From positions 1 to 39,517 of the forward strand of contig JAYUAL010000438.1 in assembly GCA_043741355.1 (NCBI GenBank): 39,517 nucleotides of DNA, in the 5' to 3' direction. Under the pieces are notes generated by a model that saw only the letters and a program-made list of their open reading frames with translations, had not been told where the DNA came from and searched no databases. Below, one piece after another: positions 1-39,517 of this stretch (positions are counted from its first letter, which is position 1; each line of letters begins with the position of its first letter). The translations under genes and the position numbers were made by a program. Source of the stretch: Gemmatimonadales bacterium. GTDB taxonomy: Bacteria; Gemmatimonadota; Gemmatimonadetes; Gemmatimonadales; GWC2-71-9.

Positions 1-2091
1 GCGGTGCTCACGATCAGGAATCGCTCCGGCCGGCCGCGGCGGCTCAGCGCAACCGGCTACGTGGAGTGGGTCCTGGGCGACCTCACGGCCACGTCCGCGA
101 TGCACGTCATTACCGAGAGCGATCCCGCCACCGGCGCGATCTTCGCGCGGAACCGCTACAACCCCCTATTCGGGAATCGCACCGCGTTCTTCGCCCTCAA
201 CGAGCCCGGCGCCGGTATCACCGGCGACCGCGCCGAGTTTCTCGGCCGCAACGGAACCCCGGCGAGCCCGGCGGCGCTGGGCCGGGTTCGGCTCTCGGGA
301 CGGGTCGGCGCCGCGCTGGATCCCTGCGCAGCGATCCAGGTTCCCTTCGATCTCGCGGATGGCCAGGATCGCGAACTGGTGTTCAGCCTGGGGATCGGCC
401 ATGATTCCGAAGATGCCCGCCGCCTGGTGCAGCGTTATGGCGGCTCCGCGGCGGCGCGGGCGGCGCTCGAAGCGGTATCGGCCTACTGGAACCGGACCCT
501 GGGGGCGGTGCAGATCACCACCGCGGATCCCGCCCTCGACGTGCTGGCCAATGGCTGGCTGGTGTATCAAACCCTGGCCGGCCGGCTGTGGGCCCGGAGC
601 GGGTTCTACCAGTCGGGTGGGGCCTTCGGCTTCCGGGACCAGCTCCAGGACGTGATGGCGCTGGTGCACGCCGAGCCGGCTTTGGTGCGTGAGCACCTGA
701 TGCGCGCGGCCGGACGCCAATTCATCGAGGGGGACGTGCAGCACTGGTGGCATCCACCCTCCGGCCGCGGCGTCCGGACTCGGTGCTCCGACGATTTCCT
801 CTGGCTTCCGGTGGCGGCATGCCGGTATATCCGCGCCACCGGCGATATCGGGGTGCTCGATGAGCGGGTGCCCTTCATCGAGGGCAGGCCGCTCAATCCC
901 GATGAGGACTCCTACTACGACCTGCCGATCCCGTCCGAGGAATCGGCCTCGCTGTACGAACACTGCGTCCGCGCCATCAAGCACGGGCTTCGCTACGGCG
1001 AACACGGGCTGCCGCTGATCGGCTCGGGCGACTGGAACGACGGAATGAACCTGGTGGGCATCAAGGGCAAGGGCGAAAGCGTCTGGCTGGCCTGGTTCCT
1101 CCACGACATCCTGGTCCGCTTTGCCGAGCTGGCCCGCGCCCGGGGCGATACCGCCTTCGCCGACAAGTGCGAACACGATGCAGTCGGGCTCAAGGAGAAC
1201 ATCGAGCTGCACGGGTGGGACGGAGAATGGTACCGTCGGGCCTACTTCGACGACGGGACGCCGCTCGGCTCGGCGGGCAATTCGGAGTGCCGGATCGACT
1301 CCATCTCACAGAGCTGGGCGGTGCTCACGGGCGCCGGAGACCCCAGCCGGGCCCGCCAGGCCATGGAGGCCGTGGATCGCAATCTGGTGCGCCGGGACGA
1401 GGCGCTGGTCCAGCTCCTCGCGCCTCCGTTCGACAAGTCGACGCTGGATCCCGGGTACATCAAGGGTTACGTGCCGGGAGTGCGGGAGAACGGCGGGCAG
1501 TACACCCATGGGGCTGTCTGGACCTCGATGGCGTTCGCCGCGCTGGGCGACGGCGCCCGGGCCTGGGAGCTGCTGGGGATGATCAACCCGGTGGAACACG
1601 GCAAATCGGCGGAGGCAATCGCCAAGTACAAAGCGGAGCCCTACGTGGTTGCGGCGGACGTCTACGCCGTCGCGCCCCACACCGGGCGGGGCGGCTGGAC
1701 CTGGTACACCGGCTCCGCGGGGTGGCTCTACCGCCTGATCGTGGAGTCGCTGATCGGTCTGAGCCGGGAAGACCGGACGCTCCGGGTCACTCCCTGCATG
1801 CCTCCCGGCTGGCAGCCGTTCACAGTGCGCTACCGGTATGGCGAGACATTCTACCGGATTTCGGTGGTACCCGCGGAGGCCGGTGCGACGGGGGTCACCG
1901 TGGACGGCGTCGAGCGGCCCGGGCTGGATGTTCCGCTCGAAAACGACGGCGCCGCCCACGAAGTCGAGGTGCGGGTTACCGGCGCCGGAGTATCGGCACC
2001 GAACATCGTCGCACCGGTTCACGGCTCCCGCAGCTCGGCACCGATCGAAGCACATCCAGTGTCGGCGGGGCCGGATAGGCCGTCCCAGTGA
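1..2091 (+). CDS. GH94-family glycoside phosphorylase / cyclic beta-1,2-glucan synthase-type C-terminal domain (5' end lies outside the window)
   Basis: The ORF is open to base 1. It carries the motifs [36 protein letters not shown] and WYTGSAGW, which are typical of the GH94 (alpha/alpha)6 catalytic domain. It aligns colinearly by eye with the full-length paralog at 23423..26824. Confidence 0.8.
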
Positions 2092-2104
2092 ACCCGGAGA
2101 ACCC

Positions 2105-2509
2105 ATGCGAAAGGCTCTGAGTACCGGCTTGCTGGCGCTGCATCTCTCGGCGTGTGGCGGCTACGACACCGTCATCATTGCGCCCCCGGGAAACCTGTTG
2201 CCTCCGTCGATCGGCGTCGGCGTGAGCGGCGCCGCGAATCTGACTCGGGCCTCGACGGCCGAGGTGACGGTCACTGTTTTCCGCCCGTCCGGCTTCAGCG
2301 GATCGATCGATTTGAGCGCCGAGAGACTACCGGCGGGGGTGACCGTGGCCTTTGTACCGGCGACGGTGCCGTCCAATTCCTCCACCAGCACGCTCACGCT
2401 GAGCGCCACCACCACCGCCACCCTCGGCACTGTCACCGCCGCGGTGCGGGCCAGGGCCACCGGGATGACCGACGCCGTGGCCCCGCTCGTGATCGGGGTA
2501 AACCCCTGA
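2105..2509 (+). CDS. Small lipoprotein, probably a single Ig-like beta-sandwich; function unknown
   Basis: There is an internal ATG at 2105 with GGAGA at 2096-2100. The N-terminus MRKALSTGLLALHLSACGG is a signal peptide with a lipobox Cys. The body is rich in Ser/Thr/Ala/Val. Confidence 0.6.
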   Translation: MRKALSTGLLALHLSACGGYDTVIIAPPGNLLPPSIGVGVSGAANLTRASTAEVTVTVFRPSGFSGSIDLSAERLPAGVTVAFVPATVPSNSSTSTLTLSATTTATLGTVTAAVRARATGMTDAVAPLVIGVNP

Positions 2510-2606
2510 GCTGCGGTTGCTGAGCGCTCAATGCCCATGGCCGCAAGTCGGTGACCGACCACTGGGATTGCGGGAAGGTGGGGCGCTGTGGCGCCGCCTG
2601 ACCGTG

Positions 2607-2666
2607 CCCTGCACCCCCAAACACGGCAGCTGGCCCAATCACGCCGAGATCGAGCTCAGCCTGGGT
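2607..2666 (+). pseudogene. Relic of an IS630/Tc1-mariner-type (DDE_3) transposase C-terminus
   Basis: The translated frame reads RRLTVPCTPKHGSWPNHAEIELSLG. This matches the conserved (F)HYTPKHGSWLN.AEIE(.)S motif near the C-terminus of IS630-family transposases. No intact transposase ORF or inverted repeats surround it. Confidence 0.45.
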
Positions 2667-2691
2667 GCCCGTACCGCGGCCTCAATGTGCG

Positions 2692-3114
2692 CTACGGGCG
2701 GGCCAATTCGGCCTCGGCCCATTCGGCGAATCTCTCCGCTTGCTGCACGGCCGACCTAGCTTCGTTGACGCTGGCCGCCCGATGACCGTAATGAGCATCA
2801 TCTTTCCAACTGAGCAATCTCCCCAAGCGCTGGTCCTGTTCCTTCGGAAAGCGAGCGCCGATTGCAGTCTTCAGGGTCTTACCCAAACCCCTGTGATCGA
2901 CGGCGTTCTGAATACGCCCGAATTTGATTGATACGGCGTCGCCAAAAGCGATTGCGGAATCAATTGCTTGGGTAATTATGGGGTTGCCTATACTCGTTTC
3001 CTCCGCCATGTCTAGGAGGTCCCGCCCCGCCTGGAGAAAGGCGCGGGCATTGTCGAGGCGGCCCTTCCATTCAGATTCAGAAACCGTCTTCCAAGCGCCC
3101 CGTCTAACCACCAA
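2692..3114 (-). CDS. HEPN-domain protein (putative toxin of an MNT/HEPN, HI0073/HI0074-like pair)
   Basis: The 140-aa protein is predicted to be all-helical and has an R-x6-H motif (GRIQNAVDHRG, R67..H74). Its start (TTG 3114 or GTG 3111) overlaps the stop of the upstream nucleotidyltransferase gene. GC is markedly low, 52.5% over 2761-3000 by hand count. Confidence 0.65.
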   Translation of the reverse strand: MVVRRGAWKTVSESEWKGRLDNARAFLQAGRDLLDMAEETSIGNPIITQAIDSAIAFGDAVSIKFGRIQNAVDHRGLGKTLKTAIGARFPKEQDQRLGRLLSWKDDAHYGHRAASVNEARSAVQQAERFAEWAEAELARP

Positions 3115-3751
3115 TCAAGCTCCTTGGCGCTGGCCCAAGCACCGGAATCGCGTCCGCCACCAGGTTGCGCCACCATTCACTTTGAGACTTCGAATGTCGC
3201 TCCAGGTCCTGTGGTGTGAATGCGACCAGCGAAATAGTCAGCCCAAGCTCGTCGGCAGCCCTGACCACCATGCTGTTGAAGCTTCGGAGCCCTTCCATGC
3301 TTGCGTTAGTCTGCACAATTGCCAGATCTACATCGCTCTGGACAGTGTCCCGCCCACGGGCCACGCTTCCGACAAGCCACACGGCCTTCGGGACGGGTTT
3401 CATTCGCCGAGCAGCCGCGCGGATCCGCTCGAGAAACCGGTCGATTCGTTCCGCCTCTCGTTCAAACAGCTGTCGAATCGCGAGGGCGAGCCTATGGTGC
3501 TCCGCCAGTTGGTACTGCGGACTCCGCCCCGTGCCGCTGGCCTCCACCATGCCAACCGCATTTAGACGCTCGAGCACGCGCCCCGTTCCCGGCTTTCCGA
3601 GGCCGGCACGGATGGCAATGGCCGAGGCGGTCATTCCCCCCCGTTGGAGGCTCAACACCCGGAGCACTCTGACCATTCCAACCGTGCCGATGATCGAGTC
3701 AAGTGGTTGGTAAAAGAAGCTGCTCGGCTTCGCTGGGGGCCTCACCACCAA
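3104..3751 (-). CDS. Winged-HTH fused to a minimal nucleotidyltransferase (MNT; putative antitoxin/regulator)
   Basis: The N-terminal segment VLRVLSLQRGGMTASAIAIRAGLGKPGTGRVLERLNAVGMVEA is MarR/wHTH-like. It is followed by the NTase signature GSVARGRDTVQSDVDLAIV (GS-x10-DxD). The track start is TTG 3751. GTG 3748 or 3745 is better spaced from the GGAGG at 3752-3756. Confidence 0.75.
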   Translation of the reverse strand: MVVRPPAKPSSFFYQPLDSIIGTVGMVRVLRVLSLQRGGMTASAIAIRAGLGKPGTGRVLERLNAVGMVEASGTGRSPQYQLAEHHRLALAIRQLFEREAERIDRFLERIRAAARRMKPVPKAVWLVGSVARGRDTVQSDVDLAIVQTNASMEGLRSFNSMVVRAADELGLTISLVAFTPQDLERHSKSQSEWWRNLVADAIPVLGPAPRSLIGG

Positions 3752-3768
3752 CCTCCTCTCGCGGGTAT

Positions 3769-3814
3769 CTTATAGTGCCGTTAAGTTACTTATAATATAC
3801 CATGGTTGCTTATA
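3769..3814 (-). promoter_or_regulatory. Three CTTATA (TATAAG on the gene strand) hexamers phased at exactly 20 bp in an AT-rich stretch; candidate promoter/operator of the wHTH-MNT/HEPN pair
   Basis: CTTATA occurs at 3769-3774, 3789-3794 and 3809-3814. These sites lie 18-63 nt upstream of the wHTH-MNT start, in the only AT-rich intergenic stretch of this region. Confidence 0.35.
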
Positions 3815-3852
3815 CAGCACAATGCCGCGGTCTACCCCGCGCTGGAAGCTGC

Positions 3853-3876
3853 CAGCCGCGGGAGGTTGTGCGGCTG
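3853..3876 (-). terminator. Weak candidate stem-loop terminator after the EamA gene
   Basis: CAGCCGC (3853-3859) and GCGGCTG (3870-3876) form a 7-bp GC stem with a 10-nt loop about 13 nt downstream of the stop. There is no U-tract, so this is weak. Confidence 0.2.
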
Positions 3877-3888
3877 TGGCGCGAAGGA

Positions 3889-4719
3889 CTAGGTCCGCGC
3901 CTTCGCGGAGATCGCCAGTCCGACCCCGCCCAGAATCGCCGCCGCCGAGAGGGCCAGCCTCAGGGAAACGCGCTCGCCCAGCAGCGCCGTTCCCGCGAGG
4001 GCGGCCACCACCGGCACCGCGAGCTGAATCGTACCGGCCCGGGTGGCGGTGAGTCTGGGGAGCACCGCGTACCACGCCGCGTACCCGAGCCCCGAGGCCA
4101 GCGCCCCGGAGGCCGCGGCAAACCAGACTCCCACCGGACTCAGGTGGGCTTGCGGCAAGCCCGCCGCCGCGAGCGCCAGGCCGAGGGGAGTGGCATAGAG
4201 AAAACTCTCCGCCGTTCGGGGCAGCGGGGCCCCCGCGGTCCGGCCCCGCAGCGAGTAGAACCCCCACGCCGCGCCCGCCACCATCATCAGCAGCGCGCCG
4301 TGAATCGACGGTGCACCCAGCCCGGGCAGGTTGAGATACACCAGCCCGGAAAGCGCTGCGATCAGCCCGATCCACTCCAAGGGCCGAGGGCGCTCACCGG
4401 ACCGGAGCCCGGCACCGATCATCGTGAGCTGCACCGCGCCGAACAGCAGCAGTGCGCCGGTGCCGGTCGGCAGGCTGAGGTACGCGAACGAAAACGGAGC
4501 CGCGTACAGGAAGAGCAGGGCGGCACCGGTCCAGCGGCCCTTCGATGCCGCACGCGGTGCGCCCCGGTAACGAAGCAGAATGCCGAGCACGATGGCGCCG
4601 GACAGGAGCCGGATCGCGGTGAACGAGGCGGGGTCGATGCTTCCGGAGCCCAGGGCCAGCCGGGCGAGGACCGAATTGGCGGCAAAGCAGAGCAGCGCGA
4701 GCGCGCCAAGCCAGATCAC
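3889..4719 (-). CDS. EamA/DMT-superfamily transporter
   Basis: The 276-aa protein is very hydrophobic, with about 10 predicted TM segments and a duplicated EamA-like architecture. Its GTG start overlaps the amidase stop (GTGA). Confidence 0.8.
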   Translation of the reverse strand: MIWLGALALLCFAANSVLARLALGSGSIDPASFTAIRLLSGAIVLGILLRYRGAPRAASKGRWTGAALLFLYAAPFSFAYLSLPTGTGALLLFGAVQLTMIGAGLRSGERPRPLEWIGLIAALSGLVYLNLPGLGAPSIHGALLMMVAGAAWGFYSLRGRTAGAPLPRTAESFLYATPLGLALAAAGLPQAHLSPVGVWFAAASGALASGLGYAAWYAVLPRLTATRAGTIQLAVPVVAALAGTALLGERVSLRLALSAAAILGGVGLAISAKART

Positions 4720-6275
4720 GGGAGTGGCGGGGCGCTATCGGGCGGGTGGCGATGGCGGGTGCTCTGCTCGTACGCATAGGCCAGCCGAAACAGGGTCGCC
4801 TCGCTCCAGGGGCGGCCCAATAGCTGGAGGCCGGCCGGGAGGACGCGCCGGGTGTAGCCCATCGGTACCGTGATCGCGGGAAACCCCGTCGAAGGCGAGA
4901 AGAGCTGGCTATTGTCGCCGTGCGGGGTGTTGAGGTCGCCGATCAGGCGAGGCGGGTTGCTCCAGGTCGGGTACACCAGCGCGTCGAGACGCTGGGCGTC
5001 CATCAGCGCCAGGACTCCGCCGCGGAGTTTGGCGCGGAACTCCTCGAAGTTCCGGCATCCGCCGCTCTGAGCGGGGGCGGTGTCCACCGTCTGCGCCGCC
5101 GTGAGCCGAAGCTCGATCGAGGGATGGAACCGGCGCGAGCGGATCACCGCCTCCAGGGTCCGGACCGGCACCTTGTCGTTCTGCTGCGCCAGCCAGGCGT
5201 TCAGGTCGTACTTGAAGCGGTTGCAGCTCCCGCTCTGGGCCCGCCGCCACGCATCGAGGCTGTCCACCGCCACCGAATCGACGACAACTGCTCCGGCGCG
5301 CTCGAGCTCCGCCAGCGCGGCCTGGAATACCTGAAGGAGCTCGGGATCCGCGGTAGGACGGTTGTAGGCCTGGCGCAGCACCCCGATCCGAGCGCCCTTG
5401 AGCCCATCCTTCCGAAGCGCGGCGAGGTAGTTCTCGCGGGGCCGGCCCCGGCTGGCCGCGGTGAGAGAGTCGTCGGGGTCTTCTCCGACGATCACCTGGA
5501 ACACCGTCGCCGCATCCGCGACAGTTCGGGCCATGGGGCCGGCGATGTCGGCGGTGTAGTTGAGCGGGACGACGCCGGCACGGCTGGTCAGCCCCATGGT
5601 CGAGCGGATGCCCACCAGCGCGTTGTGCGATGACGGCCCCCGGATCGAGTTTCCGGTATCGGTCCCGAGCCCGACTTCGCCCAGATTGGCGGAGACCGCG
5701 GCGGCGGTGCCCCCGCTCGAGCCGGCGGTCACCCGGTCGAGCGCGAAGGGGTTCTTGGTATATCCCGGCAGAATCGAGCTCACCGTCTCGTACGGTGTGA
5801 AGGCGAACTCGGCCATGTTGGCCTTCGCCAGCACGATCGCCCCGGCCGCGCGGACCCTCCTGACCTGGAATGCATCGCGGGTGGAGACATAACCCGCGAG
5901 CGAGAGGGATCCCGCCGTCACCGGGAGGTCCACCGTTTCGAAATTGTCCTTGAGGATCATCGGGATGCAGTGGAGCGGTCCGGAAAGGCCGGAGGCCGTG
6001 AACCCGGCATCCAGGGAGTCTGCGACCTTGAGCGCCTCGGGGTTGAGCGCCACCAGCGCGTTGATGCCGGGGCCGCTCTTGTCGTACGCGGCAATCCGCG
6101 CGAGGTACCGCTCGACCAGCCCCCGGCAGGTGAGCCGGCCCGCGCTCATCGCCGAGTGGATTTCGGCGATGGTCGTTTCCACCACGCTGAAGGCCGCCGC
6201 GCCCTGCGCATGCGCGGAGAGCGCCGGGGCCACCAGGAGGGCCCCGGCCACCAGCCGCCGGAGCCGCGGGCTCAC
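4716..6275 (-). CDS. Secreted amidase-signature (AS) family amidase
   Basis: It has a signal peptide (MSPRLRRLVAGALLVAPALSAHA). AS motifs are present: ILKDN (Lys), AGSSGGTAAAV and GTDTGNSIRGPS. Its GTG start overlaps the upstream stop (GTGA). Confidence 0.85.
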   Translation of the reverse strand: MSPRLRRLVAGALLVAPALSAHAQGAAAFSVVETTIAEIHSAMSAGRLTCRGLVERYLARIAAYDKSGPGINALVALNPEALKVADSLDAGFTASGLSGPLHCIPMILKDNFETVDLPVTAGSLSLAGYVSTRDAFQVRRVRAAGAIVLAKANMAEFAFTPYETVSSILPGYTKNPFALDRVTAGSSGGTAAAVSANLGEVGLGTDTGNSIRGPSSHNALVGIRSTMGLTSRAGVVPLNYTADIAGPMARTVADAATVFQVIVGEDPDDSLTAASRGRPRENYLAALRKDGLKGARIGVLRQAYNRPTADPELLQVFQAALAELERAGAVVVDSVAVDSLDAWRRAQSGSCNRFKYDLNAWLAQQNDKVPVRTLEAVIRSRRFHPSIELRLTAAQTVDTAPAQSGGCRNFEEFRAKLRGGVLALMDAQRLDALVYPTWSNPPRLIGDLNTPHGDNSQLFSPSTGFPAITVPMGYTRRVLPAGLQLLGRPWSEATLFRLAYAYEQSTRHRHPPDSAPPLP

Positions 6276-9200
6276 GGCTTCGGGATCATGATGTTGAGCA
6301 CGCCGCGGTCCCGGAGCTTGGTGGTGAACGCTGGAAGGTCCGCTTTCTGGAGTGCGTCCAGCCGGGCCCGCGCGTCCTGAACCTGGGAGTGCAGCAGCTG
6401 CTGCACTTCGACCTGCTGCGACGTCGGCGCGAACTCCGACACCGAGATCCCGTCGGCAAGCCAGCCCAGCCGCCCCATGAGCTTCATCGGGTAGCGCACA
6501 TCATCCTGTCCTCGGCCGGTGAGCTGAAGCTGTACCAGGTTCTGTTCCACACTCAGGAATTTTTTCTCAAGCGAGTCGGCCTCCGCCTTGAGCCCGATCA
6601 TCGCGGAATCGGAACCGAGGATGTTCTGGAGCGCGATGAGCTGGCTTCGCCCCGATTCGATGGCATTGACCATCTCCGCCACGGCCTCGAGATCGGTCCG
6701 GATCTGCATGAGAACGGCGGTCTGGGCCCGGATCTCCTCCTCGCTCCCCCCGGATCCCGGATCCTTCCGGACCTCGAGGCGCTGGGTCGCGTCCCGGCCC
6801 GACGCGGTCACCTTGACCGTATAGATCCCCGGTGGCGCCAAGATGGCGAGGCGCACGCCGTCGGGCGCCGTCCGGCCGGCGGCGCCCACCGTGATGTCGG
6901 GCGCGTACTGCGGCGGGGTTCGGAGCTTGGCTTCCTTCGACGCATCGAAGCGAAGATCCCACCAGACGCGGTTGATCCCCGGCTTCCCCGGGGCGCCCTT
7001 GATGGTGCGGACGGTTTTTCCGCCGCCATCCTGGACGCCGAGCGTGACGCTATCCTTCGTTTCCGCCTTGAGCCAGTAGTCGAGCGGCACGCCGTTGGGC
7101 GGGTTCTGCCCGGCCGAAGGATCGTACGCCACCACGAACGGCGCCTCGACACCGCGGAGCCGGTAGGCCGCGCGGGGAGCAAAGAGATGAAGATCCTTCG
7201 CGACGAGGGCGGGCCCCATCTCACGGAGCGGGGTGATATCGTCGAGGATCCAGAAGCCGCGGCCGTAGGTGGCCACCACGAGATCACTGAAGTGCTCCTG
7301 GATCGCGATGCCGTACACCGGGGCATGCGGCAGGTTGCTCTGCAGCGGCTGCCAGTTGTCGCCGTCGTCGAATGACACGTAGAGCGCGTTCTCGGTGCCC
7401 AGGTAGAGCAGCCCGCGCCGGACCGGATCTTCCCGCACGGTGTGCGCAAAGCTCAGAGGACTCTTTGGAATCCCGGTGACGATGAGCTTCCAAGTCTTCC
7501 CGTAGTCCGCGGTTCGGTAGACCCAGGGATCCCGGTTGCTGACCTGGTGCCCGTCCACCGCGAGGTACGCGGTGCCGGTATCGTAGCGCGACGGCTCGAT
7601 GTGGCTGATAGTGGCCCAGGCGGGGAGGCCAGGCAGATTGGCGGTGAGGTTGACCCAGGTGGCGCCACCGTCCCTGCTGAGCTGGACCAGTCCGTCGTTG
7701 GTCCCCACCCAGAGGAGGCCCGCCTTGAGGCGCGACTCCGCGATGGAGTACACCGTCCCGGCGTATTCCACTCCGATATTGTCCGGGGTCAGGCCGCCCG
7801 AGCTCTGCTGCCGGCTCTTGTCGTTCCGGGTGAGGTCGGGGCCCAGCAGCTTCCAGCTCCGCCCTCCGTCGGTGGTGACGTGCACGTACTGGCTGCCGAC
7901 GTACACCCTGTTGTGGTCGTGGGGGGAGATGGTGAGTGGGAAATTCCAGATCCAGCGATACTTGAGGTCCGCGGCCGGCGAACCCATCGGCCCGTCGGGC
8001 CAGACCTCCACATTTTGCGCAATGCCGGTGCGAACATCGTAGCGGGTGACCACGCCGCCTGCCGCGCCCCAGCCCGAGGCGGTAGACCAGACGATGTTGG
8101 GGTCCTCCGGGTCGGGAGTGGCCCAGCCGCTCTCGCCCCCAGCCACCGAGTGGAACATTCCACGCGGAATGGAGCCCTCACCGGGCCCGAACTTGCTGTT
8201 GCTCGGCCCCATCGTGGACGGGCCATCCTGCCGGTTGCCATAGACGAAGTAGGGAATCCGGTTGTCGACGGTGACGTGGTACATCTGTGCCACCGGAGGC
8301 TGAATCTGGTTCCAGGTTTTCCCGCGGTTGATGGAGATGGAAATCCCGCCGTCATGCCCCACTACCTGCCGGTTGGCGTCGATCGGGTCGATCCAGATAT
8401 CGTGGTGATCGCCGCCCGGAATCTCGCCATTGGGTGGGTCGATGGTGGTCTTGCCGCCGTCGAGCGTCTTGCTGTAGAACGCCGAGAGGAAGTAGGCCTC
8501 GTTCTCGTTGTCGGGCGCCACCGCCATCCGGCTGTAGTAGGCGGTCCGGCCGGCAAGCTGGCGGTCATGGCTTACCAGCTGCCAGCTCTCACCGGCATCA
8601 TCGGAGCGCCAGAGCTCTCCAGTGCCCGCGTCCTTGCCGCGGACCGGTACGCCGTCACCGGTTTCGATGAGCGCATAGACCCGGTTCGGATTGCTGCGGG
8701 CTACCGCGAGGCCGATCTTGCCCACTGGTGTCTCGGGAAGGCCGTGACCGGAGAGCCGCTTCCAGGTGGTCCCGCCGTCCACCGACTTCCAGATGCCGCT
8801 CCCCGCGCCGCCGCTCTCCCGCCCCCAGGTATGGATCTCGATCTGCCAGGTTGCCGCGTAGAGAATCCGGGAGTTGCCGGGGTCCATCACCAGGTCGATC
8901 GCTCCGGTGCTGTCGTTGACGAAGAGCACCCGTTCCCAATTCTTTCCGCCGTCGCCGCTGCGATAGACCCCGCGCTCCGGCTGCGGGCCGTAGGCGTATC
9001 CCAGCGCCGCCACGAGTACCACGTCGGGATTCCTGGGATCGATGACGATCCGCGCGATTCGTCCCGTGTTGTCGAGTCCCATCCTGCTCCAGCTCTTGCC
9101 GGCATCGGTGGACTTGAATACCCCCCAGCCCAGCGAGATGTGGCTCCGGATGAACGGCTCTCCGGTGCCGACCCAGACCACGTTCGGGTCCGAGGGGGCC

Positions 9201-9493
9201 ACGCCAATCGCCCCGATCGAGGAGACTGCCTGATCGTCGAAGATCGGGGCCCAGTGCGTGCCTCCGTCGGAAGACTTGAACAGCCCGCCCGATGCCGCGC
9301 CGGCGTAATAGATTCGCGGATCTCCCGACACGCCCGAAACCGAGGAGATCCGGTTTCCCTCCGGGCCGATGTAGCGGAACTTGAGCTGGCTGTATTGGGC
9401 GGTATCGCTGGCGGGAGTCCGCTGGGACGCGGCCGGGGTGCCGAGGGTGACCAGGGCGAGCAGGGCTGCCGGAATCGCACGGCGCGGCATCAT
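6272..9493 (-). CDS. BNR/Asp-box repeat double beta-propeller protein (sortilin-VPS10/GH74-like), secreted
   Basis: The internal start MMPRRAIPAALLALVTLGTPAASQ is a signal peptide at 9493. At least 10 Asp-box motifs are present (SSDGGTHW, STDAGKSW, SGDGGKNW, SVDGGTTW, SDDAGESW, TTDGGRSW, SRDGGATW, TADYGKTW and others). The ATG overlaps the upstream stop (ATGA). Confidence 0.8.
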   Translation of the reverse strand: MMPRRAIPAALLALVTLGTPAASQRTPASDTAQYSQLKFRYIGPEGNRISSVSGVSGDPRIYYAGAASGGLFKSSDGGTHWAPIFDDQAVSSIGAIGVAPSDPNVVWVGTGEPFIRSHISLGWGVFKSTDAGKSWSRMGLDNTGRIARIVIDPRNPDVVLVAALGYAYGPQPERGVYRSGDGGKNWERVLFVNDSTGAIDLVMDPGNSRILYAATWQIEIHTWGRESGGAGSGIWKSVDGGTTWKRLSGHGLPETPVGKIGLAVARSNPNRVYALIETGDGVPVRGKDAGTGELWRSDDAGESWQLVSHDRQLAGRTAYYSRMAVAPDNENEAYFLSAFYSKTLDGGKTTIDPPNGEIPGGDHHDIWIDPIDANRQVVGHDGGISISINRGKTWNQIQPPVAQMYHVTVDNRIPYFVYGNRQDGPSTMGPSNSKFGPGEGSIPRGMFHSVAGGESGWATPDPEDPNIVWSTASGWGAAGGVVTRYDVRTGIAQNVEVWPDGPMGSPAADLKYRWIWNFPLTISPHDHNRVYVGSQYVHVTTDGGRSWKLLGPDLTRNDKSRQQSSGGLTPDNIGVEYAGTVYSIAESRLKAGLLWVGTNDGLVQLSRDGGATWVNLTANLPGLPAWATISHIEPSRYDTGTAYLAVDGHQVSNRDPWVYRTADYGKTWKLIVTGIPKSPLSFAHTVREDPVRRGLLYLGTENALYVSFDDGDNWQPLQSNLPHAPVYGIAIQEHFSDLVVATYGRGFWILDDITPLREMGPALVAKDLHLFAPRAAYRLRGVEAPFVVAYDPSAGQNPPNGVPLDYWLKAETKDSVTLGVQDGGGKTVRTIKGAPGKPGINRVWWDLRFDASKEAKLRTPPQYAPDITVGAAGRTAPDGVRLAILAPPGIYTVKVTASGRDATQRLEVRKDPGSGGSEEEIRAQTAVLMQIRTDLEAVAEMVNAIESGRSQLIALQNILGSDSAMIGLKAEADSLEKKFLSVEQNLVQLQLTGRGQDDVRYPMKLMGRLGWLADGISVSEFAPTSQQVEVQQLLHSQVQDARARLDALQKADLPAFTTKLRDRGVLNIMIPKP

Positions 9494-10602
9494 GGGAGCG
9501 TGTGCTCCTCGGCTGCCCCGGCCGCTGATGGCTGGGCGATTCCGCCGGAGAGGCGGGTCAGCAGGTCCGCCAACCTGAATTCCACCATGCCCAGCCGCCA
9601 GTCCCGCCTCGGCGCTGAGGCGGAGAGGTAGAGCCGCATGACGTCCCGGTCCGCGTCGTACAGCGCGCTGGCTCGATAGAGCATCGCGCTGGTCCACCGC
9701 TGGTCCTCGTGGCGCAGAAGCGGCACCGGATAGGTGGTCCATTGCACGCCATCGGAGCTTCGTGCAAAGAAGAGATCGTGCGGGCCACACCGGCGCACCG
9801 GGTAGGCGGGATAGACAGCCCAATACTCCCGGCGGGCGGCCACCCAAGCCACATCGATGTGCCAGATGTGGTACCCGGGCTGACTGAGCCCCGACGCGAG
9901 GGCCCGGCCCCACCCGCGCTCCAGACCGGGGTTCGCAAGGGGGCGCCGGCCATCGCCCTCCTGCAGCATCACCTGGGTCACCCGCCGGGGGCAATTCTTG
10001 TTGCCCGCGTTCACGTACCACAGCCGCGGATCCCGCGAGGCGGAGAGGACCATCGCGGGCGAGATCATGCCGTGATTCCGGCGCAGAAACGATTTCCGGG
10101 GCTGGCCCCAGGTCACCCCGTCCCTCGAGGTGAGCAGGCTCACGCGGTTGAAGCCAGCCCGCACCTCGCGGGTCAGCAGCACCAGCTGATCGGCCGCCGA
10201 GTCGTAGGAGAGGTCGGGATCGGAGTTGTAGGCGCCATCCGGGGGGCGGGGCACGATGGGATTCGAGAGCCCCGCCGGGACCTCCCAGGTGATCCCGTCA
10301 TGGCTCGCGACGATCGAAGGGTTCTCCATGTCCTCCTTGCCGCCGGGGAAGGGGGTGAACGCCATCCAGTACTCGAAGCCGCGCCATCGAGCGGGAAACC
10401 ACAGCACGTCGGGATGCACCGCCTGTCCCGAACCGTCGTAGGTGGGCACCACCAGCTGGGTAAGGGGGGTGACCGGAGTCACCTCGGGCGCCTGCAGGCC
10501 GAAATCCCGGAACTCGACGGCGGGTGCCATGACCTGCTCGCTCGCAGCACACCCCGCGCCCAGGGCGATGGCGCACCCCAGCGTCCATTTGACGAACCGC
10601 AT
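9490..10602 (-). CDS. Lipoprotein, predicted beta-propeller (GH43/GH130-like fold?); function unknown
   Basis: ATG at 10602. The N-terminus MRFVKWTLGCAIALGAGC is a signal peptide with a lipobox. Repeated segments of the type S.DG..W (ASHDGITW, TSRDGVTW, SSDGVQW) suggest propeller blades. Confidence 0.55.
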   Translation of the reverse strand: MRFVKWTLGCAIALGAGCAASEQVMAPAVEFRDFGLQAPEVTPVTPLTQLVVPTYDGSGQAVHPDVLWFPARWRGFEYWMAFTPFPGGKEDMENPSIVASHDGITWEVPAGLSNPIVPRPPDGAYNSDPDLSYDSAADQLVLLTREVRAGFNRVSLLTSRDGVTWGQPRKSFLRRNHGMISPAMVLSASRDPRLWYVNAGNKNCPRRVTQVMLQEGDGRRPLANPGLERGWGRALASGLSQPGYHIWHIDVAWVAARREYWAVYPAYPVRRCGPHDLFFARSSDGVQWTTYPVPLLRHEDQRWTSAMLYRASALYDADRDVMRLYLSASAPRRDWRLGMVEFRLADLLTRLSGGIAQPSAAGAAEEHTLP

Positions 10603-10717
10603 GCCTGCTCCGATTACTGGGAGGCTATGACCGTGGTGACGGGCCGAGAAGATCGCGCTTGGTGAGCCCCTCCGCCAGGGGTCGCACGCGGGGGTTGGGG
10701 TTCCTTAATCCAGAAGT

Positions 10718-11407
10718 TTACTTTAGGGTCAACCGCATCCTGGTGAAAAAGATCTCGTGCTGGCCCAGGAAACTCGACTGGGTACCGATGAAGATGAAGA
10801 ATCCCCCAGAGGCGTCGGTTACCACCGGCGCCGGCTGGGCGCGGATCGGAGTGCCCCAGGCGCTGTAGGTACCGGGTGTCGGACACCCCGTCAGGCCGCT
10901 GGTGATATCGCCCAACTGGGTGAACTGCCCCGCGCTGGTACCGGCGCCTTTGTCGATGTTGAGCCGGAGCACCCCCTGCGCATCGGTGGTGACAATGGGT
11001 TGGGTGGCGCTAACGCCCGCCTTTATTACGGTCAGCGGACCGGGCCCGGTGGTGCATCCGCCGTGAATATTGGTGGCATACTCCACCTGGATCGTGGCGG
11101 TGTACGTTCTGTTGGCGGGGAATCCCGCGACGTAGCGGATCTGATACATGAAGAGATCGCCGCCTACGTTGGTGCCGCTGAGATACAGCCCGACCGACGA
11201 CGTCGGCAGCGGCGCCGGGAGATTCCTGACATCCCCGACGAAGCCCACCGCCGCCGCCTGCGCGGCGGGATAGTCCGCCGTCGCGGCAACCCAGCCGGTG
11301 TTGAGGACATTGAAGTCGTAGGGAATGGTGAAGGCGGATGATAAATCGGTCGATCCGAGGCACCCGCCCAGAAGGAGGCCGGCGGCGGCACCCAATAGAC
11401 GCTTCAT
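10718..11407 (-). CDS. Hypothetical lipoprotein
   Basis: Internal ATG at 11407. MKRLLGAAAGLLLGGC is a lipoprotein signal. The body is Gly/Thr-rich and beta-rich. I recognised no family. Confidence 0.55.
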   Translation of the reverse strand: MKRLLGAAAGLLLGGCLGSTDLSSAFTIPYDFNVLNTGWVAATADYPAAQAAAVGFVGDVRNLPAPLPTSSVGLYLSGTNVGGDLFMYQIRYVAGFPANRTYTATIQVEYATNIHGGCTTGPGPLTVIKAGVSATQPIVTTDAQGVLRLNIDKGAGTSAGQFTQLGDITSGLTGCPTPGTYSAWGTPIRAQPAPVVTDASGGFFIFIGTQSSFLGQHEIFFTRMRLTLK

Positions 11408-11695
11408 GAGGAATCCCCTTTTACGCGACTGCCTGCCGAGGACTTCGAGTATAACGCCGGAGCCCGCCTTCGAGATTCGCTCCGGGGATGGCTCGCTCCG
11501 CGTGACCGGCGTCACCCGGACGCATCTCAACCTGCACGGTGTGCCGGGCGTCACCGCCTCCTTTCGGCCACCTCCCTATCGTGGATAATGCGCTACCCCC
11601 TGGCGGCTCTGATACTGGCGGGCTGCGGGTCGGCCGGCACGACATCCGCATGCCCGGGGCCCCCGAGCCTCGTTCTTATGTCAAATCTAGCGCAA

Positions 11696-11709
11696 TGTAA
11701 ACGTTTACA
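11696..11709. promoter_or_regulatory. LacI-family operator 1 (perfect palindrome TGTAAACGTTTACA)
   Basis: This is a perfect 14-bp palindrome matching the generic LacI/CcpA-type operator consensus. It lies in an AT-rich trough 106-119 nt upstream of the LacI-family gene. Confidence 0.6.
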
Positions 11710-11715
11710 GTACGT

Positions 11716-11729
11716 TGTAAACGTTTACA
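11716..11729. promoter_or_regulatory. LacI-family operator 2 (identical TGTAAACGTTTACA)
   Basis: This is an identical second copy, exactly 20 bp centre-to-centre from operator 1. Confidence 0.6.
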
Positions 11730-11814
11730 TTTGATCGGCCGGGCGAATCTATGCTGGTATCTTGTCCCGAGCACGCCGCTCTGCGCGATCGTCTGCGTTC
11801 CCCCGAGGCACTGC

Positions 11815-12819
11815 ATGGTGACCATCAGGGACGTCGCACGCGCCGCAGGAGTCTCGGTCGCTACCGCCTCCCGTGCGCTGCACAAAGGCCATCTGGTGGC
11901 CCACGACACTCGCGAGACCGTGCGGGCCGCGGCCGACCGGCTGCTCTACAGCCCCCACCGCGGCGCCCGCAGCCTCATCACCAGCCGGACCCTCACGATC
12001 GGGGTGCTGCTTCCCGATCTGTACGGCGAGTTCTTCTCCGAAGTCATTCGCGGCATCGACCAGACGGCCCAGGGGGCGGGGTATCACTGCCTCCTCTCCA
12101 GTGCCCGCCATGGGGGGCCAACCCTCGAGGCGGCGCTCCGCTCGATGCACGGACGGGTCGACGGGCTGGTGCTGATGTCGCCCGAATTCAATGGAGACCT
12201 CTCCAAGCGTGCGCTCCCCACTGGTTTCCCCGTCGTCCTGCTGAACTGTCCTCCTACTGATGCCGCCCACGACAGCCTCACGGTCGCGAACTACGAAGGG
12301 GCCCATGCGATGGTCCGGCATCTGGCGGAACTCGGGCACACCCGGATCGCGATCATCAAGGGCGCCGAGGGAAATTTCGATGCGGCGGAGCGGCTACGCG
12401 GGTATCGCGCCGCTCTCCGGGCGGTCGGTCTCCGATTCGCGCCGGAGCTCGTCGTCCCGGGCGACTTCAGCGAAGCGGCCGGCGACGCCGGCGCGCGCGC
12501 CCTGCTTCGGCTGGCCGACCGGCCGACTGCGATCTTCGCCGCCAACGACGGGATGGCGATCGGCACGCTCTTCGCGCTTCGCGATGCCGGCCTCAGGGTG
12601 CCGGAGGACGTCGCCATCGGCGGCTTCGATGACATCCCGATGTCCCGGTATTTGGAGCCGGCTCTGACATCGGTTCATGTGGACATCAGCGCGCTGGGGG
12701 AGCGCGCGGCAGCCCGCCTGTTCTTGGCGCTCGAGGGCCCGCCCGATACCAATTTCAGCCGTGAGACGCTGCCGACGACGCTGGTCGTGCGGCGCTCCTG
12801 CGGCGCCCGAGGGAACTGA
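11815..12819 (+). CDS. LacI-family transcriptional regulator
   Basis: Internal ATG at 11815. The N-terminal HTH is MVTIRDVARAAGVSVATASRAL. The C-terminal part is a periplasmic-binding-protein-like sugar-binding core. Confidence 0.9.
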   Translation: MVTIRDVARAAGVSVATASRALHKGHLVAHDTRETVRAAADRLLYSPHRGARSLITSRTLTIGVLLPDLYGEFFSEVIRGIDQTAQGAGYHCLLSSARHGGPTLEAALRSMHGRVDGLVLMSPEFNGDLSKRALPTGFPVVLLNCPPTDAAHDSLTVANYEGAHAMVRHLAELGHTRIAIIKGAEGNFDAAERLRGYRAALRAVGLRFAPELVVPGDFSEAAGDAGARALLRLADRPTAIFAANDGMAIGTLFALRDAGLRVPEDVAIGGFDDIPMSRYLEPALTSVHVDISALGERAAARLFLALEGPPDTNFSRETLPTTLVVRRSCGARGN

Positions 12820-12857
12820 AGCTCGCTCCGCACGCACCCAATCAGGGAGGATGCTGT

Positions 12858-15797
12858 ATGAGGATCGATCGAAATACCATTGCGCTGCTTTACCGGCTGC
12901 TCGGGGCCGTCCTGGTGCTCGCCGTCCTGCCCGCGGTGAAACCGCTGGCGGCCCAGACCACCACCGGCAGCATTCGGGGCTATATCCGGGGCGATAACGG
13001 CTCGCCGCTGGTCGCCGCCGAGGTCAGGGCCAGGAGCCTGGCGACCGGCAGCGCTCGCGTGGCGACCACCAATACGAAGGGGTTCTTCGCCCTCTCCGGC
13101 CTGGTCCCCGGGTCCTACGCCATCGAGGTGCGCAGCATCGGTTTCAAGCCGAGCGGGCGGACGGAGCGGGTCCAGATCGGTCAGGACCTGACCCTCGACT
13201 TTACCCTCCTGGCCTCGGCGGTGCAGCTGGAGGAGATCTCGGTGTCGGCGGCCCCCGCGGTGGAGACCCGTTCCACCGAGGTGGCGACCAACGTAGCCCC
13301 GACCCAGGTCGAGAATCTTCCCAAGTCGGACCGGAACTTCCTGGCCCTGGCGGTGCTGGCGCCGGGAGTGCGGCTCACGGGGGACCGGATCGGCGATACC
13401 AGGAAGACCATCAGCGCCGGCGCGCAGGGGGCCGAGCAGATCAACGTGTTCATCGACGGGGCCAGCTACAAGAACGACATCCTCAAGGGCGGGGTGGCTG
13501 GCCAGGACGCCAGCCGCGGCAATCCGTTCGCGCTGAACGCGGTGCAGGAATTCCGGGTCATTACCCAGAACTACAAGGCGGAGTACCAGAAGGCCTCCAG
13601 CGCGATCATCACCGCCACGACGAAATCGGGCGGTAATACCTGGACCGGGAACGCCTTCTTCGCCTATCAGAACAAGAGCTTGGTGGGGCTGGACACCTTC
13701 CAGCTTCGCGACAAATTCATCGCCGATAGTATCGCCAAGAAGAACACCACTCCTTCGACCTTCCGTAAGCCCGACTACAACCGATCCCTGGTCGGCTTCA
13801 GCGCAGGTGGGCCGCTCGTGAGGAACAAGCTGTTCTTTTTCGGGTCCTACGAAGGGAACTACCAGAACCGGTCCAACCGGGTCAGCATCGTCCCGCCGAC
13901 CGGCTTCCCGGCGCTCGACACCATCAATTTTGCCAAGTACAACGGCGATTTTGGCTCTCCCTTCCGGTCTTCGCTCTTCTTCGGGAAGTTGAGCTACGCC
14001 GCGAGCCCGACCTCCTCGATGGAGCTGAGCCTCAATACCCGCGCGGAGAACGATATCCGGGACTTCGGCGGACTCAGCGCCTTCAGCACCGCCACCCGTT
14101 TCAAAAACGCGGTCACCACGGGGCTCCTCAAGCACAGCTATTTCAAGGGAACCTGGCTCAACGAAGCGCTGTTGTCGTACCAGCGGTATCACTACAACCC
14201 GGTGGCCGCCAACCCCGATCAGGTCAACCGATTCTTCGGCTTCGGTTGCTGCGCGCAGATCGGGGGGAACATCTCCAACCAGGATTTCACCCAGAAGCGG
14301 CTGTCTTTGCGTGACGATCTGACCTACTCCGGGCTGCAGATGGCCGGCGCGCACGTACTCAAGGGCGGTCTCAACGTCGATTTCAGCCGCTACGACGTCA
14401 TCAAGCAGAACTCGGAGAATCCCCGCTTCGTCTACGAGTCGTGGTTCAACAACTTCGGATTCCCGCAGCGGGTGGAGTTCCAGGCCGGCGATCCGAACCT
14501 CAAGACCAAGAACACTCAGTTGGGCGCGTACCTGCAGGACGACTGGAGTCCTTCGGACCGGCTGACCTTCTATCTAGGTGCCCGCTGGGACTACGAATCG
14601 GGTGCGATCAACACGAAGTACGTCACCCCCCGGGACGTGGTCGACTCGCTCACGAAGTATCAGAGCCGGCTCTTCCGGCCCCTGGAGCCCAACCGCTACT
14701 TCACCGACGGCACCAAGCGGAGCGCCTATCTGGGCGCCTTCCAGCCGCGGGTCGGTTTCTCCTACGGGATCACCCGGGACAACCGTACCACCGTGTTCGG
14801 CAGCGTCGGACTCTTCTACGACCGCACCCTCTTCGACCTGGCCACGGAGGAGAAATTCGCGCTGCAGCACCCCGGCTACAACATCCAGTTCTACCCCACG
14901 GGGGGTCCCGCCGAGGCGGGCAAGGCCGAGTGGAAAAACTCGTATCTCTCGGGCCGGGCGGCTGCCAACGCACTCATCGCCGGCCGGGCCTTCAACACCC
15001 GGGAAATCAAGTTGCTTCCCAATGACCTCAAGCCTCCCAAGTCCACCCAGTTCAGCGCGGGGGTGCGGCAGCTCCTCGGCGATTTTGCGGTGGAGCTGGC
15101 GTACAACGGGGTCCGAAGCAACAACACCTTCACCTTCTACTGGGCCAACCAGAACTTCACCTGCCCGCAGCGCTCGTTCGGCGTGGCGGGGTGCTTCGTC
15201 TCCAACCAGATCCCCGGGTTCGGCACGGTGCTCTTCGCGGACAATACCGGGAAGACCTGGTACGATGCGGCTACCCTGAAGGTCGATCGCGCGTTCCGGT
15301 CGGGCCCAAAATTCGGGTGGGGAGGCGGAATCGCATACACCCTGGCCAGGCGGCAAACCCAGGGGTTCAACGACGATTTCAGCTTCCCCAATCCGGCCGA
15401 CTATCCCAAGCAGGTCCGTAACGACGAGCGGCACCGGGTGGTGGCCAACTGGGTGATCGGGATGCCGTCCGTCTTCAACATCTTCTTCAGCGGCATCGCC
15501 ACCGTCGGCAGCGGCACCAACATCGACGTGGGCGACCGTTTTGGCGGCACCGGTAACCCTCTGATTCCCGGGGGCTTCAACGCGCCCACCTACAAGATGC
15601 TCGACCTCCGTCTCAAGAAGGATTTCGTGTTCGGGCGGTCGCGCTTCGGATTGAGCATCGACGGGTTCAACGTCCTGAACAGTCAGAACCTCGGGTGCTA
15701 CAATACCGGCAACCCGGCCGATGGAGGTTTCGGCAAGGCCGGCTGCACCATTTCCGACCCGCGCCGGGTCCAGTTCGGGCTCGACCTCGGTTTCTAG
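12858..15797 (+). CDS. TonB-dependent outer-membrane receptor with N-terminal carboxypeptidase-regulatory-like domain
   Basis: GGGAGG lies upstream of ATG 12858 and the protein has a signal peptide. A CarboxypepD_reg-like segment is present (GSIRGYI...GFFALSGLVPGSYAIEVRSIGF), followed by a plug-like region. The 979-aa protein ends in ...FGLDLGF, a terminal aromatic residue. Confidence 0.9.
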   Translation: MRIDRNTIALLYRLLGAVLVLAVLPAVKPLAAQTTTGSIRGYIRGDNGSPLVAAEVRARSLATGSARVATTNTKGFFALSGLVPGSYAIEVRSIGFKPSGRTERVQIGQDLTLDFTLLASAVQLEEISVSAAPAVETRSTEVATNVAPTQVENLPKSDRNFLALAVLAPGVRLTGDRIGDTRKTISAGAQGAEQINVFIDGASYKNDILKGGVAGQDASRGNPFALNAVQEFRVITQNYKAEYQKASSAIITATTKSGGNTWTGNAFFAYQNKSLVGLDTFQLRDKFIADSIAKKNTTPSTFRKPDYNRSLVGFSAGGPLVRNKLFFFGSYEGNYQNRSNRVSIVPPTGFPALDTINFAKYNGDFGSPFRSSLFFGKLSYAASPTSSMELSLNTRAENDIRDFGGLSAFSTATRFKNAVTTGLLKHSYFKGTWLNEALLSYQRYHYNPVAANPDQVNRFFGFGCCAQIGGNISNQDFTQKRLSLRDDLTYSGLQMAGAHVLKGGLNVDFSRYDVIKQNSENPRFVYESWFNNFGFPQRVEFQAGDPNLKTKNTQLGAYLQDDWSPSDRLTFYLGARWDYESGAINTKYVTPRDVVDSLTKYQSRLFRPLEPNRYFTDGTKRSAYLGAFQPRVGFSYGITRDNRTTVFGSVGLFYDRTLFDLATEEKFALQHPGYNIQFYPTGGPAEAGKAEWKNSYLSGRAAANALIAGRAFNTREIKLLPNDLKPPKSTQFSAGVRQLLGDFAVELAYNGVRSNNTFTFYWANQNFTCPQRSFGVAGCFVSNQIPGFGTVLFADNTGKTWYDAATLKVDRAFRSGPKFGWGGGIAYTLARRQTQGFNDDFSFPNPADYPKQVRNDERHRVVANWVIGMPSVFNIFFSGIATVGSGTNIDVGDRFGGTGNPLIPGGFNAPTYKMLDLRLKKDFVFGRSRFGLSIDGFNVLNSQNLGCYNTGNPADGGFGKAGCTISDPRRVQFGLDLGF

Positions 15798-15852
15798 AGT
15801 CCGGGGGGCGAGGGGCACCGGGATCCTGCGGCGCCCTTCGCTACCCTTCGGC

Positions 15853-17295
15853 ATGCCCCGACTCCCGCTCATCCCCTCCCCATCGGGCTCGGCCTGGCCA
15901 GCGCTGGCCCTGTCGCTGCTCTTCGCCTGCGGCGGGTCGGTCCCCACGACGGCTCCGCCACCGGCAGCGCCGCGGATTCAGGCGCTGCTCGACACCGTGC
16001 AGCAACGCACCTTCAACTTCTTCTGGGAGCGGACCGAGGCCGCCACCGGCCTCACGCCGGATCGCTGGCCCACGCCGTCGTTCTCGAGCATTGCGGCCGT
16101 CGGGTTCGCCCTCACCGCCTATCCGATCGGCGTCGAGCAGGGCTACGTGACGCGTAGCGCCGCAGCGAATCGGGTGCTCACGACGCTGCAATTCTTCTAT
16201 CAATTGCCCCAGGGCCCTGGGACGTCCGGCATCGGCGGCTATCAGGGCTTCTTCTATCATTTTCTCGATATGTCTAGCGGGCTCCGATACCAAACGGTGG
16301 AGTTGTCCAGCATCGACACGTCGTTGCTCATGGCAGGGGTCTTGTTCTGCCAACAGTACTTCGACCGAGCCGACTCCGCCGAGGCCGCGATTCGGGCCTA
16401 CGCCGACTCACTGTACCGCCGGGTGGATTGGCGTTGGTTCCAGCCGCGGCCGCCGCTGCTATCGCACGGCTGGAGCGAGGAAGGCTTTAACAACCTCGAT
16501 TGGCGCGGCCTGGATGAGGCGATGATTATCTACATCCTCGCGCTCGGATCGCCGACCCACGCCGTCGACCCCGCAGCTTGGAACGCCTGGGCCGCCACCT
16601 ACCAATGGGGTGATTTCTATAGCCAGCCCCACGTTGGCTTCGCCCCGCTCTTCGGCCATCAGTACACCCAAATCTGGGTGGATTTCCGGGGCATCGCCGA
16701 CGACTACATGCGGAGCAAGGGGATCGACTACTTCGAGAATTCCCGCCGCGCCACCTACGCGCAGCGCGGCTACGCCATCGCCAACCCCAACGACTGGGAC
16801 GGCTACGGGGCGGCGATTTTCGGCCTCTCTGCAGCGGACGGTCCCCGGGACGTGACGCTGACCGTACGCGGCCGTCCCCGCCGCTTCTTCAGCTATGCCG
16901 CGCGCGGCGCCTCGTTCACCGAGGTGCGCGACGACGGCACCATCGCCCCCACCGCAGCGGCGAGTTCGATCCCCTTCGCGCCGGAGATCGTCGGACCCGC
17001 GCTGGTGGCCATGCGGGAGCGCTATGGCGACGGCCTGTTCGGGCAGTACGGATTCTTCGACTCATTCAATCCCACCTGGCAGTGGGCGCAACCGGCACCC
17101 CAGTATGGGCGCTATCTGCCGGGAAAGGGCTGGTTCGACACTGATTACCTGGGGATCGACCAGGGGCCGATCCTGGCGATGATCGCCAACTACCGGACCG
17201 AATTGGTGTGGAAGTACATGCGGAGGAGCCCCTACGTGATCCAGGGCCTCCGTCGGGCGGGCTTCAGGGGCGGCTGGCTCGACGCGGCACCATGA
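15853..17295 (+). CDS. GH144-like (COG5368 'glucoamylase-like'/DUF3131) lipoprotein; candidate endo-beta-1,2-glucanase
   Basis: Internal ATG at 15853. The lipobox is LLFAC. The region LLDTVQQRTFNFFWERTEAATGLTPDRWP...AAVGFALTAYPIG...GFFYHFLD...SSIDTSLLMAGVLF resembles the (alpha/alpha)6 GH144 family as I remember it. The assignment has not been verified by a search. Confidence 0.6.
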   Translation: MPRLPLIPSPSGSAWPALALSLLFACGGSVPTTAPPPAAPRIQALLDTVQQRTFNFFWERTEAATGLTPDRWPTPSFSSIAAVGFALTAYPIGVEQGYVTRSAAANRVLTTLQFFYQLPQGPGTSGIGGYQGFFYHFLDMSSGLRYQTVELSSIDTSLLMAGVLFCQQYFDRADSAEAAIRAYADSLYRRVDWRWFQPRPPLLSHGWSEEGFNNLDWRGLDEAMIIYILALGSPTHAVDPAAWNAWAATYQWGDFYSQPHVGFAPLFGHQYTQIWVDFRGIADDYMRSKGIDYFENSRRATYAQRGYAIANPNDWDGYGAAIFGLSAADGPRDVTLTVRGRPRRFFSYAARGASFTEVRDDGTIAPTAAASSIPFAPEIVGPALVAMRERYGDGLFGQYGFFDSFNPTWQWAQPAPQYGRYLPGKGWFDTDYLGIDQGPILAMIANYRTELVWKYMRRSPYVIQGLRRAGFRGGWLDAAP

Positions 17296-18596
17296 GAGGA
17301 CGCAAGGACGCAAGGATGCAAGGACGCAAGGTTGAAGCCGTTCCTCGCTTTGCGTCTTTGCGTCTTTGCGTCTTTGCGTCTTTTCTGGGAGCCTGCACCG
17401 CCACCGACGACTCAACGCTCCGCTTCTGGGCCTTCGGGCGCGAGGGCGAAGTGGTGCAGGAGCTGGCCCACGACTTCGAGCGCGAGCACCCGGGGGTCCG
17501 AATACGGGTCCAGCAGATTCCCTGGAGCGCGGCGCACGAGAAGCTCCTCACTGCTATCGTGGGACGCGCCTCTCCCGACATCGCGCAGATGGGCAATACC
17601 TGGATTCCGGAGATGGTCACCCTGGGCGCGCTCGCTCCGCTCCCATTCAAGCTCGCCAACAGTAGCTACTTCCCCGGCATCGTGGCCACCAACATCGTTG
17701 ACGACACGCTCTACGGGCTTCCCTGGTACGTGGACACCCGAGTGCTTTTCTACCGGAAGGACATCCTCGCCAAGGCAGGCTATCGCACCATGCCGGAGAG
17801 CTGGGCCGGCTGGCGCGAAGCGATGCTGGCGATCAAGCGAACGGCAGGGCCCGGACGCTACGCCATCTTCCTGCCGATGAACGAGTGGCCGCCACTGGCG
17901 ATCCTCGGGCTGCAGGCCGGCTCGCCGCTGGTCACCGAGCAGGGCTTCGGCGCCTTCCGGCAGCCGGCCTTCTCCCAAGCCTTCGACTTCCTGCTGTCGC
18001 TCTATCGCGACGGCCTCGCTGCTCCGGTCAGCAGTAACGAAATCGCGAATCTCTACCAAGAGTTTTCTCGCGGCACCTTCGCGATGTACATCTCCGGCCC
18101 CTGGAATCTGGGAGAGTTCCGCCGCCGGCTCCCCCCTGAGCAGCAGAACGCCTGGGGCACCGCGGCGCTGCCCGGTCCAACCGGCCCCCAGTCGGGCGTG
18201 TCGCTGGCCGGCGGCTCCAGCCTGGTGGTGTTCCGGTCCTCGCGCCACCAGGCGCTCGCGAATGAGCTGGTCGAGTATCTCTCCCGGCCCGAGCAGCAGG
18301 CCCGGTTTTACCGACTCACCGGCGATCTTCCCGCCCGCCGTGAGGCCTGGGCCGACTCCGCGCTGGCCCAGGACCGCGAGGCGGATGCCTTCCGGATCCA
18401 GCTCGAGCGCGCGGTTCCGACGCCGATGGTGCCGGAGTGGGAGGAAGTCACCACGAAGTTGATGGACCACGTCGAGGCGGCGGTGCGAGGCGGCCAGGCG
18501 CCCGCCGCGGCACTGGCGGCGCTCGATGGCGACGTGGACCGGCTGCTGGAGCGGCGCCGCTACCTCAAAAGCCGCCGCGCCGGCGGCGCGCCATGA
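17292..18596 (+). CDS. ABC transporter extracellular solute-binding lipoprotein (CUT1/family 1 sugar SBP)
   Basis: The start is ATG 17292 (ATGA overlap with the upstream stop) or ATG 17316. The lipobox is FLGAC. The family-1 SBP body includes LRFWAFG...IPWSAAHEKL...GNTWIPE...LPWYVDTRVLFYRKD. Confidence 0.85.
   Translation: MRGRKDARMQGRKVEAVPRFASLRLCVFASFLGACTATDDSTLRFWAFGREGEVVQELAHDFEREHPGVRIRVQQIPWSAAHEKLLTAIVGRASPDIAQMGNTWIPEMVTLGALAPLPFKLANSSYFPGIVATNIVDDTLYGLPWYVDTRVLFYRKDILAKAGYRTMPESWAGWREAMLAIKRTAGPGRYAIFLPMNEWPPLAILGLQAGSPLVTEQGFGAFRQPAFSQAFDFLLSLYRDGLAAPVSSNEIANLYQEFSRGTFAMYISGPWNLGEFRRRLPPEQQNAWGTAALPGPTGPQSGVSLAGGSSLVVFRSSRHQALANELVEYLSRPEQQARFYRLTGDLPARREAWADSALAQDREADAFRIQLERAVPTPMVPEWEEVTTKLMDHVEAAVRGGQAPAAALAALDGDVDRLLERRRYLKSRRAGGAP
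17294..17385 (+). repeat. Inverted arrays of 8-nt tandem repeats: (GGACGCAA)x4 and (CTTTGCGT)x4, forming a 38-bp stem with a 16-nt loop
   Basis: I paired 17294-17331 with 17348-17385 base by base. This gave 31 Watson-Crick pairs plus 7 G.U pairs and no mismatch. The structure spans the GH144 stop and both candidate starts of the solute-binding-protein gene. Confidence 0.85.
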
Positions 18597-19486
18597 CCAT
18601 GCGCGAAGGGCGGACGGAATCGCGGGCCGGCTGGGGATTCGTGACGCCCGCGCTCCTCCTGATCGGGGTGTTCTTCGCCATCCCCGTGGCGAGCGCCTTC
18701 CTGCTCTCCTTCACCGACTTCGACATCTACTCGATCGGTGATGTTGCCAGCACCCGCTTTATCGGCCTCAAGAACTACCGTGACCTGGCGGCGATGCCGC
18801 TCTTCTGGACCGCGCTCAAGAACACCATATTTTTCGTGGTGGTAGGGGGGCCGCTGTCCGCGGCCGCCTCGCTCGCCGCGGCGCTGATGGTCCACTCGAA
18901 GCTGACCCGTTTCAAGCCCTTTTTCCGGAGCGCCTTCTTTGCGCCCTGGGTGACGACGCTGGTAGCCGTGGCCCTGGTGTGGCGTTACATCTACCACCCC
19001 CAGTACGGCCTCCTCAACGCAGCCCTCGGCCATCTGGGCATCGGACCGGTCGACTGGCTGGGCAATCCCCACTGGGCCATGCCCTCGATCATTCTCCTCT
19101 CGGTCTGGAAAAACTTCGGCTACAACATGCTGGTGTTCCTCGCGGGGCTCGCCAGCATTCCGGAGGAACTCTACGAGGCCGCCGCGCTGGACGGGGCGGG
19201 GGCCTGGCACCGTTTCCGCCACATCACGCTGCCGATGCTTGGCCCGACGTTCGTGTTCGTGGGCGTGGTGACGATGATCGCATCGTTCCAGATATTCAGT
19301 GAGCCCTACGTCATGACCCAGGGAGGGCCGCTTAAGAGCACCACGACGCTGGTGCTGCTGATGTACGAACAGGGGTTCCGCTGGTGGCGCCTGGGTCTTT
19401 CGGCCGCTATCGCGGTGGTGCTGTTTCTGCTGACCCTGGGTGGCACGCTGATCCAGCTCCGGCTCCAGCGGCGCGGCGCGAAGTGA
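18593..19486 (+). CDS. ABC sugar transporter permease (MalF/UgpA-like)
   Basis: ATG 18593 overlaps the SBP stop (ATGA). The protein has six hydrophobic segments and the EAA loop EAAALDGAGAWHRFRHITLPML. Confidence 0.9.
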   Translation: MTMREGRTESRAGWGFVTPALLLIGVFFAIPVASAFLLSFTDFDIYSIGDVASTRFIGLKNYRDLAAMPLFWTALKNTIFFVVVGGPLSAAASLAAALMVHSKLTRFKPFFRSAFFAPWVTTLVAVALVWRYIYHPQYGLLNAALGHLGIGPVDWLGNPHWAMPSIILLSVWKNFGYNMLVFLAGLASIPEELYEAAALDGAGAWHRFRHITLPMLGPTFVFVGVVTMIASFQIFSEPYVMTQGGPLKSTTTLVLLMYEQGFRWWRLGLSAAIAVVLFLLTLGGTLIQLRLQRRGAK

Positions 19487-20304
19487 GGATCCGCTGGAAG
19501 GTCCTGGGCTTCAACGCGATGCTGCTGGTGGCGGCGTTTCTCGCCGCGGCGCCGCTGCTGTGGATGATATCAGCGTCGTTCATGCGAGGTGGCGAAGCAA
19601 ACACCTCGCCCCCGCCCCTGCTGCCGGGGCATCCGACGCTCGAGCACTACCGGGCGCTGTTTACCGGCCTGAACTTGGGCCGCTATTTCCTCAACAGCCT
19701 CGGCATCGCGCTGGGCGGCACCGTCCTGGCGGTGCTGATCACCGCAATGGCCGGGTACGCCTTCGCCAAGCTGCGCTTCCGGGGCCGGGACTCGCTATTC
19801 CGCGCGCTGTTGGCCGGCATGGTCATTCCCGGGCAGGTGGCGATGCTGCCGATGTTCATCCTCCTCCGCGAGATGGGGCTGATCAACACCCTTTTCGGCG
19901 CCATGGTGCCGGTGCTGGCACCGATCTACGGAATCTTCCTGGTACGCCAGTACGCACTGTCCATTCCGGACGACTTGCTCGACGCGGCGCGCCTGGACGG
20001 GGCCAGCGAGTTTCACATCTTCCGCGCGGTGGTGTTGCCGGCGATCACCCCGGTGCTCGCTACGCTTGGCGTTTTCTCGTTCCTGAGTGCGTGGAATGAT
20101 TTCATGTGGCCCCTCATCGTGCTGAGCGACGACGCCCACTACACCCTGCCGGTGGCACTCGCCAACCTGGCGGGCGAACATGTGCAGGACGTGGAGCTGA
20201 TGATGGGTGGGGCGGTGGTGACGGTGCTGCCGGTCTTCCTCGCGTTCCTGTTCCTGCAGCGCCACTACATCCAGGGCATCATGGCGGGCAGCGTGAAGGG
20301 ATGA
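19483..20304 (+). CDS. ABC sugar transporter permease (MalG/UgpE-like)
   Basis: GTG 19483 overlaps the upstream stop (GTGA). An alternative start is ATG 19519. The EAA loop is DAARLDGASEFHIFRAVVLPAITP. Confidence 0.9.
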   Translation: MRIRWKVLGFNAMLLVAAFLAAAPLLWMISASFMRGGEANTSPPPLLPGHPTLEHYRALFTGLNLGRYFLNSLGIALGGTVLAVLITAMAGYAFAKLRFRGRDSLFRALLAGMVIPGQVAMLPMFILLREMGLINTLFGAMVPVLAPIYGIFLVRQYALSIPDDLLDAARLDGASEFHIFRAVVLPAITPVLATLGVFSFLSAWNDFMWPLIVLSDDAHYTLPVALANLAGEHVQDVELMMGGAVVTVLPVFLAFLFLQRHYIQGIMAGSVKG

Positions 20305-23300
20305 GCGGTCTCCTGCTGCTCGCGCTGGCGCAGGCCGTCGGGCCCGCCGCCCCAATACTGTTAGATGACTTTGTGCACCCCGAAGCCTGGTCGGCCCATC
20401 CCGCCGACGGCGTGCTGCTCACCCTCGTCGGCGATCGCGGGAGGAGCGGCAAGGCGCTCCGTCTCGATTTTTCGTTTGCCGGCGGCGGCGGGTATGCCAT
20501 CGCGCGCCGGGCCACCGCGATAGATCTGCCGCCGAACTACGCCTTCTCGTTCTGGATCAAGGGCGAGGCCCAGCCTAACACGCTCGAATTCAAGCTTCTC
20601 GACCGTACTGGCGACAACGTCTGGTGGTACACCGAGCCGGACCTTGTCTTCGACGGACAGTGGCACAAGATCACCGTGCGCAAGCGGCAGATCAGGTTTG
20701 CCTGGGGGCCGCAGGGAGGGGGGCCATTGGGGCACGTGGCCGCCATCGAGCTGGTGATCACCGCCGGACGGGGCGGGGGTTCGGGTCGAGTCTGGTTCGG
20801 CCAATTGGCGCTCATCCCGATAGTCGATGTGGGGCCCTACGCTCTCACCCCCAAGGTGACCGCGTCCTCGGCGCTGCCGGGGCACTCGGCCGCAGCCCTC
20901 CTCGATGGCGACACGACCACCAGCTGGCGCGCCGCCGCTCCCCGCGCCTCCTTCACGATCGACTTCCTCCGTCGGAGGGAATACGGCGGGCTGACGCTGG
21001 TTTGGGATAGATATGCTCCCGCGAACTACGCGGTGCGGACCTCGGACGACGGCACCCGGTGGCGCAGGGTTGCGCGGCGGCCCGGGGGAGCTGGCACCCG
21101 CGACTACCTCTACCTCCCCGAGACCGAATCCCGTTTTCTCCGCTTCGACCTGCTGGGAAGCCGGGGTAACGTGGGCCTCCGCGAGGTCCGGATCGAGCCG
21201 CTGGAATGGTCCGCGTCACGCAACGCCTTCTTCAGCGCCATCGCCGCTGACGCGGCACGAGGTACCTACCCTCGCTATTTCAGCGGTGAGCGGGCCGATT
21301 GGACGGTGGTAGGCGCGGACGGCGCGGTCGAGGAGGCGCTGCTCAGCGAAGACGGTGCCATCGAGTTGGGCACCGGCGCGTGGAGCGTCGAGCCGTTCGT
21401 ATTGGTCGGGGGGGGGCTGCTGACCTGGAATGATGTGCGCACCACCCCTTCGCTCGAGCGGTCCAGGCTCCCGATACCCTCGGTCGAGTGGCGCGCCGGG
21501 GATTTGTCGCTCACGGTCACGGCGTTCGCGGTGGGAAGCGACACCGGCTCGAGCGTCGTCGCGCGCTACCGGGTCCGCAACCTGGGGCGCGGACTCCTCC
21601 GCGGGACGCTCTACCTGGCCATCCGCCCGTTCCAGGTGAACCCGCCCTGGCAGTTCCTCGGCACGCCCGGGGGAGTGTCCCGGGTGGACTCGCTGCGCTG
21701 GGATGGCACAACCGTGCGCGTCAACGCCGATCGTGCGGTGATTCCCCTCACCGCTCCGGCATCGTTCGGTGCCACGCCCTTCGGTGCCGGCGATGTCGTC
21801 ACCCAGCTGCGTGAGGGAATCCTTCCGGCCCGACGGTTCGCGCATGATTCGCTGGGCAACGCTTCCGGCGCGCTGGCCTGGCCGCTCCGGCTCGCGGCCG
21901 GCGATTCGGCCACGATGGCGATCGAGATTCCGCTTGGGTCGGGGCGCTCGTCCCGGCTGCCGGTCGCGGGGATGGCCGGAGTGGACCGGGCCTTTGCCGC
22001 TACTGTGGCCGGCTGGACCGAGACCGTGGATCGGGCCACCATCGTGCTCCCGCCGGCGGGCCGGCATGTGGCCAACACCATCGCCAGCACCCTGGGGTAC
22101 ATCCTCATCAACCGCGACGGCCCCGCTCTACAACCGGGCTCCCGCTCCTACCAGCGCTCCTGGATCCGCGACGGCGCTCTCACCGGTGCTGCGCTGCTCC
22201 GGTTTGGACACGCGGACGCGGTCCGGGACTTCATCCGCTGGTATGCCGGATACCAATACCCCAATGGAAAGATTCCCTGCTGCGTGGACCGGCGCGGCGC
22301 CGACCCGGTGCCTGAGCACGACAGCCACGGCGAGTTCATCTACCTGGTGATGGAATACTTCCGCCACACCGGCGATCGCGCGCTGCTCACCGAGATGTGG
22401 CCCCGGGTAAAGGCCGCGGTGGGCTACATCGATGCTCTGCGGCAGACCCGTCGCACCCCGCAGTACCAGACGGGGGCCCAGCGGGTGTTTTACGGCCTGC
22501 TGCCTCCCTCGATCAGCCACGAGGGCTACTCCGCGAAGCCGATGCACTCGTACTGGGATGATTTCTTCTCGCTGCGGGGCTTGAAGGATGCCACTGCGAT
22601 GGCCGGAGTTCTCGGACTCGAAGCCGAAGCGGCATCGATCGGTGCGCTCCGCGACGAGTTTGCCCACGACCTCTACGCCTCGATTGCACTGGTCATGACG
22701 CAGCACAAAATCGACTACATCCCGGGAGCCGCCGACCTGGGAGACTTCGACGCCACCTCGACCACGATCGCGGTAACGCCCGGCGGAGAGCTCGGTACAC
22801 TGCCCCAGGCGGCGCTCGAGCGGACCTTCGAGCGGTACTGGCAGCATGCCAACGCCCGGCGAGACACCGCCGACAAGTGGGATGCATACACCCCCTATGA
22901 GCTGCGCACCGTGGGCACGCTGCTCCGGATGGGGCAGAAGGAGCGAGCGCTCGATTTGCTCGACGGCTTCATGAGAGACCAGACACCGCCCGCCTGGAAC
23001 CAGTGGCCCGAGGTCGTCTGGCGCGAGCCGAGGGCTCCCAAATTCATCGGCGACGTGCCACATACCTGGGTCGGCTCGGACTTTCTCCGCAGCGTATCAG
23101 ACCTCGTTGTGTATGAGCGCGAGGCTGACAGCGCATTGGTGATTGCCGAGGGCATCCCGGAGTCGTGGCTCGCGGACGCCGGTGTTGCGGTGAACCGGCT
23201 CAGCACCTGGTGGGGACCGATATCCTACACCGCGCGGCGCCAGGGAATCGTGGTAACGGTCAGCATCGCCGCCGGACTCCGGATTCCCCCGGGCGGACTC

Positions 23301-23426
23301 CTGATTCATCCCCCCGGCTCCCGGCCCGTGTTCCGGGCTACGGTGAACGGCGCGCCGGTGGCCCTGGGCGTCGGCGGAGCAGTTGTGATCCGCTCGGTGC
23401 CGGCAAGCATCAGCTTCGAGCGATGA
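20301..23426 (+). CDS. Large multi-domain protein of unassigned family: N-terminal CBM-like beta-sandwich, F5/8 type C (discoidin) domain, beta-sandwich, C-terminal (alpha/alpha)6 glycoside-hydrolase-like barrel
   Basis: ATG 20301 overlaps the permease stop (ATGA). The N-terminus MSGLLLLALAQAVG is hydrophobic. LLDGDTTTSWRAA...YAVRTSDDGTRW is discoidin-like. SYQRSWIRDGALTGAALLRFGH...EHDSHGEFIYLVMEYFRHTGD is a six-hairpin GH15/GH78-like motif style. Confidence 0.65.
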   Translation: MSGLLLLALAQAVGPAAPILLDDFVHPEAWSAHPADGVLLTLVGDRGRSGKALRLDFSFAGGGGYAIARRATAIDLPPNYAFSFWIKGEAQPNTLEFKLLDRTGDNVWWYTEPDLVFDGQWHKITVRKRQIRFAWGPQGGGPLGHVAAIELVITAGRGGGSGRVWFGQLALIPIVDVGPYALTPKVTASSALPGHSAAALLDGDTTTSWRAAAPRASFTIDFLRRREYGGLTLVWDRYAPANYAVRTSDDGTRWRRVARRPGGAGTRDYLYLPETESRFLRFDLLGSRGNVGLREVRIEPLEWSASRNAFFSAIAADAARGTYPRYFSGERADWTVVGADGAVEEALLSEDGAIELGTGAWSVEPFVLVGGGLLTWNDVRTTPSLERSRLPIPSVEWRAGDLSLTVTAFAVGSDTGSSVVARYRVRNLGRGLLRGTLYLAIRPFQVNPPWQFLGTPGGVSRVDSLRWDGTTVRVNADRAVIPLTAPASFGATPFGAGDVVTQLREGILPARRFAHDSLGNASGALAWPLRLAAGDSATMAIEIPLGSGRSSRLPVAGMAGVDRAFAATVAGWTETVDRATIVLPPAGRHVANTIASTLGYILINRDGPALQPGSRSYQRSWIRDGALTGAALLRFGHADAVRDFIRWYAGYQYPNGKIPCCVDRRGADPVPEHDSHGEFIYLVMEYFRHTGDRALLTEMWPRVKAAVGYIDALRQTRRTPQYQTGAQRVFYGLLPPSISHEGYSAKPMHSYWDDFFSLRGLKDATAMAGVLGLEAEAASIGALRDEFAHDLYASIALVMTQHKIDYIPGAADLGDFDATSTTIAVTPGGELGTLPQAALERTFERYWQHANARRDTADKWDAYTPYELRTVGTLLRMGQKERALDLLDGFMRDQTPPAWNQWPEVVWREPRAPKFIGDVPHTWVGSDFLRSVSDLVVYEREADSALVIAEGIPESWLADAGVAVNRLSTWWGPISYTARRQGIVVTVSIAAGLRIPPGGLLIHPPGSRPVFRATVNGAPVALGVGGAVVIRSVPASISFER

Positions 23427-26400
23427 GCGCCGGGCATCTGCTCACCAACGGGCGCTATCGCGTCCTCGTCACTCCGTCCGGCGCCGGGTACTCGGCGCTG
23501 GGTGAGGTTTTGCTCACCCGCTGGACCGCCGACACCACCCGGGAGCCCGACGGCTGGTTCCTCTACGTCCGTGACCTCGAGACCGGGCGGATCTGGTCCG
23601 GCGGCCACCAGCCGGTCCAGCGTCCGCCGGATCGCTATGAGTTTCGCGCTGCGGACGGCCGGGTTAGAATCGAGCGCGAGGACTCTGGTATCGAAGTCGT
23701 CACCGAGATCGCGGTGGCCCAGGATGTCGACGTCGAGTGGCGCCGCTACACCGTTGTCAACCGGAGCGGCGGGCGGCGGCGTCTCGAGCTGACCACCTGC
23801 GCCGAAGTGGTCCTCAATACCCCCGCGGCCGATGCAGGCCATCCGGCGTTCTCCAAACTGTTCGTGCAGACGGAGTTTCTGCCCGGGCACGCTGCCCTGC
23901 TGGCCTGGCGGCGTCCGCGGAGCCCCGAGGAGGTTTCGCTCTTCGTGGGGCACGCGCTGTGGGGAGGCGGCCTTGCCACCGCCGGGCTCGAATGGGAAAC
24001 CGACCGGGCCCGGTTCATCGGGCGGGGGCGCACGCTGGGCACTCCTCACGCATTGATGTCCTTGGATCCGCTGTCCGGCACGGTTGGCAACGTGCTGGAT
24101 CCACTTTTCTCCCTCCGGCGCATCGTCGAGCTCGCGCCCGGTGCCTCGATACGGCTGGAAGGCGTGCTCGCCGCCGGGAGTGACCGCGGCGTGGTGGAGG
24201 TCCTGCTCACCGCCGCGCGCGAACCGGGCGCCTCCGATGCGGCTTTCCCCGCCCACGCCGAGCTCGGGCCGGCCACACGCCTTGCCGAATCGGCGGCACT
24301 CCTGTTCCGGCCCGCGCCCGCGGTCCTGGCCATGGCGCCGTGCACTGAGCCACTCCGGTTCTTCAACGGCTACGGAGGCTTTTCAGAGCGAGGCGACGAA
24401 TATGTGGTCCGGCTCGATCGCTCGGTCGATGAGCTGCGCCGCCCGCCGCTTCCCTGGGGCAACATCGTCGCCAACGAGGAGGCGGGCTTCGTAGCCACGG
24501 AGAGCGGGCTCGGCTTCACCTGGAGCGGAAACAGCCGGGAGAATCGCCTCACCCCCTGGTATAACGATCCGGTCTGCGATCCGGTAGGAGAGGCGGTGTA
24601 CATCCGCGAGGAGGAGGCCGGCCTCTACTGGTCACCGACCCCGGCCCCGGTTCCCGGATCGGGTGGGTACGAAGCCCGTCACGGATTCGGCCACACCTCG
24701 TGGCGGCACACCAGCCGGAACCTGGAGCAGGAGGTTCTCTGCTTCGTCCCGAAGGACGCCCCGGTCAAGATCGTCCGCATTAGGATCACCAACCAGAGCG
24801 CCGTCCCGCGCCATCTCTCTATTTTCTATTTTGCGGAATGGGTCCTTGGTACGCTGCGCTCGGAGGCGAAAGGAGCCGTGACCATCGAAGCAGTCGATGC
24901 TGGAGCGATCCTCCTGGCGAGGAATCCGGGAAGCGCAGACTTCGGAAAGCAGGTCTCCTTTGCCGCTGCCACCGGGCCCGACGAGGAAGGGAGACACTTC
25001 TCGGGTGACCGCGCCGCATTCCTCGGACGCTACGGCAGCGCAGCGGCCCCGGCCGGGGTTGGCGCGCGCCACACCCTCGATGGGCGGAGCGGCGCCGGCC
25101 TCGATCCCTGCGCGGCGTTCCAACTCCGTGCCGCGCTCGCGCCCGGCGCCACCGGGGAGTGGACTTTCCTCTTGGGCCAGACCGAGGGGCACGATGAGGC
25201 ACTGGCGCTCTGCCGGCGGTTCGGAGGCGCCGACGCTATCCAGCAGGCGTTCGAGGGAGTTGGCGCATTCTGGCGGGAGCTCCTCTCCGCCGTGCAGATC
25301 GAGACGCCATCACCCGCAATGGACGTGATGGTGAACGGATGGCTCACCTATCAGAACCTGAGCTGCCGGATGTGGGCCCGGTCGGCGCTCTATCAGTCCG
25401 GCGGCGCCTTCGGGTTCAGGGACCAGCTGCAGGACGCCGCGGCCCTGCTGTACCACCGGCCCGCACTCACCCGGGAGCAAATCGTTCTCCACGCCGGCCA
25501 CCAGTTCGTCGAGGGCGACGTGCTGCACTGGTGGCACCGGCCCTCCGGCCGGGGGATCCGTACCCGGTTCTCTGATGACCTGCTCTGGCTTCCGTTCATC
25601 ACCGAGTTCTACGTCGCCGCGACCGGCGATTCCAGCGTGCTTGAGGAGCCGGTCCGATTCCTCACCGCCCCTCCGCTCGAGGAGGGCGAGGATGAAACCC
25701 TGCTCGTCCCTCTGGACGCCGGAACGCCCGCCGATGTGTACGAGCATTGCTGCCGCGCGATCGACCGCTCGCTCACCCGCGGCAGTCACGGGCTCCCCCT
25801 GATGGGCAGCGGCGACTGGAACGACGGGATGAACCGGGTGGGGCGGTTGGGGCGGGGCGAGAGCGTCTGGCTCGGCTTCTTCCTCTATAAGATATTGCAG
25901 CGCTTCATTCCACTATGTCGAGCTCGCGGCGATGCAGCCCGCGCCGGCCGGTATGAAAGTTACCGGTCCGGCCTGTACCCAGCCCTCAACACGGCCGGCT
26001 GGGACGGAGAGTGGTACCGTCGCGCCTACTACGACGACGGCTCCCCGATGGGAGCAAAGGAGAGCGACGAATGCCGAATCGACGCACTGGCGCAGGCCTG
26101 GGCCGTGCTGTCCGGAGCGGCGGCGCCGGAACGCGCTGCCCAGTCCCTGGATGCCGTGGATCGCTACCTGGTGGATGAACCGGCGGGCTTGATTCGTTTG
26201 CTGACACCCCCCTTCGACCATACCCCGCGCGATCCCGGCTACATCAAAGGCTACCTCCCGGGCGTACGGGAGAACGGCGGCCAGTATACTCACGCGGCGC
26301 TCTGGGCCGTGCGGGCGCTGGCCGAGGCAGGCCGGCACCACCGCGCCGCCCATCTGTTCGACCGGCTCAATCCGGTGCACCACGGTGATACGCCGGAAAC

Positions 26401-26824
26401 GATCGAGGTCTACCGCGCCGAGCCGTATGTCGTGGCCGCGGACGTCTATGGCGTGGCGCCCCACCGCGGGCGGGGAGGCTGGACCTGGTACACCGGCTCG
26501 GCGGGGTGGATGTTCCGGGTGGCGCTGGAATCCATCCTCGGGCTCTCCATCGAGGCAGGAAGCACGCTGGTGCTCTCTCCATGCATCCCCGCGGAATGGC
26601 CCGGGTTCTCGGTGCGGTACCGGCTCCCCGATGGCCGCACCCACTATGAGATCGTCGTGAGCCGAACCGCCGGGCCCACTGCGGCGCGCGGGTCGGGCCT
26701 CGTGGTGCGGGTTACCGATGGCGTGGTGCGGGTTGAGCTCCGGAGCGACGGGGGGGTACACCGGGTCGAGGTGGAGCTCGGCAACGACGCCGGCCCCCGC
26801 TACCGGCCGTCCGGCGGGCCCTGA
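23423..26824 (+). CDS. GH94 glycoside phosphorylase, full length (1133 aa); candidate 1,2-beta-oligoglucan phosphorylase
   Basis: ATG 23423 overlaps the upstream stop (ATGA). It carries the GH94 motifs [36 protein letters not shown] and WYTGSAGW. There is no signal peptide. It is considerably longer than cellobiose/chitobiose phosphorylases. Confidence 0.8.
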   Translation: MSAGHLLTNGRYRVLVTPSGAGYSALGEVLLTRWTADTTREPDGWFLYVRDLETGRIWSGGHQPVQRPPDRYEFRAADGRVRIEREDSGIEVVTEIAVAQDVDVEWRRYTVVNRSGGRRRLELTTCAEVVLNTPAADAGHPAFSKLFVQTEFLPGHAALLAWRRPRSPEEVSLFVGHALWGGGLATAGLEWETDRARFIGRGRTLGTPHALMSLDPLSGTVGNVLDPLFSLRRIVELAPGASIRLEGVLAAGSDRGVVEVLLTAAREPGASDAAFPAHAELGPATRLAESAALLFRPAPAVLAMAPCTEPLRFFNGYGGFSERGDEYVVRLDRSVDELRRPPLPWGNIVANEEAGFVATESGLGFTWSGNSRENRLTPWYNDPVCDPVGEAVYIREEEAGLYWSPTPAPVPGSGGYEARHGFGHTSWRHTSRNLEQEVLCFVPKDAPVKIVRIRITNQSAVPRHLSIFYFAEWVLGTLRSEAKGAVTIEAVDAGAILLARNPGSADFGKQVSFAAATGPDEEGRHFSGDRAAFLGRYGSAAAPAGVGARHTLDGRSGAGLDPCAAFQLRAALAPGATGEWTFLLGQTEGHDEALALCRRFGGADAIQQAFEGVGAFWRELLSAVQIETPSPAMDVMVNGWLTYQNLSCRMWARSALYQSGGAFGFRDQLQDAAALLYHRPALTREQIVLHAGHQFVEGDVLHWWHRPSGRGIRTRFSDDLLWLPFITEFYVAATGDSSVLEEPVRFLTAPPLEEGEDETLLVPLDAGTPADVYEHCCRAIDRSLTRGSHGLPLMGSGDWNDGMNRVGRLGRGESVWLGFFLYKILQRFIPLCRARGDAARAGRYESYRSGLYPALNTAGWDGEWYRRAYYDDGSPMGAKESDECRIDALAQAWAVLSGAAAPERAAQSLDAVDRYLVDEPAGLIRLLTPPFDHTPRDPGYIKGYLPGVRENGGQYTHAALWAVRALAEAGRHHRAAHLFDRLNPVHHGDTPETIEVYRAEPYVVAADVYGVAPHRGRGGWTWYTGSAGWMFRVALESILGLSIEAGSTLVLSPCIPAEWPGFSVRYRLPDGRTHYEIVVSRTAGPTAARGSGLVVRVTDGVVRVELRSDGGVHRVEVELGNDAGPRYRPSGGP

Positions 26825-26825
26825 T

Positions 26826-28178
<1,353 letters not shown>

Positions 28179-28195
28179 CGGCGAAGGACATCCCC

Positions 28196-29284
<1,089 letters not shown>

Positions 29285-29388
29285 GGGGTTGGGAGGCCCA
29301 CCGCAACTATTCGGCCCGTCCAAGCGTCTACAGGAACATCGGGAGGCCGTCCCGGTCGCCCTCGTTGGCCCGATCAGGAGACTCCCAA

Positions 29389-29826
29389 ATGTCCCTTCGG
29401 CAAGCCCTCTTTGCGGCAATCCTGGCTTCCGGTACCGCGGCCACCGCTGCCGCCCAGGCAGAGGAATTCCCCTTTCGCAGGTTCGCCTTCAGAAATCGGG
29501 CTGTGCCCCGGCTCGACATTCGCCCCTACCGCTTCTCCATCGGTGGCTCCGATCGGATCCCGGCCAATGTGGAGCGGCTCCGGTTCCGCCTCCAGGAACG
29601 GAACCACGATCTCGCCAATCGCGTGAGGCTCGGGGAGTTCTCTTCGCCAGACTTGACCATGCGGCTCCGGAATCGTGACTTTGCCATGCGGGACGACGCC
29701 CGGCGCCGCCAGATGGAGTTTCGTTTCAGGGACATGGATCGGATTCGGGACCGCATCCGGGACCGCATGGACCATTTCCGGTTCGAGCGTCCCCTGATCA
29801 TGCGGCGGCATTCCCGCACCATCTGA
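29389..29826 (+). CDS. Small secreted Arg/Phe/Asp-rich protein; function unknown
   Basis: AGGAG (29376-29380) precedes ATG 29389. The signal peptide is MSLRQALFAAILASGTAATAAAQA. The mature part has low-complexity RFR/RDR periodicity (FRFRDMDRIRDRIRDRMDHFRFER). Confidence 0.5.
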   Translation: MSLRQALFAAILASGTAATAAAQAEEFPFRRFAFRNRAVPRLDIRPYRFSIGGSDRIPANVERLRFRLQERNHDLANRVRLGEFSSPDLTMRLRNRDFAMRDDARRRQMEFRFRDMDRIRDRIRDRMDHFRFERPLIMRRHSRTI

Positions 29827-29854
29827 ACCGGCGGCGGTCCGGCCCAGAACATCC

Positions 29855-31195
29855 TCAGGGGGGAGTGACGATCCCGAGAGGCTCCGTGGTCCTCCAACGA
29901 CCACGGGTAAAGTCGGGAACTTGGATCGGTCGGCTGCCGGCCTTGTTGGAGATCTCGGTCAGCGGGCCCACTACGCTCCACGCCGCCGCATCGTAGACGT
30001 TCTGATCGGTGGGAAGTCCTTCGCGCAGGCAGGTGATCAGCCGCCAGTCCTCCAGCCAGTCCATTCCACCGTGTCCGACTTTCGCGTTGAGGACACTGTC
30101 CTTTCTCCAGAGCGGATGGTCGTGGCTCTCGAACCACTGGGCCGCCGGATCCCAGCGGTCTTCCCCTTTGCTCATCCCCTCCACGTAGACCCGCTGCGGG
30201 TAGCCTTCCACCAGCCCCTTGGTGCCCTGGAGGACGTACTTCCTGCTGTAGGGACGGGGCAGGTTGGTGTCGTGGGTGACGTAGATCGTCTGGCCCAGAA
30301 CCGTGCGAATCAGGGTCGCGTTGACGTCGCCGAGCACGTACCGCTCGTTGCGGCGCGGGTCGCCGGCGGCCAGATGTTCGGCTTGCCAGCGCTGTAGCCC
30401 GCGGGAAGGGCCGCTCACCGAGGTCAAGTAGTCGAACTGATTCCCCCGGTTGATGCTCATTGCCTGGGAAACCGGCCCCAGCCCGTGGGTCGGGTAGAGA
30501 TTGCCGTTTCGCCGGGTGGCGTGGGCCCGGCGCCAGAGGCCCTCGCCTTCATTGCTGAACTTGATGCTCCGGAGATCGTGATTGTAGCCGCACTCTCCGT
30601 GCATCAGCTCGCCGAGAATCCCCCGCCGAGCCAGATGGAAGGCCAGCATCTCGAGCCTGTCGTAGCAGCAGTTCTCCATCATCACACAGTGCTTCTGGTA
30701 CTTTTCCGCTGCCTCCACCAGGGCCCAGCAGTCGTCCACGGTATATGCGATCGGCACCTCGGAGGCGGAGTGCTTGCCGTGCCGCATCGCGGCCAGGCAG
30801 ATCGGGACGTGCCACTCCCAAGGCGTGGCGTTGAAGACGAGATCGAGCTCCTCCTCGGCGCACAACCGCTCGAAGTCCCGCGGGCCCCTGGTATAGGCCT
30901 TCGGCTCGGGCCGTCCCGCGGCGACGATTTTCTGCTGCCACCCGGCGACTTTTTCGGGGACGATGTCGCAGAGCGCGGTGATCTCGACCCCGTCCAGCGC
31001 CAGCAGATTTTCGACGTGACTGCTGCCCTGGCCTCCCACACCGACGAATCCGATCCGGACCCGATCCATGGGGGCGGCGCGGTAGAGCAGGGTGGCCTGT
31101 TGGGGGAGCGGGGAACGGGGAGCCGGGAGCGGGAGGGCGCCCGCAGCCGCCGCCGCGACAGACTCCCTGAGGAATTCTCTGCGAGAAGTATCCAT
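29855..31195 (-). CDS. Tat-exported Gfo/Idh/MocA-family NAD-dependent oxidoreductase, GH109-like
   Basis: The twin-arginine motif is SRREFLR. The Rossmann N-terminus is RIGFVGVGGQGSSHV. The central segment HCVMMENCCYDRLEMLAFHLARRGILGELMHGECGYNHDLR resembles GH109-type proteins. Confidence 0.7.
   Translation of the reverse strand: MDTSRREFLRESVAAAAAGALPLPAPRSPLPQQATLLYRAAPMDRVRIGFVGVGGQGSSHVENLLALDGVEITALCDIVPEKVAGWQQKIVAAGRPEPKAYTRGPRDFERLCAEEELDLVFNATPWEWHVPICLAAMRHGKHSASEVPIAYTVDDCWALVEAAEKYQKHCVMMENCCYDRLEMLAFHLARRGILGELMHGECGYNHDLRSIKFSNEGEGLWRRAHATRRNGNLYPTHGLGPVSQAMSINRGNQFDYLTSVSGPSRGLQRWQAEHLAAGDPRRNERYVLGDVNATLIRTVLGQTIYVTHDTNLPRPYSRKYVLQGTKGLVEGYPQRVYVEGMSKGEDRWDPAAQWFESHDHPLWRKDSVLNAKVGHGGMDWLEDWRLITCLREGLPTDQNVYDAAAWSVVGPLTEISNKAGSRPIQVPDFTRGRWRTTEPLGIVTPP
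31102..31137. repeat. Degenerate GGGGAGC heptamer array (about 4-5 units) inside the 5' coding region of the GH109-like gene
   Basis: The units read directly are GGGGAGC (31103), GGGGAAC (31110), GGGGAGC (31117), CGGGAGC (31124) and GGGAGGG (31131). The array is complementary to the array at 31221-31269. Confidence 0.85.
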
Positions 31196-31220
31196 GCACC
31201 GATTCCTCTTATGTTTGTCC

Positions 31221-31269
31221 GCTCCCCGCTCCCCGCTCCCCGCTCCCCGCTCCCCGCTCCCCGCTCCCT
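31221..31269. repeat. (GCTCCCC)x6 perfect plus 1 imperfect heptamer tandem repeat; reads (GGGGAGC)n on the transcribed minus strand
   Basis: Read directly. The array fills 49 of the 76 intergenic bases between the M20 stop (31272) and the GH109-like start (31195). On the minus strand it fits G4-N3-G4-N3-G4-N3-G4. Confidence 0.9.
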
Positions 31270-31271
31270 GC

Positions 31272-32696
31272 CTAGGGCGTCAGCCTGCCACCGGAAAGCT
31301 GTTTCACCAGCTCATACCAGTACTCCGCCGCCTGGTGGTATTCCTTGACCCCCACCCGCTCGTCGCGCCCGTGCGCCCGGGCGTCGTTCATGTCGTCGAA
31401 GACCGCCCCGACGCCATAGGTCGGGATGCCGGCATTCCGGGTGTAGAGCCCATCGGTGGCCCCGGTGGACATTTCCGGCACGATCGGCACCCTGGGCCAG
31501 TATTTCCGGGCCAGCGCCTCCACCGGGCCGATCACGTCACGGCGGAGCGGGGAGGGCGGGCTCGGGCGGGCGACCGCCACCCGGGAAAAATGAATTGCCG
31601 TATCCGCGGCGACCCGCCGGAGTCGGGCCTCAACGCTGTCCACCGGCTCGTCCGGCTCGATCCGGCAATTCACTGTGGCCTTGGCAAGCTGGGGCAGCGC
31701 GTTGTCGGCGTGGCCGGCAAAGAGCCGCGTCGCCACGCAGGTGGTATGCAGCACCGAGTTGTAGTAGGGCGAGGCCGCCGACAGCCGCCGTGCCGCCATC
31801 GCGTCGCCGGTCTTGGCAACCAGGCGCATGTCGGCGGCCACCGCCTTCGATTCCGCCGCGGCGCCGCGCTCGAAGAACGCCCGGGTCACCTCGTTCAATC
31901 GCACCGGAAACTGGTAGTCCGCGAGCCGTGCCAGACCTCGGGCCAGGCGGTAAATCGCGTTGTCGGCTACCGGGCGGGAGCTGTGTCCGCCCTTGTTCCG
32001 CACTTCGAGCTCGAAGCTCTGGTAGACCTTTTCGGCCGCCTGCACGTTAAAGCGGATCGGAACGCCGCGGAGGTAGTCGCCGCCGCCACCGTCGGTGTTG
32101 AGGGCGTATTCCGCGTCCACCATGTCCCGGTGCTCGGTCACCAGCCAGCGGATGCTCTCACCGCTGGTCTCCTCGTCGGCCGTGAGCACGATGACCAGAT
32201 CCCGGTCGGGTACGAAGCCTTCCTTCTTGTACCGGATGAAATTCGCCACCAGCATCGCGGCGCCGTCCTTCACGTCGCTGGTACCCCGCCCGTAGTACCA
32301 CCCGTCCTTCTCCACGAATTGATAGGGGTCGGTGGTCCAGTCCTCCTTGCGGGCATCGACCACATCGAGATGCGCCATCAGGAGGATTGGCTTCTTGCCG
32401 CTCGCCGTCCCGCGATAGCGCGCCACCAGGCTGGCGTAGCGCGGGCTGTAGCCCACCACCTGGACGTCGACCGCGGGAAATCCCGCGGCGATCAGCCGGT
32501 CGGCCAGGGCCTTGGCAGCCAGTGGGGTGCCCCCCGCGGAATCGCTGGTATTGATCTCGATCAGCTCTTTCAGGATTTCGCGCTCGAGCTGCTTGGCGGC
32601 GGGATCCTTGCCTTGCTGGCTCACGGCCCGCGAGGGAAAGGTCAGGAAGCCGAGCAGCAGGGCGGGGAGGAGCATGGCGGTACGAATGCGAGACAT
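31272..32696 (-). CDS. Secreted M20/M25/M40-family metallopeptidase
   Basis: It has a signal peptide (MSRIRTAMLLPALLLGFLTFPSRAVS). M20 motifs are present: LLMAHLDVVD, YGRGTSDVKDG and LTADEE. Confidence 0.85.
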   Translation of the reverse strand: MSRIRTAMLLPALLLGFLTFPSRAVSQQGKDPAAKQLEREILKELIEINTSDSAGGTPLAAKALADRLIAAGFPAVDVQVVGYSPRYASLVARYRGTASGKKPILLMAHLDVVDARKEDWTTDPYQFVEKDGWYYGRGTSDVKDGAAMLVANFIRYKKEGFVPDRDLVIVLTADEETSGESIRWLVTEHRDMVDAEYALNTDGGGGDYLRGVPIRFNVQAAEKVYQSFELEVRNKGGHSSRPVADNAIYRLARGLARLADYQFPVRLNEVTRAFFERGAAAESKAVAADMRLVAKTGDAMAARRLSAASPYYNSVLHTTCVATRLFAGHADNALPQLAKATVNCRIEPDEPVDSVEARLRRVAADTAIHFSRVAVARPSPPSPLRRDVIGPVEALARKYWPRVPIVPEMSTGATDGLYTRNAGIPTYGVGAVFDDMNDARAHGRDERVGVKEYHQAAEYWYELVKQLSGGRLTP

Positions 32697-32838
32697 GGTG
32701 ATCCAGATTCCGAGGGAAGGGGCGTGTCGAGCCCGGAATCTGGCCTCGTTCCCGGCTCCCCGCTACCCGCTCGGCGGGATCCTGTGCAGCTTTGTTCTCC
32801 AGAAGCATCCTGCTGAGACACCTTTCCTCGGAGCAGTC

Positions 32839-33750
32839 ATGAACCGCGCCGCCGGCCGTCTCGGGATTCTCGCTCTCTTCCTGCTCCTGACTGGCTGCGA
32901 CCGGCAGGCCCGACTCGCGTCCGATGGGGCATCGGTTGCGGCCGCGCTCAGAAGCCGTGAGGCCGCCCCCGCCCCGGCCGTAGCACCCGCCGGGAAGGCG
33001 GCGTTCGCGATGGCGCTTCCGCCCGCGTCCCCCGGAGAGCAGCCGCTGCCGGGGCCGCTGACCGATTCGCTGGTTCCCTCGATGATCATCCGCACCGGGC
33101 AGGCCGAGATCAAGGTGGATTCACTGGAGCCCGCCATCAGGCAGGTCGAGGCCCTGGCTCGCAAGGTCGGGGGCTTCATCGCCAACAGCTCGATTCAATC
33201 GGGCGAGGGACAGCGACGCCGGGCCACGCTCCAGATCAAGGTGCCCGCCGCCCGCTACGAGCAGGCGATGTCGGGCCTTGCCGGTATCGGCAAGCTCGTC
33301 TCCTCGACCACCGACGCGCAGGATGTGGGCGAGGAATACGTGGATGTCACCGCCCGCGTGTCCAACGCTCGGCGGCTGGAGGAACGCCTGGTGACCCTGC
33401 TGGCCACCCGTACCGGCAAGCTCGAGGACGTGTTGATGGTGGAGCGGGAACTGGCGCGGGTGCGCGAGGAGATCGAGCGATTCGAAGGCCGGCTCCGCTA
33501 TCTCCGCTCCAACGTGGCGGTGAGCACGCTCGCCGTGACGCTGGCCGAGCCGGGACCGGTGGTGGGCGAGCCAGGCTCGAATCCGATCGTGGAGGCGTTC
33601 AAGCAAGCGTGGCGCAATCTGGTGAGCGTGGCCGCGGCTCTGGTTGCCGTCCTGGGCGGTCTGGTACCGGTCCTGCTGCTGGCAGTGCTTGGGTTTCTGG
33701 GCTGGAAGCGTTGGGGGAAGCAGAAAGTGGTGTCCCCGCCCCCGGGATGA
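32839..33750 (+). CDS. DUF4349-family lipoprotein with C-terminal TM anchor
   Basis: Internal ATG at 32839. The lipobox is LLLTGC. The body MIIRTGQAEIKVDSL...LQIKVPAARYEQ...DVGEEYVDVTARVSNARRLEERL...ERELARVREEIERFEGRLRYLRSNVAVSTL matches the DUF4349 pattern. A hydrophobic C-terminal helix is present. Confidence 0.75.
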   Translation: MNRAAGRLGILALFLLLTGCDRQARLASDGASVAAALRSREAAPAPAVAPAGKAAFAMALPPASPGEQPLPGPLTDSLVPSMIIRTGQAEIKVDSLEPAIRQVEALARKVGGFIANSSIQSGEGQRRRATLQIKVPAARYEQAMSGLAGIGKLVSSTTDAQDVGEEYVDVTARVSNARRLEERLVTLLATRTGKLEDVLMVERELARVREEIERFEGRLRYLRSNVAVSTLAVTLAEPGPVVGEPGSNPIVEAFKQAWRNLVSVAAALVAVLGGLVPVLLLAVLGFLGWKRWGKQKVVSPPPG

Positions 33751-33782
33751 CGCCGGTCACTGGTCACTGTTTCCCGAAGGGC

Positions 33783-34928
33783 TTACGGAACCACGACTAT
33801 CCCCACGGCGCCGCCGAACTCGGTCCGCTCGAGCCGAACTCCACCGGGGGCCGACCAGGGACCGCCGTTGACCCTGATGTTGACGCGGTGGACTCCCGCC
33901 GGGACCACCAGCTCGATTTCCCATACGGCCGGCGCAACCTGTACCAGCAGTACCGGGAGCCAATCCGTGAAATCGCCGATCAGTTCGACTGAGGTGGCGG
34001 TCGATGCGCGGACCCGGACCGTTCGTCGCTCTCCCGATCCGGTGATCTCGAGTGGCGGCCCACTCTCTTCCGTCGGCATGAGCCGGCCCCGCAGCACCCC
34101 GGAGGTGTGGAGCGGCACTGACGGCGCCGCTCGGCCCACCGTGCGCAACCGGAGTCCGGCGCTGAGGTACGCGGCCCCGAGCGTGTGGCGCACCGGATCC
34201 GCGGGGTACTTGCCGCCGCCCAGCCACACCGCGAGCCAGCGGTTGAGCGTTACCGCGGCACCGACCTCCCCGTATGACGTGATGACCAGGCCGACATCGC
34301 CTCCCGGGTCCCTCGCCCAAGGCCGCCCTCCCGCGCTGACCTGGAGCTCCAGGCGTGGCCCGGTCCACCGCATCGCGCCGACCAGATCCAGGTAGCGAAC
34401 CTGGCCCAGCACAGTGGTGGTGGCGGTTCCCACCAGGAACAGACGGTTCCGGATGGACCAGCCCGCCAGCGCCACTTCTACCGGCGCGGCGCCCGGTTCG
34501 CCGGACGCGCCCGCGTTGACGCCGATCCAGCCTCCGGTGCCGGCCCCGAAGATGTGCAGCCGGGCGCCGCCAAGGACGTGCGCGGCCGCGGCCCGGCCGG
34601 CGTACTGCGACGCCCCGGCCGAGCCGGACAGCTCGAGTCGCCACGAGCCGCTGGAGCCGGCCAGCCACGAAGCGGTCGCGGTGCCCTGGAGCACACCGTT
34701 GCCGCTCTCGAACACGGTCCAGCTTCCCAGACCGGCAAATGAAAGGCGAGGGGAATCGAAGCGGACGGCAGGAGCGAACACGAGAGCAGAGGAAGTGAGG
34801 AAGCCGTCGTACCGGACCACCGATGCGCCGGTGGTCAGGCTCCCCTCGGTTTGTGCGGTCAGGGGAACCGCGAAGCGCAGGAGCCCGGCCGCGATGACGA
34901 ATCCATCGCGCAAACGGCGGCCCCTCAC
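33783..34928 (-). CDS. Secreted protein: Gly/Ala-rich putative beta-barrel region plus C-terminal CBM48/AMPK-glycogen-binding-like domain
   Basis: GTG start at 34928 with a signal-peptide-like N-terminus. About 290 aa have an alternating beta-strand pattern. The C-terminus VELIGDFTDWLPV...VWEIELVVPAGVHRVNIRVNGGPW is homologous by eye to the anti-sigma ectodomain. Confidence 0.55.
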   Translation of the reverse strand: MRGRRLRDGFVIAAGLLRFAVPLTAQTEGSLTTGASVVRYDGFLTSSALVFAPAVRFDSPRLSFAGLGSWTVFESGNGVLQGTATASWLAGSSGSWRLELSGSAGASQYAGRAAAAHVLGGARLHIFGAGTGGWIGVNAGASGEPGAAPVEVALAGWSIRNRLFLVGTATTTVLGQVRYLDLVGAMRWTGPRLELQVSAGGRPWARDPGGDVGLVITSYGEVGAAVTLNRWLAVWLGGGKYPADPVRHTLGAAYLSAGLRLRTVGRAAPSVPLHTSGVLRGRLMPTEESGPPLEITGSGERRTVRVRASTATSVELIGDFTDWLPVLLVQVAPAVWEIELVVPAGVHRVNIRVNGGPWSAPGGVRLERTEFGGAVGIVVVP

Positions 34929-34940
34929 AGAGGGGTGTTC

Positions 34941-35594
34941 CTAGGGTTTACGCTTGCGATTGACTCCCGGCGCCGTCGCGCCGGTGCCGGGGGACGCCGT
35001 GGCGTCCGCGTTGTTGACCAGCGCGCGAATGCGAACCGCCAGCGCCGCAGACGGTGAGGCGCCCTGCGCGATGTCGCGTTGCACGTTGCGGCGGAGCGTG
35101 AGGTAATCCGTATCGTCCGCGTCGGAGGCGAGCGCCAGGACCGCACCAACTGCAGTATCGGCTGGTACGCCCGCCGCCACCAGATCCGCCATCACCGCGG
35201 CCGCGACGGTCAGGGGCAGGCCGGCGCGGAGCCTTCGTAGCCGCTCCAGTGATGACGCCGTGGCCCCGGCTCGGAGCGCGCTCGCCCCGGCGGTGACCTC
35301 GGCGGTGGAGGCGGCCATCCCGAAGGCGTCCCGCACCACGATCAGTTCGTTGCGGAGCCGGGCGACCGCGGTGACGATCAGGGCCGGCGAGGCGCCCTTG
35401 GCCGCGCCCTCGAGAGCCCGATCCACCAGGGGCTCGATGGGCAACCCACGGGTCCGCGCGGCGATCAGAATAGCGTCCACCTGCGCCCGCGCGGGGTCGG
35501 GTACCCGTCCGGCCAGCCGGGGCTCCTGGCCCCGCGCCGCCGACGTGGAGACCAGGAGGAGCACTGCAACGATGCCGAGGCGCGTGCGGCTCAT
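34941..35594 (-). CDS. Secreted Ala-rich helical protein; function unknown
   Basis: The internal ATG at 35594 overlaps the anti-sigma stop (ATGA). The signal peptide is MSRTRLGIVAVLLLVSTSAARG. I recognised no family. Confidence 0.5.
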   Translation of the reverse strand: MSRTRLGIVAVLLLVSTSAARGQEPRLAGRVPDPARAQVDAILIAARTRGLPIEPLVDRALEGAAKGASPALIVTAVARLRNELIVVRDAFGMAASTAEVTAGASALRAGATASSLERLRRLRAGLPLTVAAAVMADLVAAGVPADTAVGAVLALASDADDTDYLTLRRNVQRDIAQGASPSAALAVRIRALVNNADATASPGTGATAPGVNRKRKP

Positions 35595-36148
35595 GTGCCT
35601 TTGCCTCCCACCGTCACCACCGAGTTGACTCGGCCGAACTCGTCGTCCGCCGTCGGAGCCTCGGGATCGGGCTGCCAGAGGATGCCGTTCACGACGAAGG
35701 CGTAGCGGTAGCGGCCCGAAACCAGGGGGACCGCGACCGACCAGACTCCGCCGGCCCGCACCATCGGGGTCGCCGAGACGCTCCAGTCGTTGAAATCTCC
35801 CGCCACGGTGACCGATGACGCTCCCGGGGCTATCAGGACGAATTGCGTCAGTCGCCCGGTGGCAGAGGGCTCGCCGGCCGGCGGCAGAGCCGGGCCCTCC
35901 CGCCGGCTGACGAGGTGGACGGCGAGCGCCAGTCCGGCCAGGCCGGCCGCGAGGCCCAGGCCGCGAATCGGGGTCAGCCGGACGGTCCAGTGACGGCGCC
36001 ACCAGCGCACCGGGCTCGCGGCGGCGACTCCATGGGGCGGCAGGCGGCCGACTTCTGCCATGACCCGCGCGGTGAAGTCCGGCGCAATGGCCGCCGGCTC
36101 CCTGAGGATGTCGATGATCGGGTCGAGCGAAGGTTCTCGATCAGTCAC
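35591..36148 (-). CDS. Membrane-spanning anti-sigma factor with extracytoplasmic CBM48/AMPK1_CBM-like domain
   Basis: The GTG start overlaps the sigma gene by 8 nt. There is a single TM segment (GLGLAAGLAGLALAVHLV). The C-terminus is VTVAGDFNDWSVSATPMVRAGGVWSVAVPLVSGRYRYAFVVNGILWQPDP. Confidence 0.65.
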   Translation of the reverse strand: MTDREPSLDPIIDILREPAAIAPDFTARVMAEVGRLPPHGVAAASPVRWWRRHWTVRLTPIRGLGLAAGLAGLALAVHLVSRREGPALPPAGEPSATGRLTQFVLIAPGASSVTVAGDFNDWSVSATPMVRAGGVWSVAVPLVSGRYRYAFVVNGILWQPDPEAPTADDEFGRVNSVVTVGGKGT

Positions 36149-36686
36149 GTACCGTCTCCGCCAGCAGTTTGCGCAGCTCGTCCCGGGCCCGGAAGACTCT
36201 CATGCGTAGCGCGGCCGGGCGTACTCCGGTCACGGTTTCCATGACCTCATAGCTCAGGTCTTCGACGTGCTTGAGCAGGAACGCCTCCCGTTGCTCGGCG
36301 GGCAGTTGCTCGAGGGCCCAATGGATCGCGTCCCGCAATGCGTCGCGTCCCTCGGAGGACGCGACCGAGGCCGAGGCCAGCGCGACCTCGCTCCTCACCA
36401 TGATGCCCTGGGTGCGTGAGCGCTTGGCTGCGTGGGTCCGGCACCGGTTGACCAGAATAGTGAAGACCCAGGGTCCGAACCCGTCGGGACCCTCGCAGCG
36501 GGCGAGCGAGCGGTACGCGCGAATGAACGTATCCTGCAATGCATCCTCGGCATCGTCCCGGTTTCCGAGCATGCGGAGTGCGTAGCGCCCCAGGCGATCC
36601 CGGTAGCGGTCTACCAGTCGCGCATAGGTCCGGGTCTCCCCCGACAGCACCCGGCGCACCAGCACACCGTCGTTCTCTTCCCTCAC
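36141..36686 (-). CDS. ECF-type RNA polymerase sigma-70 family factor
   Basis: The region 2 segment is YRDRLGRYALRMLGNRDDAEDALQDTFIRAY. The region 4 segment is LPAEQREAFLLKHVEDLSYEVMETVTGVRPAALRMRVFRARDELR. Confidence 0.9.
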   Translation of the reverse strand: MREENDGVLVRRVLSGETRTYARLVDRYRDRLGRYALRMLGNRDDAEDALQDTFIRAYRSLARCEGPDGFGPWVFTILVNRCRTHAAKRSRTQGIMVRSEVALASASVASSEGRDALRDAIHWALEQLPAEQREAFLLKHVEDLSYEVMETVTGVRPAALRMRVFRARDELRKLLAETVRD

Positions 36687-36804
36687 AACTCGAATACCCC
36701 GGGTGAGGGCCCGGCGTCACGACCGGGGTCCCGGGTGACGTGTGACGCCGGGCAGGCTGGCGGGGTATACAAAGTCGGATTCAACCTTTCAAGCGAGGTT
36801 GCGT

Positions 36805-38346
36805 ATGGGCGCACGGGCGCTGCCGCTGGGGGCCTGGTTCCTCGCGATCTGCGCGGGGCCGGCCGGCGCGCAGCTCATTTCGATTCGCACGGTCCCGATC
36901 TCCCAATCCCACCAGTTCGACCTGTTCCCATCGCTGCGGATGGGCATGGGGGGCGTCTCGCTCGCGGTCGACGACTCCCTGGCGGATCCGTTCAGCAACC
37001 CCGCCAAGGGAGCCCGGCTGGGCGCGAGCAGGCTCTTCGGCTCGCCGGGAGTATATAGCGTGTCGCAGGGGGCCGGCGCCGGCCGTTCGCTGCCGGTGGG
37101 GGCCTGGGTGTGGTCCGACAACTGGTTCGGGGGCGCGTCGGTGGCCCTCCAGCAAATGGACCTGAGCGAGAACACCAATCGGTTCATCCCCTCTCCGCTC
37201 GCCTGTCCGGTTTGCGATTCTCGCGTGCCAGGTCCAGCGTTCGAGCCCCCCGCCGCCGGTCGCACCCGCGGCAACGCATTCGGGTACGCGATGCTCGGCA
37301 TGGCGGTGCCCAGGACGGGACTCTCCCTCGGGGCCAGCGTGCTCTGGGCTGGCCTCCACGGCGTGGACGGCGTGGACCTGCTCTACCCGGGCAGCATCGG
37401 CCTCAAACAGAACGGGAACGCGCTCGACCTGCGGCTCGGTGCGCTGCAGGAGTGGAAAGGGGGCCGGGCGTTGAGCGCGGTGGTGGTGCACAACCGGTAT
37501 GCGGCGACCCACAATGCGCTCTACCTCGATGGATTCTGGGATCCCGGCACCCAGCGGTTTTCCCAGCGGCCCCGGGCCGAGGAGAACCTCGACCAGACCA
37601 ACATCTGGGGCGCGCACCTGGAGTATTCCTTTCCGCTTCGGGCCCCCGGCTGGCGCCTGGGCTGGGTCGCCACCACCAATCTGATGTCGCACCCGAAGAT
37701 CCCCAACTACGCGATCCAGAACATCCCACGTGACCCGGGCAACTCCGAGGCGTTCAACCTCGGTGTCGGCATTTCCCGATCGGAGCGCGCGTCCACTTTC
37801 GCGCTGGACGTGCTCTACGAGCCCATCTGGAGCTACACCTGGGCCGATGCTGCTGCCCCGGTCGAAACCACCCGCGGCATCACGATTCCCGCCGGCGGCA
37901 AGACCATCGAGAACCGGTTCCGCTTCTCGAACGCACTCGTCCGCATGGGTCTCGCCCAGGACCTGGCGATGGATCAGGGCACCAAGGGAGTCGGGCTCCA
38001 GCTCGGGCTCGCGGTACACCGCATCGACTATTCGCTGGTGCAGAATGACAACGTGCAGGCCACCACACGGCGGCAGCGTGAGGACTGGGTCGAGTGGACT
38101 CCCACCTGGGGCCTGAGCCTCCGGTTTCCCGCCTGGGAGGTTCGCTATCGCGGCAGCGTGACCCACGGAACCGGTCGGCCGGGCGTGCGGTCCAGTGGCG
38201 ACGTGACCTTGGCCAACGTGCCGGGCACCATCCTGGTCGCGCCCAGTGGTCCCCTCACTCTGACCGGCGTGAAGGTGATGACCCATCAGGTGTCCATCTC
38301 GTTCCCGTTCCGGGCGGCCCGGTCCGGGAGGAGCGCGGAACCATGA
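36805..38346 (+). CDS. Secreted protein, possibly an outer-membrane beta-barrel; function unknown
   Basis: GAGG precedes ATG 36805. The signal peptide is MGARALPLGAWFLAICAGPAGAQ. The composition is rich in aromatic, Gly, Asn and Ser residues. The sequence ends near ...VSISFPF plus a short tail. Confidence 0.55.
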   Translation: MGARALPLGAWFLAICAGPAGAQLISIRTVPISQSHQFDLFPSLRMGMGGVSLAVDDSLADPFSNPAKGARLGASRLFGSPGVYSVSQGAGAGRSLPVGAWVWSDNWFGGASVALQQMDLSENTNRFIPSPLACPVCDSRVPGPAFEPPAAGRTRGNAFGYAMLGMAVPRTGLSLGASVLWAGLHGVDGVDLLYPGSIGLKQNGNALDLRLGALQEWKGGRALSAVVVHNRYAATHNALYLDGFWDPGTQRFSQRPRAEENLDQTNIWGAHLEYSFPLRAPGWRLGWVATTNLMSHPKIPNYAIQNIPRDPGNSEAFNLGVGISRSERASTFALDVLYEPIWSYTWADAAAPVETTRGITIPAGGKTIENRFRFSNALVRMGLAQDLAMDQGTKGVGLQLGLAVHRIDYSLVQNDNVQATTRRQREDWVEWTPTWGLSLRFPAWEVRYRGSVTHGTGRPGVRSSGDVTLANVPGTILVAPSGPLTLTGVKVMTHQVSISFPFRAARSGRSAEP

Positions 38347-39517
38347 CACGGATTCCGCTGGTTCTGGTCCTGGGATTGGCCGCCCTCGCGGGCTGCCAAC
38401 CGGAAGTCACGACACCCGACCCGCCGCAGCCCGGCATCGATGCCCAGCTGCGAGCCAGTATCGGAAATTGGGGCATCGTCCCGATTGGTGCGATGCCGGC
38501 GCAGAACCCGGCCCAGGTCGAGCTCGGTCGGGCGCTCTTTTTCGACAAGATCCTGAGCGGCAACCGGGACGTCGCGTGCGCAACCTGTCACGATGTGTCG
38601 GCCGCGCTCGGCGATGGGCGCTCGCTCTCGGTCGGCACCGGCGGCATCGGCGCGTCGGCCCCGCGCCGGCTTGGGCCGGGGCGCCAGTTCACCACCCGGA
38701 ACGCTCCGTCGCTGCTCAACGCGGGACTGGGCCTGTACACCATGTTCTGGGACCTCCGGCTGACCGGTCGCGAGCAGTTCACCACCACCCCGAGCGTGCC
38801 CCTTCCGCTGACCCTTCCCAACCTCCTGGCCGCCCAGGCGATGCTGCCGGTCTTGAGCCGGGGCGAGATGCGCGGCGCCCCGGGCGACGTCGACGTGCTC
38901 GGCAATCCCAATGAGCTCGCCCTGCCGGGAGACCAGCAGGCCACCGAGGTGTGGAACGCCATCACGACGCGGCTGGTAGCGGTCAACCAGTACGTGACCA
39001 TGTTCAATGCCGCGTTTCCGGGGTCCGGACGGATCGGGTTCGATCAGGCCGCCAGCGCGATCGCGGCGTTCCAGATGCAGGAGTTTACCCGCACCCGCTC
39101 GCCGTTCGATCGGTATCTCGACCGGGACGACGCGGCCATGACACTGCCGCAAAAACGTGGCGCGTTGCTCTTCTTCGGCAAGGCCCGGTGTGCCTCCTGC
39201 CACAACGGGCCGTTCCTCGGCGGCCAGGGCCTTGCCAACGTCGGAGCGCCGCAGATCGGTCCGGGCGGAACCAAACAGCCGCCGCTCGACCTGGGACGGG
39301 GAGAGCACGAGAACAACGACTTCTACCGATTTGCGTTCCGGGTGGCGCCGCTCCGCAATGTGGAGCTCACCGCGCCCTATTTTCACAGCGGAGCATATCG
39401 CACCCTCGAGGCCGTCGTGCGCCACTACAACGACGTACCGAAGTCGCTCAGCGAGTACGATCCGTCCCAGCTCGATCCGGACGTGCGGGCACTCTATCGC
39501 GGTGACCCGGTCACGGT
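38343..39517 (+). CDS. Di-haem cytochrome c peroxidase / MauG-family lipoprotein (3' end lies outside the window)
   Basis: This ORF is not in the ORF track because it has no stop. I translated it by hand from ATG 38343, which overlaps the upstream stop (ATGA). The lipobox is LAALAGC. Haem motifs are CATCH (38577-38591) and CASCH (39189-39203). The segment RVAPLRNVELTAPYFHSGAYRTLEAVVRHYN is typical of the CCP family. Confidence 0.85.
   Translation, partial: MTRIPLVLVLGLAALAGCQPEVTTPDPPQPGIDAQLRASIGNWGIVPIGAMPAQNPAQVELGRALFFDKILSGNRDVACATCHDVSAALGDGRSLSVGTGGIGASAPRRLGPGRQFTTRNAPSLLNAGLGLYTMFWDLRLTGREQFTTTPSVPLPLTLPNLLAAQAMLPVLSRGEMRGAPGDVDVLGNPNELALPGDQQATEVWNAITTRLVAVNQYVTMFNAAFPGSGRIGFDQAASAIAAFQMQEFTRTRSPFDRYLDRDDAAMTLPQKRGALLFFGKARCASCHNGPFLGGQGLANVGAPQIGPGGTKQPPLDLGRGEHENNDFYRFAFRVAPLRNVELTAPYFHSGAYRTLEAVVRHYNDVPKSLSEYDPSQLDPDVRALYRGDPVT

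Follow-up and report, generated by a model that had tools for sequence, protein, structure and literature searches.

The window, i.e., the whole stretch of DNA analyzed here (39,517 nt, one contig of a Gemmatimonadales genome), carries a β-1,2-glucan operon in which a GH144-type lipoprotein gene overlaps the gene of a CUT1-type solute-binding protein (SBP). A long hairpin with arms made of opposed 8-nt tandem arrays lies over this junction. The features concerned are the following.

15721..17295, + strand: GH144-type (PF10091 'glycoamylase') lipoprotein gene (ORF, translation, Pfam E 1.9e-76), stop codon TGA at 17293-17295
17292..18596, + strand: CUT1-type SBP gene, PF01547/PF13416 (translation, Pfam)
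17292..17294, + strand: SBP start codon ATG, overlapping the GH144 stop (ATGA, 17292-17295); an A/GTGA overlap is found in nearly all orthologous junctions examined
17292..17396, + strand: predicted lipoprotein signal-peptide codons, M1 to C35, lipobox LGAC (translation, comparison with orthologues)
17294..17331, + strand: left, purine-rich arm, GAGA + (GGACGCAA)x4 including one GGATGCAA; starts at the stop codon; codes for RGRKDARMQGRK, the n-region
17316..17318, + strand: internal ATG from the variant unit, in the SBP frame, with an AAGGA motif ~7 nt upstream; buried in the stem (opening cost 56.7 kcal/mol)
17332..17347, + strand: loop of 16 nt, TTGAAGCCGTTCCTCG, with a small inner stem possible (fold, stem search)
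17348..17385, + strand: right, pyrimidine-rich arm, (CTTTGCGT)x4.5; encodes the h-region and is homologous to the right arms in the related genomes G009, G002, G007, G011 and G024
17381..17386, + strand: TTTTCT run, a weak terminator-like tail at the 3' foot of the stem, not called by a consensus terminator scan

Sequence inspection delimited the repeats proper at 17298-17329 (four GGACGCAA-type units, including the GGATGCAA one) and 17348-17383 (4.5 units). Tandem Repeats Finder reported period 8 for both, with 4.4 copies and 92% matches on the left (17297-17331) and 4.5 copies and 100% matches on the right (17348-17383). An independent, ungapped stem search recovered exactly the 38-bp stem described in the first-pass annotation of this DNA: in the hairpin 17294-17385, arms 17294-17331 and 17348-17385 form 31 Watson-Crick and 7 G.T pairs on the + strand (G.U in RNA) around the 16-nt loop, with no A.C and no other mismatches. 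Folding, which had been proposed there as a check, bore the hairpin out as real and very stable: the + strand RNA reached −90.4 kcal/mol in a 141-nt context (z −9.7), a value equalled by none of 200 shuffles, and the ORF coordinates place it, as claimed, across the GH144 stop, the SBP start and the signal-peptide codons. The − strand of the hairpin region folded at −64.5 kcal/mol (z −4.4). There is no sign of an assembly artefact, since the hairpin is located mid-contig with syntenic genes on either side of it. An Rfam scan of the whole window returned 0 matches at the gathering threshold.

The hairpin is at the same time protein-coding sequence. The N-terminus of the SBP ORF reads MRGRKDARMQGRKVEAVPRFASLRLCVFASFLGAC, with the lipobox Cys codon at 17394-17396; the left arm encodes a charged, Arg/Lys-rich n-region and the right arm a hydrophobic Leu/Phe/Ala/Val/Cys h-region, RFASLRLCVFASF, in agreement with the earlier translation. 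The variant unit does create ATG 17316 inside the stem, as had been noticed, and this ATG lies in frame. Judged from the orthologous junctions, ATG 17292-17294 appears to be the ancestral, coupled SBP start, and the ATGA coupling is older than the hairpin. Both arms are open in the SBP frame because the window copy uses a stop-free CAAG/TTTG variant of a unit that in most family members contains TAA or TAG. In the four genomes with both arms at this junction (G000, G011, G024 and G012), the reading frame runs unbroken from the A/GTGA start via both arms to the lipobox, and 16 of 16 left-arm units at the GH144/SBP junction are stop-free CAAN. TAG units persist in G002 and G009 but only out of frame, the in-frame unit being TTG or TCG. 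Arrays encode signal-peptide n-regions elsewhere in the same genome, at C419 (likewise at an ATGA overlap) and C56. A further array, at C312, was considered as a third case and rejected, since its frame closes after 36 codons.

The array pattern was mapped in 26 genomes of the genus. Twelve of these contained 30–200 matches and the other 14 only 0–2; the pattern is almost absent from the rest of the phylum, and array-bearing GH144/SBP junctions are confined to genomes with the family, which appears specific to one subclade of this Gemmatimonadales genus. At the GH144/SBP junction itself, G000, G011, G024 and G012 carry both arms, G009 (the closest relative), G002 and G007 the right arm alone, and more than 30 further orthologous junctions neither. 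G000 has four left-arm units, as opposed to a single unit-like remnant in G009 and G002, and its SBP signal peptide is 35 aa long, compared with 26 aa in G009. Fold z-scores at the junction are at background in G009, G002 and G007 (−0.5 to +0.8), and the more than 30 other junctions show no structure above background (z about 0). Taken together, the SBP tree, the junction alignment and the fold z-scores indicate that the hairpin at this junction is evolutionarily labile and that the near-perfect window stem is young, having arisen by array expansion and homogenisation in the species and not by long conservation. Two flank-pattern scans of metagenome contigs found no same-species contig: the first was empty, and the second returned 15 unrelated matches to a gene with an LGACTATD-type motif plus one G009-like contig (L112), which has the right arm only, as in G009. 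A second SBP-like match in G002 (C93) was rejected as a polymorphic allele, being an overlapping contig end of the same junction.

These comparisons bear on the main proposal of the first-pass annotation, namely that the hairpin is a dedicated riboregulator, selected at the RNA level at this site to throttle the SBP or uncouple it from the glucanase. Such an element would be consistent with the stability of the sense fold (−90 against −64.5 kcal/mol antisense), with every non-Watson-Crick pair being G.U on the sense strand, and with the family hairpins at the same junction in G011, G024 and G012, where both arms have changed in concert (GACGC/GCGTC versus GAGGC/GCCTC). However, the concerted C/G change matches unit flavours that run across arrays (among the matches listed, G012 has mostly GACGCAAA and G007 mostly GAGGCTAR) and mixed-flavour arrays exist, which points to array turnover and not to stepwise compensatory selection. 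The annotation had itself held that orthologous loci free of structure would weaken its reading, and such loci are found in the closest relatives, G009 and G002, in G007, and in the more than 30 further orthologues. Given also the ~90 loci of the repeat family in the genome (below), the window hairpin does not appear to be a conserved purpose-built switch, and we consider a dedicated riboregulator improbable.

The wobble pattern, which had been taken as evidence of plus-strand RNA selection, carries little weight here. Five of the seven wobble pairs occupy one recurring position of the unit (17298, 17306, 17314, 17322 and 17330), and the remaining two are the ATG-creating T at 17317 and the stem base at 17296; the pattern amounts to ~3 independent transitions, with a chance of 1 in 8. 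The sense-strand G.U excess among stop-anchored family members other than the window locus, 21 to 11, is not significant. The strand bias was accordingly rejected as proof of RNA-level selection, being under-powered, and it also has a protein-level explanation, since T in place of C in the right arm turns Pro/Leu codons of the h-region into Leu/Phe.

A second earlier suggestion was a slipped-strand contingency switch, in which an arm that gained or lost a single 8-nt unit would shift the SBP out of frame. In Neisseria opa, CTCTT pentamers in the signal-peptide codons undergo slipped-strand phase variation, with many more units and documented on/off switching. The window resembles opa in having a pyrimidine-rich repeat, with a unit not divisible by 3, that codes for a signal peptide's hydrophobic core, and left-arm copy number does vary between species (from four units to the single remnant of G009 and G002). 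Nevertheless, each arm has just 4 units, every assembled orthologue keeps the frame, the two metagenome scans gave no same-species contig, and the SBP of an ABC importer in a glycan-utilisation operon would be atypical as a phase-variable surface antigen; the opa repeat, moreover, lacks a complementary arm. A switch of this kind seems very improbable.

We then considered the arrays genome-wide. In the 2.8-Mb MAG of this soil bacterium, ~110 period-8 arrays occupy ~90 loci, with units including GACGCTAR, GAGGCTAR, GACGCAAR, GACGGGAR and GTCGGTAG; some subfamilies (GGACGGGA) carry G3 tracts. At 24 of the 90 loci an array edge lies −4 to +6 nt from a stop codon, whereas random non-genic placement predicts 2.1 ± 1.3 (maximum 6 in 200 trials). 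The junctions read TAAgacgcta, TAGacgcta or TGAcgcta, and the window copy, TGAgaggacgcaagg, starts at the GH144 TGA. Purine-first order prevails, in 22 cases against 7 (p 0.008). Stop-containing units lie outside ORFs at 33 of 37 loci and stop-free units inside ORFs at 25 of 36, both counts being approximate, as ORFs were called with a crude filter based on GC3. At 32 loci the stem has 14 or more Watson-Crick pairs, the window stem being the most perfect; at many loci an array stands alone, and the family may therefore have a functional unit other than the hairpin. A dispersed neutral repeat with no positional bias had been named in the first-pass annotation as a further finding that would count against regulation. 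The arrays are indeed dispersed but not position-neutral, as the stop anchoring (24/90 against 2.1) indicates, and the strength of this anchoring keeps a role of the family at gene ends plausible.

One such role would be that of an intercistronic RNA 3'-end element, a U-tract-poor terminator or REP-like exonuclease barrier increasing the ratio of GH144 and TonB-receptor transcripts to those of the SBP and permease part. Family hairpins begin at stop codons and at convergent genes fill the entire stop-to-stop gap (C14, C365, C167 and C482), the window copy runs from the GH144 TGA to a UUUUCU end, and other Gemmatimonadales (L025, L033 and L027) have unrelated palindromes at this GH144/SBP junction. 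The window hairpin, however, is part of the SBP coding sequence in an operon with tightly packed genes, where termination would starve the importer genes and translating ribosomes would keep the stem melted; the family members inspected also have no consistent U-tract after the hairpin. As an account of the element this is possible, although on balance unlikely. Its strictest form, a canonical intrinsic terminator, seems doubtful: the stem and the UUUUCU tail are present, but the consensus scan made no call at the hairpin and the family has no consistent U-tail.

Alternatively, the element could be a neutral passenger with no meaningful effect on expression, the mutational by-product of slippage with fold-back correction or of another array-making process. 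It would then be tolerated because the arrays read as a workable signal peptide, and would be silent because coupled ribosomes keep the stem open. The speed at which sister species have gained and lost arms, the differences in unit flavour from genome to genome, the numerous arrays with no partner arm and an ATGA coupling that predates the hairpin all agree with passenger status, which we nonetheless regard as doubtful, since stop anchoring and purine-first polarity are hard to obtain by neutral slippage alone and a start codon with a hairpin of about −80 kcal/mol at +3 would probably incur some kinetic cost.

Mobile-element origins were also considered. A MITE was rejected because the stem feet (ATGAGAG / TTTTCTGGGAG) show no convincing target-site duplication and the left arm acts as a variable-copy array, not as a fixed terminal repeat. 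REP/BIME elements, mobilised by RAYT Y1 transposases, are likewise dispersed extragenic hairpins at gene 3' ends, and the E. coli malE-malF REP stabilises upstream mRNA. In contrast to REP/BIME, the arms of the window family are tandem arrays and not a unique palindrome, and Y1_Tnp genes do not track the arrays. A RAYT/REP reading was rejected on this lack of co-occurrence: PF01797 was found in G000, G008 and G019 only, so that 11 of 12 array-positive genomes, all counted from incomplete MAGs, are without it and two array-negative ones have it.

The reading we favor, with a probability of about 70%, is that the window element is a stop-anchored copy of the repeat family that has been absorbed in the SBP signal peptide, with a young stem and a probable consequence for coupling or as a 3' barrier. 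The arrays start at gene stop codons with the purine-rich strand leading, and a complementary array often comes next, so that the transcript would end in a long hairpin. At GH144/SBP the genes overlap by ATGA, and a copy could therefore persist only if readable as protein; a stop-free CAAG/TTTG copy would have been taken into the lipoprotein signal peptide. In the mRNA, the hairpin would deny 30S subunits free access to the SBP start. SBP synthesis would then fall mainly to ribosomes that reach the GH144 TGA, terminate there after having melted the base of the stem, and reinitiate at the overlapping AUG. For transcripts that end after GH144, the hairpin may also be a 3' barrier or partial stop.

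Thermodynamics and general knowledge of termination-reinitiation suggest that the hairpin likely makes SBP translation depend on ribosomes from GH144. In silico, opening −18 to +15 around ATG 17292 costs 36 kcal/mol, the highest value among 18 orthologous starts, and at ATG 17316 the cost is 57 kcal/mol. Orthologous starts with no full hairpin are already costly (14–30 kcal/mol), so the increment due to the hairpin would be about 10–15 kcal/mol and not all-or-none. The proposal of translational throttling or uncoupling thus holds in one part, as the hairpin must raise the cost of independent initiation (36 versus 14–30 kcal/mol), but not in the other, bespoke RNA-level selection, given the relatives with no structure. 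In structure-dependent translational coupling, exemplified by phage MS2 coat-replicase, the downstream initiation region is locked and is opened only by ribosomes of the upstream cistron. The window has the overlapping stop and start codons (17292-17295) and, in silico, an impeding structure, and the 4-nt AUGA overlap is a shared trait. Unlike in the textbook case, the window structure is a repeat-family copy located downstream of the AUG (+3 to +94), within the coding sequence, and leaves the ribosome-binding site uncovered; coupling is a prediction here.

Similar short tandem arrays have been described in other lineages. Geobacter metallireducens has paired sites of four tandem octanucleotides (class 1, consensus GTTGCTYN, 24 opposite-strand pairs), proposed to bind global regulators of the IHF/HU type (Aklujkar et al. 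2009, PMC2700814). The Geobacter sites share with the window family ~four 8-nt units per arm, opposite-strand arms, variable spacing, tens of copies per genome and species specificity; they differ in unit sequence and phylum, and are not known to show the stop-codon anchoring and signal-peptide translation seen here. In Xanthomonas (GGGAATC) and Nostoc (GGGGA(C/T)T), heptamers form ~185 dispersed arrays per genome, including 70–75 convergent (inverted) pairs able to form stem-loops, with copy number varying by species; their G3-4 tracts form G-quadruplexes in vitro, and intragenic copies are rare (Rehm et al. 2015, PMC4692102). The window family is similarly dispersed, with stem-loop-forming inverted pairs and species-dependent copy number, but signal-peptide dual coding is not described for the heptamers (PMC4692102), and the window unit GGACGCAA has GG only, with no G3 tract, and falls outside the strict G-quadruplex SSR definition of four or more G3+ tracts per array. 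The TAACTGA direct repeats of Beggiatoaceae carry stops in all three frames and hence lie at ORF ends with overlapping stops, just upstream of the next start, and a post-transcriptional role has been proposed (MacGregor 2015, PMC4679880). Short tandem units that carry stop codons and are placed at ORF ends are common to both; TAACTGA, in contrast, is an AT-rich heptamer in mostly direct arrays (one inverted case), mainly before starts (PMC4679880). The window family has the traits of the Geobacter and Xanthomonas types, its nearest described counterparts: 7–8-nt tandem units, dispersed lineage-specific copies, convergent pairs and placement at stop codons.

An apparent bespoke riboregulator is thereby reclassified as one copy of an abundant, fast-turnover repeat class, comparable with those of Geobacter, Xanthomonas, cyanobacteria and Beggiatoa. 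Sister species with 4+4, 1+4 or no units at the same ATGA junction of a β-1,2-glucan operon constitute a natural experiment, the comparison of which could reveal an effect of the hairpin on coupling, mRNA ends or protein export. The locus also illustrates a non-coding repeat entering coding sequence, with a stop-free variant of a stop-rich repeat supplying a predicted lipoprotein signal peptide. For the annotation of Gemmatimonadales MAGs, such arrays are relevant in that they affect start codons, signal peptides and contig breaks.

A more speculative extension, which we consider rather unlikely, is that the subclade may own a gene-end process that writes and renews 8-nt arrays at stop codons and keeps the arms complementary, the hairpins acting as self-renewing generators or replacers of signal peptides and as obligate coupling locks. 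Under such a process, a purine arm followed by a pyrimidine arm at ATGA junctions before exported proteins would automatically yield a charged n-region and then a hydrophobic h-region. Three cases in the genome are counted under this proposal: the window SBP, C419 and C56.

An unbiased, ungapped stem search recovered the hairpin at 17294–17385 as 38 pairs, 31 Watson–Crick and 7 G.T, with no A.C or other mismatch and a 16-nt loop, and Tandem Repeats Finder resolved both arms as period-8 arrays. The computed fold reaches −90.4 kcal/mol for the sense RNA (z −9.7) and −64.5 kcal/mol for the antisense RNA (z −4.4). The mismatch-free stem described in the first-pass annotation is thus borne out independently. 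The junction reads ...CACC ATGA GAG GACGCAAG GACGCAAG GATGCAAG GACGCAAG GTTGAAGCCGTTCCTCG CTTTGCGT x4 CTTTTCTGGGAGCCTGC..., with the following features.

17293–17295, stop TGA of the upstream, GH144-type ORF (PF10091)
17292, start ATG of the solute-binding protein (SBP) ORF (PF01547/PF13416), overlapping the GH144 stop; translation MRGRKDARMQGRKVEAVPRFASLRLCVFASFLGAC, with a lipobox
17294–17385, hairpin
17316, internal ATG in the SBP frame

A period-8 scan of the whole source MAG (G000; 2.79 Mb, 510 contigs, 67% GC) revealed ~110 arrays at ~90 loci. The window hairpin, for which a host-genome search had been suggested, is therefore a family member and not a one-off: a real and striking structure, yet an unexceptional copy within a lineage-specific class of repeats. 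A G-W-C-G core is common to the unit subfamilies, which are GACGCTAR (the commonest), GAGGCTAR, GACGCAAR, GACGCCAR, GACGGGAR, GTCGGTAG and GGCGGACR. Stems of at least 14 Watson–Crick pairs occur at 32 loci of this MAG, the window stem being the most perfect. Within the genus, 12 of 26 genomes carry the family (30–200 hits each) and the remaining 14 have 0–2 hits; it is nearly absent from 300 other genomes surveyed across the phylum. Unit flavour varies by genome: among listed hits, G012 has mostly GACGCAAA and G007 mostly GAGGCTAR. In the phylum survey, a reversed control pattern gave 16+18 hits in G050 and 10+8 in G272, so other Gemmatimonadota have different octamer arrays of their own. Y1-transposase (PF01797) genes do not co-occur with arrays across the genus; the sole such fragment in G000 lies on contig C507 (1498–1689).

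Arrays of this kind are known elsewhere. Geobacter metallireducens has 24 pairs of sites, each a tandem run of four octanucleotides, with the partners on opposite strands and the consensus GTTGCTYN (PMC2700814). Xanthomonas has ~185 GGGAATC arrays, 70–75 of them inverted pairs, with a strong stop-codon bias (PMC4692102), and the TAACTGA repeats of Beggiatoa bring stops in all frames and overlap with stop codons (PMC4679880). For none of the three is a function established. No report of such repeats in Gemmatimonadota came up in a literature search.

The anchor point of these arrays is the stop codon. In G000 they repeatedly start at the stop of the upstream gene (TAAgacgcta..., TAGacgcta..., TGAcgcta..., TAGgaggcta..., TGAcgggagg...), and at convergent gene pairs on contigs C14, C365, C167 and C482 the hairpin fills the entire stop-to-stop gap. 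With approximate gene calls from a crude GC3-based method, an array edge falls at −4 to +6 nt of a stop at 24 of 90 loci, against 2.1 ± 1.3 (maximum 6) under random non-genic placement. After the stop, the purine-rich strand comes first in 22 cases versus 7 (p 0.008), and the window copy, TGA-GAGGACGCAAGG..., fits both the anchoring and this order. Of the neutral alternative raised in the first-pass annotation, a dispersed repeat with no positional bias, the dispersal holds but the lack of bias does not.

The window hairpin is of interest because it doubles as signal-peptide sequence where two coupled genes meet. TAR units bring a stop codon in every frame of both strands within three units, so loci built from them lie mostly outside ORFs (33/37); stop-free-unit loci fall within stop-to-stop ORFs in 25 of 36 cases. 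The window hairpin has CAAG/TTTG, which corresponds to CTAR/YTAG without the stop. As 8 is no multiple of 3, the purine array encodes a cyclic D-A-R-T-Q-G-R-K and the pyrimidine array L-A-S-L-R-(L/P)-C-V-(F/L) in any frame, and a translated hairpin thus gives a charged and then a hydrophobic stretch, arranged as in a signal peptide. In each of the four species with the hairpin (G000, G011, G024, G012), reading from the A/GTGA start meets no stop in either arm before the lipobox. The left-arm units at this junction, 16 in total, all have stop-free CAAN, although CTAR prevails in the family, and the right-arm units of G002 and G009 keep TAG out of frame, with TTG or TCG exactly where TAG would be in frame. 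Together these patterns support the ATGA start, with the window array absorbed in frame into the predicted SBP signal peptide. The internal ATG proposed as an alternative start lies in the SBP frame, ~7 nt downstream of an AAGGA motif, but the stem encloses it at an opening cost of 57 kcal/mol.

Further coding arrays were seen in G000. At ~2090–2200 of contig C419, an octamer array of the GGACGGAC/GGCGGACA type starts at a second ATGA overlap and codes the n-region (MTGGRTHGRTGGRAGR LSGALLAALLGAGTASGQ) of a Sec-type signal peptide (MTGGRTHGRTGGRAGRLSGALLAALLGAGTASGQ). On the minus strand of C56 (1–160), a secreted protein has its n-region, MRRKDAWTQGRK, coded by a GACGCAAG array, and a normal h-region comes next; the upstream gene's TAA stop is part of array remnants, and the contig ends within the array-bearing gene. 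Long ORFs on C428 (4648–4724, 6511–6592), C383 (23791–23859), C189 and C278 (14718–14751) contain stop-free GGACGGGA-type hairpins, apparently in frame. In a non-Gemmatimonadales MAG (locus L057), a 9-nt tandem repeat, GCACTTCTC x3, codes the h-region in the signal peptide of the SBP orthologue.

At the SBP junction the hairpin is evolutionarily labile.

Table. Arms at orthologous GH144/SBP junctions
Both arms: G000, G011, G024, G012
Right arm only, with a one-unit left remnant: G009 (SBP 90% identical), G002, G007
Neither arm: G023, G005, G022, G001, G021, G013, G017 and >20 further Gemmatimonadales, Eisenbacteria and other loci

Junction folds give z −8.1 in G000 and −6.1 in both G011 and G024, and ~0 in nearly all others (G009 −0.5, G002 +0.2), so that orthologues without structure, named beforehand as weakening a regulatory role, were indeed found. 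Array-bearing junctions are confined to genomes carrying the family. In the SBP tree G009 is sister to G000 and G002 branches next, which implies that the left arm was lost twice or else expanded in G000; the 100% homogeneous right arm of G000 indicates recent expansion. The junction arrays vary in unit flavour too, those of G011 and G024 being GAGGCAAR/YTTGCCTC where G000 has GACGCAAG/CTTTGCGTC. This change of all units in both arms resembles covariation, but concerted array turnover is the better reading, since mixed GAGGC/GACGC arrays exist. Scans of the metagenome collection turned up no contig of the same species. The MAG assemblies are in pieces, with some contigs ending at arrays, and contigs of G014 and G002 break at this very junction. 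G012 contig C52 (L007/L024) ends at the hairpin in a fold-back chimera, an assembly artefact seeded by inverted arrays: past the left arm, the sequence is that of the SBP 5′ coding region in reverse complement.

Unrelated palindromic elements occupy the junction in other Gemmatimonadales (L025, L033, L027, L026), including a REP-like GTCATCCCGAGGGAGC...GGGATGAC element and a CCCCTCCCC/GGGGAGGGG palindrome. Given their presence at L025, L033 and L027, this junction either tolerates a stem-loop or favours one. In L025, whose frame was read, the SBP start is apparently shifted downstream of the element.

The argument for selection on the plus-strand RNA had been that all wobbles are G.U, and it proves under-powered. 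Five of the seven recur at a single site of the unit, another is the T behind ATG 17316 and the last is the stem base; this leaves about three events, which would all fall on the G.U side by chance 1 time in 8. Among family hairpins that are anchored at a stop and transcribed from a single strand, sense G.U pairs exceed antisense ones by 28 to 11, or by 21 to 11 minus the window locus, which is suggestive but not significant, and hairpins inside ORFs display no G.U strand bias. T for C in the right arm also recodes the h-region, CCT (Pro) to CTT (Leu) and CTT (Leu) to TTT (Phe); relatives do tolerate Pro there.

The 4-nt A/GTGA overlap is kept in nearly all orthologous junctions examined, so the coupling is older than the repeat. 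Counted from the SBP start, the mRNA stem runs from +3 to +94, and clearing −18 to +15 for the 30S subunit has a computed cost of 36 kcal/mol, the highest among 18 orthologous starts (range 14–35); independent initiation would thus be expected to be rare. Ribosomes ending at the GH144 TGA would already have unwound the stem base and could restart at the overlapping AUG, and we infer that SBP synthesis would then hinge strictly on the translation of GH144. By analogy with its family, the hairpin, whose 3′ end is UUUUCU, may in addition be a partial stop, or a barrier at the 3′ end, for transcripts from upstream, although the family has no consistent U-tail and a consensus terminator scan did not call the window copy.

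Elsewhere in the window, a second array pair with a 7-nt period opposes GGGGAGC x4.4 (31103–31133) to CCGCTCC x7.1 (31219–31268), with 100% matches, and a weaker CCGCTCC-like array lies at 8796–8826.

Follow-up and report, generated by a model that had tools for sequence, protein, structure and literature searches.

A candidate new family of six-hairpin glycosidases encoded beside beta-1,2-glucan genes

Analysis of a 39,517-nucleotide window of DNA from a Gemmatimonadales bacterium indicates that the gene at 20301-23426 (+ strand, as are all features below unless stated) probably encodes a true catalytic glycosidase devoted to the breakdown of beta-1,2-glucan. The reading that best explains the findings as a whole, to which we assign a probability of about 0.45, is that its 1041-residue product (P0001) is an exported five-domain inverting glycosidase that acts as an accessory of this pathway and cuts a bond left intact by the other enzymes. 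We infer the substrate from the neighbouring genes. If this reading is true, the protein performs a step in beta-1,2-glucan breakdown that the known enzymes leave unexplained.

The frame, whose coordinates include the stop codon, has no internal stops. As an earlier note on this DNA had described, the gene sits between a permease gene and a GH94 gene with an ATGA on each side: its ATG at 20301 overlaps the TGA (20302-20304) of the second permease gene (overlap 20301-20304; GGATGAGC), and its own TGA at 23424-23426 overlaps the GH94 ATG at 23423 (overlap 23423-23426). That the protein is a stoichiometric member of the glucan operon, as was also claimed, does not follow from such overlaps. The 4-nt overlap at the start is also present in the relatives L001-L003. 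An upstream GTG start at 20106 was rejected, as it would add a non-protein-like extension rich in Arg, Gly and Pro, and homologs begin at the overlapped ATG. Searches recovered more than 6500 homologs at E<1e-3; the family spans many phyla, includes thousands of full-length homologs and, at E<1e-30, falls into 1174 clusters when grouped at 50% identity. The AlphaFold model is confident (pLDDT 90, pTM 0.87), and these homolog numbers together with the model argue that this is a real gene and not a chance ORF in high-GC DNA.

The model resolves five domains. The N-terminal beta-sandwich, delimited by its predicted strands (residues 17-175; 20349-20825), weakly resembles CBM11 in a PDB profile search (1v0a/2lro, E 0.006-0.008), and W108, W135-G136, E96, K98 and D101 are strongly conserved within it. 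It is followed by a CBM32 / F5-8 type C (discoidin) module (residues 180-300; 20838-21200), which Pfam PF00754 matches over residues 186-295 (E 1.7e-12; 48 bits, where Pfam requires 28.2) and which matches the CBM32 structures 4zz5/2rva at E 2e-13 in the PDB profile search. Both modules had been recognised in the earlier note, as had the six-hairpin motifs WIRDGALTGAALL and EHDSHGEFIYLVMEYF, which we locate at residues 621-633 and 672-687. An all-beta segment (residues 305-545; 21213-21935) forms a beta-supersandwich as in bacterial GH15, GH65 and GH94, and its residues 398-545 align with the end of the GH94 supersandwich in hhalign. A helical linker and the predicted catalytic (alpha/alpha)6 barrel occupy residues 557-936 (21969-23108), with the barrel proper at about 585-936, and strands from residue 937 to 1041 (23109-23423) build a C-terminal beta-sandwich. 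The supersandwich and the C-terminal sandwich had both been overlooked before.

Residues 1-14 (MSGLLLLALAQAVG; 20301-20342) are hydrophobic and probably constitute an atypical signal peptide. Export had been proposed from this segment. For the family it is likely, since most homologs carry a canonical Sec signal peptide or a lipobox here (about 9 of 45 representatives have no signal peptide); for the protein itself the argument is weaker, the N-terminus being short and devoid of Lys and Arg, with pLDDT below 50 and a helix at residues 2-11 in the model. As judged from sequence, the protein is probably exported to the periplasm.

The neighbouring genes point to beta-1,2-glucan. Upstream lie a LacI-family regulator (11731-12819; Pfam, position conserved in relatives), a TonB-dependent outer-membrane receptor with CarboxypepD_reg and beta-barrel domains (12858-15797; Pfam, conserved synteny) and a GH144 endo-beta-1,2-glucanase homolog (15853-17295; PF10091, E 2e-76). 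The last is a lipoprotein (lipobox LLFAC) whose gene probably starts at 15853, not 15721, and it matches XcSGL/XCC2207 (8xul), a proven beta-1,2-glucanase (PMC12102758), at E 4.6e-169. An ABC importer follows (17208-20304; Pfam), made up of a lipoprotein solute-binding protein (about 17208-18596; lipobox FLGAC) and permeases at 18437-19486 and 19384-20304. The binding protein scores E 8.5e-121 against 3uor and E 1.9e-69 against the sophoro-oligosaccharide binder Lin1841 (5ysb). Downstream are a GH94 phosphorylase of the beta-1,2-oligoglucan phosphorylase type (23423-26824; 1133 aa, no signal peptide; Pfam), a convergent GH1 beta-glucosidase on the - strand (26826-28319; PF00232, E 5e-158) and a MalK/MsiK-type ABC ATPase (28196-29284; Pfam). 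A + strand frame at 26718-28208 was discarded as a shadow ORF over the GH1 gene, having no Pfam match.

This setting, whose absence elsewhere the earlier note would have counted against its hypothesis, recurs in other genomes. Among the 36 family loci with at least 8 kb on both flanks, 33, from many phyla, carry a GH144 or GH94 gene within 10 kb. GH144 stands beside the homolog in 27. Five loci (Competibacteraceae, Methylocaldum, Binatia) pair the gene with GH94 only, with no GH144 within 10 kb. Several loci hold GH144 and the ABC system without GH94, so GH94 is no obligatory partner; the Lysobacter auxotrophicus operon, for instance, reads LacI-TBDR-GH144-ABC-target and lacks GH94. The operon order seen here is also found in Gemmatimonadota, Longimicrobiaceae and Lysobacter, and the link to GH144, GH94 and the sophoro-oligosaccharide ABC genes extends, in varying gene order, over Gemmatimonadota, Acidobacteriota, Proteobacteria, Ignavibacteria/Bacteroidota, Fibrobacterota and others.

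Pfam, NCBIfam, PDB profiles and Foldseek assign the barrel to no described family, in line with the earlier note, which could not place it. Its Pfam matches to GH78, GDE_C and GH15 are all sub-threshold, as is its NCBIfam match (GH15 oligosaccharide amylase, E 2.8e-7). The protein scores 23.8 bits for GH78 against a gathering cut-off of 24.5, and among 38 family barrels weak matches occur to GH78 in 37 (best E 2e-9, scores at or below the cut-off), to GDE_C in 22 and to GH15 in 21 (E 4e-5 or worse). PDB profile searches returned no significant match for the barrel, and hhalign found none between the protein and a fungal GH15 sequence; with a GH94 alignment, hhalign gave a probability of 85% (E 6.6e-6). 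In Foldseek the full model matched GH94 and GH15 at E ~1e-14 over 850-1100 columns with 9-15% identity. The barrel alone matched GH15, GH78, GH63, MmpH, GH100 and GH116 at E ~1e-7 with 12-17% identity, the GH15, GH78, GH63 and GH116 barrels at probability 1.0; the GH15 members matched were isomaltose glucohydrolase and dextran dextrinase. Its nearest neighbours are mostly inverting alpha-glucoside enzymes, including alpha-1,6-specific GH15 members, yet at TM 0.55-0.68 and at most 17% identity the structural neighbours, which include the beta-glucoside enzymes GH94 and GH116, are too remote for specificity to be read from them. None of these comparisons placed the protein in a characterised family with an unrelated substrate, and we found no published characterisation of the family in the literature. 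On these comparisons we regard it as a candidate for a new GH family, one belonging to the six-hairpin superfamily ("beta-supersandwich + (alpha/alpha)6") that includes GH15, GH63, GH65, GH78 and GH94.

In the pathway that we propose, the TonB-dependent receptor would admit beta-1,2-glucan to the periplasm, for the most part cyclic glucan produced by other bacteria, and the GH144 lipoprotein there would cleave beta-1,2 bonds. The CBM11-like and CBM32 modules of the protein would hold the glucan, and its barrel would hydrolyse a bond by single-displacement (inverting) acid/base catalysis. The sophoro-oligosaccharide importer would then take up the products. In the cytoplasm, phosphorolysis by GH94 and hydrolysis of sophorose by GH1 would complete the breakdown. 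That the bond is an irregular one, not plain beta-1,2, we suggest tentatively and at somewhat less than even odds; that it is specifically alpha-1,6 is our leading guess, though a rather unlikely one taken by itself. The best candidate would be the single alpha-1,6 junction of alpha-1,6-cyclised beta-1,2-glucans or the limit pentasaccharide bearing it. The GH144 enzyme CpSGL has been used to degrade cyclic beta-1,2-glucans (10.1101/2025.04.21.649730; PMC11842490), and alpha-1,6-cyclised glucans treated with CpSGL and a beta-glucosidase leave a "non-degradable glucopentaose" (10.1101/2025.04.21.649730). The earlier idea that the protein opens cyclic glucans that GH144 cannot attack is contradicted by the first result; its narrower, alpha-1,6 version survives on the second. 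The presence of the gene in nearly all loci counts against the alpha-1,6 guess, as many of the cyclic beta-1,2-glucans found in nature lack such a bond.

Rather unlikely, though the best of the alternatives, is a beta-1,2-specific hydrolase that cuts the same bond as GH144, either as an exo-enzyme releasing glucose or sophorose or as a second endo-glucanase, and shortens periplasmic glucan to fragments of DP 3-5, the range that the binding protein takes. Loci for a single polymer usually hold several enzymes for the main linkage, the architecture and the hhalign profile match tie the protein to GH94, a beta-glucoside family, the carbohydrate-binding modules suggest a polymeric substrate, and in the five loci without GH144 the protein would have to be the depolymerase. 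However, GH144 alone depolymerises both linear and cyclic beta-1,2-glucan, and a redundant 1000-aa enzyme is unlikely to have been kept beside it in 27 of 36 loci. Moreover, the nearest solved barrel neighbours act mostly on alpha-glycosides, and the PDB profile and Foldseek lists show no likeness to GH144, GH162, GH186, GH189 or GH192-194. We prefer the reading in which the cleaved bond is out of reach of the other enzymes.

The earlier note held that a lack of conserved catalytic acids would make this a purely binding protein. Instead, D624, E672, D674, E741, D753, D815, D817, E867, E904 and D918 are invariant in 45 sequences down to 35% identity and in 38 barrels from many phyla, and no part of the protein is better conserved than the barrel (50-75% identity across phyla). 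The motif Y617-x3-W621-x-R623-D624 (22149-22172), with which the second barrel helix opens at its N-terminus, may form the -1 subsite; W621 is at least 90% conserved, and Y617, R623 and D624 show no variation. It aligns with the FGFRD motif of GH94 in hhalign; its match to W-L-R-D-G of the GH15 isomaltose glucohydrolase 5z3e is weak and non-significant (E 0.1). Conservation suggests E741 or D753 as the general acid, in the loop S737-I-S-H-E741-G-Y ... W752-D753-D754 (22509-22562), where S737, S739, H740, E741, G742, Y743, W752 and D753 are invariant in the family and over which the catalytic DWND loop of GH94 falls in hhalign. The candidate general bases are E904, E867 or D918 (22899-23054), all invariant; by topology, E904 and D918 would occupy the loop that precedes the final barrel helix, like the GH15 base. 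An inverting carboxylate pair as in GH15 is plausible, and we infer an inverting mechanism.

The phosphate-binding His of GH94 (QYTHAA) aligns in hhalign to P865 in AYTPYE; this and the export of most homologs argue for a hydrolase rather than a phosphorylase. A glycoside phosphorylase or transglycosylase, related to GH94 or GH65 or resembling dextran dextrinase, that remodels beta-1,2-glucan without hydrolysis is correspondingly improbable. GH94 phosphorylases do rank among the best full-length structural matches, as does dextran dextrinase, a transglucosylase of GH15, hhalign links the protein to GH94, T922-W923 matches by eye the phosphate-binding T-W motif of GH94, and some representatives have no signal peptide. 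But export or lipid anchoring, as in most members, would be unusual in a phosphorylase, the His is replaced by Pro while E867, E904 and D918 are invariant where a base would be expected, and the adjoining gene already encodes a true GH94 phosphorylase. A non-catalytic glycan-capture protein, whose inactive barrel would bind glucan for the receptor or importer, is very improbable: two CBM-like modules and the lack of a known activity for any member would suit it, but some ten acids and several aromatic/His residues of the barrel loops are invariant, and barrel conservation of this degree is typical of an active site. Equally improbable is a hitch-hiking gene for an unrelated substrate such as an alpha-L-rhamnoside or other glycan, since the GH78 rhamnosidase matches that favour it, though the commonest in Pfam, lie below or at the cut-off and the GH144/GH94/ABC association holds over many phyla despite changes in gene order.

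Among known systems, GH15 (clan GH-L; bacterial glucoamylase 1lf6, glucodextranase 1ug9, isomaltose glucohydrolase 5z3a/7c25, dextran dextrinase 9ju0) matches the protein at a Foldseek probability of 1.0 and shares with it the succession of an N-terminal beta-supersandwich and an (alpha/alpha)6 barrel, as well as a W-[IL]-R-D-G motif where the second barrel helix begins. Identity is 12-15%, however, and the protein lacks the WEE acid motif, carries additional CBM11-like and CBM32 modules and stands in a beta-1,2-glucan context, not one of starch or dextran. GH94 gives the best full-length Foldseek matches (E 6e-15, TM up to 0.59) and aligns in hhalign over 460 columns with R-D, S-x-W, Y-T and T-W-x-G-S in common; the pathway is shared and a GH94 gene often adjoins. 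In contrast to GH94, the protein has no Pfam GH94 match, 10-13% identity, no catalytic DWND and Pro for the phosphate-binding His, and its family is mostly exported whereas the GH94 partners are cytoplasmic. The most frequent weak Pfam matches, GH78 alpha-L-rhamnosidases (2okx, 4xhc, 8iwf) and GH133/GDE_C amylo-alpha-1,6-glucosidase, are likewise multi-domain, with beta-sandwich modules around a six-hairpin barrel, but the locus offers no genomic context for rhamnose or glycogen. The known beta-1,2-glucan enzymes have no sequence-profile or Foldseek similarity to the protein, and we found none of its architecture in the literature on them. It shares its pathway and gene clusters with GH144, GH162, GH189, GH192-194 (clan GH-S), GH186, GH3/GH1 beta-glucosidases and GH35 beta-1,2-glucosyltransferase, and GH144, GH162, GH189 and GH192-194 are, like it, (alpha/alpha)6 barrels.

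The target gene runs as 1041 uninterrupted codons at window 20301-23426 (+). At its 5' end the ATG overlaps the stop codon (TGA) of the second ABC permease (GGATGAGC), and at its 3' end the TGA overlaps the start codon (ATG) of the GH94 gene that follows (GCGATGAGC). The frame stays open upstream to a GTG at 20106; we rejected this start because the extension is Arg/Gly/Pro-rich and not protein-like, and because homologs begin at the overlapped ATG. A word-indexed search returned more than 6500 homologs, and HMMER, run exhaustively over 1.8 billion representatives, recovered 3783 clusters at E<1e-3 and 1174 (defined at 50% identity) at E<1e-30, nearly all of 1000-1100 aa and aligned end to end. 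Homologs this numerous indicate that the target is a real gene and not a chance ORF in high-GC DNA. The sequencing runs that hold the gene are all from sediment metagenome DNA, with no RNA run among them.

The gene lies in an operon with the order LacI regulator, TonB-dependent receptor, GH144, solute-binding protein, two permeases, target, GH94, a convergent GH1 and a MalK-type ATPase. The GH144 matches XcSGL (XCC2207, 8xul) at E 4.6e-169, an experimentally proven endo-beta-1,2-glucanase (PMC12102758), and the binding protein is related to Lin1841, a sophoro-oligosaccharide binder (E 1.9e-69). Judging by the homology of neighbors such as these, the locus is a beta-1,2-glucan utilization system. 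The real gene after GH94 encodes a GH1 beta-glucosidase (26826-28319, -; PF00232 E 5e-158), and a comparable cluster is reported to contain a GH1 that prefers sophoro-oligosaccharides (PMC12369401). A 496-aa ORF called at 26718-28208 (+) was set aside as a high-GC shadow ORF, being Arg/Gly/Pro/His-rich and devoid of Pfam matches. In a search of the PDB, the operon's GH94 matched the GH94 domain of cyclic glucan synthase (7e-259), and the solved beta-1,2-oligoglucan phosphorylase (SOGP) of Lachnoclostridium was absent among its matches at E 1e-10 or better, which places it in a synthase-domain-like branch and not in the Listeria/Lachnoclostridium SOGP branch. A second GH94 phosphorylase gene, cut by the 5' window edge, occupies 4-2091 (+; PF17167 E 1e-123), so at least two GH94 paralogs lie within 25 kb of each other in this genome. 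The glucan locus is flanked by genes for a 1249-aa Sortilin/BNR-repeat protein (6272-10021, -) and a GH109-like GFO/IDH/MocA oxidoreductase (29855-31195, -).

A synteny scan, in which each species was represented by a single genome, gave at least 599 loci, of which we examined the best 80. These came from Gemmatimonadota, Acidobacteriota, Eisenbacteria, Krumholzibacteriia, Binatia, Methylomirabilota, Ignavibacteria/Bacteroidota, Fibrobacter, Verrucomicrobiota and Planctomycetota, as well as Alpha-, Beta- and Gammaproteobacteria. The window's neighbor proteins were searched against all ORFs of these 80 loci, and the count covers the 36 of them whose sequence extends 8 kb or further in both directions. 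GH144 was present in 27/36, GH94 in 23/36 and the binding protein in 28/36, and 33 of the 36 had GH144 or GH94 within 10 kb of the target homolog. By this conserved adjacency across taxa, the target family is a component of beta-1,2-glucan utilization loci. The operon order is identical in Gemmatimonadota and Longimicrobiaceae. The operon of Lysobacter auxotrophicus, read from its complete genome, has the target as its last gene, and neither GH94 nor GH1 lies close by. This indicates that GH94 is not an obligatory partner and that the core is made up of the receptor, GH144, the importer and the target. The gene is found in many cultured Lysobacter, Luteimonas, Pseudoxanthomonas and Vulcaniibacterium, where its annotation is always just "discoidin domain-containing protein", and Duganella and Methylocaldum are further culturable carriers. 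One Methylomirabilota MAG locus (L066) holds two target paralogs, at 1235-5122 (+) and 11742-15017 (-), less than 10 kb apart.

A different arrangement was found in five loci from Competibacteraceae, Methylocaldum and Binatia, where only a target and GH94 pair sits amid housekeeping genes; the Methylocaldum and Competibacteraceae pairs have no transporter or GH144 among their neighbors. Isolated units from Binatia, Competibacteraceae and Methylocaldum sp. GT1BB (loci L025, L029, L036, L043, L045, L048 and L049) combine an exported target homolog with a cytoplasmic long GH94, lack GH144 and an ABC importer within 10 kb, and are surrounded by genes for SMC, QueF, trigger factor and ClpP/ClpX. 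A possible role of such units is to turn over periplasmic glucans made by the cell itself.

Most of 45 representatives of the family have a canonical Sec signal peptide at the N-terminus (about 9/45 have no signal), and clear signals or lipoboxes were seen in many of the best 80 loci. Examples are the N-terminal signals of the Duganella (MKLFRILAAGLAAMLVSAAHA) and Methylocaldum (MNRRKLIKLLLGLACLVGFGLARA) homologs and the lipoboxes LAGGC or VGGC of Longimicrobia homologs. In the target and its nearest Gemmatimonadales relatives, the hydrophobic N-terminus is shorter and uncharged (MSGLLLLALAQAVG); because this version of the signal is short and uncharged, we rate export of the target itself as probable and no higher. 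The GH94 partners have no signal, and the GH144 and binding protein of the target's operon both have lipoboxes. For these two genes the ORF caller had set the starts too far upstream (15721-15853 for GH144 and 17208-17330 for the binding protein); the likely true N-termini, MPRLPL...LLFAC-GGS and ...SFLGAC-TAT respectively, mark both products as lipoproteins. An exported location argues for a hydrolase over a phosphorylase.

An AlphaFold2 model of the target built on 39 homologs (mean pLDDT 90, pTM 0.87) begins with a short, low-confidence helix (residues 1-14), followed by a beta-sandwich (17-175) whose family profile weakly resembles CBM11 (1v0a; E 0.006-0.008 over residues 17-129, by profile search); one homolog bears a CBM11 label from JGI. 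The next module, at about residues 180-300, is assigned to CBM32 (F5/8 type C) by its match to PF00754 (E 1.7e-12, 48 bits versus a cut-off of 28.2) and to the CBM32 structures 4zz5/2rva (E 2e-13). An all-beta supersandwich (305-545), two linker helices with an (alpha/alpha)6 barrel (together 557-936) and a C-terminal beta-sandwich (937-1041) complete the model. The earlier note had described two N-terminal modules and a barrel, all of which the model retains; it had missed the supersandwich and the C-terminal domain, the two parts through which the protein acquires the general layout of bacterial GH15, GH65 and GH94 enzymes. A search for fusions in longer family members found only extra CBM32 copies, a 520-aa tail of no assigned domain and one C-terminal alpha/beta-hydrolase (esterase). 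In the esterase-fused member (P0228, 1292 aa) this domain (DLH/Peptidase_S9/Abhydrolase_2) spans residues 1160-1284 and may be a gene-call fusion; at most, it hints that the natural substrate consists of native glucans carrying acyl groups (succinyl or acetyl).

With its (alpha/alpha)6 barrel after a beta-supersandwich, the target has the layout of the six-hairpin superfamily, and Foldseek gave probability 1.0 to GH15, GH94, GH78, GH63 and GH116. The whole model was closest to GH94 phosphorylases and to GH15 dextran dextrinase, glucodextranase and glucoamylase (E 6e-15 to 1e-10, TM 0.44-0.60, identity 9-15%), followed by ExoMA2, GH116, GH78, GH95 and GH52. For the barrel modeled on its own (pLDDT 89.9), the matches were, in order, GH15 isomaltose glucohydrolase, GH78, GH15 dextran dextrinase, GH63 YgjK, MmpH, GH100 invertases and GH116 (E about 1e-7 to 1e-5, TM 0.53-0.68, identity 12-17%). 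Pfam found only sub-threshold GH78 six-hairpin and GDE_C matches in the target barrel; the score for GH78 PF17389 was 21.3-23.8 bits versus a gathering cut-off of 24.5, and some homologs pass that threshold in precomputed lists. Among 38 barrels from many phyla, weak matches were to GH78 in 37 (best 2e-9), GDE_C in 22, GH15 in 21 (best 4e-5) and GH95 in 4. For GH15, the target had no match to PF00723, the 21 of 38 barrels that did match reached E 4.4e-5 or worse, and the sole NCBIfam offer was the GH15 oligosaccharide-amylase model TIGR01577, at 29.6 bits versus a cut-off of 820. For GH94, the target matched neither PF17167 nor PF06165, and the neighboring GH94 scored 415 and 464 bits.

All PDB sequences were searched with the target sequence by itself and with profiles built from 39 sequences, from 45 sequences and from 38 barrel sequences, and the only significant matches were to the CBM32 module. 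The best, non-significant barrel matches were MmpH (7qsj, E 0.006-0.012), then GH78 (2okx/3cih), GDE (7vma) and the GH15-related 5z3e at E about 0.1 or worse. Likeness to GH144, GH162, GH189 or GH192-194 (5gzh, 8xul, 6imu, 8wy1, 8xuj, 8xuk) was absent from the PDB profile searches to E 10 and from the top 50 Foldseek matches, and the structurally solved beta-1,2-glucanase families (GH144, GH162, GH189, GH192 and GH194) appeared in no profile or Foldseek list. Within the six-hairpin superfamily, the target family therefore lies at a roughly equal distance from several families and belongs to none, since every Pfam, NCBIfam, PDB-profile and Foldseek match of the barrel was distant or sub-threshold. 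The earlier note could likewise place the barrel in no specific family, and these searches agree with it.

The barrel is the best-conserved part of the target, at 50-75% identity across phyla. Ten acidic residues are invariant down to 35% identity (D624, E672, D674, E741, D753, D815, D817, E867, E904 and D918), as are Y617, R623, H740, Y743, W752, H921 and W923. Together, the invariant residues and the conservation of the barrel argue for an active enzyme. A full-text literature search found no characterization of this architecture. Nor is it mentioned in the literature on beta-1,2-glucan enzymes, which covers GH94 SOGP, GH3 and GH1 beta-glucosidases, GH144 endo- and exo-enzymes, GH162, a GH35 transferase, GH186, GH189 and GH192-194.

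Cyclic and periplasmic beta-1,2-glucans are symbiosis, virulence and osmoregulation factors in many Proteobacteria, and the alpha-1,6-cyclized beta-1,2-glucans are the type of Xanthomonas, Ralstonia and Cereibacter. To our knowledge, the enzymes that break down beta-1,2-glucans have been found only since 2014, each founding a new CAZy family (GH144, GH162, GH186, GH189, GH192-194). The target family, with 1174 clusters in many phyla, is at least as widespread as those families and is fixed in the core operon TBDR-GH144-ABC-target; its function is so far predicted from context. A recent preprint reports that synthases of alpha-1,6-cyclized beta-1,2-glucans are widespread and that treatment of these glucans with the GH144 enzyme CpSGL and beta-glucosidase leaves glucose and a "non-degradable glucopentaose" (10.1101/2025.04.21.649730), which points to a catabolic step that has no known enzyme. 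We propose, with a probability of roughly 0.25-0.3, that the target represents a new GH family that would hydrolyze the single alpha-1,6 closure bond of these glucans or the limit glucopentaose. The family is a reasonable candidate because it is exported, bears CBMs, is kept beside GH144 and has a barrel whose nearest solved neighbors by Foldseek are inverting alpha-glucoside enzymes, alpha-1,6-specific GH15 members included. About as likely, and just as tentative, is a second beta-1,2-specific exo- or endo-hydrolase, to which the GH94-like architecture and the target and GH94 pairs that lack GH144 both point. The earlier note's example, the opening of rings resistant to GH144, is improbable where ordinary cyclic glucans are concerned, because CpSGL is in routine use to degrade linear and cyclic beta-1,2-glucans alike (PMC11842490; 10.1101/2025.04.21.649730).

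Assigning the target's activity would probably establish a new GH family and would account for a conserved gene of beta-1,2-glucan loci that has no present explanation. The target could supply the enzyme that is missing for the limit oligosaccharide with the alpha-1,6 bond. If cleavage at that bond is its role, it would complete the breakdown route of these glucans, which act in bacterial virulence and osmoregulation, and an enzyme of this kind would also be of use in their analysis.

By hhalign, 45 diverse members of the family matched 27 GH94 proteins from the same loci with a probability of 85% (E 6.6e-6, 460 columns), in an alignment that paired target RSWIRDG with GH94 FGFRDQ, HSYW with ESVW and AYTPYE with QYTHAA; by eye, PEVVW corresponds to VEPYV and PHTWVGS to GWTWYTGS. 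The catalytic DWND loop of GH94 falls over target LPPSIS, in the invariant SISHEGY loop, and the phosphate-binding His of QYTHAA over Pro865, so that neither the catalytic Asp nor the phosphate-binding His is matched in this remote, profile-profile homology. The W-E-E acid motif of GH15 is missing; the invariant E741 and W752-D753 occupy the equivalent loop. In an inverting mechanism, the acid would be E741 or D753 and the base would be E904, E867 or D918; E904 lies 18 residues ahead of the T-W helix. Alignment of the barrel profile with one A. niger glucoamylase sequence, whose landmark residues were consistent, reached a probability of 1.7%, too low to anchor this assignment, and the W-I-R-D-G likeness to GH15 isomaltose glucohydrolase (5z3e; E 0.1, non-significant) is suggestive. 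At the level of gene order, Kryptoniota, Ignavibacteria and Bacteroidota loci (L051, L052, L072 and L074) with short GH94, GH144, GH144, target, a 3-5 kb gap, binding protein and two permeases resemble the Ignavibacterium album SGL cluster, the source of the GH35 beta-1,2-glucosyltransferase (PMC8861115). Within the databases and literature covered here, the target family ranks as a candidate for a new GH family in an already known fold class, and not as a new kind of system.
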